Assembly (NCBI GenBank): GCA_041652635.1
Contig: JBAZGW010000002.1
Coordinates: 1-56,644 of the forward strand
Direction of reading: 5' to 3'
From: Candidatus Omnitrophota bacterium
Lineage (GTDB): Bacteria; Omnitrophota; Gorgyraeia; Gygaellales; Profunditerraquicolaceae
Length of the DNA stretch: 56,644 nucleotides
Notes under the pieces: generated by a model
Told to the model about the DNA's origin: nothing
The model's database searches: none
Seen by the model: the letters and a program-made list of their open reading frames with translations, nothing else
Program-made: the position numbers and the translations under genes
Part shown: positions 1 to 56,644 of the stretch, piece by piece
Numbering within the stretch: the stretch's first letter is position 1
Layout: each line of letters starts with the position of its first letter

Positions 1-68
1 TTTATGCTCATCGTGATTTCTTCTCGCGGTAGCGTAGGGATAATCGGGAATAATGGCCACTACATAAA

Positions 69-99
69 TTTCTGATAGTCGAGAATCGAAATTAGATCG
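69..99. repeat. 31-nt intergenic repeat, copy A (tttctgataGtcgagaatcgaaattagaTcg)
   Basis: Identical to 3834..3864 at 29 of 31 positions. It is followed by a hairpin (gcaatcgaga...tctcgattgc, 99..149) and a gtRcgctgt...acagcgca stem-loop (about 153..187). Confidence 0.7.
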
Positions 100-234
100 C
101 AATCGAGAACTTCTATCGAATCAAATCCCGATTTTCGACTCTCGATTGCTCTGTACGCTGTCTAAAGAACTTATTTAACAGCGCACTAGCCATCCAAGTA
201 TATACTATATATAGTTACAGGGTCAATAAAATTG

Positions 235-263
235 TTGACTAAAACACGTTGTTAAACTAAAAT
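235..263 (+). promoter_or_regulatory. sigma70-type promoter upstream of tRNA-Glu
   Basis: TTGACT (235-240), a 17-nt spacer, then TAAAAT (258-263), about 65 nt upstream of the tRNA 5' end. Confidence 0.45.
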
Positions 264-330
264 TATACAGTCTTTTTGTATATGCAGGGCCCCCGTCTTT
301 AAATAACAGCAGAGTTTCCTGAGATTACAC

Positions 331-408
331 GGCCCCATCGTCTAGCCTGGTCTAGGACGAATGGTTCTCAGCCATTAAACACCGGTTCAAATCCGGTTGG
401 GGCTACCA
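331..408 (+). tRNA. tRNA-Glu (anticodon CUC), encoded CCA end
   Basis: Cloverleaf folded by hand. Acceptor stem GGCCCCA/TGGGGCT (G1:U72). Anticodon stem AATGG/CCATT with loop TTCTCAG, giving anticodon CTC. T-arm ACCGG-TTCAAAT-CCGGT, discriminator A, then CCA. Confidence 0.9.
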
Positions 409-621
409 AATTATCGTAAAACGATAATTTGGTGGAGCAATTGAGCAATCGAAAATAGAACAATAGACAAGCAAAAACTTGATTGTGGTCTAATGTTCTA
501 TTGTTCCATTGTTCAAGGTTTTCCGGTTCTCCCGCTGCGCAAAGGCCACGTGCTTCGCGGGATCAATTCCGGCAGATAGGTTACGTCGCTAAAAAAGCTC
601 CGTAACGTATGCCGTCATTGA

Positions 622-638
622 AAATCCGGTTGGGGCTA
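622..638 (+). repeat. Direct repeat of the tRNA-Glu 3' end (aaatccggttggggcta)
   Basis: 17/17 identity with 389..405 (3' T-stem plus 3' acceptor strand). As with the real tRNA end, it is immediately followed by a perfect hairpin (639..669). Confidence 0.8.
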
Positions 639-977
639 GTACTTCTGCCTGAAGAACAGGCAGAAGTACAGAACAATCGAGCAATAGATAATAGAATAAT
701 ACCTGCCTGCCGGTAGGCAGGGACAATAGAGATAACAGATTTACGGTTTTCGGCAGTTCCCCCCGGGAAATATCGTCTAAGCCTTCGACAATTCCATCCA
801 GATAGCTTTCTCAAGGAAGCAGGATCTTAAAATGGATTTCAATTAAAGCAAGTGAGTTGCCGGGTAACTCCGGCGTTTATTAATACAGGTTCGGAGTCGC
901 GGGAGCATCAGAAAATAAAAAGAGAGTTGGGATTGAACAATCGACAATAGAGCATTAGACAAAAGAAAATAAATCTT

Positions 978-2867
978 ATGGCGTTGATCAGTTTACAGGA
1001 AATCAGTCTTAGCTTCGGCGGTCCGCTTATCTTCGATAAGTTGAGCCTGCAGGTGGAGCCGGGAGAGCGTATCGCTTTGCTGGGCAGGAACGGCGCCGGG
1101 AAGACCACGTTGATGAAAGTCCTGGCCGGGCTGCAGCCGGTCAGCGATGGGAATGTAGTGTGTTCCTCGGGTATCCAGGTCGCTCATCTGCCGCAGGAAG
1201 TGCCGCTGGATATTAAAGGCAATGTTTTTGACATTGTGCTTTCCGGGCTTGGCCGGCGCGCCGAACTCTTGTCGGAATACCACCGTTTAACTCACCGCCT
1301 GCAAAGCGAGAGCACTCCCGGAATGTTGCGCCAGCTTGATGATCTGCAATCCGAACTTGACCGCACCTCTGCCTGGGACCTGAATAACCAGGTGGAATAT
1401 ATCATCAGCAGGATGAAGCTTTCCGGCGAAAGCGGCTTTGAGTCGTTGTCCGGAGGACAGAAGCGCCGGGTGCTTTTGGCCAGGGCGCTGGTGCTTAAAC
1501 CGGATTTACTGCTTCTGGATGAGCCGACGAACCATCTGGATATAGATTCGGTGGGCTGGCTGGAAAAATTCCTGCCAGGTTATCCCGGCACCGTTTTCTT
1601 CGTCACCCACGACCGTATGTTTATGAGCAACCTGGCGACCCGGATAATCGAGCTTGACCGCGGCAGGCTGTTCAGTTGGGCGTGCGATTATAAAACTTTT
1701 CTGGAGCGCAAACAATTGGCGCTGGATATCGAAGAAGCTTCCCGGGAAAACTTCGACAAAAAACTGGCGCGCGAGGAGATCTGGATCCGCCAGGGAGTAA
1801 AAGCCAGGCGCTGCCGGAACGAGGGCAGGGTTAAAGCCTTGGAGCACTTGCGCGACGAAAAGAAAGCCGAGCGCAGGCAGATCGGCCAGGCAAGCATAAA
1901 ATCGCAGGAAAGCGTTCTTTCCGGGCAGCGGGTGATCAAAGCGGTCAATGTGAATTTCGGCTACGGAGAGAACCGCCTGGTCCGTAATTTTGCCGCCCAG
2001 GTTATGCGCGGCGACAAGATCGGGGTGATCGGTCCCAACGGCAGCGGCAAGACCACCCTATTGAAGGTACTGCTTGGGTTGATCAAGCCGGATACCGGTA
2101 AGATCACCCTGGGGACCGATTTGCAGATCGCTTATTACGACCAACTGCGCGAACAACTGGATGAAGAGCGTTCCATAATAGAGAATGTCAGCGGCACAGG
2201 GGAGACGATAATTTTCAACGGCAAGCCGCGGCATGTGATCGGGTATCTGCAGAATTTCCTTTTTTCTCCGGACCGGGCGCGCTGCCCGGCGCGGGGCCTC
2301 TCCGGCGGGGAGCGTAACCGGCTTTTCCTCGCCAGGCTTTTCAGCAAGCCGTTCAATCTGTTGGTTATGGACGAGCCGACCAATGACCTGGATATGGAGA
2401 CGCTGGAGCTCTTGGAGGAGTTATTGCTTGAATTCCCCGGTACTCTTCTTTTGGTGAGCCACGACAGGACGTTCTTGAATAACGTGGTAACTTCCACCAT
2501 GGTACTGGAAGGGGACGGGGTGATCAACGAGTATCCCGGAGGATACGACGATTGGCTGCAACAGAGATGCCCGCCGAAAACGGAGAACGGCAAGCCAGGC
2601 AAACCCGTTAAAGAACCGGCCAAAGCGGCACCCGCTAATAAAAACAGGAAACTTTCCTATAAAGAACAGCGTGAATTGGAAGCCCTGCCGGTGAAGCTGG
2701 AGCGATTGGAAGCGGAACAAAAACAGCTCTATGCTCTTTTAACGGATGTCAATTTTTATCAACAGGAGGCGGTAAAGATCTCCGGTGTAAAGGCCAGGCT
2801 AACCGCTTTGGAAAAAGAACTTGAAGAATCCTACAACAGGTGGGAAGAGCTGGAGAATAACGGATAG
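978..2867 (+). CDS. uup: ABC-F family ATPase (Uup-like), 629 aa
   Basis: Two ABC cassettes with no TM domain. Walker A GRNGAGKTT and GPNGSGKTT, signatures LSGGQKRR and LSGGERNR, and a C-terminal coiled-coil tail as in Uup. Confidence 0.9.
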   Translation: MALISLQEISLSFGGPLIFDKLSLQVEPGERIALLGRNGAGKTTLMKVLAGLQPVSDGNVVCSSGIQVAHLPQEVPLDIKGNVFDIVLSGLGRRAELLSEYHRLTHRLQSESTPGMLRQLDDLQSELDRTSAWDLNNQVEYIISRMKLSGESGFESLSGGQKRRVLLARALVLKPDLLLLDEPTNHLDIDSVGWLEKFLPGYPGTVFFVTHDRMFMSNLATRIIELDRGRLFSWACDYKTFLERKQLALDIEEASRENFDKKLAREEIWIRQGVKARRCRNEGRVKALEHLRDEKKAERRQIGQASIKSQESVLSGQRVIKAVNVNFGYGENRLVRNFAAQVMRGDKIGVIGPNGSGKTTLLKVLLGLIKPDTGKITLGTDLQIAYYDQLREQLDEERSIIENVSGTGETIIFNGKPRHVIGYLQNFLFSPDRARCPARGLSGGERNRLFLARLFSKPFNLLVMDEPTNDLDMETLELLEELLLEFPGTLLLVSHDRTFLNNVVTSTMVLEGDGVINEYPGGYDDWLQQRCPPKTENGKPGKPVKEPAKAAPANKNRKLSYKEQRELEALPVKLERLEAEQKQLYALLTDVNFYQQEAVKISGVKARLTALEKELEESYNRWEELENNG

Positions 2868-3078
2868 GTTCCATAGTCTCTCACGTGCCTCAGAACCCAG
2901 CATTTGCTTTTTTGTTTCCAGAACCCATAACCTAGCACCCAGAACCCGTTTTTCCTAATTGAGTTGCTTTCCGCTTAAATAAAGATATAATAGAATACAT
3001 ATATTAACGGCAAAGATACCTTCTCCTCGCGTTTAACGGGAGTTTTAAGGGGAAGGGCGTTTAAAGAAAGGATTTACG

Positions 3079-3783
3079 ATGAAAATAGGAATATTCGGCA
3101 TAGATAATCTTTCAGCCGGCAAAGCGAACGTCAAGGATGAAAGAGTTGACGCGCTGGCGAAGATGTTCAATTCCGCTAAAAAGGTTTATATCCAGGCGGA
3201 CCTGATCATAGACCGTGAGAAGATCAAGGAGGCCGATGGGATCATCTGTCCGGCGCTATCCAAAGACGATCTGATACTTTCCGATATGGAATTCGTGGAA
3301 TTGCGCCTGGAACGCTCCAGCGACGAGGCGGAGAAAAAACTGATGTCCAGGTTTAAAGAACAGCTGGATAAAGTGAGTTTCCTTTCGGAACTGGAGATCA
3401 GCGAGGAAGAGAATAAATTCATTTCAGGGTATCCCTTATTGACGGTAAAACCGGTTTATCTGGCCCAGCCGGAAGAGGTCGAGGACAAGGATAAACTTTT
3501 TCCGCCGGCCTACGCGCAATTCGGATATATTTCTTATTTTACCGCCGGGGATAAAGACGCGCACGCCTGGTCTTTGAAGAAAGGCGCCAATGCCTGGGAA
3601 GCCGCCGGTTGCATCCATTCCGATATTCAGAAAGGTTTTATCCGCGCGGAAGTGGTGAGCTATGCCGATTTGATCAGCTCCGGAAGCCTTTCGCAGGCAA
3701 GGAATAATAACGCGATAAAACTGGAAAACAAGGAATATGCCGTGCAGGACGGGGATTACATAGTTTTTAAATGTAATAAGTGA
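3079..3783 (+). CDS. YchF-like protein (coiled-coil plus TGS/DUF933 C-terminus) with degenerate, shortened G domain, 234 aa
   Basis: The C-terminus 'FFTAGDKDAHAWSLKKGANAWEAAGCIHSDIQKGFIRAEVVSY...EYAVQDGDYIVFKCN' matches the YchF TGS-like end. The N-terminus 'GIFGIDNLSAGKAN' replaces the GxPNVGKST P-loop. The protein is about 130 aa shorter than YchF. Confidence 0.7.
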   Translation: MKIGIFGIDNLSAGKANVKDERVDALAKMFNSAKKVYIQADLIIDREKIKEADGIICPALSKDDLILSDMEFVELRLERSSDEAEKKLMSRFKEQLDKVSFLSELEISEEENKFISGYPLLTVKPVYLAQPEEVEDKDKLFPPAYAQFGYISYFTAGDKDAHAWSLKKGANAWEAAGCIHSDIQKGFIRAEVVSYADLISSGSLSQARNNNAIKLENKEYAVQDGDYIVFKCNK

Positions 3784-3833
3784 TCTGTCGTTCCATGACG
3801 CGCAAGAACAACGGTAGCCCATTGTTACAAGAG

Positions 3834-3864
3834 TTTCTGATAATCGAGAATCGAAATTAGACCG
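3834..3864. repeat. 31-nt intergenic repeat, copy B
   Basis: 29/31 identity to 69..99. It is followed by hairpin gtccgcc-tgc-ggcggac and stem-loop tgcgctgtta...taacagcgca (3884..3921). Confidence 0.7.
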
Positions 3865-3937
3865 TCCGCCTGCGGCGGACTCTGTGCGCTGTTAATATAA
3901 ATAATTAATGTAACAGCGCAGTAATAAGGATCATCAA

Positions 3938-5482
3938 ATGATAAAGATAAAACGGGCGTTGATCAGTGTTTACGATAAACAAGGATTGCTTGAGTTGGCT
4001 TCTTGCCTGCGGGGATTCGGCGTGGAAATACTTTCCACCGGAGGGACAGCCGCCACGCTGCGTAAGAACGGGATCACGGTCAAGGAAGTTTCCGAGCATA
4101 CCGGTTTTCCGGAAATGCTGGACGGCAGGGTGAAAACCCTGCATCCGGCGATACACGGAGGGTTGCTGGCTGTCCGGAGCAATCCGGAACACCTGCGCAG
4201 CCTTCAGGAACATGGCATCACTGAGATCGATATGGTGGTGGTGAATTTATATCCTTTTGAAGCGGTTGCCGCCAGGCCCGGGGTCAGCGACGAGGAAATC
4301 ATTGAGAATATAGATATCGGCGGGCCGGCGATGCTGCGTTCCGCGGCCAAGAACAGCGCTTCGGTGGCGGTGATCTGCGACCCCCGGAGTTACGCGGGCG
4401 TGATCTCCGAAATGAAGCGTAATAACGGTTCTCTCCCCGGAGAATTACTGCGTTCCCTGGCCACGGAAGTGTTTGCCAGGACCAGCGCCTACGACAGCGC
4501 TATTCACGCGTATCTTTCCGGGCAGTCTTCGGAGCCGGACCTCCCCCGGGAATTGCGTATGGGGTTCGTTAAATTGCAGGAATTGCGTTATGGCGAGAAC
4601 CCGCATCAACGCGCCGCGTTCTATGGCCGCGCCGGGGAAATATCCGGCCTGGCGGCGATGCGTCAATTGCAGGGGAAAGAGCTTTCCTTCAATAATTTCC
4701 TGGATTTGAATGCGGCGGTGGCTATCGTGCGCGAATTCGATTCTCCGGCAGCCGTGATAATAAAGCATAATAATCCCTGCGGCGCCGCCTGCGCCGTTTC
4801 TTTGTCCAAAGCATATATCGACGCTTGGAAATGCGATCAGCTTTCGGCATTCGGCGGCATAGTCGCGTTGAATAAACCGCTGGACGCCAAGACGGCTTCA
4901 GCCATACTGCGCAGCGGATTTTTGGAATGCATTATTGCCCCGGGGTACGAGAAGGGGACCGCCGAATTGTTCAAGAATAAAAAGAACCTCCGTCTGTTGG
5001 AACTTCCCGATTATAACGATACGCAGGCAATGGATTTTAAACGCGTCAACGGCGGCTGCTTGTTACAGGAACGGGACAGATTTTCGTTGGACGATAAGAA
5101 ACTGACCGTAGTAACGGCTAAGAAACCCGGCCGTAAACAATTGGAAAGCCTGGTTTTCGCCTGGGAGATCGCCAAGCACGTGAAATCGAACGCGATCGTA
5201 TTGACGAAAGGCACGCGCTGCGTCGGTATCGGAGCCGGGCAGATGTCCAGAGTGGAGTCTGTGGCCATCGCCGCCAAGAAAGCCGGTAAAGACGCCGGAG
5301 AGCTTTGCCTGGCGTCAGACGCGTTCTTCCCTAAGCCGGACTCCATTATCCTGGCGGCCAGGGCCGGGGTCAAGGCGATAATACAACCCGGGGGCTCGAT
5401 AGCCGACGAAGAGATCATCCGCGCCTGTAATAAACACGGTATCGCGATGGTCTTTACCGGCATCCGGCATTTCAAACATTGA
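3938..5482 (+). CDS. purH: Bifunctional AICAR transformylase / IMP cyclohydrolase
   Basis: 514 aa. N-terminal MGS-like 'KRALISVYDKQGLLELA...LSTGGTA' and full-length collinearity with PurH, ending '...FTGIRHFKH'. Confidence 0.95.
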   Translation: MIKIKRALISVYDKQGLLELASCLRGFGVEILSTGGTAATLRKNGITVKEVSEHTGFPEMLDGRVKTLHPAIHGGLLAVRSNPEHLRSLQEHGITEIDMVVVNLYPFEAVAARPGVSDEEIIENIDIGGPAMLRSAAKNSASVAVICDPRSYAGVISEMKRNNGSLPGELLRSLATEVFARTSAYDSAIHAYLSGQSSEPDLPRELRMGFVKLQELRYGENPHQRAAFYGRAGEISGLAAMRQLQGKELSFNNFLDLNAAVAIVREFDSPAAVIIKHNNPCGAACAVSLSKAYIDAWKCDQLSAFGGIVALNKPLDAKTASAILRSGFLECIIAPGYEKGTAELFKNKKNLRLLELPDYNDTQAMDFKRVNGGCLLQERDRFSLDDKKLTVVTAKKPGRKQLESLVFAWEIAKHVKSNAIVLTKGTRCVGIGAGQMSRVESVAIAAKKAGKDAGELCLASDAFFPKPDSIILAARAGVKAIIQPGGSIADEEIIRACNKHGIAMVFTGIRHFKH

Positions 5483-5504
5483 ATTCCGCATTTTTCCGTC
5501 TACG

Positions 5505-6884
5505 ATGACTTACCGGCAGTCCCTGGATTACCTGGGATCCCTCATAAATTACGAAAGAATCACCCGTTGGGCGTATAAAACATCGTTTAAACTGGAGCGC
5601 TTCCGGGATTTTCTCGATACTATCGGCAATCCGCAGCGCCGCTTACGATGCGTGAATGTCGCCGGTTCCAAGGGGAAAGGATCGACCTGCGCTTTTATCG
5701 CGTATATGCTTAAGGAGTCCGGGTGCAGCGTCGGGCTTTACACTTCCCCGCATTTAAGCGATTTGCGGGAAAGGTTCAGGATACTGCATCCGGGGGAACC
5801 GCCTGATAGCGGGGATGTCTTTGAAGGGATGATCCCGGAAGATGTTTTTAGCGGACTTGTCGGATCCCTGAGAACAGCCAATGAAAGTTTCAGCGGAGGG
5901 GATAAGGGGAAAGGGATCACCTTTTTTGAATTCTGCACGGCGATGGCGTTCCAGTATTTCGCCAGGGAGAATGTGGATTTCTGCGTGTTGGAAACCGGTA
6001 TGGGCGGAAGGCTTGACGCTACCAATGTCGTCGAAGCCGTCTTCGCCGTGATCACGCCGATAAGCTATGAGCATACACAGGTGCTCGGCAGGACCCTGGC
6101 GGAGATCGCCGGAGAAAAAGCCGGGATCATCAAGCCGGCTGTCAACAAAAGACAGGTTCTGGAAGTGATCTCTTCTCCACAGATGGAGCCGGCAGCGGAG
6201 GTGATAAGGAAAAGATGCTCGTGGACGAAATCGGGGCTATGGGAAATGGGGAAGGATATCCCTTTCAGCGTGAAGAATGGTGAATTCTGCGTCAAGGGCA
6301 GGTTCGGCAGGTACGACGGGTTGAAGATCCGTCTGCCGGGCAGGCATCAGGTGGTTAATGCCTGCGCCGCCCTGGCCGCGGTGGAAGCAGTGGCGCATAG
6401 GTATAAAATAAAAGCCGATGTTGATTCTTTAAGGCGCGGACTTTATAATACTCTTTGGCCCGGCAGATGCGAAGTGGTTTCCCGCGGCCCGCTTATAGTG
6501 CTGGATGGCGCTCAGAATAAGGCTTCGGCCGCGGCACTAAAAGAGGCTGTAATGGACAATTTCTCCGGTAAAAGGCGTATATTGATACTGGGGATCTCCG
6601 CGGATAAAGATGTGCGCGCTGTCTGCAGGGAACTTGTCCCTTGGGCGGACACGGTAATAATCACCAGGGCGGATAATCCCCGCGCCTGCGATACCGGCGT
6701 AATAGAAAAAGAAGTGCTGCGCGTTGAACGCCTGACCGGCGGGTCTCCCGCGGTCTTGAAGACAAGTTCCGTTAAGGAAGCGCTGGAAAAAGCCGCGGCG
6801 GAAGCGGCGAGCGAAGATGTGATCCTGGTAGCAGGGTCGTTATTTGTGGCAGGGGAAGCCCGCGATGTTATTACAAAACGATAG
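5505..6884 (+). CDS. folC: Folylpolyglutamate synthase / dihydrofolate synthase
   Basis: Mur-ligase family. Has 'VAGSKGKGST' ATP-binding loop and 'TSPHL' motif. 459 aa. Confidence 0.9.
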   Translation: MTYRQSLDYLGSLINYERITRWAYKTSFKLERFRDFLDTIGNPQRRLRCVNVAGSKGKGSTCAFIAYMLKESGCSVGLYTSPHLSDLRERFRILHPGEPPDSGDVFEGMIPEDVFSGLVGSLRTANESFSGGDKGKGITFFEFCTAMAFQYFARENVDFCVLETGMGGRLDATNVVEAVFAVITPISYEHTQVLGRTLAEIAGEKAGIIKPAVNKRQVLEVISSPQMEPAAEVIRKRCSWTKSGLWEMGKDIPFSVKNGEFCVKGRFGRYDGLKIRLPGRHQVVNACAALAAVEAVAHRYKIKADVDSLRRGLYNTLWPGRCEVVSRGPLIVLDGAQNKASAAALKEAVMDNFSGKRRILILGISADKDVRAVCRELVPWADTVIITRADNPRACDTGVIEKEVLRVERLTGGSPAVLKTSSVKEALEKAAAEAASEDVILVAGSLFVAGEARDVITKR

Positions 6885-8268
6885 TGATACCATAGCGGCC
6901 ATTGCCACACCATGCGGAGAAGCCGGAATAGCCATAATCAGGGTCAGCGGCAGGGACGCGTTGTCCGTAGCCGACAGGGTTTTTCTGCCGGCGGAAGGCA
7001 AGAAACCTTCTTCGTCCCCCGGGTATTCTTTAAATTACGGATGGATCGTTTCCCGTAGAGATCCCGAAGACGGCGGACAGTCTGTGGATGAAGTGCTGCT
7101 GGGGGTTATGCGGGCCCCGCGCAGTTACACCCGCGAAGATGTGGTGGAGATAAATTGCCACGGCGGTGCGTTCAGCGTCAGGCGTATCCTTGATATATTG
7201 TTGAAGAGCGGATGCCGTCTGGCCGCTCCGGGAGAATTCACCAAACGGGCTTTTCTGAACGGCCGGATAGATCTGACCCAGGCCGAAGCGGTTATGGAGG
7301 TTATCGGAGCGAAGACCGAGGCCGCTTCCAGAAGCGGTATAATGCAGCTTAAAGGCGGGCTTTCCTCCAGGATAACTCCTTTGCGGGCCGCTCTTCTGGA
7401 TCTGTTGGCCGGACTGGAGGCCACGATAGATTTTCCCGAAGAAGAGGCTTATGCCGGGACTCTTGCAAGCGTTACCGCGGGGCTGGAGAAGATAATAAAA
7501 GGGATACGTTCTTTGATCGAAACCTCCCGCTGCGGTATCCCGTTAAGCGAAGGCGCGAGCGTGGTGATCTGCGGCAGGCCGAATACCGGGAAGTCGTCGT
7601 TGCTGAACGCGTTGTTGAAGAAAGAGCGTTCTATAGTGACTCCCTTGGCCGGGACAACGCGCGATACTGTCGAAGAAGCGGTGGATATTAAAGGTATCCC
7701 CGTGCGGCTTATAGATACCGCCGGAATAAAAGAGCCGGATGATATCGTCGAGAAAAAAGCCGTGCTTCGTTCGCGCCGCTATATCGATTCAGGAGACCTG
7801 GTGGTCTTATTATTTGACGGCGGCAAGAAGCTTGGCCCGGTAGATAAAGCATTGATACGAAAATTAAGAGGTAAAAAGAACGTGTTGGCGGTCGTCAATA
7901 AATGCGATCTGAAACAGCTTATCGAAACGGGCCTGTTGGAAAAGGAATTCGGCAATAGTTTGTCCGTGTCCGCCAGAAAAGGGATAAATATAGGGTTGTT
8001 GGAAGAGAAGATCGCAGGGAAGATATTTAAAGGGGGCGTGCCGGAAGGGGAATCGTTGTTTGTTTCCAACCGCAGGCATCTGGAGTTGCTGCGGCAGGCG
8101 GAAAAATATCTTTGCGAAGCTTTCGTTTCCTGCGTTAAGGATATTTCACCGGAATTGGCGGCGCAGGATATCAGGGATGCCCTTGGTAATCTGGATTCGA
8201 TCCTGGGGTTTAATTTTTCCGATGACGTATTGAAGAGAATATTCAGCCGGTTTTGTATAGGAAAGTAA
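6865..8268 (+). CDS. mnmE: tRNA modification GTPase MnmE
   Basis: '[22 protein letters not shown]' N-domain. G domain with [16 protein letters not shown] and NKCD. C-terminal 'CIGK'. I prefer the ATG at 6865 (AGGGGA 7-14 nt upstream) over the TTG at 6844 used by the ORF track. Confidence 0.9.
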
Positions 8269-8281
8269 AACGGAGGACGCA

Positions 8282-8839
8282 ATGGATAAGAAGAAGATAG
8301 AGCGCGCGGTGAGGGATATCCTGAAGGCTATAGGAGATGACCCCCGCCGCAAGGATCTGCTGGAAACACCCCGGCGGGTGGCGGATATGTATGAAGAGAT
8401 ATTCTCCGGGATCAGCCAGGACCCCCAGGAAGAGCTGGAAGTCATCTTGGAGCAGAAGCACGATGAAATTATCCTGTTGAAAGGGATACCGCTGTATAGT
8501 ATATGCGAGCACCATCTGCTGCCTTTTATAGGTAAGGCCAATATCGCGTATATACCGAAGAACGGGCGCGTTACCGGGTTAAGCAAGCTGGCCAGGGTGG
8601 TGGATATCTTTTCGCGCCGGCCTCAGGTCCAGGAAAGATTGACCACGCAGATAGCGGATATGATAATGAAGAAGCTTCAACCGCGCGGATGCATGGTGGT
8701 GATAGAAGCGGAACATCTGTGTATGTCTATGCGCGGCGTCAAAAAACCGGGCACGCTCACCGTGACTTCGGCAGTGCGCGGGATCTTCCAGGAAAGCGAG
8801 AAAACCAGGGCGGAGACCCTGGCATTGATGAAGTTCTGA
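8282..8839 (+). CDS. folE: GTP cyclohydrolase I
   Basis: 185 aa with '[10 protein letters not shown]' and 'QVQERLT' motifs typical of FolE. Confidence 0.93.
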
Positions 8840-8850
8840 GAGGGGAGGCA

Positions 8851-9384
8851 ATGATGGGGATTGAAAGAAGGAAAGAAAAAAGAATGCATGTGGCGCTGCC
8901 GGTGAAGATCGTCTTCGGCGCGAAGGAAGAGATCTCCGGGATGACGGAGAATATCAGCCGTCTGGGGAGTTATATCGAGATAAACAGGCAGTTTGACTCC
9001 GGAACTGAATTGGATGTAACGCTGGAAATACCGGATTACATACAGGATAAACGCACGGGCGGGACAGTGAGGTGTCATGGCACTGTCTTTCGCTGTGACC
9101 TCAGGGAAGCTCCCGGCCCCGGTCCCTGCTACGGTATCGGCGTGTTCTTTACCGCCTTTTCTTCCAAGGAAGAGCGCGAAAGGCTTTCCAAATACGTTGA
9201 TTTTCTGAGCGCCAAAGAAGAGGAGACCGCTAAAGAAGGATTCAAAAAATGGAAAGAAAGAAAGATCGGCGGCGATTCCCGCCGGCGCCTTGAATACGAA
9301 AAGATGCTTTCTGAAATGAACGAGATGCTTAAAAAAGTCATCGTTAAACTTGAAAAGATAGAAAAAGCGGTACAGTCTAAATAA
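8851..9384 (+). CDS. PilZ domain protein with C-terminal coiled coil
   Basis: 'RRKEKR' (RxxxR) and 'ENISRLG' ((D/N)xSxxG) motifs. Start taken at the ATG at 8851, preceded by AGGGGAGG. The longer track ORF from 8689 overlaps folE. Confidence 0.75.
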   Translation: MMGIERRKEKRMHVALPVKIVFGAKEEISGMTENISRLGSYIEINRQFDSGTELDVTLEIPDYIQDKRTGGTVRCHGTVFRCDLREAPGPGPCYGIGVFFTAFSSKEERERLSKYVDFLSAKEEETAKEGFKKWKERKIGGDSRRRLEYEKMLSEMNEMLKKVIVKLEKIEKAVQSK

Positions 9385-9399
9385 GACGGAAGCGCGCTG

Positions 9400-10338
9400 A
9401 TGTCCAATGAACAGAGGATAAGGGCTTTTTTATTTTACAGCAGCGTGGTGATCTTCTGCGCCGGGCTGCCTTTGCTCCTTTCTTTTGCTTTCGGGTATAA
9501 ATTCGACAGGCGCACTTTCAAATTCAGCAGGACCGGGCTGTTTTATTTAAAGACACAGCCGCCGGGCGCCGATGTTTATCTGGATAAGATATTGCTCGAC
9601 GGTAAGACGCCGCTTACCTTGAACGAATTGCTGCCCGGTAATTACGAGGTGCGCGTTGAATTGCACGGTTACTACCCTTGGTCGGAAGATGTAACGATCG
9701 AAGAAAGTAAAATAACGCGTTTAGACAAGGTGATCCTCTTTCCTATCCGTAACAACCTTAAAAAAATCAATAAGTCGTCAGTAGCGTATTTCTATCTGGA
9801 TAGGGAAAGAGACGCGGTTTATTATCTCGACGGACCGGAACGCATACTTTACCGCTGCGGATTGGAAGGCGAGCGCAGGGTCCCAATGGCAAAACTGCCG
9901 GCGCTCCAATCACAGAAGGTGAAATATGTCTTTTCCGTTGACAGGAATAAACTGCTTTATTTCTCCTCTTCCCAGATAGGCGTGGTTTATTTGCAGCAAC
10001 GCCGGGAGCCCTCTCCGGAACGATCTCCGTTTATCCTGGATTATCCGCAGTCTGATATCCGCGATGTCTTTTGGCATTCGGACAGTTTTCATTTGGTTAT
10101 TGTGACTTCAAGGTCGGTCGAGGTGATGGAAGCCACACCCCGTTCTTTTCCCATAGTGCTGGCAAAGTTGAATCGGCGCGACGTGCAGGCATATTATGAT
10201 ACCGGCGGTGATACGCTCTGGTTCCTGGACCAGGAGAAGACTCCCGAGGGCGAAACGCACGGTAATCTATACAAACTGGAATTGGACAGCCGTACTTCGC
10301 CTTTGTACGAATTGATCAAGATCAAAAATGAAGAATAA
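9400..10338 (+). CDS. Membrane-anchored PEGA domain protein
   Basis: N-terminal TM helix, then 'PPGADVYLDKILLDGKTPLTLNELLPGNYEVRVELHGYYPW', a PEGA pattern. Confidence 0.7.
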   Translation: MSNEQRIRAFLFYSSVVIFCAGLPLLLSFAFGYKFDRRTFKFSRTGLFYLKTQPPGADVYLDKILLDGKTPLTLNELLPGNYEVRVELHGYYPWSEDVTIEESKITRLDKVILFPIRNNLKKINKSSVAYFYLDRERDAVYYLDGPERILYRCGLEGERRVPMAKLPALQSQKVKYVFSVDRNKLLYFSSSQIGVVYLQQRREPSPERSPFILDYPQSDIRDVFWHSDSFHLVIVTSRSVEVMEATPRSFPIVLAKLNRRDVQAYYDTGGDTLWFLDQEKTPEGETHGNLYKLELDSRTSPLYELIKIKNEE

Positions 10339-11827
10339 AAAGAACAGGATAAAAAGATCCCTTGAGATCATCCCGGGGGTATTATCCTGGGGAATAATAC
10401 TTCTGCTTGTTCTGTTATCGGCCTGGAAGCCGGTCTTATGCGCCGCGGTGATCATTACTTTTGACTTCTATTGGATCATACGGACGCTTTATCTGACCAC
10501 GCTGCTGATCATGGCCCATCATAAATTATATCGGCAGCGGCACAGGGATTGGCTCGCTGATTGCCGTGCAGCCGGAAACGGCAGGGACTGGGAACGCATA
10601 TACCAGCTGGTGGTATTCCCGGTTTATAAAGAAGGGTTGGACATACTGCGGCCTTCGCTGGCGTCGCTGAAGGAATGTTCGTACCCGAAGGAACGAATGG
10701 TCGTGGTCGTTTCTTTTGAAGAAAGGCATCTTCTTTCCCGGGAAACCGCGGCGACCCTGGAGGCGGAGTTCAAGGATTGTTTCGGCGGATACATTTCAAC
10801 CTCTCACCCCGATAACCTGCCTAATGAAGCGAGGACCAAAGGGGCAAACGCGACCTGGGCCGCTAAAAAAGGCAAGGAATTCATTTCTGCGCGTAATATA
10901 CCTTACGATGACGTGATTATTTCTTGTTTCGACGCCGATACCTGCGTGGATCCCGGGTATTTCGGCTGTCTCACGTATCATTTTATTACCAATCCCCGGC
11001 CTCATCAGGCGAGTTATCAACCGATCCCTGTCTATAATAATAATATTTGGCACGCGCCTTCTTTCGCCCGGCTGGTGGAGATAAGCGCTTCGTTCTGTCA
11101 AATGATAGAAAGTATGCGTGTAGAGAAATTCGTGACTTTCTCCAGCCACAGCATGAGTTTCAAGACGCTGGTCAAGATAGATTATTGGCCGTTGAACATG
11201 GTTTCCGACGATTCTGTGGTTTACTGGAGGGCGTTCCTTTTTTATAACGGGCATTACAGGGTCGTCCCGTTGTATATAACCGTGTCGATGGACGCGGCCT
11301 ACGGGGATTCTCTCTGGAAGACGGTGAGAATGCAGTATATGCAGAAGCGGAGATGGGCGTGGGGCATCGAGAACTTTCCTTTTCTGGTGACGGGATTCAT
11401 GAACAATCGTTTTATAAGCTTGCCGCAGAAAATCCGCAAGTCTTTTCAACTGCTGGAAAGTCATATTACCTGGGCGGTTTGGGCGATCATCATTACCCTT
11501 ATCGCGCCGCTGCCTATTCTGCTGGGGGGAAGTTTCTTTATCCAGATGCCTATAAGTTATAACCTTCCGCGGATAGCCGGTATCCTGTTGAATTGTACTC
11601 TTGCAAGCAGCCTGGTTTGGATATTGTTAAGCAGGATCATTCTTCCTCCACGGCCTAAGGGGGTTAAATGGATCAAGAATGTGGTGATGATAGTAGAATG
11701 GGTCATAGTCCCGCTGATCATTCTTATTTTGGGGTCTGTTCCGGCGCTTGACGCGCAAACCAGGCTGATGTTCGGTAAATATATGGAGTTTTACGCTACT
11801 GAAAAAAAACGCCGGCGCAGCGCATAA
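10328..11827 (+). CDS. Integral-membrane family-2 glycosyltransferase (synthase-type, processive-like)
   Basis: Flanking TM helices. Has 'SCFDADTCV' (DxD), 'VSDDS' and 'QKRRWAWG' (QxxRW) motifs. 499 aa. Confidence 0.75.
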   Translation: MKNKKNRIKRSLEIIPGVLSWGIILLLVLLSAWKPVLCAAVIITFDFYWIIRTLYLTTLLIMAHHKLYRQRHRDWLADCRAAGNGRDWERIYQLVVFPVYKEGLDILRPSLASLKECSYPKERMVVVVSFEERHLLSRETAATLEAEFKDCFGGYISTSHPDNLPNEARTKGANATWAAKKGKEFISARNIPYDDVIISCFDADTCVDPGYFGCLTYHFITNPRPHQASYQPIPVYNNNIWHAPSFARLVEISASFCQMIESMRVEKFVTFSSHSMSFKTLVKIDYWPLNMVSDDSVVYWRAFLFYNGHYRVVPLYITVSMDAAYGDSLWKTVRMQYMQKRRWAWGIENFPFLVTGFMNNRFISLPQKIRKSFQLLESHITWAVWAIIITLIAPLPILLGGSFFIQMPISYNLPRIAGILLNCTLASSLVWILLSRIILPPRPKGVKWIKNVVMIVEWVIVPLIILILGSVPALDAQTRLMFGKYMEFYATEKKRRRSA

Positions 11828-11831
11828 AGTC

Positions 11832-11859
11832 TTGTAAAATATAGTTTTTAGGGTATAAT
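11832..11859 (+). promoter_or_regulatory. sigma70-type promoter
   Basis: TTGTAA (11832-37), a 16-nt spacer, then TATAAT (11854-59). An AAGGAGG RBS and the ATG at 11881 follow. Confidence 0.55.
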
Positions 11860-11880
11860 TTTATTTAAGGAGGCCGTAGA

Positions 11881-12264
11881 ATGAAGAATAGACGCAGTAT
11901 GTTTTTCTGGAAGACCAAGTTCACGCTTTTATTTTTTAATATCGCTTTGCTGGGCATCGCGCTTTTTTGTCTGGCGGTATTCTATGGCCTGGGCAAGATA
12001 CTCACTGAATATGAATATTCATTGGGCTGGCGTTTAGGCTTTATACTGCTGGAAGTGGGCTTTATGGGTTTCATTTTCAGCATTCTGATCAGTATGTTCA
12101 TGGTGCTGCACCGCGTTCTGGGGCCCCTGCCCCGCATAGAAAGCACTTTGGAAGATGTCCTTCAGGGGAATCGTTCGTTACGGGTTACCATCAGAAAAAA
12201 AGATATGATACACGGATTGGTGGAAAAGATCAACGGGATACTCGCATTGTTGGAGAAGAAATAG
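11881..12264 (+). CDS. Small 2-TM protein with a HAMP-like C-terminus and no output domain
   Basis: Two hydrophobic helices, then 'HRVLGPLPRIESTLEDVLQGNRSLRVTIRKKDMIHGLVEKINGIL', a HAMP-like pattern. 127 aa. Confidence 0.55.
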   Translation: MKNRRSMFFWKTKFTLLFFNIALLGIALFCLAVFYGLGKILTEYEYSLGWRLGFILLEVGFMGFIFSILISMFMVLHRVLGPLPRIESTLEDVLQGNRSLRVTIRKKDMIHGLVEKINGILALLEKK

Positions 12265-12286
12265 TCGGTTATTTTTCGTGAAATCA

Positions 12287-12318
12287 AACTCCGGAACGGG
12301 TATGCTCCGGAGTTTTTT
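12287..12318 (+). terminator. Rho-independent terminator
   Basis: Stem AACTCCGGA / TCCGGAGTT with a 10-nt loop, followed by a TTTT run. Confidence 0.75.
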
Positions 12319-12369
12319 ATGTGTTAATGCCCCGGTCGGATATGACGTAAAGCATCGCACGGTGTGACT

Positions 12370-13698
12370 ATGAAGCGTTCTCTGGAAATCCTCTTTTTCG
12401 TTCTTGCCGTTGTTGTCCTGATCCTGGTAGTCAAGACAAAAATAATCGCTTTCTATTATAATCAAGCTGAAGGGTACGCGGGGCGCGGTTTGTATGCGCA
12501 AGCGGTAGATTCTTACAAGAAATCCATCGCGCTGGATCATTCGCTCATTGCCGCGCACTACAGCCTGGGGAACGCCTATCTGGAATTAGGGATGAAGAAA
12601 TCAGCGGAGTCCGAATTCCGCCGGTCAATTAGCTTAAAACGCGACTTTGTTCCCGCTTTCGAGGCTCTCGTGCATATGTATTTGCAGGATGATGCTTATC
12701 CGCAGGCAATGGAGACGCTGGCGGAAGCGAGATCAGTCTGCCCGGCTGACGGGAAAATAGAAGAACTGTTCGCGTTGGTAAAATTCTCGCATTTGACCGG
12801 GTTATTGAAAGAAGGGACGGAAGCGTTTACTTCAGGCAGAAAATCACGGGCATACGAATTATTGAACGAAGCCCTGCTGGTTAATCCGGAATATGTTTTT
12901 ACTTATTACCTGTTGGGGTATCTATATTTTTCCGAGAGGAATTATCCTCTTGCCAAAGAGATGATGGATAAAACCCTGCGTCTGGATATTAAATTCTATC
13001 CGGCTCGTAAGCTGTTGGGGGATATTTACTTCGAAGAGGGGAAATTCAATAACGCGCTCGCCGAATACAACGCCGCTTTGTCCGTGGACAGGAAAGATAC
13101 CGCGTTATTGAATAGCGCCGCCTTGTCGTATATGAACCTGGAGAAATATGAACAGGCCATTCTTCTTTTGAAAGAAGCGTTACTTATAAATCCGGGCAAT
13201 GTTAATTTGCAGTATAGTCTGGCGTGTTTATACCGTGACAGCGGACGGTCGCGGGAGGCGGTTTCGGGATACCTGGATGTGATCAGCATGGATACGGCCT
13301 TTCCCAACGTGCATAATGACCTGGCTGGGGTATATAAAACCCTTGGACGACCGGAGCTGGCACTTGAAGAATACCGGGAAGGGGTGTTGATCTGTTCGGA
13401 AAAACTGGCGGCTAATCCCGATAATCCGTTCTTGTTGTCGGATATGGCGGCGGCGTGCAACGGATCCGGTAAATACGCCGATGCCATGGGTTATATTAAT
13501 AAGGCGATCGCGGTCAAGGGGGATTATCCGCAGGCGTATCTGATATTGGCGGATATTCATAAAAATCTCGGTAATTTATCAGCGGCGCAGGATGCTTTGC
13601 AGAAAGCCGGTCAATTAACCTCCAGGAAATATGTTTTCATAGAAAAGATGCTGGATATAGGCCGGAAACAATTGCCGGAAGCGTCGTCCCCGCAGTAA
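12370..13698 (+). CDS. TPR repeat protein with N-terminal membrane anchor
   Basis: N-terminal hydrophobic helix and many 34-aa TPR-like units (e.g. 'AHYSLGNAYLELGMKKSAESEFRRSISL'). ATG at 12370 preferred over GTG at 12364. Confidence 0.8.
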   Translation: MKRSLEILFFVLAVVVLILVVKTKIIAFYYNQAEGYAGRGLYAQAVDSYKKSIALDHSLIAAHYSLGNAYLELGMKKSAESEFRRSISLKRDFVPAFEALVHMYLQDDAYPQAMETLAEARSVCPADGKIEELFALVKFSHLTGLLKEGTEAFTSGRKSRAYELLNEALLVNPEYVFTYYLLGYLYFSERNYPLAKEMMDKTLRLDIKFYPARKLLGDIYFEEGKFNNALAEYNAALSVDRKDTALLNSAALSYMNLEKYEQAILLLKEALLINPGNVNLQYSLACLYRDSGRSREAVSGYLDVISMDTAFPNVHNDLAGVYKTLGRPELALEEYREGVLICSEKLAANPDNPFLLSDMAAACNGSGKYADAMGYINKAIAVKGDYPQAYLILADIHKNLGNLSAAQDALQKAGQLTSRKYVFIEKMLDIGRKQLPEASSPQ

Positions 13699-13730
13699 CT
13701 CTTTCCACGAAGATGGGAATCGGAAATAAT

Positions 13731-13988
13731 CTAATCCTGCCCATAATATACGACATCATGGGGTTTGTCCTTTAATTCCCTGCAAAGAGGGCAATCGTCG
13801 TCAAGGCCTTCTCCGGTGATCTCTCCACGGATCACTTTTTCTTTGCGGCGTTCGATTTCAGCTTTGTCCGGGTGGTCCAGATGCACGATGGTGATCTTTC
13901 CCAGACGCGTTATGACGGCGCCCTTACCGTATAAATGTTCATAATATTCGTTACTGCGATATCCGGCCGCGGGATCGGTTTCTTGCAT
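13731..13988 (-). CDS. Hypothetical small protein (85 aa) downstream of comM
   Basis: Intact ORF co-oriented with comM and 37 nt downstream of it. Contains 'CPLC'. No family recognised. Confidence 0.45.
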   Translation of the reverse strand: MQETDPAAGYRSNEYYEHLYGKGAVITRLGKITIVHLDHPDKAEIERRKEKVIRGEITGEGLDDDCPLCRELKDKPHDVVYYGQD

Positions 13989-14025
13989 CGGGTCTCCTCC
14001 GTGTAAAAGTATAGCGGTTATTTCT

Positions 14026-15552
14026 TTACCACTGTTTATCCAGGTTCCTGTATTGCACTGTTTCCGCGATGTCCCCGGGCAGGATCGTTTCCCTGGCGGA
14101 CAAGTCCGCGATGGTGCGGGCTACTTTCAGTATTTTGCTGTAGGCCCTGGCCGATAACCGCAGTTCTTTCATCGCTTTTTCCAGCAGGCCCGCGGCTTCA
14201 GCGGAGAGAACGCAGAACTTCTTGATCTGTTTGTTGTTCATTCTGGCGTTTAACAGGATATGTTCGTCTTTGAATCTTTCCGTCTGTATCTTCCTGGACA
14301 GGTTTACTCTTTCTTTGATCAACGCTGACGGTTCCCCGTCGCCTTTGCCGGAGAGCTCTTCGAAACTCAATGGCTGCATCTCTATATGGATATCGATGCG
14401 GTCCAGCAGCGGGCCGGATATTTTTCCGGCGTAGCGCTCTATCTTCGAAGGTGAACAATGGCAATTCCTGCGCGGATCCGTGTAATATCCGCATGGGCAG
14501 GGGTTCATAGCGGCGACGAACATAAATGACGAGGGGAATACGGAACTTCGCGCGGCGCGGGAAACGCAGACATACCCGTCCTCAAGCGGCTGACGGAGAG
14601 TTTCCAGGGTGTTGCGGTTGAATTCAGGCAGTTCGTCCATGAAAAGCACTCCGTGATGCGCCAGGCTTATTTCTCCCGGTTTGGGGACGCAGCCGCCGCC
14701 TATAAGGGCGGAATCGGAGATGTCGTGGTGGGGGGAGCGGAACGGACGCTGCGCTATGATGCCTTGCGAAGGAGGCAGGCCGGCGGCGGAATAGATCTTG
14801 GTGATCTCGAGCGCTTCCGGCAGGCTTAAGTCCGGCATTACGGTGGGTATCCTTTTGGCGAGCATTGTCTTTCCTCCTCCCGGAGGCCCGATCATCAGCA
14901 GGTTGTGGCCTCCGGCAACCGCGATCTCGATAGCCCTTTTTGCGAAATGTTGCCCTTTTACTTCCTGAAAATCATGCGCGTAAACGGAATTTCGCGAGAA
15001 AATGGCATTTATGTCCTCGGTATAAGGGGTTGACCGCGACGGTTCATTCAACAAGGCGATCGTTTGTTTCAGTGTGCCTGTCGGCCATGCGTTCATGGAC
15101 GAGATGACCCCGGCTTCCTTTGAGTTCTGCGTTGGGATTATCACGTTATTTGTATTTTCCTTCTCGGAAATACAGATCATTATCGGCAATACCCCCTGTA
15201 CCGCCCGCAACGAGCCGTCCAGCGACAGTTCACCAAGTATGAAATAATCGTTCAGCGGCCCGGCCGGGATCTGGCCGCTTGCCGCCAGAATGCCCAGCGC
15301 TATCGGAAGGTCGAAGCTGGCCCCTTCTTTCTTGATGTCTGAAGGAGCAAGATTTATCGTGATCCTTCCCCTTGGCCATTTATACCCTGAGTTCTTTATG
15401 GCCGATTTTACGCGTTCTTTACTTTCCCTGATGGCGATATCGGCCAGCCCTACCAGGTTGATCGACGGCAGTCCTTTGCCTACGTCAATTTCTATTTCGA
15501 TAAGATAAGCGTCGATGCCGTTAAGCCCGTAACTAAGTGCCTTTGCCAGCAT
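14026..15552 (-). CDS. comM: YifB/ComM family Mg-chelatase-like ATPase
   Basis: 508 aa. N-terminal Lon-protease-like domain, Walker A 'GPPGGGKT', 'VLFMDELPEF', and a C-terminal 'ARAY..ILKVARTIADL' domain. Confidence 0.9.
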   Translation of the reverse strand: MLAKALSYGLNGIDAYLIEIEIDVGKGLPSINLVGLADIAIRESKERVKSAIKNSGYKWPRGRITINLAPSDIKKEGASFDLPIALGILAASGQIPAGPLNDYFILGELSLDGSLRAVQGVLPIMICISEKENTNNVIIPTQNSKEAGVISSMNAWPTGTLKQTIALLNEPSRSTPYTEDINAIFSRNSVYAHDFQEVKGQHFAKRAIEIAVAGGHNLLMIGPPGGGKTMLAKRIPTVMPDLSLPEALEITKIYSAAGLPPSQGIIAQRPFRSPHHDISDSALIGGGCVPKPGEISLAHHGVLFMDELPEFNRNTLETLRQPLEDGYVCVSRAARSSVFPSSFMFVAAMNPCPCGYYTDPRRNCHCSPSKIERYAGKISGPLLDRIDIHIEMQPLSFEELSGKGDGEPSALIKERVNLSRKIQTERFKDEHILLNARMNNKQIKKFCVLSAEAAGLLEKAMKELRLSARAYSKILKVARTIADLSARETILPGDIAETVQYRNLDKQW

Positions 15553-15692
15553 TTGTCCTCCTTTTTTAAACGATTTATTACGCGTGACGGCGCAGGCGGT
15601 CCAACTACTGTTAATAGACGGTAGGAATAGCTTAAATCTAACACCTTTTTTATCCTGGTCGCCGGTTTGGAGGAGGGTATGCCAGAAAGTTC

Positions 15693-15721
15693 TTGCTTTT
15701 TACCCGGCGTGTTTATATAAT
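15693..15721 (+). promoter_or_regulatory. sigma70-type promoter
   Basis: TTGCTT (15693-98), a 17-nt spacer, then TATAAT (15716-21). The 'TTG start' of track ORF 15693 is this -35 box. Confidence 0.55.
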
Positions 15722-15758
15722 TTTAACAGGAAAATGCCGGAAGGCAGAGAGAGAGCGT

Positions 15759-16373
15759 ATGATAAAACTTCGTAAAGCATTGGTCGCGTTCCTGGTAGGT
15801 GCCGGTTTGGTGAGTATTGTCCATTATTCTTTTCTGTTGCAGGAAAAGACCAGGCTGTCGCGCGCGCTTGAGGAGATGAACGCGCGTGTTTCGATCCTGG
15901 AAAAAGATAAAGCGCAGATGGTGCAGTCTTTGAACTCAGGCAGGGACGCCTTGAAGAAACTGGATGAAGACAATGCGCGGCTCGGGCAGACGATCCAATC
16001 GCAGGGAGAGAATATTTCCGCGTTGACGGCGGAAGTGGAGAGGACGAACGGGAAATTGGAGGAATTGAACTCCAGGTATTCCTTGCTGCGCTGCGAGAAT
16101 TCCGCTTTAAGATCCCAGTTATTTTTCGTAGTTAAAGAAGAAGAGAAAATGCGTCTTAATATGACTTCCCTGCCTGAATTAAAGAAAGCGATAAGAGAGC
16201 TAAAAAAAAAGAAAACTCACGCCTCGGTTCTCCCTGTAATCCATAAACAGAGAATAAATAAGGTTGTCAAAGGGCAGATACTTGAAGGTAATAAAGGGTT
16301 TTTGGTAAGAGACGGGAAGCCCACCTTCGCGAAAACCATAAAAATAGAAGTCGTCCCCACTCCGTCCCAATGA
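15759..16373 (+). CDS. Membrane-anchored coiled-coil protein
   Basis: ATG at 15759 follows the promoter. One TM helix ('ALVAFLVGAGLVSIV') and then a long heptad-rich region. No family recognised. Confidence 0.6.
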   Translation: MIKLRKALVAFLVGAGLVSIVHYSFLLQEKTRLSRALEEMNARVSILEKDKAQMVQSLNSGRDALKKLDEDNARLGQTIQSQGENISALTAEVERTNGKLEELNSRYSLLRCENSALRSQLFFVVKEEEKMRLNMTSLPELKKAIRELKKKKTHASVLPVIHKQRINKVVKGQILEGNKGFLVRDGKPTFAKTIKIEVVPTPSQ

Positions 16374-16816
16374 GCGAGATCATCCGTCAACTCATTGCAA
16401 ACAAGATCTTCGTGACCACCGTTTCCGCCTGGATCGTGGCGCAGACCATCAAGGTTACCATGGGAGTCATCCGGGAGAAAAGGATAGATTTTCGCTGGTT
16501 TGTGGGCACGGGAGGGATGCCTTCAAGCCACGCGGCAGGCGCTTCTTGCCTGGCGACGGCGGTCGGGCTCTCCTGCAGGTTTGACAGCGTGCTTTTCGCG
16601 CTCGCTGCGGCTTTCGCGCTTGTCGTAATGTTCGACGCGCAGGGGGTGCGCAGGGCAACCGGTAAACAGGCGCGCATTCTAAACAAAATAATGGAGGATA
16701 TCTATTGGCAGGGGAAGATCGATGAGGTGCGGCTCAGGGAATTGGTGGGGCACACCCCTTTGGAAGTCATAGCCGGATGTTTGCTGGGTATTCTTATCGC
16801 GGTCGTGACAAAATAG
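16370..16816 (+). CDS. Divergent PAP2 / DUF212 membrane protein
   Basis: 'GGMPSSHAA' and 'MFDAQGVRR' motifs. 148 aa. ATGA start/stop overlap with the upstream gene. Confidence 0.8.
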   Translation: MSEIIRQLIANKIFVTTVSAWIVAQTIKVTMGVIREKRIDFRWFVGTGGMPSSHAAGASCLATAVGLSCRFDSVLFALAAAFALVVMFDAQGVRRATGKQARILNKIMEDIYWQGKIDEVRLRELVGHTPLEVIAGCLLGILIAVVTK

Positions 16817-16876
16817 GCGCGGTCGGCTATTCGTTTATATTCTATTCAGCAGGTCACAGTTTGAACGGAGGCAGAA

Positions 16877-17692
16877 GTGAAGAAATATTTACCGGTGATC
16901 ATTATCAGCGCGGTTGTTGCCGTTTTGATCTTTTTGGTAGCGGTCAATATGCACGCGAAACGATCCGGCAAAAGTCAGCCTTCCGATAAATCGTCGATTT
17001 CGGCCGTTCTCGCGCAGGCGCAGGATCTTGAGAAGAAAGGCGATATTCAGGAAGCCGCAGCCGCTTATCAAAGCCTGATCGTGGATTATCCCAGTTCCCA
17101 GGAGGTAGTATCTTGGCAGAAGAAAGCGGATGACTTGAATATCCGGCTGCTTTTTTCCCCGGTCATTACAGAAGGTAGCGCGGCTTACGTTATAAAACCG
17201 GGGGACACGCTGATAAAGATAGCCAGGGAGTTCAAGACGACACCGGAATTGATAATGAAAAGCAACAATCTTCCCGGAGATAAGATCATCCCGGGAAGAA
17301 AGATCAAGGTATGCGTTGTGCCTTTTAATATTTTCGTGGATAAATCGCAGAATATCCTTATCCTGAAATCGAAAGAAGAAGTTATAAAGACATATGTGGT
17401 TTCCACCGGAGCGAATAATTCTTCCCCGGTAGGCACTTTCAAGATCGTCAACAAGATCGTGAAACCGACCTGGTTTAGATCCGGGGCGGTGGTCCCTTCC
17501 GGTAGCCCGGATAACGTGCTGGGGACCCGCTGGATGGGATTTGATCTGGCGGGATACGGGATACACGGCACTACCGAACCGGAAAAACTCGGGCAGCAGG
17601 TAACCCAGGGGTGTGTGCGTATGTCCAATGCGGAAGTGGAAGAATTATACACATTGATACCGGTCGGAACCGAAGTAGTTATTGTGGATTAA
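16877..17692 (+). CDS. LysM domain L,D-transpeptidase (YkuD family)
   Basis: LysM 'YVIKPGDTLIKIAREFKTTPELIMKSNNL' and YkuD catalytic 'GIHGT...GCVRM'. GTG start preceded by GGAGG. Confidence 0.85.
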   Translation: MKKYLPVIIISAVVAVLIFLVAVNMHAKRSGKSQPSDKSSISAVLAQAQDLEKKGDIQEAAAAYQSLIVDYPSSQEVVSWQKKADDLNIRLLFSPVITEGSAAYVIKPGDTLIKIAREFKTTPELIMKSNNLPGDKIIPGRKIKVCVVPFNIFVDKSQNILILKSKEEVIKTYVVSTGANNSSPVGTFKIVNKIVKPTWFRSGAVVPSGSPDNVLGTRWMGFDLAGYGIHGTTEPEKLGQQVTQGCVRMSNAEVEELYTLIPVGTEVVIVD

Positions 17693-17719
17693 AAGTCCGC
17701 TAAGGAGAAAATAATACAG

Positions 17720-18679
17720 ATGAACGGGCTCGCCTTTGAAAAACCGATTATCGAGTTGGAGAAGAAAATAGATGAATTGAAGCTTTTCGCCTCCGAGAAA
17801 AAGATAGATTTGTCCTCTGAGTTGAAGAAAATGGAGGAAAAGCTCGAAGCCTTGAAACGCCGCACTTACGGCAACCTGACCCCCTGGCAGAAAGTGCAGA
17901 TAGCCAGGCATCCGCAGCGTCCATATACGCTGGACTATATTTCTTCGTTAATGACCGACTTTGTGGAATTGCACGGGGACAGGATCTTTGGGGATGATAA
18001 AGCGATGATCTGCGGTTTCGCCGTGTTCGAAGGGACGAAAGTAGCTGTTATCGGGCACCAGAAGGGAAGGGATACCAAAGAGAACTTAAAACGCAATTTC
18101 GGTTGCGCCCACCCGGAAGGCTACCGTAAGGCGCTGCGTTTAATGCAGATGGCGGAGAAATTCGGTTTACCGGTGATAATTTTCATAGATACTCCCGGAG
18201 CTTACCCGGGTATAGGCGCGGAAGAGCGAGGTCAGGCTCAGGCGATAGCGTTGAACTTGCGGGAGATGGTTTGCATCGGCGTGCCGATAATAGCCACTGT
18301 TATTGGAGAAGGCGGTTCCGGAGGCGCTTTAGGAATCGGCGTGGCCGATATGGTTTGCGTCTTGGAGAACGCGTATTATTCCGTGATCTCTCCGGAAGGC
18401 TGTGCCGCTATACTTTGGAAAGACGGTTTAAAGGCGCCGGATGCCGCTGAAGTGCTGAAATTAACGGCAACGGATTTATTAAAACTGGGCGTAATAGATT
18501 GCGTGATCCCCGAACCGATGGGGGGAGCGCACCGCAATCCTCAGGAAACCGCCGCGAATGTCAAACAAGCGGTCGGCGGATACCTTAAAAAGCTTCTTAA
18601 ACTGGATAAAAAAACGCTTCTTGATTCCAGATATGATAAATTCCGCAAGATAGGAAAGATCCTGGAAGAGAAGAATTAA
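17720..18679 (+). CDS. accA: Acetyl-CoA carboxylase carboxyltransferase alpha subunit
   Basis: 319 aa. '[21 protein letters not shown]' and '[17 protein letters not shown]' are typical of AccA. Confidence 0.93.
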
Positions 18680-19149
18680 ATTCCAGCCGCGGTAGTGCGC
18701 TGTGGCGTTAATTCTTAAGACAGTGCACAGGTCCGTCGGCGTATTAGCGGCGGACAAAGTCTCGCCAAGCTTCCATGACGTTCGGCTCCCGGCTTTCTAT
18801 CTTCAATAACACGCATTAGAGAACTTCCGTAACAACGTAAAACAGGCCGCGTCCCGCCATAAATAATTCCGCCGTATTGAAATGTAGCCTTTTCCGGCTT
18901 GATCTCTGTGATAAATCCTTTCATATGATCACGATTTCACGTTTTTACGCGGATAACGCTGCTGCCCAGAGTTCTTTTTCAAAACATATTCTAAAAAAAA
19001 GCAGCTTGATTATAACGCCGACAGCCGTTACTATATGGAATATGGAAACGATCATCCTCTGCGCAGGAAACCGCGGTTATTAAGCCCCGGGGCTCAATGA
19101 AGATAACGGCGGGTGTTCATAATGCAGCTAAAATACAATATACATAAGT

Positions 19150-19845
19150 ATGTCTAAAAAGTCAGAGAAGATCCTATCGCTTTATGAAGTCTACGCCTTA
19201 AAACGCGGCGGTAATCCCGATAAGCCTTTCGCTCCCGGAGTACTGAATGCCGACCTGGAAGCGCGTTCCTATCAGGAGATGGTGGAAATATTCGAAGACA
19301 GGATAAACAGGTGGTATTTCAACGTGGCGGAAGAAATACAGCATAAGATAGCCGATTATAATTTCGCCGTTGTCATACTCTGCAGCACTATTCTGGACCT
19401 GATGAGTCAGTATGTTTATGCCGTGCCGGTTTCAGGAGAATCAGTGTTCAAGAAATTCTTCCGGGAGTATCTCGGAGAATACAATTACGTTATAGACCCT
19501 CCGATAATCAGCTGTTATTTCAATAAGAGGCGCAAGAAATGGCTTAAAGAGACGATCAAGGATGTCGCGGACGGCTTCTACCATTGCTTTCGCTGCGGTG
19601 TGGTGCATTCGGCCGGCATCCTTGAATACGGCCGCATAAGCACGCGTTATCCCGACGAGATCGTCAGGATAGTCGAATGGGGGAACGGGAAAAAGGAGAT
19701 CAACGTTAATCCGGTGGAGTTCCTGCTGCGTTTAAAAGAGATCTTCGCCGATTATGTGCGCAGGCTGAAGGAAGAAGAGTTCCTGCCCAAGAAAAACTTT
19801 ATCGAGAAGTTCAGATTGGAATACGGGGTGAATGTTCCGGAGTGA
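19150..19845 (+). CDS. Hypothetical protein (231 aa)
   Basis: Intact ORF after a 470-bp non-coding stretch. Contains 'HCFRCGVVHS'. No family recognised. Confidence 0.55.
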   Translation: MSKKSEKILSLYEVYALKRGGNPDKPFAPGVLNADLEARSYQEMVEIFEDRINRWYFNVAEEIQHKIADYNFAVVILCSTILDLMSQYVYAVPVSGESVFKKFFREYLGEYNYVIDPPIISCYFNKRRKKWLKETIKDVADGFYHCFRCGVVHSAGILEYGRISTRYPDEIVRIVEWGNGKKEINVNPVEFLLRLKEIFADYVRRLKEEEFLPKKNFIEKFRLEYGVNVPE

Positions 19846-19865
19846 TCCCGATGAAGGAGGAGGAT

Positions 19866-20120
19866 ATGCGTAAAGATCTGCTTGTGGTGTTGATAGGCAG
19901 CCGGGTCAGGAAGGCTCTGCCGGTGCAGGAGATATTGACCAGGTACGGCTGTATCGTGAAAACCAGGCTGGGGATACACGACGCGGGTAAGAACGGGTGT
20001 GCCGATACAGGGCTCATTATTCTGGAATTGATCCCCCAGGGACCGCGGATAAAGAAACTAAAAAAAGAGCTGGATGCGCTCCCGGGAGTAAAAGCTCAAT
20101 TGGTAACTATTTCTGTCTGA
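19866..20120 (+). CDS. Small ACT/NikR-C-like domain protein (resembles the TM1266 'iron-only hydrogenase system regulator' family)
   Basis: 'LLVVLIGSRV...VQEILTRYGCIVKTRLGIH...GLIILELI...LKKELDALPGVKAQLV' has the beta-alpha-beta-beta-alpha-beta layout of that family, judged from memory. The ATG at 19866 follows AAGGAGGAGG. Alternative starts are 19842 and 19851. Confidence 0.45.
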   Translation: MRKDLLVVLIGSRVRKALPVQEILTRYGCIVKTRLGIHDAGKNGCADTGLIILELIPQGPRIKKLKKELDALPGVKAQLVTISV

Positions 20121-20139
20121 AAAACAACCGGTATTATCC

Positions 20140-20168
20140 TTGACAGGAACGGGATGTTTTTATAAAAT
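20140..20168 (+). promoter_or_regulatory. sigma70-type promoter of the PKS operon
   Basis: TTGACA (20140-45), a 17-nt spacer, then TAAAAT (20163-68), in the 148-bp gap before the first operon gene. Confidence 0.55.
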
Positions 20169-20268
20169 ATTAATAACGGCCCGATAATATACCGCGCCTG
20201 TAGGACGGTAGAACACGGGCCGATATTCCCTTCTGCCGCAGCGCTTATACGTTTTACGCAGTCTGCGA

Positions 20269-20577
20269 ATGAGGGTTTTTTCTTATAAGCTTATGATCTG
20301 GGATATCTCCACTGAAATTAAATTCAAATCTGTAATTGCCAGGCTGCCTGTTTTTCACAGACGGATAGCCGAAGAATCCGTGATAAAAAAAGCGCAGAGC
20401 AACGCTTTAGAGCGCAAGTCGGCGCGGGTCGAAGAAGCGGACGTAATAAGCGCGTTTTTCAGCGAGGTCCCGCTGGCATTCTACAGTATGATGATCCGTG
20501 CTTTGGAGCAGAGCGGATTTGATTACAATAAATACGGGTTCCCTTTGAAGAATGCCGGGCAACGGGTAAATAAATGA
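20269..20577 (+). CDS. PCP_red-like small protein (protochlorophyllide reductase subunit-B C-terminal-like domain)
   Basis: 'WDISTEIKFKSVIARLPVFHRRIAEESVIKKAQSNALERKSARVEEADV' matches the W-x-EA-x-L-x-IP-x-FVR pattern of PF08369, from memory. Alternative start at 20293. Confidence 0.5.
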   Translation: MRVFSYKLMIWDISTEIKFKSVIARLPVFHRRIAEESVIKKAQSNALERKSARVEEADVISAFFSEVPLAFYSMMIRALEQSGFDYNKYGFPLKNAGQRVNK

Positions 20578-21578
20578 AGGTAGCGGTGATCGGGGCCGGC
20601 GCGATCGGTGGCCTATGCGCCGCCTATCTTAAGCTTGCCGGTAAAGACGTTACTCTTGTCGTCAGGCCTCCCGGCGTCGGGATTCTGGCGAAAAACGGTT
20701 TATCCGTCAGCGGGGTGCGCGGAGAGAGAAATGTCGGCGTCCCGGTTGTCGAGAGAGTGGATTTTCTTCCCGATATATGCATAGTCGCCGTAAAAACCCA
20801 GGATATAGAAGAAGCGGCCGCAGGTAATCCTGAAGCTTTACGGGCAGAAACTGTTATTACCACGCAGAACGGACTGCGGGCGGAGGAAATGCTTCTGCGT
20901 TATTCCGCTCCGGATAAGATAGTATCCGGCATCGTTATGTTCGGGGCGACTTCTTTCGAACTCGGCAGGGTCGTCCATAACTTTGAAGGCAGTTTTATCA
21001 TAGGCGGTTATTCCGGCGGCCGCGGGAGGAGTCTTGCCCGTGCGGAAGAATTGTTGTCGGGTGCGTTTCCGGTAAGTCCGGCGGACAATATAAAAGGGAT
21101 GAAATTATTAAAGGTGTTTCTTAACGCTAATAATTGTATCCCGGCCATACTGGGAACGACTATGCAGGAAGCGTTCAGCGACCTGCGCATCTGCGGGTTA
21201 AGCGCAGCCATTTGGAAAGAAGGCTGGCGGGTGGTTATGGATGCCGGACTGAAACCGGAATCACTGCCGGATTTTCCGGTTGAACGCGTTTCCGGACTGA
21301 CGGCAATGCCTTTAGAAAGGGCAGCCGGTGTTTTTCACGGCATAATGGCCGGATTGAGCAAAGAGCCGCTTTTCGGGTCAATATTGCAAAGTATAAAAAG
21401 AGGCCGGACTACAGAAATAGATTATTTAAACGGCGAATTCGTGCGCATTGCCGCCTCGCGGGGAAGCAACGCCGGTCTTAATGAGGTGCTGGTGCGTATG
21501 GTGCACGATGTGGAACGCAGCGGCAGATTCTTCGCTAAAGAGGAATTACTCCGTGAGACAGCTTGTTTTTTACAATAA
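20574..21578 (+). CDS. Ketopantoate reductase (ApbA/PanE) family NAD(P)-dependent oxidoreductase
   Basis: N-terminal Rossmann 'MKVAVIGAGAIGG'. 334 aa. PanE-like C-terminal helical domain ('TEIDYLNGEFV'). ATGA overlap with the upstream gene. Confidence 0.75.
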   Translation: MKVAVIGAGAIGGLCAAYLKLAGKDVTLVVRPPGVGILAKNGLSVSGVRGERNVGVPVVERVDFLPDICIVAVKTQDIEEAAAGNPEALRAETVITTQNGLRAEEMLLRYSAPDKIVSGIVMFGATSFELGRVVHNFEGSFIIGGYSGGRGRSLARAEELLSGAFPVSPADNIKGMKLLKVFLNANNCIPAILGTTMQEAFSDLRICGLSAAIWKEGWRVVMDAGLKPESLPDFPVERVSGLTAMPLERAAGVFHGIMAGLSKEPLFGSILQSIKRGRTTEIDYLNGEFVRIAASRGSNAGLNEVLVRMVHDVERSGRFFAKEELLRETACFLQ

Positions 21579-21583
21579 CACTT

Positions 21584-22189
21584 ATGATAAAAACCCCATT
21601 CCCTAAATTAAAACTGACAGTCTTGAACATATACGGAGAATGTTATCACGGCTATAAACCCGGCGATGAGATCATTCTTGAAGATTTTACTCATCCCCCC
21701 GCGTATTTCTGCCTGGGACTGGCGCATGTATTGTTCCCTATTATCTATGCCTTGAGTTTCGGCGCCAGGTTCCCTTTTAGGGATAACCAGCGTTCGTTGC
21801 AGGTAACCTGTCCGGACGGCGGAAAAATGGAGTTCAAGGTGGAAATACTGGATAAGTCCGGAGCCGCGGAAACTCTCCCCAAGGACAATAGTTATTCAGG
21901 GCCGCACCCTAAGAAAATGACGATAGAAGTGGTTAAATCCAAAGGTAAGTGCACGTATGGATATAAAGTGGGCGATAAATTCGAAACTACCGGCTTAAAA
22001 TGTATCCCCGGTTTCTGCGGCGCGGCCTTCCATACCGCGTTCCCGGCACTCTTCGCTCTGAACTTCGGGGCGAAGTTCTTCTTTATGAACGATCCCGACG
22101 GCATAGACACGGTGACTTGCCCGGACGGGGGAAACATCGTATTTAAAGTTTCCCGCGCGCAGGGGCAGAAAGAGAATACGGCGGAATGA
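21584..22189 (+). CDS. Tandem-duplicated TIGR04076-like Cys-rich protein
   Basis: Two homologous halves, each with 'G(E/K)C.(H/Y)GYK.GD...', 'P..FC..A.H..FP...AL.FGA(R/K)F.F' and 'V(T)CPDGG...FKV'. ATG at 21584 preferred over TTG at 21563. Confidence 0.65.
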   Translation: MIKTPFPKLKLTVLNIYGECYHGYKPGDEIILEDFTHPPAYFCLGLAHVLFPIIYALSFGARFPFRDNQRSLQVTCPDGGKMEFKVEILDKSGAAETLPKDNSYSGPHPKKMTIEVVKSKGKCTYGYKVGDKFETTGLKCIPGFCGAAFHTAFPALFALNFGAKFFFMNDPDGIDTVTCPDGGNIVFKVSRAQGQKENTAE

Positions 22190-23450
22190 AGAATATTCGC
22201 AGGGTAGTGATAACAGGCATAGGCGTGGTCTCCCCGAACGGCATAGGTAAAGATCCCGTCTGGGATGCCATGTCCGGAGGCAAGTCCGCGGTCAGGCTGG
22301 TGGATGAGTTCGACGTTTCCATCTTCAACACCAGGATCGCGGCGCAGGTAAGGATTTTGACCCGTTTAAACTGGGATTAAGCCATAGCGACGCCGTGCGC
22401 ATGGACAGATACGTGCAATTCGCGGTTGTCGCCGCCGATATGGCGGTCAAGGATAGTGGTTTGGATTTTTCCTCTCAGGATGTCGAGCGCTGCGGCGTGT
22501 GCCTGGCCAACGCTATTTGCGGCACAAAGTATATGGAGGAGGAATTCGTGCTTGTTACCGACAACGGCAGGAAGCCGATAGATCCTTCCCTTGTCCGTCC
22601 TGATCTTTACGATGCCGCTATGTTCAATACCCCCTCCATTGAATTATCCTATAAGTACGGGCTTAAAGGCGTATGTAACACCTTATCCACCGGGTGCACC
22701 GCGGGCACGGATTCTTTGGGGTTCGCTCTTGAGAGCATACAGGACGGCGAACACGATATTATGCTGGCGGGAGCGGCCGAGGCCCCGATCACACCCATAA
22801 CTTTCGGTTCTTTCGACGTAGTGAACGTGCTTTCTTCCAGGAACGACGCCCCGGAAAAGGCCAGCCGTCCTTTCGACGCAAAACGCGACGGCTTTGTCCT
22901 TTCCGAAGGGGCGGGTATACTGGTTCTGGAGGAAATGGAGCACGCCTTAAAGAGGAACGCGCGTATTTACGCGGAAGTGGCCGGTTTCGGGACCAGCTGC
23001 AACGCTTTTCATATGACAGATCTTCCGGCAGACGGGACCGCTATGGCCAATTGTATACAACTGGCGGTGAAAGACGCCGGGATCAAACCGCGTGATGTGG
23101 GCTATATCAACGCGCACGGTTCCTCCACCAGGATGAACGATATCTTCGAGACAAGCGCTTATAAAATGGTTTTCGGAGATTACGCGTATAAACTCCCGAT
23201 GAGCTCCTTGAAATCGATGATCGGGCATCCTTTGGCCGCCGCCAATGCCATAGAACTGGCGGTCTGCTCCATGATTTTCGAGAAGAATATTCTTCCTCCG
23301 ACGATCAACCAGGAGGAACGGGATCCGCTTTGCGATCTGGATTATATACCGAATCAGGCGCGGCAGAAGAAAGTCGACGTGATACTCAAGACCAGCAGCG
23401 GTTTTTCCGGCATACATTCGTCGCTGGTCCTACGCAGGTTCGAGGGATAG
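22186..23450 (+). CDS. Type II PKS ketosynthase alpha (KS-alpha), interrupted by a 1-nt frameshift near 22350
   Basis: The N-terminal 55 aa (22186..22350) and the body (frame of 22395..23450) join seamlessly as '...IAAQV|KDFDPFKLGLSHSDAVRMDRYVQF...' if one base is added or re-read at 22350. Catalytic Cys in 'LSTGCTAGTDS' (22695-97) and His in 'NAHGSST' and 'MIGHPL'. 'NAFHMTDLPADG' and 'DPLCDLDYIP' resemble act/tcm KS-alpha, from memory. Confidence 0.85.
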
Positions 23451-23451
23451 A

Positions 23452-24681
23452 ATGAAAAGCATCGCTGTTACAGGAATAGGCGTGGTTGCCCCTTCCGGCA
23501 TAGGCAGGAGGCAGTTCTGGGCGAATATCAAGTCCGGGAGGTCTTTCGTCAGAGAGATAACGCGTTTCGACGCTTCCAAGTATCCTTCCCGCATCGCGGG
23601 GCAGATAGATGATCTAGATAAATACAGCCATGTGTCGGAAAGGCTGTTGAAAAAAATAGACGCGTTTTCCCATATGGCCCTGGTTGCTTCCGAACTGGCC
23701 TTGCAGGAAGCAGGCATAGACATAAAAAAAGAGGATCCGGACCGGGTGGGGATCTTTCTGGGCAACGCCATCGGCGGCTGGCTGTATGCGGAAACCGAAT
23801 TGCGCGATCTCTATCTGGAAGGAAGAGAAGGCGTGTCCCCTTATATGGCGTCCGCGTGGTTCCCGGCCGCTCCCCAGGGACAAGTTTCCATTTATTACGG
23901 GATAAAAGGTTTCAGTAAAACGGTGGTGGCGGACAGGGCCGGTTCTTTGATGGCCATCGGTTACGCCCGTAAAACCCTTTCCAAAGAAAAACTTGATATT
24001 ATCCTCGCCGGCGGCATGGAAGCACCCGTTACGCCTTACGCGCTGCTTTGCTGTAATACTTACGGCGGTATCTGCACGGAGAATAAGGATCCGGCCGCGG
24101 CATACCGTCCGTTCGACAAGAGCAGGGCCGGATTTGTAGTCGGAGAGGGCGCCGCCATCATGGTTATGGAAGAACTTGAACGCGCCAGGCAAAGAGGCGC
24201 GAAAGTGATGGGGACGATAACCGGATACGGCACCAGCTGCGACGGAGTGGACAGGATAAATCCGGACAACTCCGGTTTACAGTTGAGCCGGGCCATAAAA
24301 ACAGCGCTTCAGGATGCCGGTATCTGTCCTGCGGATATAGATTATATAAGCTTAGACGGGATGGCGGACGACGCCTGGGATTACGGGGAAGCGGACGCCA
24401 TCAAGAGGGTTTTCGGCGCCAAGGCCGGGGATATCCCGGTGAGTTGCCCGAAGTCGATGTTCGGCAACCTGCTGGGCGCTTCCGGGGCTTTGGATGTGAT
24501 CATCGCCCTGCTTGCTATGGAGCACTCGTTGATCCCGCCCACATTGAATTTAAATGACCCTGATCCCGCATGGTTGAATTATGTTAAAGATAAAGCGTTG
24601 GAGAGAAGAGTGGATAAGGCCCTGGTCATTTCCCGCGGCAGGGGGGGGATCAATTCAGCGTTGGTCATAGAAAGAGCATAA
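23452..24681 (+). CDS. KS-beta / chain-length-factor-like ketosynthase paralogue (catalytically inactive)
   Basis: KS fold, but the active-site Cys position reads 'VVADRAGS' (Arg162). The His positions read 'SLDGMADD' and 'MFGNLLG'. 'AWFPAAPQGQVSIYYG' resembles the CLF 'AWF...GQISI' block. It starts 1 nt after the KS-alpha stop. Confidence 0.8.
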   Translation: MKSIAVTGIGVVAPSGIGRRQFWANIKSGRSFVREITRFDASKYPSRIAGQIDDLDKYSHVSERLLKKIDAFSHMALVASELALQEAGIDIKKEDPDRVGIFLGNAIGGWLYAETELRDLYLEGREGVSPYMASAWFPAAPQGQVSIYYGIKGFSKTVVADRAGSLMAIGYARKTLSKEKLDIILAGGMEAPVTPYALLCCNTYGGICTENKDPAAAYRPFDKSRAGFVVGEGAAIMVMEELERARQRGAKVMGTITGYGTSCDGVDRINPDNSGLQLSRAIKTALQDAGICPADIDYISLDGMADDAWDYGEADAIKRVFGAKAGDIPVSCPKSMFGNLLGASGALDVIIALLAMEHSLIPPTLNLNDPDPAWLNYVKDKALERRVDKALVISRGRGGINSALVIERA

Positions 24682-24709
24682 GCACATTCTTTAGATAAGG
24701 AGGCTTACC

Positions 24710-26170
24710 GTGAAGATAATGTTTGTAATGCCGAAAGTCGGGTCATGGGCTACACATGGAAAACATATCGGACCGAACCAGCTTTACGCGCATTGGGCGG
24801 CGTATGTAAGGGAAAAAGGATATTCCGACCTGGAAGTGCTCGATTGTAAGGCGTTGGACATAGAGACGGAAGAAATGCTGGCGAAGATCAAAAAGAGCAA
24901 TCCCGACCTGTTGGTGCTGGGTGATATGCTGCATTCTTACGGCGGGTATGGGATCATCGCCCATTTTAATCAGGCGGCGCGGCTGATCAAGGAAGCCCTT
25001 CCCAGGGTAAAGATCGTGTTCGGCGGCCTGTGGTATTCCGCCATGCCGGTGCCGACGCTTGAAGATAACCCCGCGGTTGATTTCGTGGTGATGGGAGAGG
25101 AAGAGTCTTTCTATGACCTGGTCGACGCTATCGCCAAAAACAAGGATATTAAAGGTGTGGCCGGTGTTACATCGCGCGCAGGCGGCGAGATAATCATGGG
25201 GCCGCACAAAAAGCTGCTTGAAGATCTGGACAGCCTGCCCTTGCCGGCCTACGACCTGTTCCCTATGGATAAATACGTTGGGCACACGTATTGGAAACCG
25301 TTCGTGGAAATGGTCACTTCCAGAGGATGCCCTTCAGCCTGCACATTCTGTTATGAATGGGATCAGTATGATCCCCGGTCGCCTTCCGATTTCCTGAAAT
25401 GGCGCGCCAAGTCCCCGGAACGCGTGATAGAAGAACTGGAGTTGTTACACAAGAAATACGGGGTTAAGGTCGTGGTGATCCAGGACGACAATTTTAACGT
25501 GAACCCGGAGCGTGTAAAGAAATTCTGCGAACTGAAACTTCAGAAAGAGATCCCGGTAAAATGGGTCTCTTTAGGCAGGGCGGTCGACTGGGTGAACTGC
25601 GAGGAAATATTGCCGTTGATGAAGAAGTCGGGGCTATTCACCGGGGTGTTCGGCATCGAAGTCACTACCCCCGATGAACTGAAGAAGATAGCCAAAGGTA
25701 TCACTATAGCCCAGATCAAGAAAACCATAGAAATACTGCGCCGTAACGAGATCGCCGTGGTCGCCGATATAATGATGGGATTCGACTACGACGACGAGAA
25801 AATAATCAAGCAGAGGTATGAATTCACCGATGAAGTGGATCCGGACATCCTCTGGATAGGTTATGTGACCCCCGCGCCGAATTCTCCGATGTGGCGGATC
25901 GCGCTTAAAAATAACTGGATAGATCCGCGGAAGATAAATTTCAGTCAGTGGGACTTCCTGCACCCAGTGATCCCGACGGATCATCTCAGCAAAGAGGATG
26001 TGGGCAGGCTGGGATCGTGGTGTATGCGTGAATTCTTCTCTAAACCGGGGAGGATCAACAGGATCATGGAAAGCGACTTCGATATCCTGGCCAAATTGTG
26101 TTTCCAGGACGTTATGGCAGGCGTGGGAAAATGGGAGGCCGGTGCCACAAAAGGCGAAGTGCATATTTGA
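24710..26170 (+). CDS. B12-binding domain radical SAM enzyme
   Basis: N-terminal cobalamin-binding-like domain, then 'SRGCPSACTFC' (CxxxCxxC). 486 aa. GTG start after AAGGAGG. Confidence 0.8.
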   Translation: MKIMFVMPKVGSWATHGKHIGPNQLYAHWAAYVREKGYSDLEVLDCKALDIETEEMLAKIKKSNPDLLVLGDMLHSYGGYGIIAHFNQAARLIKEALPRVKIVFGGLWYSAMPVPTLEDNPAVDFVVMGEEESFYDLVDAIAKNKDIKGVAGVTSRAGGEIIMGPHKKLLEDLDSLPLPAYDLFPMDKYVGHTYWKPFVEMVTSRGCPSACTFCYEWDQYDPRSPSDFLKWRAKSPERVIEELELLHKKYGVKVVVIQDDNFNVNPERVKKFCELKLQKEIPVKWVSLGRAVDWVNCEEILPLMKKSGLFTGVFGIEVTTPDELKKIAKGITIAQIKKTIEILRRNEIAVVADIMMGFDYDDEKIIKQRYEFTDEVDPDILWIGYVTPAPNSPMWRIALKNNWIDPRKINFSQWDFLHPVIPTDHLSKEDVGRLGSWCMREFFSKPGRINRIMESDFDILAKLCFQDVMAGVGKWEAGATKGEVHI

Positions 26171-26189
26171 AGGCAGGGAAGGAAGTGTT

Positions 26190-26423
26190 ATGGATACTAA
26201 AGACAGGATAAAGAAAGTGTTTGTTGATCTTTTGCGGCTCAAGCCCGGGGAATTGAAAGAGGGTGTGAAACTTTACGACAGCATAGGCGTGGACTCCACC
26301 GAAATGGTGGAGGCGGTGATCGCCCTGGAGAAGGAATTCCGGGTTAAACTCAGCCTCAAGGAGATAACGAAGTTCTCTACTTTGGAGGATATCGAGAAAG
26401 TAATATCCGCCAAGAGCGCATAA
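26190..26423 (+). CDS. Acyl carrier protein
   Basis: 77 aa. 'LYDSIGVDSTEMVEAVIALEKEF' carries the DS phosphopantetheine-attachment serine. ATG at 26190 follows GGAAGGAAG. Confidence 0.8.
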   Translation: MDTKDRIKKVFVDLLRLKPGELKEGVKLYDSIGVDSTEMVEAVIALEKEFRVKLSLKEITKFSTLEDIEKVISAKSA

Positions 26424-26425
26424 CG

Positions 26426-27229
26426 ATGAGAATCGTAGACCTTAGCATCCCGATCGATGACCGTGCCCCGGAAGCGCACCCTTTCTGGATAGAGAGACTT
26501 GGCCATAAAAAGGGAGTGGAGCATTTGAACTGGGTGATGATGAAGAAGAGCCTTAGCGGTAAACTGGCTTTTCTTTTAGGCCGCAGGATCATTAAGCCGG
26601 GAGCGCTTCCCGACGGTGAATTCCTCTCTTTGGAGACCGTGCATGCCCCGGTGCATACCGGCACTCACCTCGATTTCACCTTCCATTACGGCACTGCTTC
26701 TGAAGGAAAACCGTCGCGTTATTCGGACGAGATCCCCCTGGAATGGTGTTTCTCCGAGGGGATAGTGCTGGATTTTACCGGTAAGGAGCCGGGAGGGGCC
26801 ATCACGCGCGAAGATATGCGGACGGCACTGGATAAGGCCGGCTGCGGTCTTAAACCGGGCGTTATCGTACTCTTAAGGACCGGAGCCGATAAGTATTTCG
26901 GCTCTGTTGAATACCTTCATCGTTATCCGGGAGTCAGCCCGCAGGCTATTGAATTCCTGATTGAACAGGGAGTAAAAATCATAGGCATAGATACCCTGGG
27001 GTTTGACCGGCCGTATAAATATATGATGGCGGATTTTATCCGCACGGGTGACGCGGGAATGCTCTGGCCGGCGCATTTTTACGGACGGAAAAAAGAATAC
27101 GCGCATATAGAAAGACTTTCCAATCTGGATAAACTGCCGGCTTGCGGTTTCAAAGTCGCGTGCTTCCCGGTGAAGATCCGCAATACCGGAGCCGCGTGGG
27201 CAAGAGTGGTGGCGATACTTGAAGATTAG
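26426..27229 (+). CDS. Metal-dependent cyclase family protein (PF04199, kynurenine-formamidase/DpsY-like)
   Basis: 'VHTGTHLDFTFH' matches the HxGTHxDxPxH metal-binding motif. 267 aa. Confidence 0.75.
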   Translation: MRIVDLSIPIDDRAPEAHPFWIERLGHKKGVEHLNWVMMKKSLSGKLAFLLGRRIIKPGALPDGEFLSLETVHAPVHTGTHLDFTFHYGTASEGKPSRYSDEIPLEWCFSEGIVLDFTGKEPGGAITREDMRTALDKAGCGLKPGVIVLLRTGADKYFGSVEYLHRYPGVSPQAIEFLIEQGVKIIGIDTLGFDRPYKYMMADFIRTGDAGMLWPAHFYGRKKEYAHIERLSNLDKLPACGFKVACFPVKIRNTGAAWARVVAILED

Positions 27230-27498
27230 GAAAGGTACTGCTCCGCATGAAGCTGCGCAGGATGTTTCGCAGGATAAATTTGCCTGCCACGGATTAAATA
27301 TTCTCCTGTTGTAAGTACAAGTGGGATTTTTGTTCTTGTTATGATAATAGCGGGAAACTCATTGTCCCGATCGCAAACGCTGCGTAAATCTCTATAGGGA
27401 GATTTACTTGCAGCTCTCGGGATCAATTCGCGCAAATAACTTATGTTCGCGCCTTACGGGCGCTCCATAAGTTATGCGCTCATTGAGGAGGCTGTAAA

Positions 27499-27939
27499 AT
27501 GGGGCATACGGTTAATTCCATAATCATCGACGCGCCGTACGATAAAGTATTCGATATTTCCAACGACATCCCGCGCTGGACGGAATTATTCGGCGGGGAA
27601 TACAGCAAGGCGGAGATAGTAAACAGGGAAGGCGACAGGATCACCTTCAGGCTCACAGATGATGAAGGGAAAAGCTGGACTTCCTGGCGGTTATTGATGA
27701 AGGAACAGGGTTTTGCTTATGCGGAAAGGCAGGAACCGCAGTTCCCTTTCAAATATATGAAGATCATTTGGCTGTATACCAGCAAGCCTCAGGGGATCGA
27801 ATTAAGCTGGATACAGCATTTCGAAATGGATCCGGCGGCTAAATTCAACGATACCCAAGTCGAGGGGTTCATTAATACACATTCCAAAGAGAATCTGCAG
27901 ATATTCAAGAAAGTGATCGAAAAAGAATCAGGAAAGTGA
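27499..27939 (+). CDS. SRPBCC-fold polyketide aromatase/cyclase (TcmN/WhiE ARO/CYC-like)
   Basis: 146 aa. 'HTVNSIIIDAPYDKVFDISNDIPRWTELFGGEYSKAEIV...W.SWR...F.YM...W.Y.......ELSWIQHFEMDP' is collinear with my recollection of the TcmN N-terminal domain. Confidence 0.7.
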   Translation: MGHTVNSIIIDAPYDKVFDISNDIPRWTELFGGEYSKAEIVNREGDRITFRLTDDEGKSWTSWRLLMKEQGFAYAERQEPQFPFKYMKIIWLYTSKPQGIELSWIQHFEMDPAAKFNDTQVEGFINTHSKENLQIFKKVIEKESGK

Positions 27940-29078
27940 GAAGCGGATTATTCGTTCTCCTTTGCGCCGGCGGGGCGGTCCTTTCGTTCAATGTGGCCGC
28001 AGCTGCCGCATTGATCCCTTCTATTGCCTCTGAATTCACGCTATCCCAGTTCACCGCGGGAAAGATCATCTGGCTGTATATGCTGCCTTACGGCATATCC
28101 GCTTTGTTTTACGGGCCGTTGATACGCAGCTACGGCCCAAAAAAGATAGAATCCGCCTGCCTTTTTATCTTTTCTTTAGCCAATCTTATCGCCGCCTTGT
28201 GTCAGTCGTTCGATCAATTATGTATGGCGAGGTTATTGGCCGGGATTTCCGGTGCATCCATCACGCCTTTGGCAATTATTATGGTGTCCCGCCGCGCTCC
28301 CAGGGAAGAAAGAGGGAAATATATAGGTTTGTTTTTCAGCAGTACCTTTGTTTCTTCCCTGGCAGGATTGTTCTTAAGCGGAATTTTACCGTGGCGCAGT
28401 ATTTTTCTTATTCCGGCGATCGCCGGCTTCGCGCTCCTGGCCCCCGTATGCTTATATTTACCGGAAGGATCGCCGGGCAGGGAAAGATTCCGGATGGGAT
28501 ATTTTATCGTATTGAAATATAAGAGAGTTTCCGGGATATGCGTTTATATTGCCGTGATCAGTTTTCTATATCACGGCGTACAGCAATGGCTGGGGGTTTA
28601 TTTTTCAAGCGCGTTACACCTGCGCCAGTTAGAAATAAGTTTTCTGATGACGTTGACCGGACTAAGCGGCATTCCCGGAGAAGCATTGGGAGGCAGGTTT
28701 TCCGACCATGCCGGCAGGCGCAGCGCGGCCAACTCCGGGGTATTATTAATGACGGCGGGCCTTTTTATTCTCGCTTTGTATCCCGGCACCGTGTTGTTGA
28801 GCGTGAGTATGCTTATTTGGGGGTTTGGCTGGGCCTTTAACCATGCCGGAGTCTCTACTTTATTGGCGGATCTGCCTCCATCGGTATTGAATGAAGCGGC
28901 CGGTCTTAACAGCAGTCTGCGTTTTCTTTCAGGAGGGGCCGGCGTCCTGGCAGGAGATTTGCTCTTGCGCAGAAGCTTTATAGCCGGGTTTCTCTTCTTC
29001 GGTACAGCATTATTGATCTTTGTTTCTATGTCTTACAAACTGTTGCGAGAAAAGAAAATTCCCGCGATTTATACCTGA
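27936..29078 (+). CDS. MFS transporter
   Basis: 380 aa and hydrophobic throughout, with about 12 predicted helices. GTGA overlap with the upstream gene. Confidence 0.75.
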   Translation: MRSGLFVLLCAGGAVLSFNVAAAAALIPSIASEFTLSQFTAGKIIWLYMLPYGISALFYGPLIRSYGPKKIESACLFIFSLANLIAALCQSFDQLCMARLLAGISGASITPLAIIMVSRRAPREERGKYIGLFFSSTFVSSLAGLFLSGILPWRSIFLIPAIAGFALLAPVCLYLPEGSPGRERFRMGYFIVLKYKRVSGICVYIAVISFLYHGVQQWLGVYFSSALHLRQLEISFLMTLTGLSGIPGEALGGRFSDHAGRRSAANSGVLLMTAGLFILALYPGTVLLSVSMLIWGFGWAFNHAGVSTLLADLPPSVLNEAAGLNSSLRFLSGGAGVLAGDLLLRRSFIAGFLFFGTALLIFVSMSYKLLREKKIPAIYT

Positions 29079-30223
29079 CCGGTAATCGCTCGCGGTATAG
29101 TTTTTACTCTTGCGGAAATAAGGATACCGCTGATCAGCCACCAGATGAAGGATACTTGAGGAAGGAAGAAAGTGAAATCGGTAAGATTATGCACCAGGAA
29201 AACCGCCCAGGAGCAAAAAATAAGCGAATAAAGGTTGTCACCGGTGCTGCGTATGTATTTGCAGGCTTTCCATCCCGTATCGATAACGAACCATAAAAAA
29301 GCGGATAGACCCGGGATGCCCAGTTCGCACCAGAGTTGCAGGAAAAGATTGTGGGCGAAAGAAGAAATAGAACCCGTGCAGTTGCCGGGGCCGGTGCCTA
29401 AGACCGGAGAGGTTTTAATAATGGATATTATCTCTTTCCAGTAGATGAGGCGGGCCTGGAATGAGAATAAGGGGGATTGGTTACCCGTTGTCGCGCGTAA
29501 AATGAAAACAGCCGCTGCCAGGGCGAAAAGACTGAATAACACGGATAGAGAGTGTTTTTTCAGCTTGTGCCTTGACAGAGCGAAAAAGAGTATTGCTCCG
29601 CAGAAAAGAGAAAATATCGCTCCCAGGGATTTTGTCAGCAAAAGCGCTGGAATCATCATCAGCAGCGGCAACCAAGCGGTTTCCCTGCGGAGTAAGCGTA
29701 AAGGTATGACGATTGCCAGGAAGCCGCCAAGGGCGTTAGCTGTCACGAAAGGCGCGAAGATGCGCCTGGATCCTATGTAATCGCGAGCGATACTCGAGTT
29801 TATTCCATTGGCGGTAAGATATTCCGATAAATGCCGGAATCCGTAAAAGTATTGATATAAAGATAGAACCGCTATTCCCGTGCCGGCGGCGGTAATTACC
29901 TCAAGCATCGTTAATGATCTTGGCCGATCCATCATCGACGCCAGCAGATACGCGGAGAAACAGGCCAGTTGGTTTATAATCAGGTTAATGCCGTTTACAT
30001 TTCCGATAAGCGCCGAGGGAAGCATCGTAATGGTGAGTATCGCGGCTGGTAAGAAATAAGTGAGCCCATCTCCCGGACTTTCGCGTTTATTCAGCAGCAA
30101 ACGGCATAATAATACGCATAAACAAATCAACAGCAAGTTAAGATATATCTCTCCTGCCGCGGGAAATGCCTCGGGAGAAATGAAAGGCCTTAAAAAGATT
30201 AATGTTAGGAATGCCGTAGTCAT
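29069..30223 (-). CDS. O-antigen ligase / polymerase (Wzy_C) family membrane protein
   Basis: Polytopic membrane protein. 'SFAHNLFLQLWCELGIPGL' matches the Wzy_C core. The 3' end overlaps the MFS gene by 10 nt in convergent orientation. Confidence 0.7.
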   Translation of the reverse strand: MTTAFLTLIFLRPFISPEAFPAAGEIYLNLLLICLCVLLCRLLLNKRESPGDGLTYFLPAAILTITMLPSALIGNVNGINLIINQLACFSAYLLASMMDRPRSLTMLEVITAAGTGIAVLSLYQYFYGFRHLSEYLTANGINSSIARDYIGSRRIFAPFVTANALGGFLAIVIPLRLLRRETAWLPLLMMIPALLLTKSLGAIFSLFCGAILFFALSRHKLKKHSLSVLFSLFALAAAVFILRATTGNQSPLFSFQARLIYWKEIISIIKTSPVLGTGPGNCTGSISSFAHNLFLQLWCELGIPGLSAFLWFVIDTGWKACKYIRSTGDNLYSLIFCSWAVFLVHNLTDFTFFLPQVSFIWWLISGILISARVKTIPRAITGQV

Positions 30224-30326
30224 TATGTTATAATTTTAGAACAAAAGTATATATGTGTCAAAGTTTTAAAACCGGGATTGGCATCGAGAATCCCGGTTAA
30301 AGTAATGATCCATACGGTATTATAGA

Positions 30327-31474
30327 ATGCCCTCTTTGCCTAAACTGATGGTTTTTAGTTCCGGCGCCTGTATGTATGGCGCGGAAAAAGGGTTGATAAA
30401 TCTTTGCGCCGCCCTGGATGACCGGTTTGAGATCACCGTAATATTGCCGGATAACGGTCCGCTGGCGGAGATACTGAAAAAACGCGGATACCGGGTAAGG
30501 CGGCATCCGCTCGCAGTCCTATCTTCCGGTCAGTCTCTTCCCCGAATGGCCCGGTATTTATTACTGTCCTCGGTCAATACATTGTATACTGTGATTTACG
30601 CTGTCTTATGCGGCTATGACTGTATTGTGGCCAACACGTTGTTGTTATTGCCGCCGTTGCTTGCTGCCCGGTTATGCGGGAAGAAACATATCTGGTTCTT
30701 TAGGGAATACACCCCGTCTTTTCGCGTCAATCGTTTTTTATCCCGGTTAGCATTGATCTTCTCCGACAGGATAATTTGTATGTCCGAGAACATAAGAGAG
30801 GAAATGTTCGGCGACATGGAATGGGGAGGGGAAAAGACGGCGGTGATCCACGAACCCTTACCGTTCTTCTCCGCGCGACAGGCCCGTCCGGAACCCTTGC
30901 GCCGGGAGCTCGCTATTACTCGGTCGGAGGTAATTATATTGTTGCCGGCCAGAATACACCCCTCTAAAGGGCAACTGGAGTTCCTACGCGATTACGCGGG
31001 AATATTGAGAAAGCACGAGGTTATGGTTTTAATGGCCGGAGATTGTTCTGCCGCCGTTCCCAGAAGCGTAGTTTATATGGAGGAGATCAGGCGGTTTATA
31101 AACAAGGGCGGACTGAAAGATCGTGTTACCCTGCTGGGTTTCCGGGAAGACATAGATACGTTGTTGCGCTTTGCGATATTTGCGTTTTTCCGATTTTGAG
31201 GAATGAACCGTTCGGAATAGCTTTCCAGGAGGCATTGTCTTGCGGGAAACGGACGTTGTATTATTCCAGTAAGGGACTTGAAGAAGCCGCCTCTTTCTTT
31301 AACGGACATAAAGCGGTTAAATTGGACTCTGTTTCTTTAGAGTTAGCGATAACTTCCGCTTTGTCTTTGCGCGCTGCGGTTGCCCCGGATTACGAAGGAC
31401 GCGCGATCGTTTCCAGTCGTATTTACCGTGAAGGCATCCTGCGTATTGTTACCAGCGGGAGTCGGCGCTCATAA
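30327..31474 (+). pseudogene. GT4 (GT-B) glycosyltransferase broken by a 1-nt frameshift near 31166
   Basis: Frame A (30327..31199) carries the N-terminal half up to 'DRVTLLGFREDIDTLL'. Frame C (track ORF 31043..31474) continues 'ALCDICVFPILRNEPFGIAFQEALSCG', the GT4 E-x7-E region. Confidence 0.7.
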
Positions 31475-31498
31475 TATCCGTTTAAGACCTTTTTTTAC

Positions 31499-31527
31499 TT
31501 GACAATTCATCCCGCTTATGTTAAAAA
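31499..31527 (+). promoter_or_regulatory. Candidate sigma70-type promoter of the ATP-grasp/kamA operon
   Basis: TTGACA (31499-504), a 17-nt spacer, then TAAAAA (31522-27). The -10 box lacks the final T. Confidence 0.4.
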
Positions 31528-31590
31528 ATTAACAATAAATACTTAAAATAAAAACGGAGGATTACCGGGAAAACCAAAGATCGATTCATG

Positions 31591-31625
31591 AAGGGCTCTT
31601 GCAAAGTAGGAGCCCTTATTTTTTA
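31591..31625 (+). terminator. Terminator-like hairpin inside the 5' leader (candidate attenuator)
   Basis: AAGGGCTC (31591-98), an 11-nt loop, then GAGCCCTT (31610-17), followed by ATTTTTT. It lies 20 nt upstream of the ATG at 31645. Confidence 0.5.
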
Positions 31626-31644
31626 TACCACCTTCTAATTTTCT

Positions 31645-32634
31645 ATGAAAAAAGTAGGATTAACTTACGATTTAAAGACTGATTACGAATTCAGGGAGGG
31701 CGATCCCCCGGACGCTAACGCGGAGTTCGACCATCCTTCCACGATAGACGTTTTGGTCAAAGCCATTGAGTCACAGGGATATAAAGTCGAGAAGATCGGC
31801 AATGTATCTTCTTTGTTGGAAAGAAGGAACGATCTCGACGTGGATATAGTTTTCAATATTTCGGAAGGCGCGCAGGGCAGGAACCGGGAGTCTCAGGTGC
31901 CGATGCTGCTTGAAATATCCGGGATCCCCTATGTGGGCGCGGATGCCTTGACCTTAGGCTTGACGCTGGATAAGGTCATGGCCAAGAAGATCTTCATGGC
32001 CGACGGGATTCCGACCCCCAATTCAATAGAGATCAAAGATCCGGCATCCATATTGGAGATAGACCATTTGCGTTTCCCGTTGATCGTGAAACCGAGGTTT
32101 GAAGGTTCTTCAAAAGGCTTGAGCGAAAGTTCCCGGGTGGAGAATCCTGAGGAACTCAAGAAACAGGCCGAATATATCCTGAATACTTATCATCAGCCGG
32201 CGCTGGTGGAAGAATTCGTTTCCGGGCAGGAATTTACCGTGGCCGTTGTAGGCAACGATCCGGTGGAAGTTCTGCCGGCCGTTCAGGTAAAGATAGACGG
32301 CAGGGTGAAATTGAACAATAAATTCTATACTTTCAGCAGGATCGCTTCCGACAGGGTGGAGTATATCTGCCCGGCGCGCATCAGCCAGGAACTTGAGAAA
32401 GAGCTCGGGGAATTGGCGTTAAAGACTTATATGGCAGTGGATTGTCGCGATTTCGGGAGGGTGGATTTCCGCGTAGACCCTGCCGGCCGTCCTTTCGTCC
32501 TGGAAATTAATCCGTTGCCTTCATTGTCCACGGCCGATGTTTTTCCCCTTGTGGCGGAAGCCAGCGGGATTTCTTACGAACAGATCGTGGGAAAGATACT
32601 TAGTGTCGCCTTGAAAAGGTATGGTCTGGAATAA
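31645..32634 (+). CDS. D-alanine--D-alanine ligase family ATP-grasp enzyme (paralogue 1)
   Basis: 329 aa. 'LIVKPRFEGSSKG', 'LVEEFVSGQEFTVAVVGN' and 'VLEINPLPSL' are ATP-grasp/Ddl-like blocks. Confidence 0.8.
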   Translation: MKKVGLTYDLKTDYEFREGDPPDANAEFDHPSTIDVLVKAIESQGYKVEKIGNVSSLLERRNDLDVDIVFNISEGAQGRNRESQVPMLLEISGIPYVGADALTLGLTLDKVMAKKIFMADGIPTPNSIEIKDPASILEIDHLRFPLIVKPRFEGSSKGLSESSRVENPEELKKQAEYILNTYHQPALVEEFVSGQEFTVAVVGNDPVEVLPAVQVKIDGRVKLNNKFYTFSRIASDRVEYICPARISQELEKELGELALKTYMAVDCRDFGRVDFRVDPAGRPFVLEINPLPSLSTADVFPLVAEASGISYEQIVGKILSVALKRYGLE

Positions 32635-32635
32635 T

Positions 32636-33634
32636 ATGGATATCGCACTGACGTATAATTTGAAGGAAAAAGACGAGTCGAAACCGCCGGACTATTTTTC
32701 CGAGTTTGATTCGCAGGAAACCATAGACGCGATCACCTCCGCCCTCCGGAAAAAAGGCCACAATGTCCTCCCAATAGAAGCAGGCAGTTCCAATCTTTTA
32801 TCATATTTCAGAAAGAACCGCGTCGATATGGTGTTTAATATCGCTGAAGGACGCTCCGGAAGGTACCGTGAATCGGAAATTCCGGCTATCCTCGACTGCC
32901 TGAATATACCATACACCGGTTCCGGCACGTTCGCGTTGGCGCTGGCTTTAAATAAATCAGCTACCAAGAAGATACTTAAAGCGGAAGATATACCCACCCC
33001 GCGTTCGCAGTTGTTCTCCCGCGGTAATGAGAAAGTGGATCCGGCGTTGAAATTCCCGTTGATCGTTAAACCGAACTTCGAGGGTTCCGCTAAAGGCATA
33101 GCTTCTTCCAATGTTGTCGCTACGCTGGAAGAATTATACGCGAGGGTCAAGGAATTGAATAAGATCTACAAGCAACCCATTCTCGCCGAAGAATTCATAA
33201 ACGGCAAGGAACTCACCGTTGGTGTGCTGGAGAACGGGAGCACGATAATCCTGCCGATACTTGAGATAGACTTTTCGGAATGCTCCGGCAGCGGAGAATT
33301 TTTTTATTCCTGGAAAATGAAAGAATTCCAGGGCAATAAGGAAATGGGGCTCCTCCCGCATTTTTATTGTCCGGCCAGGCTTGATAAAAACACGGAACGT
33401 TTAGTGAAAGAGACCGCTTTGAAAACTCACCGTGCGGTAGGCTGTTTCGATATATCCCGTACGGATATCAGGTTGAGCGAGGACGGCGTGCCTTATGTCC
33501 TGGAGATCAACCCTTTACCCGGATTAAACCCTAAGGATTCCAACTTTCCGATCATGGCATACGCAGCCGGTATGCAGTATGAAGATTTGATTGAAACGAT
33601 CTTACTGGGCGCCTTTAAAAGAAGGAGAGGGTAA
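32636..33634 (+). CDS. D-alanine--D-alanine ligase family ATP-grasp enzyme (paralogue 2)
   Basis: Collinear with paralogue 1 ('LIVKPNFEGSAKG', 'LAEEFINGKELTVGVLEN', 'VLEINPLPGL'). The ATG at 32636 is 2 nt after the upstream stop. Confidence 0.8.
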   Translation: MDIALTYNLKEKDESKPPDYFSEFDSQETIDAITSALRKKGHNVLPIEAGSSNLLSYFRKNRVDMVFNIAEGRSGRYRESEIPAILDCLNIPYTGSGTFALALALNKSATKKILKAEDIPTPRSQLFSRGNEKVDPALKFPLIVKPNFEGSAKGIASSNVVATLEELYARVKELNKIYKQPILAEEFINGKELTVGVLENGSTIILPILEIDFSECSGSGEFFYSWKMKEFQGNKEMGLLPHFYCPARLDKNTERLVKETALKTHRAVGCFDISRTDIRLSEDGVPYVLEINPLPGLNPKDSNFPIMAYAAGMQYEDLIETILLGAFKRRRG

Positions 33635-33635
33635 A

Positions 33636-34823
33636 TTGGAGAATATAATACTGGCAGAGCAGCAAAAACAACAGCCGGAACCGCAGATACGTTCTCTGAG
33701 AAGGCCTAGGGATTATCAGCAAATACCGCTTTTTAAGGATGTCAACCCCCTTGATTGGGAAGACTGGCATTGGCAGATGAGAAAACGCGTGCGTTCCAGC
33801 GATGAACTCGCGCAGATAATAAAGCTGAGCAATGAAGAAGAGGAAGCCATACGTAAAGCGAACGGCAGGCTCTCAATGGCCATCACTCCCTATTGGGCGG
33901 CTCTGATGGACCCGGAAGACCCAGCTTGCCCTTTACGCAGGCAGGCCGTGCCCGTGGCGCAGGAATATTCCGTGGGGCCTCATGAAATGGTCGATCCCTG
34001 CGCCGAAGACAGGGATTCGCCCGCTCCTCATTTGGTGCACAGGTATCCGGACAGGGTTCTATTATTGGCTACCGACCATTGCGCGATGTATTGCCGGCAT
34101 TGTACCAGGCGCAGGCTGGTAGGGGAACATGATAGTACCCAGGAAAGCAGCTGCGGGGAAAGCAAATTCGACGCGGCGATCGAGTATATAAAATCAAACC
34201 GTAAAATAAGGGATGTTTTGATCTCCGGCGGTGACCCTTTGACCATGGAAGATGAGCAGATCGAGGATCTCCTGAAAAGGATCCGTGCCATATCCCATGT
34301 GGAATTCCTGCGGATAGGCAGCAGGGTCCCTGTGACGCTGCCCCAGCGTATTACGGCTAAATTGGTCAGTATCCTTAAGAAATACAATCCGTTATGGATG
34401 AGCATACATTTTAACCATCCTAAAGAAATAACCAAAAGATGCCGCATTGCCTGTGAAATGCTCGCTGATTCGGGAATTCCCTTGGGCAGTCAGAGTGTAT
34501 TGCTGAAAGGTATCAATGACCGGCCTTACATAATGCGGCGGCTTATGCAGGAACTGCTGCAGATAAGGGTAAGGCCGTATTATATCTATCAATGCGACCC
34601 TGTAAGAGGAACTCAGCATTTCCGGACACCGGTAGCTACCGGCATCAATATAATGGAAAAACTGCGGGGGCATACTTCCGGTTACGCCGTCCCCACTTAC
34701 GTGATCGACGGCCCGGGCGGCGGGGGGAAGATCCCTGTAAGTCCCACATACATACTTTCCCAAGCCAGGGGTAAATATGTCCTGCGTAACTATAAGGGGA
34801 AGATATATACGTATCTTGAGTAA
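33636..34823 (+). CDS. kamA: KamA family radical SAM aminomutase (lysine 2,3-aminomutase-like)
   Basis: 'CAMYCRHCTRR' cluster, 'SGGDPL', 'YIYQCDPVRGTQHFRTP' and 'VIDGPGGGGKIPV' (PLP Lys). TTG at 33636 after GAAGGAGAGGG is preferred over the track start at 33591. Confidence 0.85.
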   Translation: MENIILAEQQKQQPEPQIRSLRRPRDYQQIPLFKDVNPLDWEDWHWQMRKRVRSSDELAQIIKLSNEEEEAIRKANGRLSMAITPYWAALMDPEDPACPLRRQAVPVAQEYSVGPHEMVDPCAEDRDSPAPHLVHRYPDRVLLLATDHCAMYCRHCTRRRLVGEHDSTQESSCGESKFDAAIEYIKSNRKIRDVLISGGDPLTMEDEQIEDLLKRIRAISHVEFLRIGSRVPVTLPQRITAKLVSILKKYNPLWMSIHFNHPKEITKRCRIACEMLADSGIPLGSQSVLLKGINDRPYIMRRLMQELLQIRVRPYYIYQCDPVRGTQHFRTPVATGINIMEKLRGHTSGYAVPTYVIDGPGGGGKIPVSPTYILSQARGKYVLRNYKGKIYTYLE

Positions 34824-35706
34824 TATTATTCAAGGATTCACGCAATCCATAAGCGTTTTTATCGCAGGAATAGCCATATTATTCCTGATGAACGGTTGTT
34901 CCCACCGCAATAAGCCTGTCCCCGTTGAATCCGTGAACATAGTGGCTGTGGTCAACGGCATCGTTGTCACCGATGCGGACCTTCAGTTCGAAGTCGAATA
35001 TTACAATACAGGATTGCTTGAGCATGACCCCGCAGGTATCCATACGTTATCAGGTAAAGCGGATTACTTGAAAGAAGAGATAGTCCAACGCCTTCTTCTT
35101 TATCAGGAAGCGGTAAAGCGCGGGCTGGATAAGAGCGAGAAGTTCAAGCGGTTGATGGAGAAAAACCGGCAGGAAACACTCGCTTTACTGCTTATAAACG
35201 AAGAAACCGGTATTCTTCAGACCAGCGAGGAAGAGGCCGATAAATATTACCGTGATTATCAGTTAAAGCTCTCCAATTTGGAGGAAAGGCATATTCGGGA
35301 GATATTGCTGCCTACCGAGAAAGAGGCTCAGGATATTTTGATCCGTTTATTGCAGGGAGAGGATTTCGCAGTGCTGGCTGAAGCATATTCCAAAGCAGAC
35401 AGCAGGAGCAACGGCGGGGACGCCGGATTTCTAAAAAAGGGAAAACGTGCTCCGGCATTCGATAAAGCCGTATTCTCCCCGGATCTGCGCGAAGGTAATA
35501 TCAGCAGCGTATTCTTCTCTCCGGAAGGATATTTTATTGTCAAAGTGGAGGATATTCGCCGTTTTCAGGGCAGACCTTTGGAAGATATGCGCGGAGAGAT
35601 AGGGAATAAGCTATTAAGAGAGAAGAAACAGGATAAGATTGAGAAACTACTGCTGGATCTACGAAATAATTCCAGCCTGGAAATTCACGAAGGCAGCATT
35701 AAATAG
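34777..35706 (+). CDS. Parvulin-type peptidyl-prolyl isomerase (SurA/PrsA-like), probable lipoprotein
   Basis: 'ILFLMNGCS' lipobox-like signal. Parvulin core 'RHIREILL...GGDAGFLKKGKRAPAFDKAVFS'. The start could instead be the TTG at 34816. Confidence 0.8.
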   Translation: MSCVTIRGRYIRILSNIIQGFTQSISVFIAGIAILFLMNGCSHRNKPVPVESVNIVAVVNGIVVTDADLQFEVEYYNTGLLEHDPAGIHTLSGKADYLKEEIVQRLLLYQEAVKRGLDKSEKFKRLMEKNRQETLALLLINEETGILQTSEEEADKYYRDYQLKLSNLEERHIREILLPTEKEAQDILIRLLQGEDFAVLAEAYSKADSRSNGGDAGFLKKGKRAPAFDKAVFSPDLREGNISSVFFSPEGYFIVKVEDIRRFQGRPLEDMRGEIGNKLLREKKQDKIEKLLLDLRNNSSLEIHEGSIK

Positions 35707-35739
35707 AATTCCACGGGTTCCAGGCCCGTGGAATTTTTT
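35706..35739 (+). terminator. Rho-independent terminator (between convergent genes)
   Basis: GAATTCCACGGG, a 7-nt loop, then CCCGTGGAATT, followed by TTTTT. Confidence 0.75.
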
Positions 35740-35849
35740 AGAATGAATGTTTCAACCCGTTAACTCTGCCGCCGCCGGTTAAGCTATAAAAACACCAGTT
35801 TCAGGCAACCGGACCGGCCTTGAGCCGGGATCATAATGCGAAGCACGTA

Positions 35850-37133
35850 TTAAATACCTAATTCTTCCGTTCCGACTATCTTTACTTTCGCGTTATCTTT
35901 AAGTTCCCCCTGTGTTTCAATTACGATCAGATCGTCCACTCCCAAGCCCTGGGATACCTGCACGTAATCGTTGGTTGCGTATCCCTGGACCACCCTGCGT
36001 ATTTGCACGACGCCGGTTTGTATCCCGTCTTCACCAGTCCGCAGAGTGGCTTTAGGCACCACAGGGACGAGTATTTTTCCGCCGCCGGCCTGCATTATAC
36101 TGGAAGTGGGAATGATCAATACCTGCTTTAGATCGGCGATGCTTATTTCCGCCCTGCTGAACATCCCCGGCATCAGCATCCCGGCTTTGTTATCCACTTT
36201 TATCTTCGCGGTCAAGGTTCTGCTCTTTCCTTCGATGATCGGATAGACGCTGTCCACCGTTCCTTCAAAGGCCAGATTAGGGTAAGCGTCCACATATATA
36301 CTGGCTGTCTGTCCAAGCCGGACCTTGTTTATATCCCTTTCGACAATGCCCACTTCAATATATACTTCACTTATTTCAAGCAATGTCGCCATTTTATCCT
36401 GGGAAGTGACGAATTCTCCCTCTTCCGCTTCTCTGGGGCCCATGAGGCCTTCTTTATTGGCATAAAGGAATACTTTGCGAAAATCATTCTTTGCCAGGTC
36501 TTCTTCCGCCTTGGCTGTGTCCACCTGGGCTTTTGCGCTTCTGGCATCCAGAGCCGCCTCTTCCATTTTGGATTTTATGATCGCCCCGACTTCGAACAAT
36601 TTCTGGTTTATTTCGTATTTCTTCAAAGAAGATTCATATGCCGCCTGTGCGGAAATAAATTTATTCCGGGCATACTTTAGTTTCAATTTGGCGTCATCCG
36701 GGACCAGATAAGCTATTAACGCGCCCTTCTTTATTTTTTCGCCTTCTCTGAAGTATATCTTTTTGATCACTCCCGGGACCTCAAACTTTAATTCCACTTC
36801 CGTCTTGCCTTTTACCGTGCCCATTACCGGCAGAAAGTCGCGGAAATCGGTAGGTTTCATTTTAAATACCCGCACCATGATCGGGGAGGGTTCGGATGGC
36901 GCTTGCGGCTGCTCAGGTTGATCTCCCTGCGCCGGCTGCGGGGATTTATTCTGCTCCGTGTCTGAACCGGATGAAGCTTGCGGCTGCGCCGGCTGGTCCT
37001 TTTTTACTTTACTGAGCAGGTTTTGAATAAAAGGGGTTTTTTGCGTGGAAAGCTTGATCCCTGTCTGGTAGACTCCCCACATTACAAAAGCCAGCACTAA
37101 AATAAGTAAGAGTTTTAATAATTTAGAGCCCAT
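35850..37133 (-). CDS. Efflux RND periplasmic adaptor (MFP/HlyD family)
   Basis: Signal anchor, a Pro/Gln-rich linker, lipoyl-like 'GVIKKIYFREGEKIKKGALIAYL', a coiled-coil hairpin and C-terminal beta-barrel domains. Confidence 0.85.
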   Translation of the reverse strand: MGSKLLKLLLILVLAFVMWGVYQTGIKLSTQKTPFIQNLLSKVKKDQPAQPQASSGSDTEQNKSPQPAQGDQPEQPQAPSEPSPIMVRVFKMKPTDFRDFLPVMGTVKGKTEVELKFEVPGVIKKIYFREGEKIKKGALIAYLVPDDAKLKLKYARNKFISAQAAYESSLKKYEINQKLFEVGAIIKSKMEEAALDARSAKAQVDTAKAEEDLAKNDFRKVFLYANKEGLMGPREAEEGEFVTSQDKMATLLEISEVYIEVGIVERDINKVRLGQTASIYVDAYPNLAFEGTVDSVYPIIEGKSRTLTAKIKVDNKAGMLMPGMFSRAEISIADLKQVLIIPTSSIMQAGGGKILVPVVPKATLRTGEDGIQTGVVQIRRVVQGYATNDYVQVSQGLGVDDLIVIETQGELKDNAKVKIVGTEELGI

Positions 37134-37148
37134 ATTTATTTGCCCCTC

Positions 37149-40100
37149 CTATCGTTTAACCAACCAGAGATCGCGGAATATAAGATAAACACAGGGTATT
37201 ACTAAAAGAGTGAGAAAAGTCGATACTGCAAGGCCGCCGATAACGGTAATTGCCAGCGGCGACCACAGGTTAGCCGATTCGCTTTTATCCAAAGCCATAG
37301 GAATAAGCCCTAGAATTGTGGTCAGGGAAGTCATCATGATCGGTCTTAACCTGTCAAAGGAAGCGTCGATCACCGCCTTTTTAGCGCCGCCCTTTTGGGA
37401 GTATTTATCCTTAAAAGTCCTCCTCAGGAAATTGATACGGTCGATAAGTATGATCGCGTTGTTGACGACTATCCCGCCGAGCATTATCGCCCCGATAAGC
37501 ACCCCTGTTCCCACGGGTTTGTCTGCCAGCCGCAGGGCGGTAACGGCGCCGATAGCCGCCATCGGAACGGTGGATAGAATGATCAGAGGTTCAGTAAGGG
37601 ATTCAAAGAGCCCCGCGAGTATCATATAAACCAGCACAAGGCTGATCACGAGCGCCCAGTAAAGTTCCTTCTGATTTTGTATCATTTTATCATAATTCCC
37701 GCCGAATTGCCAAAAATAATCTTTAGGGAGTTTTAAATCTTTCAGCGCCTCTTTTACTTTGATCGCGGCCGTTCCCAGAGCAATGCCTCCGGTATTGGCG
37801 CTGACCTGGACCATGCGCGACTTATTTTTCCTCCAGACTTCGCTAGGACCGTATTCGTCTTTAAAAGTCGCCAATTGATGCAGGAAGATCATATCTCCGT
37901 AAGGAGTGACCAGGCTTATTCTGCGCAGGTCGTCGCGGGTGTGCCGGAATTCTTCGCCGATACGGACGATAGTTTCCGTCTCTTCGGATTTTGCGGCCGT
38001 GTCCTGAATGGCGTTGTTCAGATTATTATTAGAGTTGAAATGCCAGTCCGGATTAAAATTCTGGCTGCTGGTTTTTATCAATGGCTCGCGGGTGCCGCGG
38101 AAACGGGTAGCAACCAAACCGCGCATATGCGTGTGCAGGGCCAGGGATACATCCTCGGTGGTAAAGCCGAACATAGCCGCTTCGCGTTTATCCAGGATAA
38201 GCTGTATCTCCGGGCGGCCTTCACGCATGCGTATCTTTGTGTCGGTGAATTTGGGTATGGTCTGTAATCGTTGCGCTACCTGTATGGCAAGGCTTTTTAA
38301 GACTTCATAATCATAACCGTATAACTCCAGCAATATTTCTTTTGTCCCCACTTCCTGGGGTTCTTCGTAATAAACGAACGCTCTGTGCGTCTGGTAGAAC
38401 TTTTCCGTATACGGACGCAGCACATTCATGAATTCCGCGGTGGATTTTTTCCGTTCCGCCAGCGGTTTCAACTCCACGAATATCTTGCCGGACCATGGCT
38501 CGATCTTAGATGTCGCGTTCTTTACCTCCGGCATTTTCGCCACGTAGGATTCTATGCTGGCCACGATCTTATCGGTTATTTCTATCTTGGTGCCGGTAGG
38601 CATTTCCACGAATACGGTGAATTTATTCTGTTCCGCAATGCCGATAAATTCCTGCTCGAGTTTTGAGGCTTCCTGGATGATCCGTAACGAGGCCATTATT
38701 ACCAGGAAAACGATCAGATAACGGAAGAATAACGTTAGAGAGACGATGATCTTGTATATTTTACCGAAAAGCCCTACTCTGGAAACGCCGTCTGTGTTTT
38801 CGGCGCCCTGGACAGTTTTTTCCGGTGGCTCTGCCTTTTTCTCTTCCTCTAAAATAGCTTCCGGCAGTTCCTGCGGCAGTCTGGGGTCTTTTAATTTCAG
38901 GCGCGACGCCAGCAGAGGTATCAAGGTTACCGCGGTGAACAATGACGCCAGCAGGGAATAGGTAATGGTCAGGGCGATGCCGCTGTAAAGAAGTTTGATC
39001 TCGGGATTGATGAAGAATAGCGGCAGGAAGACCACGATGGTGGTAAATGTCGAAGCGACTATTGCCAGGAACATTTCTTCGCTGGCTTCGATCGCCAGGC
39101 ATTTTTGTATTTCCTTCATCGGCATACCTTCCGGGAACCTTCCGGGGGAAAATATGAATTCGTCGCGTTTCTTAAAGGTATTATCGAGGACCACGATAGC
39201 ATTATCCACCAGCATGCCCACGCCTAACGCCAGTCCGCTTAAAGTCATTACATTAAGGGTCAGCTTTGAGAAATACATCAGGCAGAAAGTGACTATTACG
39301 GATAAAGGGATGCTCGAACTGATGATGAATACCAGGCGTATGTCCCAAAGAAATATAAAAAGGATAAGGCTGGCAAGCAGCGCCCCGATCAGGAGCGAAG
39401 AATTAACCTGATTAACCGCCTGTTGTATTATATCGGCTTGATTGGAGATTATGGAAACCTGGATATCTTTTTCAAGGTTCCGTTTTAGCGCTTCCACTTC
39501 GCGGTTGACGTCTTTGGATATTTGCACCGTATTTGCCAGCGATTCTTTCTGAACATAGATTGAGATAACAGGCTGGGCGTTCAACCTGGCGAAAGCGGTC
39601 GGTTCCAAATAAGAATCTTTGATGGTGGCGATATCCTTGAGCCTTACCACTGAGCCTTCTTTAGTGGTGGCCACGGCCAGGTTGGAAAGATCCTCCAGGC
39701 TTTCCAATTCTCCGATGGTCCTTACCAGATATTTATCTTTAGCCCGTTTTATTTCCCCTGCCAGCAGGTTGGAGTTATTGAGGTTGATGGTATCGACCAC
39801 CTTGTTGATGGAAAGCTGGTATGCCTGCAGGCGGTATTGGTCTATTTCTATGATTATTTTGCTTTCCCTGCCGCCGACGATCTCCGCTCTTGCCACGCCC
39901 TCGACTCTTTGTATCCGGTCTTTAATTCGTTCATCTACTATCTTGCGCAGATCTTCCGGAGAGCGTCTGTCGCTGGTCACAGCCAGTATCATTATCGGCA
40001 CATCCATATATTCGTATTTCGCTATGACAGGTTTCTCTATTTCTTTGGGGAGTTTGTTGCGTATACGGTTGAATTTTTCGCGCACTTCCAGCGCGGCAAA

Positions 40101-40409
40101 ATTCATCTCCGTGCCCGGTTCGAATTCCAGAATGATAGTGGCATTCCCTTCTTTTGAAATGGAAAGGATGTTCCTTAAATGAGTGGAGGAACTGACCGCT
40201 TCTTCGACCGGTTTAGCGATGCGATTCTCTATTTCTGAGGCTGGGATACCGCCGCGGACGTCGATATTTATGGTAATATCGCCGTAACTGATATTAGGCA
40301 TCATTTCCACCGGCAGCATTTTCAGGGCGATAGCCCCGATTATGATCACGCCGGTAAAAAGCATGGAGACAAACGTCGGCCTGTTGACCGAAAATGCTGG
40401 CAAGCTCAT
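37149..40409 (-). CDS. RND (AcrB/HAE-type) efflux permease, 1086 aa
   Basis: 'SVNRPTFVSMLF' N-terminus, 'LSGLALGVGMLVDNAIVVLDN', a duplicated 6-TM plus large-loop architecture, and 'RLRPIMMTSLTTILGLIP'. Confidence 0.9.
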   Translation of the reverse strand: MSLPAFSVNRPTFVSMLFTGVIIIGAIALKMLPVEMMPNISYGDITINIDVRGGIPASEIENRIAKPVEEAVSSSTHLRNILSISKEGNATIILEFEPGTEMNFAALEVREKFNRIRNKLPKEIEKPVIAKYEYMDVPIMILAVTSDRRSPEDLRKIVDERIKDRIQRVEGVARAEIVGGRESKIIIEIDQYRLQAYQLSINKVVDTINLNNSNLLAGEIKRAKDKYLVRTIGELESLEDLSNLAVATTKEGSVVRLKDIATIKDSYLEPTAFARLNAQPVISIYVQKESLANTVQISKDVNREVEALKRNLEKDIQVSIISNQADIIQQAVNQVNSSLLIGALLASLILFIFLWDIRLVFIISSSIPLSVIVTFCLMYFSKLTLNVMTLSGLALGVGMLVDNAIVVLDNTFKKRDEFIFSPGRFPEGMPMKEIQKCLAIEASEEMFLAIVASTFTTIVVFLPLFFINPEIKLLYSGIALTITYSLLASLFTAVTLIPLLASRLKLKDPRLPQELPEAILEEEKKAEPPEKTVQGAENTDGVSRVGLFGKIYKIIVSLTLFFRYLIVFLVIMASLRIIQEASKLEQEFIGIAEQNKFTVFVEMPTGTKIEITDKIVASIESYVAKMPEVKNATSKIEPWSGKIFVELKPLAERKKSTAEFMNVLRPYTEKFYQTHRAFVYYEEPQEVGTKEILLELYGYDYEVLKSLAIQVAQRLQTIPKFTDTKIRMREGRPEIQLILDKREAAMFGFTTEDVSLALHTHMRGLVATRFRGTREPLIKTSSQNFNPDWHFNSNNNLNNAIQDTAAKSEETETIVRIGEEFRHTRDDLRRISLVTPYGDMIFLHQLATFKDEYGPSEVWRKNKSRMVQVSANTGGIALGTAAIKVKEALKDLKLPKDYFWQFGGNYDKMIQNQKELYWALVISLVLVYMILAGLFESLTEPLIILSTVPMAAIGAVTALRLADKPVGTGVLIGAIMLGGIVVNNAIILIDRINFLRRTFKDKYSQKGGAKKAVIDASFDRLRPIMMTSLTTILGLIPMALDKSESANLWSPLAITVIGGLAVSTFLTLLVIPCVYLIFRDLWLVKR

Positions 40410-40533
40410 ATTTAGTAGGGTTTTTTAGTAATGATTCTTTTCTTTGGAATCAGCATATTAGGGTAAGATAGCCTCTGATCATGCCAGAGAGGCATGCCGG
40501 TGTTGTTTTTTGCGCAATTAACTATCCGCAGCG

Positions 40534-43500
40534 TTACAAGAGCTCATACCACCGCCCGGGGCCGAGCGGCCCTTCGGCCTTGAGCAACTGTTTATCCATC
40601 AGTTCTTTCAGATCGCGCGCCGCGGTGGGAATGGAAACGTCGAATATCTCCGCGTATTCCTTGCGCGTTATCTTTTTTATGGTTTTTAATTTTTCCAAGA
40701 GTATCTTTTGTCTGGGATTTATAGCGTATTCCGTTACCGGTGATGCCTGGATTTCCGCTTTTATATCTTTTAATGGTTCTGTTTTTGGCCCGTTTGAATG
40801 TTCGATGAGGGGCGCCTGCGGCAGAGAAACGGGTTTTTCCACCGCCTCAGCGGGTTTTATTATTTGCTCCCGTGTTGTTTCTTTCGGCGGGGAACTCGGC
40901 GGTTGTTGCGCGGGGGCCTGGGGTTGGGCCGCTTTAGGTGCCGGAACAGGGCGTTCAAATCTTTCAATCGATTCTTTGTTTTCCTGAACCGGTTTCTTTA
41001 TTTCTTCGCGTCCTTTTGTTTCGGGCAAAACAGGATTTGTCTTTGGTTCTTCCGTGGACAGGGGCCCTGTCAGCGGAAGTTTCTGCGCTGGTTGGTTCAA
41101 CGGCTGTCCGGGGGCAGGGGAAGCGGGTTTTTCATTAACTTCCGGCGGCGCATCCGGATGGTAAGCGGTTGACGGGGCAATAGGGGGAAGACGATGGGCT
41201 GTAGGTACCGGTATATCCTCAAAAGGTATTCTTTTCTTGGAATCGTTTCCGGCCGGCCGCTCTGTTTGCGGTTTTTCTTCCGGCAGCGCGGCGGCCAAAG
41301 GCGGTGTCTGCGCGGGTGTTTCCTGCGGTAACGGTTCTTTTTTATTTTCCTGTCTGGCTTTCAATAAGGCCTCCAGTTCCGGGCTGATAAGAGGTTCGTC
41401 TTTTGCCGGTCTTAGTTCCGGTCTCTGTGATGGGGCGCCCAATATCCTTTCCACAACTATCAAGTATATCGAAGGTATGACAACCAGAGTAAGAAAAGTG
41501 GCTGAAAGTAATCCACCCATAACCGTCAGTGCCATCGGCGCCTGTAACTCCGCGCCTTCTCCGATCCCCAGCGCCAAAGGCAGAAGCCCCAGTATCGTGG
41601 TCATGGAAGTCATTAAGATCGGGCGCAGCCTTGTCTTGCTGGCCTCAATAACACAGTTATACGCGGAATGCCCTTGTTTATATTGTTCGTTGATGAATTC
41701 TATCAATACGATACCGTTATTGACGGCAATTCCTCCCAGCATAATGATCCCTAAGTAGGCGACTACGCTTAAAGGGGTGTTGGTTATGAACAAGAAGAAA
41801 GCTACACCGATAAGCGACAGAGGCACGGTGAACATGATCAACAGCGGCTGCCAGAGTGACTCGAATTCCGCCGCCATGATCATATAAACCAAAGTAATCG
41901 CCAGGATAAGGGCGAAAGCCAGGCTTTGGAAAGATTCCTGCACCTTTTGCTGCTCTCCCGCCAGTTCGATCGTGTATTCTTTTGGAATGGAGGATGTTTT
42001 GGCCGCGATGATCCGCTCTATGACTTTGCTGACTTCCCCGACGCCGCGTTTATAGATGTTGGCGCTGATGATAATGCTTCTCTGCTGGTCGATGCGCCTT
42101 ATTTCAGTCGGTCCTGTGCCCTTGGTCAGATAAGCGACATCAGACATCGAAATATCAAAACCGAGCGGGGAGTGGATAAGGATGCGGCGCAAGTTGCTGA
42201 ATTCACTTCTGTCTTCCGGCCGCAGGCGTATTCTGATGTCGATGTCCTCCTGGTTGATCTTGTCCTTGAATTTAGTGGCTACGTATCCTTTGAGGGCGAC
42301 CTGGGCGGTCACCGCGATATCGCGCACGGAAAGTCCGTAGAGAGAAGCCTTGTCTTTTAATATATGTAATTTTGTTTCCGGGCTGGCGGAAGGCATACTG
42401 TTCTTGATACCGTAAATCCCGTTTATCCGGCGTAATTCCGACTGTAATCCGGCGGCTATATCGGTAAGTCTGTAGATCTGCGGCCCTTTGACCTCAATGG
42501 CGATAGGCGCGCCTTGTTCTACAGCGGAACCAAGGGAGGTCTCCTGCGCGACATATTCTATCGAGGCCCCTTCCAAGTCTCCTTTTTCCACGGTATTTTT
42601 CAGCAGTTGAATGACTTCGTCCGTAGAACGTTGATTGGAAGGAAGGAAGGGGAGCAGTTTGATCTTTCTTTTTAGATTGATAAGGATCTGCGCCTGATGG
42701 CTGCCCAATGTCTGGACGGCCGTTTCCTCCAGGGAGTTCTTGTCCTCGCTGGAGCCGATATTGACGGTAACGTCTTTTGTCTCTTGGATCTTAAGAAGAG
42801 TGGTCTCGAATCTGCGCACGATCGCGTCCGTGGCTTTCAATGTCGTGCCGGGCGGCATGTCTATTTTTATGATGAACTGCCGCTGGTCTACCTTAGGCAT
42901 GAATTGTTTTTCATGGATTGCCAGCATGCCGAGGCTGACTATGAACAACACGGCGACGGTCAGCACCACTTTTTCTTTTCTGTCTATGCCCCAGATGATT
43001 ATCTCTTCCAGTTTGTCGAACCCGGGCGGGTTCCTCGCGGGCGCGTTTTCCTCAGCGGATTTCTTTTTCCAGCCGGGGATGAAAGAGAGAAGCACCGGCA
43101 CCAGGGTTATGGCTACCAATATGGAAGCGGCGAGAGAGAAGGTTATAGTCAGCGATAACTGTTTGAATATCTGGCCGGCAATGCCTACGACAAACGCGAA
43201 GGGAAGGAATACCGCCACCGTGGTCAATGTGGAACCTACAATAGGCGCGAGCATTTCTTCGGAGGCATCCACGCAAGCTTCTTTCATGGTCTTTTGCATC
43301 TGCCGGTGCCGGAAAACATTTTCAATAACCACGATGGAATTGTCCACCAGCATACCTATCCCAAGCGCTAACCCGCCCAAAGACATCATATTCATATTTA
43401 TCTTGAAAAAGTACATCAAGAATAATGAGAACATGATCGAGATCGGGATGGAAAAAGTGATTATCAAGGAGGACTTCACTTCACGCAGAAAGAAAAGCAA

Positions 43501-44595
43501 TACCAGGAAGGCGAGCAATGCCCCTTGTTGCGCCGAACTGGTGACGTTTGATACGGCTTCATTGATGAATTGAGACTGGTCGTAGGTTACCTGAATATTG
43601 ACGCCTTTTTGCAGTTTTTCCTGCAGCAATTTGCCTATTTCTTTGCGGATCCCCTGGGCGACCCGTAAGGCGTTGCTGCCGGATTGCTTACGCACTACGA
43701 TAGAGATGCTTTCTTTACCGTTATAACGCGAGATGCTGTTTGTTTCTTTCACGCTGTCTTTTACCTTGGCAATGTCCTTAAGGTATACGAGCCTGCGCGC
43801 TTTTTTCTCGAGTTTTTCTTTTTGCTGCAGGGTCTCGGCTACTTCTTCCGGGACTTCCAGGGCCGTGGGGGTCTCGGCTATTTCCGAAACTTTCTGGTAT
43901 TCTCCCATGGTCCGGATGAGATATTCATAAAAGTTCTCTTTGAGAGTACCGGCAGGATAATTTATGTTGGCGGATTTAATACTATCTACCACGGAGACGA
44001 TGGAAATCTGGGAAACTCTTAATCTTGGCTGGTCTATTTCCACGATAATTTCCCGTTCGTCCCCGCCGGTGATCGTAGCCGAGGCGACCCCTTCGACCTT
44101 TTCAATGCTGTCTTTAATGTATTTGCGGCTCATCTCGCGCAATTCAAGGGGCGAATAGGGGCCGGTTACGGACAGGTTCATTACCGGCAGGTCAAAGGGG
44201 TTATATTTCATTACTACCGGCTCCTGCGATTCCCGCGGGATGCGTTCTTTGATCAGGTCTATTTTTTCGCGTACGTTCAAAGCGGCGAAATCCATATTTG
44301 TGCCCCAGTTGAACTCGACCATGACTAAGGATAATCCTTCGCGTGAAATGGAACTGATACGTTTGACGTTATTGACCGTACCCACGCTTTCTTCTATTAT
44401 TTTAGTTATCAGATTTTCTATTTCTTCCGGAGCGGCATTCGGGTAGGAAGTAACGACTGTTATCTGTGGATAAGCGATAGAAGGGAATAATTCCTGCGGC
44501 AGCTTGGACCAGGAAATGAAGCCCAGCAGTATTACTGCCAGAAAAGCCATCAGTGTGGTTACAGGGCGATGAACCGCCAGCCTGGAAATGGACAT
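40534..44595 (-). CDS. RND efflux permease (about 1052-aa core) fused to a 301-aa Pro-rich tail ending in a winged-helix (DeoR/Fic-associated type) DNA-binding domain
   Basis: The core has 'LAVHRPVTTLMAF', 'LGGLALGIGMLVDNSIVVIENV' and 'RLRPILMTSMTTILGLLP'. The tail (40534..41439) is Pro/Gln/Glu/Lys-rich. The last 62 aa read 'INPRQKILLEKLKTIKKITRKEYAEIFDVSIPTAARDLKELMDKQLLKAEGPLGPGRWYELL'. Confidence 0.85.
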   Translation of the reverse strand: MSISRLAVHRPVTTLMAFLAVILLGFISWSKLPQELFPSIAYPQITVVTSYPNAAPEEIENLITKIIEESVGTVNNVKRISSISREGLSLVMVEFNWGTNMDFAALNVREKIDLIKERIPRESQEPVVMKYNPFDLPVMNLSVTGPYSPLELREMSRKYIKDSIEKVEGVASATITGGDEREIIVEIDQPRLRVSQISIVSVVDSIKSANINYPAGTLKENFYEYLIRTMGEYQKVSEIAETPTALEVPEEVAETLQQKEKLEKKARRLVYLKDIAKVKDSVKETNSISRYNGKESISIVVRKQSGSNALRVAQGIRKEIGKLLQEKLQKGVNIQVTYDQSQFINEAVSNVTSSAQQGALLAFLVLLFFLREVKSSLIITFSIPISIMFSLFLMYFFKINMNMMSLGGLALGIGMLVDNSIVVIENVFRHRQMQKTMKEACVDASEEMLAPIVGSTLTTVAVFLPFAFVVGIAGQIFKQLSLTITFSLAASILVAITLVPVLLSFIPGWKKKSAEENAPARNPPGFDKLEEIIIWGIDRKEKVVLTVAVLFIVSLGMLAIHEKQFMPKVDQRQFIIKIDMPPGTTLKATDAIVRRFETTLLKIQETKDVTVNIGSSEDKNSLEETAVQTLGSHQAQILINLKRKIKLLPFLPSNQRSTDEVIQLLKNTVEKGDLEGASIEYVAQETSLGSAVEQGAPIAIEVKGPQIYRLTDIAAGLQSELRRINGIYGIKNSMPSASPETKLHILKDKASLYGLSVRDIAVTAQVALKGYVATKFKDKINQEDIDIRIRLRPEDRSEFSNLRRILIHSPLGFDISMSDVAYLTKGTGPTEIRRIDQQRSIIISANIYKRGVGEVSKVIERIIAAKTSSIPKEYTIELAGEQQKVQESFQSLAFALILAITLVYMIMAAEFESLWQPLLIMFTVPLSLIGVAFFLFITNTPLSVVAYLGIIMLGGIAVNNGIVLIEFINEQYKQGHSAYNCVIEASKTRLRPILMTSMTTILGLLPLALGIGEGAELQAPMALTVMGGLLSATFLTLVVIPSIYLIVVERILGAPSQRPELRPAKDEPLISPELEALLKARQENKKEPLPQETPAQTPPLAAALPEEKPQTERPAGNDSKKRIPFEDIPVPTAHRLPPIAPSTAYHPDAPPEVNEKPASPAPGQPLNQPAQKLPLTGPLSTEEPKTNPVLPETKGREEIKKPVQENKESIERFERPVPAPKAAQPQAPAQQPPSSPPKETTREQIIKPAEAVEKPVSLPQAPLIEHSNGPKTEPLKDIKAEIQASPVTEYAINPRQKILLEKLKTIKKITRKEYAEIFDVSIPTAARDLKELMDKQLLKAEGPLGPGRWYELL

Positions 44596-44610
44596 AAACT
44601 AAAAATTGAT

Positions 44611-44650
44611 ATAAAAAGGATATAAGCCCGTTTGAATGGGCTTATATCCT
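44611..44650 (-). terminator. Intrinsic-terminator-like hairpin between the 268-aa gene and the RND-wHTH gene
   Basis: 13-bp perfect stem AGGATATAAGCCC / GGGCTTATATCCT with an 8-nt loop, then a T-run on the minus strand. It ends about 16 nt before the RND start codon. Confidence 0.6.
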
Positions 44651-44666
44651 CAAGGTTATACCGATA

Positions 44667-45473
44667 TTATTCTTTGGTGATGGTAATATATAAAGCTTCG
44701 CTTTTAAGCTCATCACGGGCGTAAACCGCGGTTACTTCCTGACCTGCCGCCAGCGCATTAGGAAGAAGATTGATCGGTTCAGCCATCCCTATTTTTTTGG
44801 CAATACGGGTATTTTGCGTTATAACCAAAGAGATATTTTTAAGCGCGTCGGAAGTATTCCTGTTTACTACCAGAACGGTTTTAAAAGGGGAATTAAGGTC
44901 CACTGCCCCGATTTTTCCATAGATTTCCCCGGTAGTGAAAGGGATTATCCCTGATTTTTGAGAGGCGGAAGCAACTATTATGTTATGTTCTTCGGCCGTA
45001 TCTCTGGCAGGTTCAGGCGTAGGCTTATCGGAGCGCCCCGCGGAAACGATCTCGTTCACTTCCGCGAAATAAGAGCGGATACATTTCGCCTCTATTTGCA
45101 GGGTTTTTTCATTCTTGTTGTTAAAGGTGTATGTCTGGACTTTTTCGCAGGATAAACTGTTTTTTCCGTCGGGCGTGATCTTTAAAGAGAAGAGGTTGTT
45201 GTCCCCGAGTTCTATCGCTTTTGTTTTTAGGTCTTTGAGGAGTTCACCGAATAACCTGTAACTTTTGCCCTGCAGATCGGTAAGATTGATGCGTTCTTTG
45301 TTTTTCCCCTGTTCTATGCTGACTTTTCCGGTTATTAGGACCTGTACGCCTTTAGCCGGGGGAGTAGGAGTAATGGAGGGGGTTTTTATCTTATTTTCCG
45401 CTGCCGAAAGCAGGTTTGTGCAAAGAAATAAAGAAATAATAATAAAGCAAAAGGATGAATATTTCGCCTTCAT
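44667..45473 (-). CDS. Hypothetical secreted/periplasmic protein (268 aa)
   Basis: Signal peptide 'MKAKYSSFCFIIISLFLCTNLLSA'. No family recognised. Confidence 0.6.
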   Translation of the reverse strand: MKAKYSSFCFIIISLFLCTNLLSAAENKIKTPSITPTPPAKGVQVLITGKVSIEQGKNKERINLTDLQGKSYRLFGELLKDLKTKAIELGDNNLFSLKITPDGKNSLSCEKVQTYTFNNKNEKTLQIEAKCIRSYFAEVNEIVSAGRSDKPTPEPARDTAEEHNIIVASASQKSGIIPFTTGEIYGKIGAVDLNSPFKTVLVVNRNTSDALKNISLVITQNTRIAKKIGMAEPINLLPNALAAGQEVTAVYARDELKSEALYITITKE

Positions 45474-45555
45474 ATTGCCCCTTTCTTTGGTCTGTGAATA
45501 ATTAACCTTTCGAGTTAACTCATTGAATTAGTTTAACATAAACAGGGAGTATTGC

Positions 45556-45590
45556 AAGAAAAAAGGGAGGGGTTATCGACGCCCTCCCTT
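45556..45590 (-). terminator. Rho-independent terminator (minus strand)
   Basis: AGGGAGGG (45564-71) / CCCTCCCT (45582-89) with a 10-nt loop, then TTTTT on the minus strand. Confidence 0.7.
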
Positions 45591-45818
45591 TCGAAATAAG
45601 ATAGAACCAGCTGTTACATTTCCAGAATAGCGGTTCTGGTGGTTTTAAACAGTTTTACGCGCCTTTTAAGAGTTTCCGCCCAGATATTCTCCACCTGGCT
45701 ACGGATGGTTTTTTCGCCGATCCCGCGTTTCACCGTTTTTCTGGACTCTTTCTTGACCGCTACAAACACTGGACCCATCCTTTTAGTTGTGCGACTTTAG
45801 TTGTTTGACCGTGAATGT

Positions 45819-46733
45819 CTATTCGGTATCCGAAGAATCATCTGAAGATTCTTCTCCGGAAGCCCCTTGTTCCCATGTATAAGATTCTTTCTCAAGATAC
45901 CAGCCGCTCTCCTCGTCAAAGGTGAAAGTAGCCGTATAATCCGTCATACCGAGAGTTACCGTCCCACCCGCACTGGTTATCGCCACCCTTGTACCTGTGG
46001 CCGTCTGCGAGACGCCGGTGATAACACCGTTGTCGTCGCGCGTATAGGTCTTTATCCGGGTAATGCTTTCCGAACTGCCGTCAACCCCGGTATTCTTGGA
46101 AACGGTTGTTTCTTTGCTGACCTGCCAGGTACCGGCGACCAATTCATATTCGGTAGTGCTTGTCTGGGTTATGTCGCCTTTCTTGGTGCCGTCTGATCCG
46201 TAACTTTCACCGGTTGTCTCGGATTTGGTGCGCAAAGCCTGTCCGTTACGGATGGTGTAAGAATCGGTTGTCGAGGTTTTGTATGTGCCGATCGCTTCTC
46301 CATTATCGTCTGTTCCACTGTCCCCGGTAGTGCTTGATGTCCCTGAAGCGCCTTTCAATTTACCGGTTCCGTCGGCGTATTCATACGTAATGGTGAATGT
46401 GGTCGCGGAGGATGAATCATCCGTTCCGTCGGTATTGGATGTCCCTTCGATCTTAGCGACCTTTATGCTGCCGCCGCGCCATTCGGAAGTTACGGTCTGG
46501 GTGGTTATCGTAGTGGAAGTCTCATCCTTGCTATTGGTAGTTGTTGTGGTAGTCGTAGTTGTCTCTGTGCCGTTTATCTGCACACCGTAATTATTGTAGA
46601 CGTTCTCTACTTTTATCACCATTTTCATATCCGTGCTGACGATGCTCGGAGTATCGTCGGCCGCCCGCACAAAATTCTCTCCCGCAAGAACAATAAACGC
46701 GGCTGTCAACGTTAATAAAATGCCTTTTCTCAT
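45819..46733 (-). CDS. Secreted Thr/Ser/Gly/Asp-rich protein (304 aa) with a poly-Thr run
   Basis: Signal peptide 'MRKGILLTLTAAFIVLAGENFVRA', 'TETTTTTTTTTNSKDETSTTITTQT', and an acidic Ser-rich C-terminus. Confidence 0.7.
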   Translation of the reverse strand: MRKGILLTLTAAFIVLAGENFVRAADDTPSIVSTDMKMVIKVENVYNNYGVQINGTETTTTTTTTTNSKDETSTTITTQTVTSEWRGGSIKVAKIEGTSNTDGTDDSSSATTFTITYEYADGTGKLKGASGTSSTTGDSGTDDNGEAIGTYKTSTTDSYTIRNGQALRTKSETTGESYGSDGTKKGDITQTSTTEYELVAGTWQVSKETTVSKNTGVDGSSESITRIKTYTRDDNGVITGVSQTATGTRVAITSAGGTVTLGMTDYTATFTFDEESGWYLEKESYTWEQGASGEESSDDSSDTE

Positions 46734-46762
46734 TTGTTCCTCCCTTCAAGTAAAATCATTAT

Positions 46763-48589
46763 TTATTCCGTTTCTTCCTCGGTATATTTGGTCATTACCG
46801 GCTTGCCGAGGATTACGTCATATTCTTTAGTTATGTTGTTTGTGTATTGATCATGCCAACCGGTGGAACTTGAATTCAAATATCCGGTTTTTGTGCCGCT
46901 GCCGGAGACGCCCGTAAGGTTGGCCGTGTTATTATCATATGTATAAACGGTGACTATATTGGTGTTCTCTAGGTGTTCTTTGTCGGGATCGAGATAAGGA
47001 TAATAGGTCTCGCTTGTTTCACTGCTGGAAAGTACACGCTGTAGATTGTGCACCAAACCATTATCATATGTAACGGTGGACGTGTCCGTTTTATAATTAT
47101 AACCGTCTTCGCCGTTGGTGTAACTTGTGGTTGTGGTTGTTGATTTAGCCATGGGTTTGCCGTAAAGTATTTCCATCTCTGTGGTGCTTTTGCCGCTGTA
47201 GGTATCCCCATCTTTCAGCGTTGTGACCACATCCGCGGCATCGACGCTGACTTCTTCGCTGTCCGTGTTAACGTAGAAATAAGTCCCGTCGTTTTTCTTT
47301 GTCAGGACATTCCCTTCGGAATCAGTGTATTCATACCACTGCGCGGCCTGTCCCTTGAATGTGGTATTGCTGGAGGCATCGGCTAATGTGAATGTTTCGT
47401 CATAGATATAGTCGGTTGTCGTGTCGTCGTTCTGGAAGGAGCCGTCGGCCTTGGTCACGCTTGAAGTCACATTACTTGACGCGATGCGCAGGCCCATAGG
47501 CTCGATATCTTTTCCGAAAGGATCCGGAGTGTCTTCGCGGTAAGTAAATTCGGCTATTGTGTGTGTGGTGACAATATTCCCTTCCCCGGCATCGGCTTCA
47601 GCGGACACGCTGCTGTAATCCACTTTAGTCGTATCGTCGAAAGAAAGCACCTGCCCGCGCCCGTTATATTCGATATCCTTGCGTTCAGACGTGTAGTCCA
47701 GCCCGTCTGTCCCGGTGCCTTTTTCGTAGTAATATGAGGGGCGGTCAATGCGCCCGCCGGCATATTCTATGTTTGAACGGACGAACTCGCTGGTCCCGTA
47801 AACACTATCCACCGTTTTTTGGCTGTAAGATAACTGATACTTGTTGCTGGGGTCATAACTGATCGCTTTCCATTGCGTGTCTGTCGTATTGCCTACAGAA
47901 TCCGTTTCCTTCATATTATATTCGGAGTAGCTTTTATAGGCGTTGGTTTCAGCATTGGCGTAAAATAAAGACCCCGGCAGGTAAGTGCCGGTCCAGGAAA
48001 AAGTGCTTTTATTCCCTAAATTATCGATCGCGTCTCCTTCATAGCTCGTCAATAAGCGGTCATCATTATATTGCATATCATAGGTAGAGTTAATTGTTTT
48101 ATTGCCTAATTCATCTACCTTAACGCGATTTACGCTGGTAGTAAGCAAACCATCGGTAAAATAATCGGTGCCTTTATCGGTGTAAGTGACGTAATTGAAT
48201 TCGCCGTTAGCGGCGGCGTTCTTCTCGCACTGTTGGCGGTTCTCTATGGCGGTTTGTTTTATATTAGCAGATGCCTCCTGCCGTAGATATTCCGCCATAT
48301 TAACCCCGGAACTTGAAATAGGGGCGGCAGCTGTTGTATATTTGAGCATGGTTTCTATAACCTTTTGGTTCTCAACGCGTTCCAGATTGCGGCGGTCGAT
48401 TTTCACGAACACATCGGGAGAATATCCGGAATTGATCACCTTGTTTATATAATCCCAGTAACTTTTTCCATTAAGGTATTCAGGAGAGTATTCTTCTACG
48501 GCAGCGGGGGAGTTGACTGAAGCTAAAGCCAGAATAAAAGAAGTTAGAAAGACTATTTTACTCAGGCTATAAGGCTTTTTATAGTTCAT
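46763..48589 (-). CDS. Secreted Thr/Tyr/Asp/Asn-rich protein (about 608 aa) with YD-like beta-hairpin periodicity
   Basis: Signal peptide 'MNYKKPYSLSKIVFLTSFILALASVNSPA' from the ATG at 48589 (the track start at 48640 is a TTG). Recurrent 'Y.Y....G......' strings such as 'IEYNGRGQVLSF'. Confidence 0.7.
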   Translation of the reverse strand: MNYKKPYSLSKIVFLTSFILALASVNSPAAVEEYSPEYLNGKSYWDYINKVINSGYSPDVFVKIDRRNLERVENQKVIETMLKYTTAAAPISSSGVNMAEYLRQEASANIKQTAIENRQQCEKNAAANGEFNYVTYTDKGTDYFTDGLLTTSVNRVKVDELGNKTINSTYDMQYNDDRLLTSYEGDAIDNLGNKSTFSWTGTYLPGSLFYANAETNAYKSYSEYNMKETDSVGNTTDTQWKAISYDPSNKYQLSYSQKTVDSVYGTSEFVRSNIEYAGGRIDRPSYYYEKGTGTDGLDYTSERKDIEYNGRGQVLSFDDTTKVDYSSVSAEADAGEGNIVTTHTIAEFTYREDTPDPFGKDIEPMGLRIASSNVTSSVTKADGSFQNDDTTTDYIYDETFTLADASSNTTFKGQAAQWYEYTDSEGNVLTKKNDGTYFYVNTDSEEVSVDAADVVTTLKDGDTYSGKSTTEMEILYGKPMAKSTTTTTSYTNGEDGYNYKTDTSTVTYDNGLVHNLQRVLSSSETSETYYPYLDPDKEHLENTNIVTVYTYDNNTANLTGVSGSGTKTGYLNSSSTGWHDQYTNNITKEYDVILGKPVMTKYTEEETE

Positions 48590-49025
48590 ATCTTCTGCCT
48601 TTCCCAAAAAAAACCGGGTTTTACCTTTTCCTTCTTTCAAGGTAACCCGGATAATAAAAGCAAAGATAACGCATTGCCAATACGCTACCCTTTACGATCC
48701 GTGGCTACTGTCCGGTATAGAGGATATACTGGACATATCGAAGGATAAGCAATACTTTTTAAAAGTATTAACTAACACATAGAATATACACTATTTTAGT
48801 GGAAATTTCAAGTTTTTTTGGTAGCTATTGTTTTGGTTTACTTAAGTTTTTATTATGTAACAACAGACTATGTAATAAGTTACAAAAGAGTTTGTAATTA
48901 TGAGTTTCTTAGTAATGCTTGGCCTAAAAATGTAAATGTGATGATGTTGGAATAAACCGTAGATCAAGAAGCGAGGGGGAGCGGGGGAAATGGATACAGA
49001 GCCATTATATATAGGTAAGGGATGA

Positions 49026-50876
49026 CTATATCCGGATGCCGTATCCGCAGGCTTTTTTCAAATTAGCCAGAGATATATGGTAATTGGCCAAGGCCTGAAA
49101 GTATTTGGTTTGCGCGTCGCATAAGTTATAAAGTGATTCCATGGAGTTTGAGAGAGCGACTTCCGCGACTTTTGAACGTATCTTTATCAGTTCGGCTTCT
49201 TTGCGCCGGAATTCCATTTCTGTCTCGGTGGCATTAAGTTGCAGAAGCGCCTTTTGGTAATTGAGGAAAGCATCCTGGACCTCAAAAGTAATTGTTTTAT
49301 TGGTCTGGTCTTTATCACTTATCGAGCGGTGTAGATCAATATCCGACTTTTTCCTGTCGTAGATCCGTTTTATGTTATCCATTACATTGAGCTCGAAATT
49401 CTCGGAAGTGGATTTTGTCGGGGAAGTCTGTCCGAACCTGGGCTGGCTATTCTCGGAAGTAATTGAACTGTTGATTGTGCTGGCGCCCCAGGGTTTGCTG
49501 ACCTTCAATCCCACATACCAGTTGTTTGCGTCACGCATAGGTTCGGTTTTATAGGCGCCTTCATAATAGCCGTAAGAACCGCTTAAATCCACAGTAAACG
49601 CGTTCTTGCCTTTTTCTATTCTCTGCCCGTATTCCTGGAATTTGATCATTAATTCGCTTAATGCCAGTTCCGGGCGGTATTGTAAGCCGGCTTTAATGCA
49701 GTCTTCCAGTTTGAGGTCTAAACGTTTCGCTTCCAGCTCATCGGTATGTATAAAAGGATTGTCTTTGGCGTTGAGCACTTGTTTAAAAGTTAATTCCGCC
49801 ATAAATAAATCCTGTTTTATCCCGTTTATTTGAAAAACGATCTGGTTATACCAGTTTTTAACGCTGGTTAACTCTAGTTTTATGATCATGCCGGCATCGA
49901 ATAACTTTTGCACCTGATCTACAATTTCATTCGCTTCCTCTTTTATGGTATCTTTTGCCGATAGATTCATTTTTGCCGCAACTAAGTTATAGAAAGCAGT
50001 TTCCGTTTTATTCATAGTGTCTATGCGGAGGCGGTCGTAGTTCTTTTTTGTGATGTCGAGGTTGGTTTTTGCCTGTAAATAAGTATTTCTAAGCCGGTCT
50101 CCATAATATATAGGCTGATCCAACTGCAGTTTGACTTCGCGTTCTTCATATTCCACCTTGTATACCTCACCGGCCGTATTATACCCCAGGACTTTAACAG
50201 CGGGGTAGATGTTCCTAACCGCTTCCATTACTTTTATTTGCGCTAATTCTATCTCTTCTCTGGCTACCTGAGAAGGCTCGTTGTTCTTCACCGCGATATT
50301 TAAGAAACGGTTGATTTCATCTTCGGTCGCCTGTGAAACCGGTTTCTGCAGGGTTTTGGGCTCGGAAGTTTTTTGAGGCAGGGGAGGGATGACAGCGGCG
50401 GCCTTTGTGACCTGAGGCGTAACCATCGTGGGTGTGTTGTTGAACGGCAAGCTTGGCGGCAGGTCAACGCCCGCAAATACATCTGTGTAATTGTCCGTAT
50501 TCTCTTGGAAAGAAGAATTCCTATAAGTTATGGGTATTGTTACTTGGAAATCCTTGGGGCTGTTGTATCCCTGGGGGATCGGCAATGGGCTGGCGTTACG
50601 AACGCTCAATATAGCCGCGGCGTCAAGCAGGGCGTGTCCGGAAGATTGCGCTATATCAATGTTCTTGATCCTGCCGTCATTCGATAGGAGCAACTTTATT
50701 TTGACAATGCCTTCAAGGTTTTGGATAGCTGCTTTGGGGGGGTAAATAAGCTGGGAGTATATCTTTTCCTGCAAGATATTCAGATAAGCCGAACTGGGTT
50801 CAAAGTTCCCATGGGCAGGGTTTATCGGAGGCATAACCAAGAACGCCAACAGAAATATTAGTGATTTCCGGCGCAT
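49026..50876 (-). CDS. TonB C-terminal domain fused to a TolC-like outer membrane efflux protein (616 aa)
   Basis: Signal peptide. 'YPPKAAIQNLEGIVKIKLLLSNDGRIKNIDIAQSSGHALLDAAAILSVRNASPLP' is TonB_C-like (about 50523..50789). A Pro/Thr linker follows, then about 420 aa of OEP/TolC-type repeats. Confidence 0.75.
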   Translation of the reverse strand: MRRKSLIFLLAFLVMPPINPAHGNFEPSSAYLNILQEKIYSQLIYPPKAAIQNLEGIVKIKLLLSNDGRIKNIDIAQSSGHALLDAAAILSVRNASPLPIPQGYNSPKDFQVTIPITYRNSSFQENTDNYTDVFAGVDLPPSLPFNNTPTMVTPQVTKAAAVIPPLPQKTSEPKTLQKPVSQATEDEINRFLNIAVKNNEPSQVAREEIELAQIKVMEAVRNIYPAVKVLGYNTAGEVYKVEYEEREVKLQLDQPIYYGDRLRNTYLQAKTNLDITKKNYDRLRIDTMNKTETAFYNLVAAKMNLSAKDTIKEEANEIVDQVQKLFDAGMIIKLELTSVKNWYNQIVFQINGIKQDLFMAELTFKQVLNAKDNPFIHTDELEAKRLDLKLEDCIKAGLQYRPELALSELMIKFQEYGQRIEKGKNAFTVDLSGSYGYYEGAYKTEPMRDANNWYVGLKVSKPWGASTINSSITSENSQPRFGQTSPTKSTSENFELNVMDNIKRIYDRKKSDIDLHRSISDKDQTNKTITFEVQDAFLNYQKALLQLNATETEMEFRRKEAELIKIRSKVAEVALSNSMESLYNLCDAQTKYFQALANYHISLANLKKACGYGIRI

Positions 50877-50938
50877 AGAGTATTTAACTATGATACGGTT
50901 GCAATAGTAGTCTTAAGCATATCATATGATTGAATAGA

Positions 50939-50967
50939 AGTATATTATAGTGCGGGAATATTGTCAA
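50939..50967 (-). promoter_or_regulatory. sigma70-type promoter for the TonB_C-TolC gene
   Basis: On the minus strand: TTGACA (50967-62), a 17-nt spacer, then TATACT (50944-39). Confidence 0.5.
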
Positions 50968-51043
50968 GACTTTTCTTGTATGTTTAGGTGATACGGTTAG
51001 TCCTGTTGAGAGAATAACGCTTATTTCAGGCATTTGGCGTATC

Positions 51044-51072
51044 TTGACAGTGGGGTGTTTCTATGTTATATT
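51044..51072 (+). promoter_or_regulatory. sigma70-type promoter giving an apparently leaderless mRNA
   Basis: TTGACA (51044-49), a 17-nt spacer, then TATATT (51067-72). The ATG at 51080 lies 7 nt after the -10 box, and there is no SD sequence. Confidence 0.55.
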
Positions 51073-51079
51073 TTTGTTT

Positions 51080-51400
51080 ATGAGATGCAAAATATGTAAT
51101 AAAGAATTTTCACCAAGTAAATATAATCCATCTCAACAGACCTGTTCTTCTCTTGAGTGCCAGCATTTGCGGCAAGTTCTGAATGAACGGGAATGGCGGG
51201 AGAGGAATCCGGATTATTTTCGTTGCCATGGACAGGATCAGGTTTGGCAGGAAAACAGGTATAGATATGTTAAGCTTTGGAGATTATCCCACCGTGATTA
51301 TCTGCGTGAGTATGCTAAAAATCATGCCCCTCAGCGACGGGAATACATGCGTGAATATATGCGCAGGTATCGTCAGTCCGTCCGCCAGCCTGTAGTGTAA
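51080..51400 (+). CDS. Zn-ribbon / Arg-Tyr-rich small protein (106 aa)
   Basis: 'CKICNK...CSSLEC' is a four-Cys motif. The basic C-terminus has reiterated 'REY' units ('LREYAKNHAPQRREYMREYMRRYR'). Confidence 0.6.
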   Translation: MRCKICNKEFSPSKYNPSQQTCSSLECQHLRQVLNEREWRERNPDYFRCHGQDQVWQENRYRYVKLWRLSHRDYLREYAKNHAPQRREYMREYMRRYRQSVRQPVV

Positions 51401-51426
51401 GACAAAACAAAAGTTAGTTTATTTTC

Positions 51427-51455
51427 TTGACATCATCAAGGGCAGTAGATATAAT
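51427..51455 (+). promoter_or_regulatory. Consensus sigma70 promoter of the giant gene
   Basis: Perfect TTGACA (51427-32), a 17-nt spacer, then TATAAT (51450-55). Confidence 0.65.
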
Positions 51456-51663
51456 TTAGGTGGATGAAAGTTTTATAAACGTTTTAAAATCATTAAAAGA
51501 ACTTTTATCCAAGCCTATACCTGAGAAATCAGATATAGGAAAGCCGCGGATCCAAAAAGGGATTATACTCTTTCTTTTAGGACCGGGCTTAGTTTCTGAA
51601 ATAGCTCGGTTTTTTGGTGTGTGGGGTGTATCAAGGGGTGTGTCGCAAGGGTGTGGGGGAGAA

Positions 51664-54600
51664 ATGAGTAGTTGGAGGGGGAAACTCTGGTTAAAAGCCA
51701 TTGCTTTGGCAGTTGCCGGCATCTTCGCTTTCTCGGAAGTTACCTGGGCTGCCAGAACAGACTTTATTTTGCCTTCCGTCGTTACTAATCGTAATATTCC
51801 TTCAGCCCAACAGAATCAAGCTCCTGTAAAGAAAAGTTTACTTGAAACCTTTAATGAAATATATACGAATTTCTCTTCTGTCCTTTTCCCATTCGCTCAT
51901 GCCGAAGTAATCAAGGAAGCTGTAGAGTCTGATCTTATTAGCATCTTCAACCGTATCAATAGGGGAGGGGAAGAATACAGCAATACCTCCGACCGTATCA
52001 CCAAATCCGAAGAAATATGTGGCTTAGCCGACACTGCTACTGTTAGACAGTCTGACCGTATCATCACAAAGTTCTCCCAAAAAGAGTCCGGCAAAGTAAT
52101 TGCTCAGACCGTATCAGGAAAGAAAGCGCAGGAATTACAACCATATCAGATAATGTCCGCATTTTTTAATGAAGCGCGGAAGATCGAGTCAACCGTATAT
52201 CAGTCTACTTCCGATAGCTTCTACTATAACCTGGCTGACTTAAAGTCCCGGCAGGCTGTGGTAGAGACTTTACAGATCCCTACCGATTGTCTTGATAGAA
52301 GCGTTTATTTGTTCAGGGTTGCCGGAAAATTTAACCTTGCTCCGGAAATCGTAATAATTAAGGATAAGAAAGCAAATATCGGGCATGCCTTGTTGGCAAT
52401 TAATGATTCCGGCACAAATAAAAGAGTCATTATTGAAACCACGGCTAAGAAAGCCGATAATGGTAACGGCTCAGGTTATCTTTCCTCCTACCTTAATAAA
52501 GGATGCGAGGTTTTGACTATCGCAAGATCATTGAAGGAATTGACAGCTTTCCTTAATAAAGAAGGCAGGGGGATCAGCATTGCTTGGGGAGATGGCTGGG
52601 GATCGGCGGCCAGCTCTCAGGCTTCCAGCGGCAGTTATTCAACGGGTAGTTTCACGGCAGGAAGTGACAGCGGCACAGGCAGCACTATTTCAAGTTCCGG
52701 GTCATCTTCCTGGTATTCTGTCAGCAGTTTTTCCGATTCCTCCTCTTTTTCTTACTCTACCGCTGTAATTCCTTCTTTAAGCTCTACCTGGGACACCAGC
52801 AGTCTTTATGGCAGCTTTGGCAGTTTTATTTCCGATTATTCAATCGGCAGTTCATTCAGCCTTCCTTCTACCGGGGTATTTTCGTTTGTTTATTCCACCA
52901 TTTCGTCTTCCTTTGATTATGTCTATTCAAATACCGCTACTACTTCAAGCGTCCCGTCTTTTAATATAGTTGTAACCGACAATATCCCAAGCTTTTCTTT
53001 CTCTGCATTAGCTTCAGGGGATACTTTCAGCGCTTCCTATGATACAGACAGTCAGACTTTGTCTATTCCCGCTCAAACCATCGCAAATATAAGTAGCGTG
53101 TTGGGGAAAGACGCCACACAAACGGAATACGAAGCCGCATTTTATTATTTAGGAGTAAAGACATTCAGAGAATCTCAGGATAGCGTTTTTCAGGCGGATG
53201 CTGATTCGGATGGATTGACCAAGGGGGCGGTATCGGCTCATTCAGCCGTATTGAAACAGGCGGGCGAGAGTTTCGCGGCCGGCAGTATCGGCAGTCAGGA
53301 ATGGAGCGAGGGATATACCTGGTTGGAGACAGGCAGGCAGTTGCTTGAGGCCGAGACTGTCACTAAGAGCACGGAAAGCATGCAGTTGTATTCGGCGTAT
53401 TCCGTCTCTCTTGGTGACCAATATTTCCTGGAAGCGGAAAGTGCTGAGAAAACCGGGGATTACGCCAGGGCTTCTGAAAGATACGCCGAGGCGGCAAAAC
53501 AGTTTGAATTGGCTTTCAACGCGGATCAGGGAGTTTCCTTGAATAATCTGGTGGATGCTTCCTTAATTACCCTTATCGGGGAAACTTATAGCAAGATCGG
53601 GGAAACCGATAAAGCCCTGGAGTTGTATTCATTGGCATTGCAACATACCTCTAACTATAAACCCGCGCAGTTCCTGCTTGAACAATTAGAGAAAGGTAAT
53701 GTGGGTATCGGACAGGATAATGCCGTTGAACCTAGATATGCCTGTCAGTCAATGTCGCTTTGTTTAATCCGCAGCGCTTTCAGAGAAACTAAGTTGGATA
53801 TTACGCAGGATAGCCAGCAGGTAGAGCTTATCGCGGTTACAAGTGATTCGGCTAATATAGCGTCAGGCAGCGTTTCGGAAGGCAGGATGCAGATTCAGTC
53901 GCTGGATGACTTGGCACAGGAAAACAGCGGCGGGATATCGATCGTGTTCGCTCCCGGGACGGACGTAACGGCCCAGCAGCAGAAAGTTGAAGGAATAGAT
54001 GTTCAGTTAGGGACCGCGCAGGAAGCGTTGACTCTGGCTGAGAATACAGAGCTTACCACCGAAGGCAAAACGAAAATAGTCAGCGTGGATTTCGGTATGG
54101 ATTCCAGTATCGTTGATTCCCAGGCCGATAGGGGACTGGTGATCACAGGATCAAACGAGAACGTCGTGATCTCCGGCGTCAACGCCGGTGGAACATTGGT
54201 TATAGAGAACAATGATGACCTGGTGGTATCCGGCCTAACGGCGGGAATGGATATTACGCTCGTTGATTCAAAGGAGAGCGCGGTAAGCGATATCGAAGCA
54301 TTGACCGGTAGTATCACCATAGATACGGTAACCGGATCAAGTATAGATACGGTAACGGCAGAAGGTGATGTCCGGTTAAGCGAAGTCAACGGGTCAACTT
54401 TAAGTGATTTAACTGCGGAAGCCGGCGATGTGTCGGTTTCACAAGTGAGCGATTCAACCATAAATAGCGTTTCTTCATTGACCGGGGATATCAAAATAGA
54501 GGAAGTCGTGTCTTCTAATATCGGTGATATCGAGGCCGGCGAAGATGTAAGGTTGACCGATATAACCGGTTCCACGGTCAACAGTTTAAGCGCGGAAGCC

Positions 54601-56644
54601 GGAAGTATCACAGTATCACAGGTAACCGCTTCAGTCTTGAATAGTATTGTTTCATCGGCAGGCGATATTAATATAGAGTGTATAACTTCTTCTTCGATCA
54701 GTGATATCGCAGCGGCGGAAGACATTAGCTTGACGGATATCAGCGGTTCAACGGTAAAAGGCATAACTGCGGATAACGGCAGTATTTCGATAAACAACGC
54801 CGTTGATTCAGCTCTGAGCAATATAAAATCAGTCAATGGCGATATCGTTTTTAACGATTTGTCCGGCAGTGAGATAAAGAGTATCAGCGCGCAGGAGGAT
54901 ATGTCATTTACCGTCCTGACGGATACCGTAGCGGATGCCATATCGGGATCGGCCGCTTTGACGATCAATAATTCGGAGGCGATCGAGTTCCAGGGAATCA
55001 GCGGACAGAACGGAGATCTCTATCTAAGCGGTTCTTCTTTGGACAGGACAAGCGGAACCCCGGCGCTCATAAACACGGTGGACCTTAAAGGGAGCATTTC
55101 TTTGTCCGGTATCGCCGCCGTTGCCGATCCGCCGCTAACCGGAGAGAATTATTTGCCGGGCGGCAGGCAATTAGTGCTGGACAGCGCTCAATTATCTCAA
55201 CAAGACAGCAGCAGATTATCCATATCGTTTGAAAAGGCAGAAACCTTTAATGATATTGAATACGTTATGCTTTCAAAGGCGCCTCCGCAGTCTATTGATA
55301 TAAAGGCAGTAGCGGCGTTAGATGATCTGTCGTCCGATTCAACGGTTTCTTCTTTGTTATCCGGGGTCATGGATGACAGTTCTATTCTTAAATCAGGAAC
55401 ATTTACGTCCTTGAAACCTTATGAGGTTACCGGCACGGAGTCGTCCGCGCAGAGTTTGAAGGACCTGCTTTCCTTGACCGCGGAGAATGGGATACAGGCG
55501 GCGGAAGACAAATTACCGGTCAATTCAGAGTTGACGGCGGACGCCGTCAGCGCGATGACAGCGGCGGAAGGGGCTTTGAGTTATCCTCTTCAGACAAATC
55601 CGCTTGGCGGAGTCCAGGGCACAGTGAATACACAGGGAAGCGGTGATTCTTCTTCGACGGCGGCCGCTTCCTATGCGTTAAGTATTTTACCCGTTCTCTC
55701 GGGTATATTAAATAACGGTAATCCACAATTGAGCGAATATCTGACTACTACGGCATCCGGCAGAGGCCCTCCGGAAGCGGCTACCTCAGATTACCTTTCC
55801 TCATTCCTCAATTCCGGTTCCATCTCCTATCAGGGACAAAACTCCATTTCTGTTTCTTCGTCTTATTTAAATAATAATCTTTTTAGTATAACAATAGACC
55901 GTGGCCAGGGGGGTGTTCTTTCTTCCTACTTAGAAGGGATCCCCCCTATTTCTAACGGTCTGTTCAGCACTACTAAAGATCTGTCTTATTCCGGAAGTGA
56001 TAAAGTGCCGGATCTCACGACTTTGGAAGAGAACTCCGTGGCTTTGCCGGATTATGTTTCAGCTCAAGGTTTTTCCTCCGATTTTGTTGCCTGGACAAAC
56101 GAGAGTGCGCAGACTGCCTGGAATTGGAATACCGATCAGGGCAGGCTGCATAGCGGCGCGTATCCCGAAGCCGGGGTCAGCGTGAATATTTACGCACTTC
56201 CGGAGGGGGAAGCGGATTGGGGAGCTACCTATCAGGGCGGGGAAGTGTATATCACAGATAATACTTATGATACCGCGGTAAGCGACGCCCAGAGTGCCTT
56301 GTATCCGGAATACAATTTTAAGGCTGCCGCCGAGGCCATCTTTGTGCATGATCTTAATGATTATAAGGTTAATGAAGATGGGAGCATCATTGATTGGACA
56401 CATGAACAGAATCAGGGTGCGGAGGCCGCTTATTTGGTCCTCAAGGTTGATCAATTAGCCCAGACAGCTGAAGGTTGGGCGGATGAAGACCCGTTGAAAC
56501 AGGAAAGCCTTAGCGCAGCGGCCGAATATGCCGCTAAGTTCAACGTGATAGCCGGCGAAGAGATCAGCCTGGATCAGTTGGTTTACGATACTGACAACAG
56601 GGAGTTTATCAATACCTATAAAGGCTTTTCCGAAAGGTCAATCG
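51664..56644 (+). CDS. Giant secreted/surface repeat protein, 5' partial (over 1660 codons, runs off the window)
   Basis: My hand translation found no stop from the ATG at 51664 (SD GGGGGAG) to the window end. The ORF is absent from the supplied track, presumably because it has no stop. Signal/anchor 'KLWLKAIALAVAGIFAFSEVTWAA'. Confidence 0.8.
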   Translation, partial: MSSWRGKLWLKAIALAVAGIFAFSEVTWAARTDFILPSVVTNRNIPSAQQNQAPVKKSLLETFNEIYTNFSSVLFPFAHAEVIKEAVESDLISIFNRINRGGEEYSNTSDRITKSEEICGLADTATVRQSDRIITKFSQKESGKVIAQTVSGKKAQELQPYQIMSAFFNEARKIESTVYQSTSDSFYYNLADLKSRQAVVETLQIPTDCLDRSVYLFRVAGKFNLAPEIVIIKDKKANIGHALLAINDSGTNKRVIIETTAKKADNGNGSGYLSSYLNKGCEVLTIARSLKELTAFLNKEGRGISIAWGDGWGSAASSQASSGSYSTGSFTAGSDSGTGSTISSSGSSSWYSVSSFSDSSSFSYSTAVIPSLSSTWDTSSLYGSFGSFISDYSIGSSFSLPSTGVFSFVYSTISSSFDYVYSNTATTSSVPSFNIVVTDNIPSFSFSALASGDTFSASYDTDSQTLSIPAQTIANISSVLGKDATQTEYEAAFYYLGVKTFRESQDSVFQADADSDGLTKGAVSAHSAVLKQAGESFAAGSIGSQEWSEGYTWLETGRQLLEAETVTKSTESMQLYSAYSVSLGDQYFLEAESAEKTGDYARASERYAEAAKQFELAFNADQGVSLNNLVDASLITLIGETYSKIGETDKALELYSLALQHTSNYKPAQFLLEQLEKGNVGIGQDNAVEPRYACQSMSLCLIRSAFRETKLDITQDSQQVELIAVTSDSANIASGSVSEGRMQIQSLDDLAQENSGGISIVFAPGTDVTAQQQKVEGIDVQLGTAQEALTLAENTELTTEGKTKIVSVDFGMDSSIVDSQADRGLVITGSNENVVISGVNAGGTLVIENNDDLVVSGLTAGMDITLVDSKESAVSDIEALTGSITIDTVTGSSIDTVTAEGDVRLSEVNGSTLSDLTAEAGDVSVSQVSDSTINSVSSLTGDIKIEEVVSSNIGDIEAGEDVRLTDITGSTVNSLSAEAGSITVSQVTASVLNSIVSSAGDINIECITSSSISDIAAAEDISLTDISGSTVKGITADNGSISINNAVDSALSNIKSVNGDIVFNDLSGSEIKSISAQEDMSFTVLTDTVADAISGSAALTINNSEAIEFQGISGQNGDLYLSGSSLDRTSGTPALINTVDLKGSISLSGIAAVADPPLTGENYLPGGRQLVLDSAQLSQQDSSRLSISFEKAETFNDIEYVMLSKAPPQSIDIKAVAALDDLSSDSTVSSLLSGVMDDSSILKSGTFTSLKPYEVTGTESSAQSLKDLLSLTAENGIQAAEDKLPVNSELTADAVSAMTAAEGALSYPLQTNPLGGVQGTVNTQGSGDSSSTAAASYALSILPVLSGILNNGNPQLSEYLTTTASGRGPPEAATSDYLSSFLNSGSISYQGQNSISVSSSYLNNNLFSITIDRGQGGVLSSYLEGIPPISNGLFSTTKDLSYSGSDKVPDLTTLEENSVALPDYVSAQGFSSDFVAWTNESAQTAWNWNTDQGRLHSGAYPEAGVSVNIYALPEGEADWGATYQGGEVYITDNTYDTAVSDAQSALYPEYNFKAAAEAIFVHDLNDYKVNEDGSIIDWTHEQNQGAEAAYLVLKVDQLAQTAEGWADEDPLKQESLSAAAEYAAKFNVIAGEEISLDQLVYDTDNREFINTYKGFSERSI
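54140..55040 (+). repeat. Tandem coding repeats (about 20-aa / 60-nt units) inside the giant gene, beta-helix-like
   Basis: At least 13 consecutive units of the pattern x-A-x-x-G-D-(I/V)-x-(L/V)-x-x-(V/I)-x-x-S-x-(I/L)-x-x-(I/L), e.g. 'TAEAGDVSVSQVSDSTINSV', 'SAEAGSITVSQVTASVLNSI', 'TADNGSISINNAVDSALSNI'. Confidence 0.75.

Follow-up and report, generated by a model that had tools for sequence, protein, structure and literature searches.

An aromatic (type II) polyketide synthase operon predicted in an uncultured Omnitrophota bacterium

Background

Type II polyketide synthases (PKSs) of anaerobic bacteria outside the actinomycetes have been characterised for clostrubin and the dendrubins, which are antibiotics (PMC7693217, PMC5321127), and the architecture KS-CLF-ACP-TcmN-OxyN has been described as that of ancestral, non-actinomycete type II PKSs (PMC7693217). 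KS-CLF pairs of Omnitrophica were already included in a catalogue of 2023 (PMC10132072), but no study of this operon was found in the literature. The locus considered here lies in a window of 56.6 kb, the whole stretch of DNA analysed, from a Candidatus Omnitrophota MAG. A sequence-only reading of this window had proposed a complete aromatic PKS cluster in a non-actinomycete context. The identity of the organism bears out that context; the finding is less exotic than was implied, given clostrubin, the dendrubins and the catalogued Omnitrophica pairs.

Among organisms with known products, the nearest cluster is that of Clostridium beijerinckii/puniceum (clostrubin-producer), which has KS-alpha, CLF, cyclase, ARO/CYC, Amidohydro_2 and TIGR04076 genes in common with the Omnitrophota operons. 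It carries a single-domain TIGR04076 homologue fused to an ACP; the Omnitrophota encode a tandem TIGR04076 protein and a discrete ACP. On its sequence relationships, the operon belongs to an early-branching non-actinomycete lineage together with the systems of C. beijerinckii/puniceum, Ktedonobacter and Bacillus bombysepticus. We consider it likely to be a functional-type aromatic PKS operon of that lineage with anaerobic-type tailoring.

Organization of the operon

Ten tightly packed genes, all in the same direction on the + strand, occupy positions 20269-29078 (Table 1) in the order DUF2621-like, ApbA/PanE-like, tandem TIGR04076, KS-alpha, CLF, B12-radical SAM, ACP, PF04199 cyclase, TcmN-type ARO/CYC and MFS. 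Judged by its predicted proteins, this region is a real aromatic (type II) PKS operon of an uncultured Omnitrophota bacterium. The earlier count of eleven genes is one too many, probably because KS-alpha is split into two ORFs. Every gene then described is found on the + strand where it had been placed, and the junctions agree too. Three are ATGA/GTGA overlaps (20574/20577, 22186/22189 and 27936/27939), and the rest are gaps of 1-28 nt except for a single 269-nt spacer, whose counterpart is just 12-54 nt in two related loci (L003 and L005). The genes listed were real, but the list omitted the three upstream members of the conserved unit (DUF2621-like, ApbA-like and tandem TIGR04076). The word complete holds for the minimal PKS and the cyclases but not for the SDR gene, CBM_11-like gene, small ORF and LigW-like decarboxylase gene, which follow MFS in most relatives and are missing from this window. 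The proposed promoter is literally present and is the best site of the region, so that its function at 20140-20168 is plausible, although promoter-like sites between 19800 and 29400 are no more numerous than expected from shuffling (10 observed against 10.0).

Table 1. Features of the predicted operon and its upstream neighbour (window coordinates)
Feature	Position	Strand	Basis or remark
AccA, acetyl-CoA carboxylase carboxyltransferase alpha	17720..18679	+	Pfam ACCA in L001; frequent upstream neighbour
Sigma70-like promoter candidate TTGACA-N17-TAAAAT	20140..20168	+	11/12 match; top-scoring in region
Small DUF2621-like protein, 102 aa	20269..20577	+	First gene of conserved unit
ApbA/PanE-family NAD(P)H oxidoreductase, 334 aa	20574..21578	+	PF02558 1.5e-28; PF08546 5e-13
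Tandem TIGR04076 protein, two ~90-aa Cys/His-rich repeats	21584..22189	+	TIGR04076 1.4e-29, two stretches
KS-alpha	22186..23450	+	PF00109/PF02801; ORFs 22186-22380 and 22395-23450, split by 1-nt deletion at 22349
KS-beta / chain-length factor, 409 aa	23452..24681	+	PF00109/PF02801; CLF clade bootstrap 100
B12-binding radical SAM enzyme, 486 aa, BchE/HpnJ-like	24710..26170	+	PF02310 and PF04055
Acyl carrier protein, 77 aa	26190..26423	+	PF00550 9.6e-8; Ser in GVDSTEM
PF04199 metal-dependent cyclase ('OxyN-type' second cyclase)	26426..27229	+	PF04199 2.5e-31
Spacer, 269 nt	27230..27498	.	Two perfect hairpins, 27384-27407 and 27436-27475, immediately 5' of ARO/CYC ribosome-binding site
Monodomain TcmN/WhiE-type aromatase/cyclase, 146 aa	27499..27939	+	PF10604/PF03364
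MFS transporter, 380 aa	27936..29078	+	MFS_1 1.9e-44; variable operon member

The operon has the GC content of its flanks and is surrounded by housekeeping genes, RND efflux pumps, an OEP-TonB_C fusion and a Wzy_C protein. No homologue of SDR, FabD, FabH, PPTase, oxygenase or Amidohydro_2 is detectable in the whole window, in agreement with the earlier statement that an SDR ketoreductase, a malonyl-CoA:ACP transacylase and an oxygenase are missing; the operon also contains no dehydratase or enoyl reductase. In 32 other loci accA, usually followed by padR, lies at most 10 kb upstream, and we infer that this neighbour may be linked to malonyl-CoA supply.

The ketosynthase pair

Repaired KS-alpha is 421 aa long, with 100% identity to P0001, which comes from two public assemblies. 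Its Cys-His-His triad (C171, H311 and H348 in the repaired numbering) is intact, as had been read, and is invariant in 80/80 sequences. In the PDB it matches actinorhodin KS-alpha (398.5 bits) and AntD (388.6) best, with FabF behind them (357.7), and in a tblastn search of 72,556 plasmids KS-alpha genes of type II PKSs come out on top for the KS-alpha query. The KS paralogue had been described as devoid of all three catalytic residues, and indeed carries R162/D302/N339 in place of Cys/His/His, invariant in 75 orthologues. It contains the 'AWF...GQVSI' CLF block, and from its sequence it is a catalytically dead CLF, translationally coupled to KS-alpha. With the paralogue as query, the same plasmid search places at the top, above every FabF, proteins that PGAP names 'ketosynthase chain-length factor' and the second KS of B. 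bombysepticus.

Counting against the type II assignment are the top PDB scores of KS-beta, which belong to FabFs (289 bits vs 269.5 for act CLF), the NCBIfam models, among which FabF is best for both KS proteins, and the lack of the Gln of actinomycete CLFs. Where act CLF has Q161, the window's CLF has an Arg in common with the CLFs of Ktedonobacter and of C. beijerinckii, a species that includes clostrubin producers. In two distance-based (NJ) trees of 28-37 sequences, KS-alpha groups inside the clade of its namesakes (bootstrap 91 and 94) and its paralogue inside that of the CLFs (100 and 100). Of the six annotated FabFs, five are separate from both clades, and the sixth (Priestia) branches alone in the second tree, just outside a poorly supported node. 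The pair is accordingly supported as KS-alpha plus CLF rather than FabF. The sequence-only reading had named as fatal to itself a KS pair within FabF clades and an SRPBCC protein with no ARO/CYC match, and neither was found.

ACP and cyclases

The predicted ACP matches PF00550, and its GVDSTEM motif is matched in the ACP domain that is fused to TIGR04076 in C. beijerinckii. The metal cyclase, likewise correctly recognised, fits the 'KS-CLF-ACP-TcmN-OxyN' architecture (PMC7693217); its HxGTHxDxxxH motif is invariant in 57 orthologues, and the protein is 47% identical to the cyclases of the C. beijerinckii and B. bombysepticus type II PKS loci. The SRPBCC protein does track TcmN/WhiE-type ARO/CYC, with matches of 1e-27 to 1e-23 (in the PDB, TcmN (2rez) 1.1e-27 and WhiE 5.5e-24). 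It keeps the equivalents of TcmN W28, Y35, W65, S67, R69, R82, M91, W95, W108, Q110 and N136; over 54 orthologues nine of these eleven pocket positions are invariant, R69 being Lys in one and R82 Lys in five.

Putative oxygen-independent helper genes

The gene of the 102-aa protein sits upstream of ApbA in 68 related loci. Three orthologues give sub-threshold matches to PF11084 (E 1e-4 to 6.5e-6), and one, from L105, has a weak match to PCP_red (E 0.0035). The ApbA-like reductase scores 156.8 bits with TIGR00745 (cut-off 141), and its gene adjoins the KS pair in Omnitrophota, in the delta-type locus L101 and in L104. In each TIGR04076 repeat three Cys and a His are invariant across 79 orthologues, while an AF2 model of the tandem protein (pLDDT 78) finds no fold match in the PDB. 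The radical SAM enzyme has a CxxxCxxC motif invariant in 63 orthologues; its best NCBIfam scores, BchE (211 bits, cut-off 481) and HpnJ (152), are all below their own cut-offs. Its gene stands between CLF and ACP in nearly all Omnitrophota loci long enough to show this, with the exceptions of L075, where it is rearranged, and L082, where it is not detected; in L101 it lies upstream.

Distribution and conservation

Genome searches gave 362 matches, of which the 80 Omnitrophota species-level loci most similar in KS-alpha were compared. Apart from the rearranged L075, these loci agree in gene content and order over the extent of their contigs, and the same gene set is carried by 'Deltaproteobacteria' MAGs (L101) and by L104/L105. 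Median identities to the window are 80% for KS-alpha, 79% for radical SAM, 78% for TIGR04076 and 73% for AccA. Within this sample, whose selection by KS-alpha similarity biases the rate comparison, divergence is lower for the KS genes than for the housekeeping gene AccA. AccA and KS distances are correlated (Mantel r 0.62-0.69, p<=0.001). Conservation is highest for the SDR, KS-alpha and radical SAM genes and lowest for the MFS gene. The operon's recurrence across Omnitrophota looks like vertical inheritance under strong constraint, and its product therefore probably serves a physiological function and is not a sporadic antibiotic.

Alternative explanations

An ordinary horizontally acquired cluster, whose exported product acts as an antibiotic or toxin and is of no special importance to the cell's physiology, would accord with the MFS gene inside the operon, the antibiotic nature of clostrubin and the dendrubins (PMC7693217, PMC5321127), a closest plasmid-borne relative on a Bacillus plasmid and related operons in another phylum. 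This is very unlikely in view of the synteny kept in essentially all 80 loci, a KS divergence that is lower than that of AccA and tracks it, an exporter that is the least conserved and often missing member, and a GC content equal to that of the flanks. A specialised lipid pathway, in which a FabF-derived heterodimer works with its own ACP and a B12-radical SAM enzyme as in the anammox ladderane cluster, would not be aromatic at all. The ladderane layout, too, has radical SAM enzymes and its own ACP beside two KS proteins of which one is dead (bioRxiv 10.64898/2026.05.19.726425), antiSMASH-based 'ladderane' calls exist for Omnitrophota MAGs, be it at this locus or at others (PMC9902471), accA is often a neighbour, and among NCBIfam models both KS proteins score best with FabF. 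Even so, both fall in the KS-alpha/CLF clades, two aromatic-polyketide cyclases with conserved active sites are present, and the operon offers neither dehydratase nor enoyl reductase. The Amidohydro_2 proteins of relatives have aromatic-acid decarboxylases as best PDB matches (LigW 2.7e-20, gamma-resorcylate decarboxylase), and the radical SAM enzyme reaches 78 bits with TIGR04072 (cut-off 360). Chains 9s5h_B/C, a pair of KS chains from a recent PDB entry and presumably the anammox heterodimer, score 288/210 and 221/192 bits with the two KS proteins, below act KS/CLF or FabF. We regard the lipid pathway as highly improbable.

Decay of the cluster in this genome, with a true KS-alpha frameshift, a lost SDR-to-decarboxylase tail and hence no product, is also unlikely. 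It is suggested by the deletion at 22349, by a second 1-nt deletion, at 31165, that splits a nearby glycosyltransferase, and by the four missing downstream genes, in whose place stands an opposite-strand Wzy_C gene. The population is also represented by two independent public assemblies (GCA_049293575.1 and one of SRR28062479), 99.96-99.97% identical to the window over 17-21 kb, and these argue otherwise: KS-alpha and the glycosyltransferase are intact in both, the deletion at 22349 being private to the window. Because all seven differences between the window and the public assemblies are the same against both, errors or variants of the window sequence are indicated, and the KS-alpha frameshift is, on this comparison, a sequence-level artefact or a strain-private lesion. 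The remaining cluster genes are full length with intact catalytic motifs, and tail genes missing at the locus need not be missing from the genome.

Proposed pathway

As an aromatic PKS, the operon would act on malonyl-ACP, with loading left to the housekeeping FabD and PPTase because the window encodes neither, and KS-alpha/CLF would condense it iteratively into an unreduced poly-beta-keto chain. The CLF gate positions, which read W/A/L here, in Ktedonobacter and in B. bombysepticus, and W/G/L at the C. beijerinckii locus, suggest a length of probably about C18-C20. The TcmN-type cyclase would close and aromatise the first ring (C9-C14 type) and the PF04199 cyclase later ones; in most relatives the LigW-like Amidohydro_2 may then remove the terminal carboxylate and the SDR reduce a carbonyl. 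Oxygen-independent tailoring could fall to the ApbA-like reductase, the tandem TIGR04076 protein, which most likely acts on an ACP-bound intermediate since its Clostridium homologue is fused to ACP, and the BchE/HpnJ-like B12-radical SAM enzyme. Whether the latter would perform C-methylation or a BchE-style oxidation of an unactivated carbon is a guess, because it scores below every curated cut-off. In this genome the product would be exported by the MFS pump, already recognised in the earlier reading, whose gene is found in just 31 related loci and is missing from many that run straight into the SDR gene.

Organization of the operon

The aromatic (type II) PKS operon consists of ten co-directional genes, listed in the table below. 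The sequence-only reading had described tight packing with overlaps, short gaps and a single 269-nt spacer, all of which match the ORF listing; the start codon of the CLF gene, for example, lies 1 nt past the KS-alpha stop. It had also counted eleven genes instead of ten, probably because KS-alpha is split into two ORFs. The promoter proposed there, TTGACA-N17-TAAAAT, is the best match of the region (20140-20168), but such sites are no commoner than in shuffled sequence. A tRNA at 331-405 is the sole Rfam match in the window, and therefore no riboswitch, the cobalamin riboswitch included, is placed upstream of the operon.

Genes of the type II PKS operon, from the ORF listing and domain scans
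Product	Position	Strand
102-aa protein, DUF2621 similarity below threshold	20269-20577	+
ApbA/PanE-family reductase	20574-21578	+
Protein with two TIGR04076 repeats	21584-22189	+
KS-alpha	22186-23450	+
Second KS (CLF)	23452-24681	+
B12-binding radical SAM enzyme	24710-26170	+
ACP	26190-26423	+
PF04199 cyclase	26426-27229	+
SRPBCC protein, 146 aa	27499-27939	+
MFS transporter	27936-29078	+

The unusually long spacer between the cyclase and ARO/CYC genes contains two perfect hairpins (27384-27407, 9-bp stem; 27436-27475, 10-bp stem), the second of which ends 11 nt ahead of a GAGGAGG ribosome-binding site. Three of the seven window-specific changes, each a substitution, fall in the same spacer. 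Twenty nucleotides short of the promoter candidate ends a gene for a 92-aa, distantly TM1266-like protein of the CPF_0552 family (19842-20120, +; 92.5 bits, above the cut-off), and this gene and the 231-aa ORF preceding it fill the slot held by a PadR regulator in most relatives.

Frameshift and genomic context

A continuous KS is regained when KS-alpha is read past 22349 in the other frame, and the repaired protein of 421 aa is 100% identical to a database protein of a Candidatus Omnitrophota MAG. Two independent assemblies (NCBI GCA_049293575.1, contig JBAQBM010000030.1, and the Logan assembly of SRR28062479) are 99.96-99.97% identical to the window over 17-21 kb. Both carry an intact KS-alpha, and both disagree with the window at one shared set of seven positions (18847, 22349, 26000, 27319, 27322, 27324 and 31165); the frameshift is therefore private to the window copy and represents an error or a lesion at strain level. 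The seven differences comprise two 1-nt deletions, at 22349 in KS-alpha and at 31165 in a glycosyltransferase, and five substitutions, of which that at 26000 gives the radical SAM enzyme Val in place of Leu. The glycosyltransferase, a GT4-family protein (30327-31474, +) of 382 aa in L001, one of the two matching assemblies, is broken at 31165 into ORFs of 290 and 143 aa.

The genome context had been described as non-actinomycete, and this is correct. Besides the Candidatus Omnitrophota match, the window encodes the housekeeping proteins PurH, MnmE, FolE, a Mur ligase and AccA, along with two AcrB-type pumps, an HlyD protein, an OEP-TonB_C fusion and a Wzy_C protein, and the GC content of the region around the operon is uniform.

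Assignment of the KS pair

Among PDB sequences, the repaired KS-alpha is closest to the actinorhodin KS-alpha (398.5 bits) and Photorhabdus AntD (388.6), with every FabF lower (at most 357.7), while for the second KS the FabFs (289) stand slightly above the act CLF (269.5). In tblastn against 72,556 plasmids the top match of the second KS is the second KS of the Bacillus bombysepticus type II PKS locus (42.7%), followed by dozens of Streptomyces and Pseudonocardia genes named 'ketosynthase chain-length factor' by PGAP (39-41%); FabFs all rank below these CLF-type matches, and KS-alpha shows the same pattern. Two neighbour-joining trees were built with annotated clusters and FabF, FabB and NodE sequences as references. 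The window KS-alpha falls within the KS-alpha clade with bootstrap values of 91 and 94, and the second KS falls within the CLF clade with a value of 100 in both trees. Five of the six annotated FabFs lie apart from both KS clades and the sixth branches alone; no FabF groups with either window KS in the two trees.

KS-alpha possesses the STGC motif, also found in actinomycete PKSs, and a Cys-His-His triad (C171/H311/H348) invariant in 80 of 80 orthologues. The second KS has Arg, Asp and Asn at the triad positions, invariant in 75 orthologues, together with an 'AWF...GQVSI' block corresponding to the 'AWF..GQ(I/V)SI' block of actinomycete CLFs. At the Cys position actinomycete CLFs have Gln (Q161 in act CLF, a numbering verified on 1tqy_B), whereas the window CLF has Arg162, invariant in the 75 Omnitrophota orthologues. 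An Asp-Arg pair is, however, common to the CLFs of Clostridium beijerinckii, Ktedonobacter racemifer, Archangium, Azospirillum and B. bombysepticus. Gln is thus a trait of actinomycete CLFs and not of the whole family, and Arg, being present in all five comparators, is a lineage trait of non-actinomycete CLFs and no sign of non-function. The equivalents of the act gate residues F109/T112/F116 are W/A/L in the CLFs of the window, Ktedonobacter and B. bombysepticus, and W/G/L in that of C. beijerinckii. The trees, the triad residues, the CLF block and the plasmid ranking thus bear out the KS-alpha/CLF pair proposed from the sequence.

Other types of KS system were also considered. A FabF or fatty acid synthase reading was rejected: FabF models are the top NCBIfam matches for both proteins, yet TIGR03150 gives only 403 bits (partial KS-alpha) and 375 bits (KS-beta) against a cut-off of 493.75, and the trees place both proteins in PKS clades. 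A highly reducing or polyene type II PKS was rejected on scores of only 238 and 159 bits to Iga11 (6kxd), under those of FabF, and a cispentacin AmcF-type system on 153 bits against a cut-off of 325. The ladderane cluster of anammox bacteria resembles the operon in its KS heterodimer with an inactive subunit, dedicated ACP, B12/radical SAM chemistry and anaerobic host; this cluster of a FabF heterodimer and radical SAM enzymes nevertheless has no aromatic cyclases, unlike the window operon. TIGR04072 matches the radical SAM enzyme at 78 bits (cut-off 360), and 9s5h_B/C, which we take to be the anammox KS heterodimer, scores below FabF and the act KS/CLF. A Cariaco Basin survey reported antiSMASH 'ladderane' calls in Omnitrophota (PMC9902471), which may or may not represent this locus.

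ACP, cyclases and accessory proteins

The discrete ACP (PF00550, 9.6e-8) has its Ser within GVDSTEM. The SRPBCC protein matches TcmN ARO/CYC (2rez, 1.1e-27) and WhiE ARO/CYC (5.5e-24) in the PDB over its full length. It keeps all eleven positions that we take to form the TcmN pocket (W28, Y35, W65, S67, R69, R82, M91, W95, W108, Q110 and N136), in agreement with its earlier designation as a TcmN/WhiE-type ARO/CYC. Nine of the eleven are invariant over 54 Omnitrophota orthologues, the exceptions being R69, replaced by Lys in one, and R82, replaced by Lys in five. With both KS proteins in PKS clades and the SRPBCC protein matching TcmN ARO/CYC, the sequence-only interpretation of the cluster stands. 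The PF04199 protein is a predicted 'OxyN-type' polyketide cyclase, to judge from its HxGTHxDxxxH metal motif and its location in a type II PKS operon. The His/Gly/Thr/His/Asp/His residues are invariant, with Thr or Ser here at the Pro position. It is 47% identical to cyclases of the C. beijerinckii and B. bombysepticus type II PKS loci, and isatin hydrolases are its closest solved structures. Neither an MCAT nor a PPTase is encoded in the 56.6-kb window, so that the operon depends on housekeeping enzymes; both are also missing from many type II clusters.

The radical SAM enzyme shares its B12-binding plus radical SAM architecture with BchE (anaerobic Mg-protoporphyrin IX monomethyl ester oxidative cyclase) and HpnJ. 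It reaches 211 bits against BchE (TIGR02026; cut-off 481) and 152 against HpnJ (cut-off 578), under every curated NCBIfam cut-off, and is best described, from these scores, as BchE-like in architecture only. The scores are far under the cut-offs, the context is unrelated to bacteriochlorophyll or hopanoids, and its substrate must differ from those of BchE and HpnJ. Among solved structures it is closest to the methyltransferase TokK and the dehydratase AprD4. The small first protein was considered as a PCP_red-like partner of the BchE-like enzyme, but the search gave only DUF2621 matches below threshold and one PCP_red match at E 0.0035.

For TIGR04076 the literature offers just two passing mentions, and an AF2 model of the protein (pLDDT 78) gave no Foldseek match in the PDB at E<=0.001. 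At the locus of C. beijerinckii and C. puniceum (L103), the TIGR04076-like genes (11260-11787 and 15656-15946) comprise one immediately behind the CLF, whose N-terminal TIGR04076 domain is joined to an ACP domain, and one free-standing. This fusion ties the uncharacterised family to polyketide assembly and is the strongest clue that TIGR04076 may act with an ACP-bound intermediate.

Distribution and conservation in Omnitrophota

When one genome per GTDB species was scanned, 362 stretches proved to encode KS-alpha relatives. The best 80 of these are titled Omnitrophota or Omnitrophica MAGs except for fourteen, labelled 'uncultured Planctomycetales' (ten), Planctomycetales (one), plain 'bacterium' (two) and 'uncultured Thermodesulfobacteriota' (one). 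These labels are read as misassignments, since the fourteen have KS-alpha proteins 77-84% identical and the same gene order. When all window proteins were searched by tblastn against the best 80 of the 362 loci, a shared order emerged: small protein, ApbA, TIGR04076x2, KS-alpha, CLF, radical SAM, ACP, cyclase, ARO/CYC, (MFS), SDR, (CBM_11-like), small ORF and Amidohydro_2, often with accA and padR upstream. The SDR, CBM_11-like, small ORF and Amidohydro_2 genes are absent from the window locus and throughout the 56.6 kb.

Median identities to the window proteins are 80% for KS-alpha, 79% for the radical SAM enzyme, 78% for TIGR04076x2, 75% for ARO/CYC, 74% for CLF and 51% for MFS, compared with 73% for the housekeeping protein AccA, a comparison biased by the selection of the 80 loci for KS-alpha similarity. 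Pairwise KS and AccA distances are correlated (Mantel r 0.62-0.69, p<=0.001), those of KS being smaller on average. The pattern fits vertical inheritance under strong constraint, and the conservation of the operon looks more like that of a core function than of a sporadic antibiotic cluster.

Many operons that are otherwise complete lack the MFS gene (L023-L085, fetched Omnitrophota loci). The SDR, next after the MFS slot, is the most conserved gene of all, its orthologues having a median of 85% identity to the copy of another Omnitrophota locus (L003), yet it is absent at the window locus. Considered as an act-type C9 ketoreductase, this SDR received no specific assignment, its best PDB matches being clavaldehyde dehydrogenase and generic FabG-type enzymes (~1e-30). 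The Amidohydro_2 protein of the relatives is LigW/gamma-resorcylate-decarboxylase-like. PNP_UDP_1 and IF-2B genes lie downstream of the cluster in Omnitrophota (L005, 19824-21263; L003, 20681-21263) and in the 'Deltaproteobacteria' MAG locus L101 (18447-21242), which adds a class II aldolase gene. These three together resemble what we take to be a DHAP shunt salvaging 5'-deoxyadenosine, the radical SAM by-product.

Relatives outside Omnitrophota

The nearest CLFs of other lineages were identified by searching 50%-identity representatives exhaustively with the CLF (HMMER) and then looking up the clusters. Identity is 57% in 'Deltaproteobacteria bacterium' MAGs, 48% in the MAG lineage of L104 and L105, 43% in Archangium, about 41-42% in the clostrubin producers C. 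beijerinckii and C. puniceum, and 40% in Ktedonobacter racemifer. Locus L101 contains a radical SAM enzyme (52%), tandem TIGR04076 (55%) and KS-alpha (65% identity), as well as ApbA, CLF, ACP, cyclase, ARO/CYC, MFS and Amidohydro_2, with two tungsten-type AFOR genes (4851-6824 and 14177-16156) and a FAD oxidase in addition. L104 and L105 contain ApbA, two separate TIGR04076 genes, the PKS, both cyclases, an FMN reductase, Amidohydro_2 and FAD oxidases; L105 also has a tungsten-type aldehyde:ferredoxin oxidoreductase (AFOR) gene at 1222-3093. The AFOR of L101 and L105 is a further candidate for strictly anaerobic tailoring.

L103 is presumably the published clr cluster, judging from its clostrubin-producing species and its CLF. 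It shares with the window operon KS-alpha (44%), the PF04199 cyclase (47%), a monodomain TcmN-type ARO/CYC (39%), TIGR04076 domains, an ACP, a CLF with W109 and Asp-Arg replacing Glu-Gln, and an anaerobic host; its Amidohydro_2 and the Omnitrophota orthologue have 33% identity. L103 lacks the B12-radical SAM enzyme, the ApbA-like reductase and the small DUF2621-like protein, and possesses PPTases, KSIII, CMD, DUF362, DUF169 and hydrolases that the window operon does not. TIGR04076 is single and ACP-fused in L103 but tandem and free-standing in the window. The L103-type locus is found in a few species, whereas the Omnitrophota operon recurs across the phylum.

The den, ant and pcy clusters, also from non-actinomycete hosts, resemble the operon in having a minimal PKS with TcmN-type and OxyN-type cyclases and no oxygenase or methyltransferase, and AntD is the second-best PDB match of KS-alpha. 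Their TcmN proteins are didomain (duplicated), unlike the monodomain form of the window and of clostridial and resistomycin-type systems, and none is reported with a B12-radical SAM enzyme, TIGR04076 or ApbA. In the act, tcm and whiE clusters and the plasmid-borne Streptomyces loci L088, L090 and L091, KS-alpha is 45-48% and CLF 39-41% identical, and the ARO/CYC is homologous to TcmN and WhiE-ORFVI. Actinomycete clusters, however, contain O2-dependent oxygenases (ABM, FAD), TcmI-type cyclases and FabG-type C9 ketoreductases; the window has none of these.

Proposed pathway and significance

The aromatic polyketides known so far come almost entirely from aerobic actinomycetes and depend on oxygenases for their tailoring. 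Here a type II PKS sits in an uncultured, largely anaerobic phylum, with core enzymes more conserved, among loci chosen by KS-alpha similarity, than a housekeeping enzyme. Its recurrent partners are a B12-radical SAM enzyme, an ApbA-like reductase and TIGR04076, the last also ACP-fused in the clostrubin-producing clostridia. The observation is confirmed, and so is the interpretation supported: the operon encodes an aromatic PKS of the anaerobe type that branches early and is accompanied by an unusual and conserved set of oxygen-independent accessory proteins. Domain identities, conserved catalytic residues, phylogenetic placement and synteny are established by the sequence.

In the proposed pathway, KS-alpha/CLF would extend malonyl-ACP to an unreduced poly-beta-keto chain, weakly expected to be C18-C20 because its W/A/L gate is like that of Ktedonobacter and B. 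bombysepticus (W/G/L in C. beijerinckii). The monodomain TcmN-type enzyme would then cyclise and aromatise the first ring, and the PF04199 enzyme would close later rings. The radical SAM enzyme may serve as a C-methyltransferase, or as a BchE-style water-dependent oxidase in place of O2-dependent anthrone/ring oxygenases. In most relatives the LigW-like Amidohydro_2 might cleave off the terminal carboxylate, a step that has been proposed for the intermediates of dendrubin and pyxidicycline (PMC7693217), and the generic SDR might reduce a carbonyl.

A bolder reading, which we consider improbable, sees the operon as a phylum-wide, vertically inherited, oxygen-independent route to a physiologically required aromatic metabolite and not as an antibiotic cluster. 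One such product could be a quinone-like redox carrier, or the aromatic head group of one, the BchE-like B12-radical SAM enzyme could replace the O2-dependent anthrone/ring oxygenases of aerobic pathways, and TIGR04076 would be an unrecognised PKS accessory domain acting on the ACP-bound chain. Seymour et al. reported a polyprenyltransferase but no chorismate lyase in many Omnitrophota, the source of the aromatic head group being not known (PMC10066038); the quinone idea drawn from this gap is a speculative lead only. That paper, the main one on Omnitrophota genomics, does not contain the terms 'polyketide', 'secondary metabolite', 'ketoacyl' or 'radical SAM'.

Type II PKSs beyond actinomycetes, strict anaerobes included, are established (PMC7693217; PMC5321127), and in a catalogue from 2023 that covers 6,322 KS-CLF pairs, Candidatus Omnitrophica appears as one of 14 phyla but is not analysed further (PMC10132072). 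That clusters of this kind exist will not surprise specialists; what is new is the constraint across the phylum, the link between TIGR04076 and the ACP, and the tailoring by a radical SAM enzyme. No paper was found on the conserved B12-radical SAM/ApbA/TIGR04076 association of this PKS lineage or on its conservation across the phylum. The operon makes testable the oxygen-free tailoring of aromatic polyketides, a concrete functional context for TIGR04076, and the possibility that a 'secondary' pathway has a core function in the Omnitrophota, which are candidate predators or parasites and have no cultured member. Reconstructions of KS/CLF evolution also gain a deep-branching lineage.

Other genes of the window

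Downstream of the operon, a tandem pair of D-Ala-D-Ala-ligase-like ATP-grasp genes is followed by a lysine-2,3-aminomutase-like radical SAM gene (31645-34823, +), which may form a small beta-amino-acid or peptide-ligation module. The AcrB-family pumps lie side by side (37149-44595, -), the second being 1353 aa long and extending about 300 residues past the end of the ACR_tran match. Three ORFs of 268, 304 and 625 aa without a Pfam match follow in succession (44667-48640, -). A GC dip at about 47000-53000 (0.40-0.44 against about 0.49 elsewhere) overlaps or adjoins them. The 616-aa protein at 49026-50876 (-) is an unusual fusion, with a TonB_C domain at its N terminus joined to an outer-membrane efflux (OEP/TolC) domain.

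Follow-up and report, generated by a model that had tools for sequence, protein, structure and literature searches.

The window analyzed here, a 56,644-nucleotide stretch of DNA from an uncultured Omnitrophota bacterium, contains a tight three-gene operon on the plus strand, in the order A1-A2-KamA, with gaps of 1 nt. The first gene, A1 (positions 31645 to 32634, with ATG at 31645 and TAA at 32632 to 32634), encodes a Ddl-derived ATP-grasp ligase of 329 amino acids; the second, A2 (32636 to 33634, with ATG at 32636 and TAA at 33632 to 33634), a paralogous ATP-grasp ligase of 332 amino acids; and the third, KamA (33636 to 34823, with TTG at 33636 and TAA at 34821 to 34823), a predicted radical-SAM/PLP lysine 2,3-aminomutase of 395 amino acids. 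The A1/A2 and A2/KamA spacers are single bases (32635 and 33635, respectively), and the TTG start of KamA lies directly 3' of AGGAGAGGG. The list of open reading frames also offers longer alternatives, with A2 beginning at 32621 and KamA at 33591. Orthologs align from the shorter starts, which makes these starts, and with them gaps of a single nucleotide, the more likely choice; the start codons themselves are predicted. An earlier note on this DNA had also placed the three genes 1 nt apart, in agreement with these coordinates.

The leader of the operon (31499 to 31644, plus strand) contains a promoter-like TTGACA-N17-TAAAAA sequence, a GGAGG at 31556 to 31560, and a 12-bp hairpin at 31591 to 31617 with a T-run to 31625, 20 nt before the A1 start. 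This arrangement of promoter, GGAGG, and terminator recurs 5' of A1 across Omnitrophota loci. When the leader was compared with Rfam, no family reached threshold, and there was a single sub-threshold sRNA match. Two identical assembled metatranscriptome contigs match the operon, one of which spans the A1/A2 junction, and we take these matches as a weak sign that the operon is transcribed.

The aminomutase and ligase families

KamA has Pfam matches to Radical_SAM and LAM_C and aligns with the solved Clostridium enzyme (2A5H) at 481 bits. In the numbering of 2A5H, the KamA motif CAMYCRHC aligns with C125, C129, and C132 of the radical-SAM cluster, CTRRR with R134, YQCD with D293, and VIDGPGGGGK with D330 and K337. 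We take K337 to be the PLP lysine and R134, D293, and D330 to be substrate-binding residues of lysine 2,3-aminomutase (EC 5.4.3.2); in glutamate 2,3-aminomutase, D293 is replaced by Lys and D330 by Asn. The earlier note had picked out the cluster, the PLP lysine in GGGGK, and both Asp positions by eye, and all of these map onto 2A5H. Among curated models, KamA scores best against the lysine model TIGR03820 (518.3 bits), which falls below the cut-off of 525.4; the match covers only model positions 6 to 360 of 417, because the C-terminal ~57 are missing. KamA clears the threshold of the family model TIGR00238 (356 bits, cut-off of 199), and its scores are lower than 518.3 bits for the glutamate model TIGR04368 (471.5 bits, cut-off of 650), the arginine model (417 bits), and the EpmB model TIGR03821 (253.6 bits, cut-off of 369.3). 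These scores, together with the two retained Asp residues, bear out the earlier argument for beta-lysine over beta-glutamate as the product, and the aminomutase does not group with the EpmB or glutamate types.

We also found that KamA is a short form that lacks a Cys-rich C-terminal tail, with 30 residues after GGGGK. In 2A5H, Cys268 and the C-terminal Cys-rich tail presumably make up the inter-subunit zinc site; the C268 equivalent is Arg in KamA and is Cys in none of 102 ligase-linked KamA homologs, among which we found no tail with at least three Cys residues. In the same set, the three cluster Cys residues are invariant (102/102), R134, D293, D330, and K337 are kept in every homolog with a residue at the respective column, and all 102 proteins are lysine type by both Asp residues. 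By its residues and model scores, KamA is assigned as a lysine-type 2,3-aminomutase.

Both ligases match the Pfam family Dala_Dala_lig_C (1.7e-39 for A1 and 3.9e-34 for A2) and are 41% identical to each other. Against the Ddl model NF002378 (cut-off of 243 bits), A1 and A2 score 191 and 196 bits, compared to 335 bits for the genome's own Ddl; against TIGR01205 (cut-off of 245.65 bits), the corresponding values are 168, 165, and 280 bits. This genuine Ddl is encoded on a separate contig, in the order murB-ddl-ftsA. The catalytic ATP-grasp residues K152, R263, D265, E277, and N279 (genome-Ddl numbering), which belong to the phosphate and Mg sites, are invariant, A1 and A2 included. In contrast, the N-terminal GGxSxExE motif of Ddl is absent from both ligases, the Ddl motif HG..GEDG is replaced by EG..GRxRES, and in 11/11 ligase family members aligned with the genome's Ddl, Ser281 is replaced by an acidic residue (Asp or Glu). 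We take GGxSxExE and Ser281/Leu282 to be the D-Ala-binding residues of Ddl, with roles assigned from DdlB structures. In the alignment, the lid-loop region of A1 and A2 is as long as or longer than that of Ddl, which would fit small substrates. The only solved relatives of the two proteins are Ddl and Van enzymes (E values of 1e-37 to 1e-11). Judged from their sequences, both proteins look like active ligases of the ATP-grasp superfamily and are not cell-wall Ddl. The earlier note, which had treated them as ligases other than bona fide Ddl, is supported on this point by the scores below cut-off and by the real Ddl elsewhere.

The two ligases form separate clades, each with a support of 1.0. 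The A1 clade takes in all single-ligase Omnitrophota and Elusimicrobiota cassettes, and A2 is nearly always the second gene. Within the order, A1 adjoins KamA in every cassette, and A2 is missing while A1-KamA is kept in families f2, f3, f4, f8, f9, and f10. We therefore regard A1 as the core ligase that goes with KamA and A2 as an accessory to the pair.

Distribution and genomic neighborhood of the ligase-KamA cassette

In a sample of 201 Omnitrophota genomes, a ligase gene adjoins KamA in 63 of the 64 KamA-positive genomes, so that the linkage to kamA, which the earlier note had proposed to examine by a neighborhood survey, is conserved. The cassette is thus present in roughly one-third of the genomes in this sample. 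Both KamA and ligase are absent from 134 of the 201 genomes, and whole families are without either; the role of the cassette is therefore dispensable. Adjacency is seen in 37/41 genomes of the order, on most of 80 metagenome contigs, in Elusimicrobiota, and on one contig labeled Margulisiibacteriota. In Elusimicrobiota and on the metagenome contigs, the gene orders (with A for a ligase) include A-A-GNAT-KamA and KamA-A as well as fused KamA-ligase and fused ligase-ligase proteins. Among the fusion proteins, P0175 joins ligase to KamA, P0237 joins KamA to ligase, and many are ligase-ligase fusions; a Protein Atlas cluster holds 202 fusions of ligase, radical-SAM, and LAM_C domains. For carriers that may be open to cultivation, the Atlas points to Myxococcota, Thermodesulfobacteriota, Bacillota, and Chloroflexota. 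The linkage of KamA and ligase is near-obligate. A small GNAT (155 to 180 amino acids), found in other phyla, is the only other recurrent member of the cassette, and no transporter or second precursor enzyme was found to recur with it. In full-text searches of the literature, we found no paper in which ligases of the ATP-grasp or Ddl-like kind are linked to a 2,3-aminomutase and no described pathway or product for the ligase-KamA cassette; a Myxococcus preprint on MXAN_4699 covers two KamA paralogs, without ligases.

Directly upstream of the operon are genes for an O-antigen-ligase-like protein (Wzy_C) and a GT4 protein, both of which the earlier note had placed next door; the GT4 gene appears frameshifted. 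Of the 80 loci, about 9 have a Wzy_C-like gene upstream of the operon, encoded on the other strand. The usual neighbors in most loci are housekeeping genes, namely, those for Rex, EF-G2, PurH, FolC, and a 245-amino-acid protein that matches no Pfam family, and the neighbors in other phyla differ (e.g., RecG or a two-component system). Thus, the neighboring envelope genes are not conserved partners of the cassette. In 33/80 loci, an EF-G paralog and a YchF-C-like gene follow KamA; the EF-G paralog is absent from the present genome. Genes for an M20 peptidase, PAC2, and the 245-amino-acid protein are upstream in many loci and on another contig here, and those for PurH, FolC, MnmE, and FolE are downstream in many loci and 23 kb away here. 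As candidate pathway members, all of these, and RecG, were rejected and taken as lineage synteny. Downstream of the operon is a PPIase gene, kept only in the genus, with a product that looks exported by eye, and 3 kb upstream is a polyketide cluster that is a neighbor only in the genus.

Possible products of the cassette and their acceptors

Three fates of beta-lysine have been described: it may be acetylated to give an osmolyte, attached to EF-P, or fermented. In the genome searched, which is 90% complete, neither an AblB-type acetyltransferase (TIGR03827) nor the lysine 5,6-aminomutase KamD gave a match (KamD also gave none in control genomes), and no EpmA above the cut-off was found either here or in the sample of 201 genomes from the phylum. 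The earlier claim that the known fates are not represented therefore holds for AblB, EpmA, and KamD in this 90%-complete genome. Eight GNATs from the cassettes of other phyla had no tblastn match in the genome. There was also no match to the LysW-type zinc ribbon (PF21344) at an E value of 0.1, no micro-ORF with an acidic tail was found near the operon, and the idea of a carrier protein was dropped since no LysW-like gene was found. The genome encodes LysA and a spermidine synthase. Since the latter is present, beta-lysine compounds would not be needed to replace polyamines, and a polyamine-substitute role for the product was rejected on this ground; a polyamine could be the acceptor of the ligases. 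The EF-P of this genome has a PGKG lysine tip, and its gene is on another contig, beside a 456-amino-acid ATP-grasp-type frame. The EF-P loop is KPGKG in 16/16 genomes with the cassette and in 12/14 without it and thus does not co-vary with the cassette.

We consider it moderately probable that the three genes by themselves make up a complete pathway, leading to a small amide or oligopeptide of beta-lysine. KamA would convert free L-lysine, made by the cell with LysA, to beta-lysine by a radical-SAM/PLP mechanism like that of Clostridium lysine 2,3-aminomutase. The D-Ala-D-Ala ligase descendant A1 would form an acyl-phosphate and then an amide bond involving beta-lysine, and in lineages that have it, the paralog A2 would add a second residue or bond. 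Since no other substrate-supplying enzyme or transporter accompanies the cassette, the partner would be either a metabolite that cells commonly contain or a further beta-lysine. Where Ddl binds the carboxylate of its second D-Ala, the ligases have a conserved Asp or Glu, which suggests that the acceptor bears an additional positive charge, as do beta-lysine, lysine, and polyamines, for example. The Omnitrophota product would be unacetylated because no GNAT is present, and in other phyla the small GNAT would join the pathway. Most likely, the product is a small amide or oligopeptide of beta-lysine that carries no acetyl group. The enzyme families, residues, linkage, and fusions are observed; the sequence of reactions, what A1 and A2 act on, and the nature of the product and its function, as a cytoplasmic solute or polycation, are inferred. 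Some observations speak against this reading. The habitats of the cassette (fresh water, soil, groundwater, and landfill, read from sequencing runs that cover more than a small part of the stretch) do not call for a salt-stress osmolyte; the conservation of KamA, with 70 to 94% identity across the order, is higher than one would expect in a solute pathway; and the absence of the cassette from whole Omnitrophota families makes its role a dispensable one.

The acceptor for beta-lysine ligation may also be a macromolecule. The ligases could place beta-lysine on a protein, either on the tip Lys of EF-P in replacement of EpmA or on the acidic tail of a LysW-like carrier, and we find this quite unlikely. 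The lysine tip of EF-P, the failure to find an EpmA above cut-off in 201 genomes, the EF-G paralog and YchF-C-like gene after KamA in the 33 loci, and the many EF-P types that have no known modification (about half of those in bacteria, according to a 2026 review [PMC13602936]) all fit such a role. However, efp is neither near the cassette nor variable with it, no zinc ribbon was found in the genome, the EF-G paralog is absent from it, no acidic-tail micro-ORF lies near the operon, the aminomutase is far under the EpmB model (254 versus 369), and the GNAT partner in other phyla better fits a small molecule. That the Ddl-derived ligases modify a translation factor with beta-lysine, likeliest the EF-P Lys tip in lineages that lack EpmA, strikes us as highly improbable; if true, it would be a new route of EF-P modification for part of the approximately half of bacteria lacking a known one. 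Decoration of the envelope, with beta-lysine on peptidoglycan stem peptides or on an O-antigen-like polysaccharide made with Wzy_C and GT4, would suit the ancestry of the ligases in a peptidoglycan enzyme and the genes directly upstream, and the earlier note had hinted at it. The neighbors it pointed to are present, but they are kept in only about 9/80 loci, with housekeeping genes in most loci and different genes again in other phyla; in addition, the GT4 gene of this locus has an apparent frameshift, murB and the real ddl are located elsewhere, and the exported-looking PPIase is kept only in the genus. We therefore regard an envelope role as very unlikely.

Antibiotics, among them streptothricin, viomycin, and negamycin, typically contain beta-amino acids, and instead of a housekeeping compound the cassette could make a secondary metabolite with bioactivity, perhaps a cationic peptide of beta-lysine directed against other cells. 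Its patchy spread within the phylum and the polyketide cluster upstream are consistent with this. However, genes for export, resistance, or tailoring do not accompany the cassette, its gene order is vertically stable over the whole order (with the KamA identity given above), its usual context is housekeeping genes, and polyketide genes adjoin it only in the genus, all of which make a secondary metabolite unlikely. One could also suppose that the genes are neighbors without a shared pathway, with KamA serving lysine breakdown and the ligases being spare D-Ala-D-X ligases, as their only solved relatives might suggest. The fusion proteins and the near-obligate adjacency across phyla, the loss of the D-Ala-binding motifs of Ddl, and the failure to find lysine 5,6-aminomutase (which also had no match in control genomes) leave us giving this almost no credence.

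A small beta-lysine amide or oligopeptide thus stays our preferred reading, and the cassette points to a fourth fate of beta-lysine, ATP-grasp ligation. The cassette is widespread, being found in Elusimicrobiota and many other uncultured anaerobes as well as in approximately one-third of the sampled Omnitrophota, also as fused proteins. The identity of the product would name a probably abundant, unrecognized metabolite of anaerobic microbial communities and would give a function to a large protein branch now annotated as D-alanine--D-alanine ligase. Since the three genes are small and self-contained, the question is directly testable by expression and mass spectrometry.

Comparison with known systems

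Compared to Ddl and VanA/B/C/G (EC 6.3.2.4 and relatives), A1 and A2 are of equal length and have common ATP-grasp catalytic residues. They differ in falling under every curated Ddl cut-off, in the absence of the N-terminal Glu motif, in having Asp/Glu for Ser281, and in lying outside the cell-division/cell-wall cluster of a genome in which a genuine Ddl coexists. The cassette resembles EpmA/EpmB in that a KamA-family aminomutase would feed beta-lysine to a ligase in a genome whose EF-P has a lysine tip. In contrast to EpmA, its ligase is an ATP-grasp enzyme and not a LysRS paralog, the EpmB model is not reached, and the cassette is linked to efp neither by position nor by EF-P loop sequence. 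As for the LysW/LysX system, in which a zinc-ribbon carrier with an acidic tail goes with a RimK/LysX-type ligase, the cassette ligases match Ddl models only, and the LysW carrier was not found in the genome. Ngg/AsnO (for N-acetylglutaminylglutamine amide), carnosine synthase, and glutathionylspermidine synthetase are systems in which ATP-grasp ligases join amino acids into small amides of the cytoplasm; a GNAT takes part in one of them, a beta-amino acid is the substrate of another, and the third has a polyamine acceptor. These systems are without an aminomutase, and their likeness to the cassette is one of logic and not of family membership.

The AblA/AblB system, which leads to N-epsilon-acetyl-beta-lysine (methanogens and green sulfur bacteria; kamA-yodP in Bacillus), likewise opens with a lysine-type 2,3-aminomutase, and KamA scores 518 bits against the AblA model. 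The cassette aminomutase differs in being a short form without the C-terminal tail, and the GNAT found with it in other phyla is small (155 to 180 amino acids). In both systems, beta-lysine would be derivatized by a dedicated enzyme encoded next door, which in the cassette is not AblB, with its transfer from acetyl-CoA, but one or two ATP-grasp ligases that would proceed from an acyl-phosphate to an amide.

The A1-A2-KamA operon and its enzymes

The genome behind the window is 1.58 Mb long, 90% complete, and in 137 contigs; the named relatives of the window's proteins and DNA are Candidatus Omnitrophota. Metagenomes of several studies, sampled from fresh water, soil, groundwater, landfill, and bioreactors, contain nearly identical DNA. 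Two ATP-grasp ligase genes, A1 (31645-32634, 329 amino acids) and A2 (32636-33634, 332 amino acids), are followed by that of an aminomutase, KamA (33636-34823, 395 amino acids, TTG start after AGGAGAGGG), head to tail on the + strand. By Pfam, A1 and A2 carry the C-terminal ATP-grasp domain of Ddl, and KamA carries Radical_SAM and LAM_C. A2 and KamA also have longer candidate starts, and orthologs align from the short ones; these starts make the single-base gaps described in the earlier note the likely spacing, and A1-A2-KamA is a real operon. Two contigs of one wastewater metatranscriptome are identical to 31618-31798 and 32625-32758, the latter spanning the A1/A2 junction, a weak sign of co-transcription given possible DNA carry-over.

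KamA matched the Clostridium subterminale lysine 2,3-aminomutase (2A5H) with 481 bits over residues 30-395 and, numbered by that alignment, retains the three cluster cysteines (C125/C129/C132), the PLP lysine (K337), R134, D293, and D330. It scored 518.3 bits against the curated lysine model TIGR03820 (cut-off, 525.4), 471.5 against the glutamate model (cut-off, 650), 416.7 against the arginine model (cut-off, 600), and 253.6 against the EpmB model (cut-off, 369.3), falling just below the lysine cut-off because it stops ~57 positions short of the model end. The protein has only 30 residues beyond GGGGK and an Arg at the C268 position, and none of 102 ligase-linked KamA homologs has a Cys there or a Cys-rich tail. 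The zinc site of 2A5H is formed by C268 and three tail cysteines from the neighboring subunit; on that basis, the ligase-linked enzymes would be a short variant without this site. Lysine-binding residues are kept in all 102 homologs, which argues, in agreement with the earlier note, that the expected product would be beta-lysine rather than beta-glutamate.

A1 and A2 are 41% identical to each other, and their solved relatives are only Ddl and Van ligases, at ~30% identity. With the Ddl subfamily model they scored 191 and 196 bits, respectively (cut-off, 243), compared to 335 bits for the genuine Ddl of the genome, whose gene is flanked by murB and ftsA on contig 31. Aligned to this Ddl, neither ligase has lost the phosphate- and metal-site residues of ATP-grasp enzymes (lysine, arginine, aspartate, glutamate, and asparagine), so both look catalytically competent. 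The N-terminal GGxSxExE motif is absent from both in this alignment, and where Ddl has HG..GEDG they have the family-specific FNI(A/S)EG..GRxRES. A1 and A2 have Asp or Glu in the column of Ddl Ser281, a residue that in DdlB structures binds the incoming D-alanine through its carboxylate. An acidic side chain here hints at an acceptor that bears a positive group, which we take as a lead and not as a result.

Linkage of ligase and KamA genes

Within the order Gygaellales, 37 of 41 genomes have a KamA ortholog (66-94% identity), with A1 adjoining in all 37; of the other four, three have neither gene and the fourth carries A1 at the end of a contig. Families f1, f5, f6, and f7 have A2 between A1 and KamA; f2, f3, f4, f8, f9, and f10 lack A2 and keep A1-KamA. 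Across a phylum sample of 201 genomes, KamA (E <= 1e-100) was counted in 64, the family ligase (E <= 1e-45) in 66, both in 63, and neither in 134, these being plain counts over related, not independent, genomes. All members sampled carry the pair in families f1 (19/19), f17 (4/4), f20 (5/5), and f29 (5/5), and none do in f11 (0/10) and f19 (0/7). The two genes are neighbors on one contig in 63/63 genomes with both; the linkage is conserved. In four f17 genomes (G070, G072, G092, and G148), a contig other than the KamA one encodes a third A1-like ligase (44-47% identical).

The same pairing was found in Elusimicrobiota and on one contig labelled Margulisiibacteriota in a scan of species-representative genomes; five genomes had a lone ligase or a contig end, and all five have a KamA-family gene elsewhere. 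Starting from A2-like proteins of other lineages, a metagenome scan yielded 80 contigs, most with A-A-KamA, A-A-(155-180 aa)-KamA, or KamA-A orders or with KamA-A or A-A fusions. The 155- to 180-amino-acid protein is a GNAT acetyltransferase, the only further recurrent cassette member (18 loci). Fusions also turned up among 150 cluster representatives, as ligase+KamA and KamA+ligase (one each) and as many tandem ligases, and the protein Atlas has a cluster of 202 proteins that fuse ligase, radical SAM, and LAM_C. Adjacency, co-loss, and fusion together are strong evidence that ligase and KamA serve one pathway.

A maximum-likelihood tree covered 136 ligase domains and took the genome's own Ddl as its root. 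In it, all first-position and single ligases of Omnitrophota and Elusimicrobiota form one clade (support, 1.0), and the second-position ligases of the Omnitrophota type, with few exceptions, form another (support, 1.0). First and second ligases of GNAT-type cassettes from other lineages separate too; the deep branching order is poorly supported, and no conclusion rests on it. This split by position identifies A1 as KamA's constant partner and the core ligase, with A2 an add-on.

Genomic neighborhood and leader

The O-antigen-ligase (Wzy_C) and GT4 neighbors pointed out previously do lie upstream here, but they and the downstream PPIase are conserved in this genus only, and a Wzy_C-like gene recurs in about 9/80 loci. 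The GT4 gene (30327-31474) occupies two frames (30327-31199 and 31043-31474), which fits a frameshift. The longest PPIase (rotamase) frame (34777-35706) overlaps the KamA end by 47 nt; a candidate TTG start near 34817 would give a signal-peptide-like N-terminal segment ending ...LMNGC, and no + strand terminator-like site was found between the two genes.

The commonest Omnitrophota order is M20 peptidase, PAC2, HAD, an AIRS-type protein, a 245-amino-acid protein (no Pfam match), sometimes Rex, and A1-A2-KamA, followed by an EF-G paralog, YchF-C-like, PurH, FolC, MnmE, and FolE. In this genome these blocks are on contig 4 and at 3079-8833, and the EF-G paralog is missing (best match, only 36% identical), so we rejected the context genes as pathway members and treated them as synteny. 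The 651-amino-acid EF-G paralog (L037:13209-15164) directly follows KamA in 33/80 loci. The YchF-C-like-to-FolE block, directly after KamA in most relatives, lies here 23 kb upstream on the same strand, separated from the cassette (31645-34823) by a polyketide cluster; either cassette or block has been rearranged in this genus.

Most Omnitrophota leaders upstream of A1 (L027-L101) read CTTGACAA-N17-TGTGATAAAAAAT, then GGAGG, a TTG-(GAA/AAA)-AAA-stop mini-ORF of 3 to 7 codons, and a terminator, AGGGCTC...GAGCCCTTATTTTTT. The window leader (31499-31644) and those of the same-genus loci L031 and L042 keep GGAGG and the terminator, with ACCGGGAAAACCAAAG replacing the mini-ORF, which makes it less likely that the leader of this genus works by ribosome sensing alone. 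In some metagenome cassettes (L141:6940-9542 and L171:1745-4344), genes for a PAS histidine kinase and sigma-54 activator separate one ligase gene from a KamA-ligase pair, suggesting two-component control there in place of the leader terminator.

Probable fate of beta-lysine

The genome has its own lysine synthesis (a LysA fragment is present). The claimed absence of known beta-lysine fates stands for AblB and EpmA, neither found in this 90%-complete genome (and EpmA above cut-off in none of 201 Omnitrophota genomes); the lysine 5,6-aminomutase alpha subunit was also unmatched, but control genomes gave no match either. The GNAT of other-phyla cassettes was likewise not found in the genome. Since EF-P of this genome has a lysine tip and the sampled phylum lacks EpmA, we compared EF-P loops: KPGKG occurs in 16/16 genomes with the cassette and 12/14 without, giving no support for EF-P as the cassette target and leaving it an unlikely one. 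Two f19 genomes without the cassette (G136, L213; G078, L214) have VKMQQRQ instead of this loop in their best EF-P match; this is another EF-P type in Omnitrophota, and G078 has a second, weaker match. A carrier-protein role was rejected, with no LysW-type carrier found in the genome, as was polyamine replacement, with spermidine synthase present.

Most likely, lysine would be converted to beta-lysine, and A1 and afterwards A2 would form amide bonds, yielding a small unacetylated beta-lysine amide or oligopeptide. New here are the phylum-wide co-occurrence counts, A1 as the core ligase, the short form of KamA, predicted to lack the zinc site, the Asp/Glu in the Ser281 column, and tests of EF-P, carrier, and polyamine-replacement roles, all negative. 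The operon is the GNAT-free Omnitrophota form of a beta-lysine ligase cassette that is widespread and apparently undescribed.

Follow-up and report, generated by a model that had tools for sequence, protein, structure and literature searches.

An RND efflux permease that continues, through a long low-complexity linker, into a C-terminal winged helix-turn-helix (wHTH) domain is encoded in the window examined here (the whole analyzed stretch of 56,644 nucleotides from a Candidatus Omnitrophota bacterium, contig JBAZGW010000002.1), and comparison with related sequences indicates that the fusion is genuine, that it is translated and under purifying selection, and that its operon is conserved with it. 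The permease, RND1, belongs to a tripartite efflux system with two different permease subunits (outer-membrane factor (OMF), adaptor, RND1, and RND2), which is found mainly in Omnitrophota. The RND-linker-wHTH architecture is apparently new to the literature: a literature search found no paper describing an RND permease with a C-terminal wHTH, in agreement with an earlier note on this DNA whose author was aware of no such description. To our knowledge, the regulators of RND pumps are separate soluble repressors or two-component systems. A permease subunit that carries its own DNA-binding-type domain throughout a conserved lineage would newly wire a transporter to the genome, by autoregulation or locus tethering. 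The positions of all features are collected in Table 1.

Table 1. Features of the RND1 locus, with their positions in the window
Feature	Position	Strand	Remarks
Membrane-fusion (periplasmic adaptor) protein (MFP)	35850..37133	-	HlyD_D23, HlyD_3
RND2, second RND permease without tail	37149..40409	-	ACR_tran, E 1.1e-218; directly downstream of RND1
RND1 open reading frame (ORF)	40534..44595	-	1353 aa; stop codon 40534-40536
Winged helix-turn-helix, residues 1292-1353 (62 aa)	40537..40722	-	HTH_DeoR; AF2 model
Low-complexity linker, residues 1048-1291	40723..41454	-	Acidic, 20% Pro, without hydrophobic segment
RND1 permease core, residues 1-1047	41455..44595	-	Pfam ACR_tran; 12 hydrophobic segments
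Hairpin, 14-bp stem	44616..44651	-	Terminator-like; 21 nt upstream of RND1 start codon
up268, conserved, secreted-looking, no Pfam match	44667..45473	-	Signal-peptide-like N-terminus; upstream of RND1, clade A
up304, conserved, Thr-rich, secreted-looking, no Pfam match	45819..46733	-	Homologs syntenic in clade A loci
~640-aa protein between OMF and up304	46766..48691 (stop-to-stop)	-	Equivalents by size and position in L084 and L085
OMF with N-terminal TonB_C	49029..50912	-	OEP E 4.1e-33, TonB_C E 2.8e-16; first gene of cluster
OMF promoter	50939..50967	-	-35 TTGACA 50967-50962; 17-nt spacer; -10 TATACT 50944-50939
ACCGTATCA element, candidate operator	50989..50997	-	Exact match, 21 nt upstream of -35 box
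Small Cys-rich, Arg-rich protein, 106 aa	51080..51400	+	Divergent from OMF; rival candidate for motif binding
ACCGTATCA array, four exact copies and one with 1 mismatch	51950..52148	+	5' coding part of divergent giant gene

Permease core, linker, and terminal domain

The Pfam family ACR_tran (PF00873) matches residues 3-1047 of RND1 over profile positions 1-1020 of 1021 (E 2.9e-234), and the ORF thus holds the complete AcrB-like permease that had been proposed. A hydropathy scan finds 12 hydrophobic 19-mers at the expected positions in the core and zero hydrophobic segments in the tail (maximum KD19 0.28). In AcrB structures, which have 12 transmembrane (TM) segments, both termini of the RND protein are cytoplasmic; going by this standard topology, the tail of RND1 most probably extends from the cytoplasmic end of TM12. 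The nearest solved chains to the core are 7b8p, 6ows, CmeB, MexB, and AcrB (~300 bits), and the HAE-1 models of NCBIfam all score below their cut-offs on RND1 (RND_permease_1, 604.9 bits against 1250; RND_permease_2, 509.2 against 1250; TIGR00915, 457.7 against 940). The proton-relay residues of AcrB (D407 and D408 in TM4 and K940 in TM10) have no counterpart of the Asp-Asp/Lys type in RND1 when it is aligned to 7b8p (VDNSIVV versus VDDAIVV; AVNNGIV versus SAKNAIL), and RND2 likewise has D-N and N at these positions.

Beyond the core, the earlier note had counted 301 extra codons, a linker of roughly 240 aa, and an HTH of 62 aa, and all of these figures are correct. The linker comprises 244 aa, 49 of them Pro, with a pI of 5.65. 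A single-sequence AF2 model of the tail, in which residues 47-240 of the submitted tail lack secondary structure, is of low confidence throughout (pLDDT 52) and gives weak support to the predicted disorder of the linker.

The HTH_DeoR model matches residues 1295-1338, scoring 25.5 bits (cut-off 21) when the last 78 aa are searched alone and 19.9 bits, just under the same cut-off, on full-length RND1. With an alignment of 41 sequences, AF2 folds the domain at a pLDDT of 86 as three helices (H1-H2-H3) and a beta-hairpin wing. The top PDB profile match is the C-terminal wHTH of Fic2 (8cil, E 7.8e-5), which the model resembles with a TM-score of 0.75, and these results together bear out the assignment of the terminal domain to the DeoR/Fic-associated winged HTHs. 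Of the 13 invariant columns in alignment A1, those of helix 3 (S41, T44, A45, R47, and D48 in alignment numbering) and the wing Arg (R68) are what one would expect if the domain recognized a conserved nucleic-acid target. Across the wHTH family, the wing (GP.GPGR(W/Y)Y) hardly varies, and the domain is basic (pI 9.57 in the window protein, family median 9.9). Its fold neighbors include DNA-binding proteins (AspA, MarR, ArsR/CadC, and Fic2) as well as winged helices that do not bind DNA (ribosomal eS25 and ESCRT-II). For the C-terminal HTH of Coxiella CbFic2, DNA binding and dimerization on DNA have been reported (PMC10628234). Given its homology to this Fic-protein domain and the presence of a candidate cis element (see below), the RND1 domain may well bind DNA too.

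Conservation of the fusion and its operon

The same wHTH lies 0-23 residues from the C-terminus in 113 of the 120 best homologs, so the tail is no chance open frame. When the tail DNA is compared pairwise with that of five close relatives, every one of the 47 indel runs has a length divisible by 3, and together these observations uphold the view that the tail is translated within the RND protein. Among 115 proteins, identity to the window protein is 65% in the core, ~28% in the linker, and 70% in the wHTH; the linkers are E/P/K/A-rich, range from 30 to 371 aa, and show no conserved cleavage motif in this comparison. The domain turns up in at least 110 genome stretches; among the 80 loci listed, which represent species-representative genomes, ~75 have it inside the RND ORF or in an ORF cut by a contig end.

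Rare variants are of two kinds. Stop codons split the protein at two loci, a TAG at the junction of linker and wHTH in L070, with the downstream frame intact, and a TAA in mid-linker in L212 (P0121), a genuine in-frame-stop split beyond which the frame is also intact. In L073 and P0197, the wHTH resides on a separate protein with a hydrophobic N-terminal segment and a long charged spacer, encoded at the same operon position; P0197 begins directly within the hydrophobic helix, and the topology of the L073-type carrier is ambiguous because its start codon is uncertain. Because these carriers rebuild the arrangement on another protein, the comparison shows what appears to be a conserved logic of anchor, spacer, and wHTH. 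The hypervariable length and sequence of the linker, together with the occasional location of the wHTH on a split-off or different protein, suggest that the linker is a passive tether or leash and make a conformational transmitter unfavorable. The proposal of a transporter-tethered transcription factor made in the earlier note is thus upheld as regards the translated fusion and the type of the terminal domain, while the direct coupling of pump state or occupancy to gene expression that it included is disfavored on the same grounds.

An assembly or sequencing error that merged an RND gene with a separate gene for a small HTH protein might be suspected from the stop codons in L070 and L212 and from the many short HTH-only entries in the database (a word-index search with the tail alone returned only entries of 47-135 aa), but the chance of this is minimal. 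A single open frame is kept in >100 independent assemblies, the linker indels are invariably in frame, and most of the short entries, rather than being independent genes, are contig-end fragments or bear RND C-terminal sequence. An apparent RND-HTH-RND fusion (L079) and an apparent split RND (L038) are produced by runs of N. As a family-wide explanation, the artifact is refuted.

The surroundings of RND1 are conserved as well. RND2 is 34% identical to the RND1 core; in the window, and in essentially every locus whose sequence extends far enough, the gene after RND1-wHTH is of the RND2 kind. The two clades differ in the place of the MFP gene, which comes after RND2 in clade A and before RND1 in clade B. 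The fusion of TonB_C to the OMF also comes first in clade-B operons and in the clade-A clusters of L085 and L090. Homologs of up268 occupy the same place at at least 14 loci, with a sigma-70-like promoter upstream in relatives; Pfam searches with up268, up304, and the ~640-aa protein gave no match. Among the annotated locus contexts, neither a separate TetR-type regulator nor a protease gene conserved in the operon was seen, and five clade-B loci have a gene for a ROK-family regulator ahead of the OMF. Pumps of the MdtABC/MuxABC type also have two different permease subunits, which form an MdtB2C heterotrimer (PMC7015380). The present system resembles them in its adjacent, divergent RND genes within one operon with one adaptor and one OMF, but RND1 scores only 340 bits (MdtB/MuxB) and 360 bits (MdtC) against NCBIfam cut-offs of 1584 and 1774, respectively, and does not qualify as an ortholog of MdtB or MdtC. 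We know of no C-terminal DNA-binding domain on an Mdt or Mux subunit.

The ACCGTATCA element at the OMF promoter

A near-consensus promoter equivalent to that of the window is found in most other OMF-upstream regions examined. The ACCGTATCA element occurs in nine of nine OMF promoters versus 50 of 959 control windows (19 copies observed versus 0.65 expected, a 29-fold enrichment), although its co-occurrence with RND-wHTH is biased because the nine loci were chosen for encoding this protein. At the OMF promoters of both clades, the copies form tandem direct repeats in an 11-bp register. Sites placed upstream of a near-consensus promoter do not fit a simple repressor and are not obviously those of an activator.

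The copies in the giant gene of the window occupy different reading frames in mixed orientation, and equivalent copies are present at ~+270 to +750 in the giant genes of L085 and L090. Exact tandem ACCGTATCA was found at 120 metagenome sites, of which ~8 adjoin pump genes and ~45 lie in unrelated high-GC contigs, and these sites outside pump contexts reject the tandem motif as pump-specific. No Rfam family was found for the high-GC element that shares it. In other low-GC contigs, those genes beside the motif that could be identified encode either an 82-aa protein with two hydrophobic segments or giant secreted proteins; where the downstream gene was considered as a possible regulator, it was the 82-aa protein, and the candidate was dropped. 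The gene for the small Cys-rich protein, for which a Pfam search found no family, adjoins the motif in seven loci (the window, L085, L090, L190, L207, L142, and L180). The element is put forward as the best candidate target of the wHTH, with the Cys-rich protein and the ROK regulator as alternative binders.

Other potential operators were discarded. The hairpin upstream of RND1 is conserved in position (in the window locus, L002-L004, and L013, and more weakly in L008 and L054) and differs in sequence from locus to locus; because only its position is conserved, it is better read as a terminator or leader RNA structure than as an operator. Enriched k-mers upstream of the clade-B MFP stemmed from coding regions, namely those for the MFP N-terminus and for the C-terminal end of the OMF encoded before it. 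Upstream of clade-A up268, the enriched words were all of generic kinds (-35, -10, and terminator), and the enrichment of TATCCTG-like words there was not significant. A TATCAGG/CCTGATA array upstream of the L060 MFP is unique to that locus.

A proposed membrane-tethered regulator and its alternatives

In the mechanism proposed here, which as a whole is a plausible hypothesis, the cytoplasmic C-terminus of RND1 would lead into a disordered, acidic, Pro-rich tether of variable length and from there into the small basic wHTH. The pump subunit would serve as the anchor and would fix the copy number at one wHTH per RND1. Because RND permeases oligomerize, each assembly would bring two or three wHTHs close to one another, an arrangement that would suit tandem sites. 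The candidate target would be the ACCGTATCA direct repeat, in its 11-bp register, beside the OMF -35 box that heads the cluster, and the same element recurs in the adjacent genes for giant secreted proteins. With the linker acting as a leash, output would depend on how much of the subunit is present, assembled, or cleaved and not on each transport cycle. That the wHTH binds DNA at the inner membrane face in this way, as a membrane-tethered regulator on the RND1 leash with ACCGTATCA as its candidate target, has in our estimation about an even chance of being correct. A broader form of the idea, which we consider rather unlikely, is that the transporter subunit itself acts as a transcription factor or DNA tether for a phylum-wide envelope regulon, through ACCGTATCA at the OMF promoter and at the 5' ends of the giant genes, such that these loci would be held at the membrane near the export machinery and their expression set by the number of assembled pumps. 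The confidently folded 62-aa domain and the candidate site ACCGTATCA-NN-ACCGTATCA make the idea directly testable, and they offer an entry point for studying how genes are regulated in Omnitrophota, a phylum that is uncultured and has very large secreted proteins.

The pump subunit could instead be a storage form from which cleavage of the exposed linker, in response to some state of the envelope or of efflux, would free the wHTH as a soluble transcription factor, much as membrane-tethered factors are released in a regulated way elsewhere. A long, disordered, and hypervariable linker should be open to proteases, and the stops in L070 and L212 indicate that the wHTH tolerates loss of its covalent link to RND1; proteolytic release is nevertheless improbable, given linkers without a conserved cleavage motif, an operon without a conserved protease gene, and an alternative carrier (L073/P0197) whose N-terminal segment is once more hydrophobic and anchor-like, an indication that the tethering is important in its own right. 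Tethering might also serve to anchor DNA without classical regulation, the wHTH holding its own operon and the giant secreted-protein genes at the membrane and favoring co-transcriptional or co-translational insertion or export. The divergent genes for giant secreted proteins, with their arrays early in the coding sequence, would fit such a role, as would the neighbors of the motif in low-GC contigs (82-aa proteins with two hydrophobic segments or giant secreted proteins) and near-consensus OMF promoters that may do without an activator. However, the motif is only a candidate site for the wHTH, and the minimal linker of 30 aa would give little reach. Anchoring of this kind, for which we know of no precedent among RND pumps, seems doubtful.

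Winged helices can also mediate protein-protein contacts, and the domain might be a non-DNA module (e.g., one that docks a cytoplasmic partner or RND2), with ACCGTATCA belonging to the Cys-rich protein, to ROK, or to a factor encoded elsewhere. An almost invariant wing is unusual among the DNA-contacting wings known to us, and the spread of the motif beyond pump contexts, its association with the Cys-rich gene in seven loci, and the presence of eS25 and ESCRT-II among the fold neighbors all point in this direction. Against it stand the reported DNA binding of the nearest sequence relative, the basic character of the domain, and the invariance of the helix-3 residues and of the wing Arg, and a non-DNA role is judged unlikely.

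Compared with known membrane-bound regulators, the predicted architecture of RND1-wHTH is compatible with a membrane-bound one-component regulator. ToxR, CadC, and TcpP combine an N-terminal OmpR-type wHTH, one TM helix, and a periplasmic sensor, and they bind direct repeats upstream of promoters. As in these proteins, a wHTH and a membrane part share one polypeptide at the cytoplasmic face of the inner membrane (by predicted topology in RND1), and their direct-repeat sites resemble the candidate ACCGTATCA arrangement; RND1 differs in having a C-terminal wHTH of the DeoR/Fic type, a disordered leash of 30-371 aa, and a complete 12-TM transporter. The pattern LN.RQ...L....T...Y......S..TA.R.L..L and the C-terminal position are shared with CbFic2, in which the wHTH is attached to a soluble Fic AMPylase and not to a transporter, and the wing motif GP.GPGRWYEL is confined to the RND family in this comparison. 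DeoR and GlpR share with the isolated RND1 tail an HTH recognized by the HTH_DeoR model, but theirs is N-terminal and is combined with a C-terminal DeoRC effector/oligomerization domain, whereas the HTH of RND1 is at the extreme C-terminus and Pfam detects no DeoRC domain in the protein. RND1-wHTH is thus outside the DeoR family.

FtsK consists of a membrane domain, a long Pro/Gln-rich linker, and a C-terminal gamma winged helix that reads KOPS DNA. It parallels RND1 in its polytopic anchor, its long low-complexity Pro-rich linker, and its C-terminal wHTH, which in FtsK reads a short oriented DNA word; however, FtsK has a translocase motor between linker and wHTH, functions in chromosome segregation, and has no homology to the RND core. 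RND1, in which nature has linked a polytopic membrane protein to a wHTH through a disordered leash, may be useful for engineering membrane-tethered regulators. Proteins of the transporter type control transcription factors at the membrane in several pairs (LysP-CadC, PtsG-Mlc, MalK-MalT, and the eukaryotic SCAP-SREBP), and SCAP bears an RND-superfamily sterol-sensing domain. In all of these pairs, the transporter and the factor are separate and associate non-covalently, whereas in RND1 they form one polypeptide.

RND1 as a conserved three-part protein

The first permease ORF of the window, RND1, encodes 1353 aa and comprises a permease core (residues 1-1047), a linker (1048-1291), and a terminal winged-helix domain (wHTH; 1292-1353). 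The Pfam model ACR_tran matches residues 3-1047 over its entire profile (E 2.9e-234), and HTH_DeoR matches residues 1295-1338, scoring 25.5 bits (curated cut-off 21) when the last 78 aa are searched alone. NCBIfam models yielded only weak DeoR-type matches in the tail (UlaR, GlpR) and sub-threshold matches to RND subfamilies in the core; RND1 falls below the curated HAE-1 cut-offs, though it is an RND permease. Twelve hydrophobic segments occur in the core and none in the 306-aa tail (maximum KD19 0.28), with a linker of 244 aa (49 prolines, pI 5.65) preceding 62 terminal residues of pI 9.57. The earlier note had described this ORF as a full permease continuing in frame through a proline-rich linker into a winged helix, and its descriptive statements all proved correct. 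Both RND1 and the second permease, RND2, carry VDN(S/A)IVV in TM4, where AcrB-type pumps have Asp-Asp, and (A/V)VNN in TM10, where those pumps have Lys, leaving the canonical proton relay with just one acidic residue.

The RND1 tail is real, forming part of a translated and conserved three-part protein, and an assembly artefact as the source of the fusion is excluded for the family. The same terminal domain lies 0-23 residues from the C-terminus in 113 of the 120 best homologues (89% to ~50% identity); the remaining seven lack the tail end, several being titled 'partial' at source. Identity to the window protein averages 65% in the core, 28% in the linker (30 to 371 aa in homologues, E/P/K/A-rich), and 70% in the terminal domain, and every one of the 47 indel runs in pairwise comparisons of the window's tail DNA with five close relatives has a length divisible by three. 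An alignment of 41 wHTH sequences contains 13 invariant columns (consensus LN.RQ..LLEKLK..KKITRKEYA..F.IS.PTAARDLKEL.DKGL..A.GPLGPGRWYEL).

With one genome scanned per GTDB species, the wHTH was found encoded in 110 stretches, mostly titled Candidatus Omnitrophota (to which 'Candidatus Undivivens' belongs); Planctomycetia or Planctomycetales labels appear on some third-party MAG records, and a Patescibacteria group label on one. For about 75 of the 80 listed loci, the ORF encoding the domain either also encodes the RND core or is truncated at a contig end. When 1.84 billion representatives were searched exhaustively with an HMM, 180 matches reached E <= 1e-10. Of the matches scoring above 75 bits, those examined comprised complete RND fusions, C-terminal pieces of RND proteins, pieces lacking RND sequence, and the variant found in locus L073; lower-scoring matches grade into wHTH modules at the C-termini of Fic-like and other proteins. 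Database names are 'efflux RND transporter permease subunit' and, occasionally, 'DeoR family transcriptional regulator'.

Operon layouts and exceptions

In essentially all loci with downstream sequence, a tail-less RND2 gene lies directly 3' of RND1-wHTH (34% identity to the RND1 core in the window), demonstrating a conserved paired-RND operon. The MdtB2C paradigm (PMC7015380) is alike in its paired RND genes, but RND1 and RND2 are not orthologous to MdtB2C. Two layouts, clades A and B, occur (see table).

Coordinates of features in the window and compared loci
Locus	Feature	Position	Strand
Window	Clade A layout: OMF (outer-membrane factor; TonB_C+OEP), ~640 aa, up304, up268, RND1-wHTH, RND2, MFP (adaptor)	50912 to 35850	-
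	Clade B layout: OMF (TonB_C+OEP), MFP, RND1-wHTH, RND2, hydrophobic-N-terminus protein		
Window	RND1-wHTH	40534-44595	-
Window	Stretch containing RND1 TM4 and TM10	41455-44595	-
Window	RND2	37149-40409	-
Window	MFP	35850-37133	-
Window	OMF	49029-50912	-
L081	OMF	6960-8783	
L085	OMF	3300-5174	
Window	up268	44667-45473	-
Window	up304	45819-46733	-
Window	~640-aa protein	46766-48691	-
Window	Pre-RND1 hairpin	44616-44651	-
Window	ATP-grasp, radical SAM, and rotamase genes	31639-34820, 34777-35706	+
Window	106-aa Cys-rich protein	51080-51400	+
Window	Giant secreted protein	51665-56643	+
L085	Giant secreted protein	1-2582	
L090	Giant secreted protein	1-6915	
Window	ACCGTATCA array	51950-52148	
L081	Post-RND2 protein	16790-17968	
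L070	In-frame TAG	5998-6000	
L212	In-frame TAA	about 5890	
L083	Y1_Tnp	7939-8613	
L084	Y1_Tnp	18729-19424	
L089	Y1_Tnp	4128-4781	
L060	TATCAGG/CCTGATA array	1150-1290	
L106	Tandem ACCGTATCA	3220-3239	
L120	Tandem ACCGTATCA	1755-1774	

The post-RND2 protein is the fifth member of the clade-B operon; it is conserved (~390-400 aa, with homologues in ~30 clade-B loci) and combines an N-terminal hydrophobic helix with a long stretch of charged residues (probably a coiled coil, with only weak matches of that type) and a small C-terminal domain. Covalent fusion of the wHTH to RND1 is the rule but not obligatory. In L070 an in-frame stop falls exactly on the linker/wHTH junction, and in L212, which is closely related and identical in synteny, a single stop lies mid-linker with the frame open onward to the wHTH; these stops, in two species with the wHTH frame intact, may be errors, recent mutations, readthrough sites, or tolerated splits. 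The RND1 of L073 lacks a tail, and the wHTH is carried by a separate gene after RND2, whose product has a hydrophobic N-terminal segment, ~300 charged E/K/Q-rich residues (probably a coiled coil), and then the wHTH. Database proteins P0197 and P0169 are of the same type, and the L073 and P0197 proteins seem to be wHTH-ended carriers of the clade-B post-RND2 type. Since split (L070, L212) and relocated (L073, P0197, P0169) variants occur, an anchor followed by a spacer and the wHTH is a recurrent logic within the pump operon. Two apparent architecture exceptions (L079 and L038) were artefacts of N-runs.

Several features of the surrounding genes were also observed. The OMF has an N-terminal TonB_C domain fused to OEP domains (also in L086-L088, L090, and L091), a fusion kept in both layouts, and we know of no described OMF with this architecture. 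The three consecutive secreted-looking proteins between OMF and RND1, one of them Thr-rich, match no Pfam family; they are kept across clade A and may be pump substrates or accessory parts. Convergent with the pump cluster are two tandem D-Ala-D-Ala-ligase-like ATP-grasp genes, a lysine-2,3-aminomutase-like radical SAM gene, and a PpiC/SurA-like rotamase, the latter two also syntenic in L212. Other neighbors include a ROK-family gene upstream of OMF in five clade-B loci, Y1_Tnp (IS200/RAYT-type) transposase genes within a few kb of the operon (L083, L084, L089), and a FIST-HisKA-GGDEF module downstream of clade-A operons (L083, L084, L085, L090).

Fold of the wHTH and possible modes of action

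The alignment-based AF2 model of the wHTH (pLDDT 86) shows three helices plus a beta-hairpin wing, and its fold neighbors include DNA-binding winged helices (AspA, MarR, ArsR/CadC, Fic2) as well as non-DNA winged helices (e.g., eS25, ESCRT-II). Among solved structures, sequence profiles ranked the C-terminal HTH of Coxiella Fic2 first (8cil, E 7.8e-5); DNA binding and DNA-induced dimerisation have been reported for that domain (PMC10628234). RND1 resembles Fic proteins in the wHTH itself, DeoR regulators only in the HTH, ToxR/CadC in logic, and FtsK in running from a membrane domain through a proline-rich linker to a wHTH. The RND-wHTH architecture was not described in any paper found by full-text literature searches.

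Most likely, RND1 is a membrane-tethered DNA-binding regulator, whose dose and clustering would depend on how many RND1 subunits there are and how they assemble. Standard RND topology would place the wHTH in the cytoplasm, and homology, charge, and the invariance of helix 3 and the wing suggest that it binds DNA. The linker would be a passive leash, because its length and sequence are hypervariable and split or relocated variants are viable. Less likely readings are release of the wHTH by proteolysis, pure tethering of the locus, and a non-DNA role for the domain.

The ACCGTATCA element as a candidate operator

Comparison of OMF-upstream regions revealed ACCGTATCA, found in both clades 5' of a near-consensus promoter (TTGACA-17-TATACT) and with a shared orientation. 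When more loci were added, 9 of 9 OMF promoters contained it versus 50 of 959 control windows, a co-occurrence biased by the selection of these nine loci via RND-wHTH, and its 19 matches versus 0.65 expected represent a 29-fold enrichment over the rest of the same loci. Copies are tandem in an 11-bp register in L081, L086, L088, and L091, and abut the -35 box in L081 and L087; in L085 and L090, 9 nt separate one copy from the downstream -35 box and another copy immediately precedes the start codon, and in the loosest case (L089) the same-orientation copy lies ~90 nt upstream of the -35 box. The window contains seven exact copies versus ~0.4 expected (20 with one mismatch allowed versus 8.7 +/- 3.1 in shuffles), including an array of four exact copies and one 1-mismatch copy, in different reading frames, within the 5' coding part of a giant secreted-protein gene divergent from OMF. 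This gene runs off the window, has counterparts in L085 (product 14478 aa) and L090, and encodes a signal-peptide-like N-terminus (MSSWRGKLWLKAIALAVAGIFAFSEVTWA); all three genes carry 2-5 copies at ~+270 to +750 of the coding sequence in mixed frame and orientation. ACCGTATCA is a real conserved feature of the pump operons, a promoter-proximal repeat, and we hypothesize that it is the wHTH target.

A candidate rival binder is the 106-aa Cys-rich (MRCKIC...C...C), Arg-rich protein, since its gene, which has its own TTGACA promoter, adjoins ACCGTATCA in seven loci (window, L085, L090, L142, L180, L190, L207). This protein matched no Pfam family and could be a zinc-ribbon DNA-binding factor.

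Other leads for a wHTH target failed, namely the hairpin before RND1 and enriched k-mers, the latter traced to coding regions or to generic promoter words. The hairpin (strong 14-bp stem plus T-run, between up268 and RND1, 21 nt before the RND1 start codon) has counterparts of differing sequence at the same position in relatives, and could function in attenuation or in processing inside the cluster. At L060 alone, a dense array of TATCAGG/CCTGATA repeats in the MFP-upstream gap forms a long imperfect palindrome.

Exact tandem ACCGTATCA occurs at at least 120 metagenomic sites, with ~8 of those listed next to pump genes. About 45 listed sites are on high-GC contigs (0.55-0.62; within L093-L211) as ACCGTATCA-(A/G)A-ACCGTATCA, followed 3' by an unrelated conserved ~90-nt element (...GAGCGAAAGCAGAC.CCCCA..TTGTTGAAA...; hosts apparently unrelated) that had no match in an Rfam search; other listed sites are 11-mer satellites. 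The listed sites also fall on ~25 low-GC contigs; in 5-6 of these the site is pump-adjacent, and in seven it precedes a gene for an 82-aa protein with two hydrophobic segments, located ~70 nt downstream (L103, L104, L118, L125, L138, L198; L204 by upstream sequence only). Where examined, the flanks of this gene include a c-di-GMP-I riboswitch (L104, L118) and a giant secreted-protein gene (L104, L198), and tRNA and FIST-HisKA genes lie near these loci.
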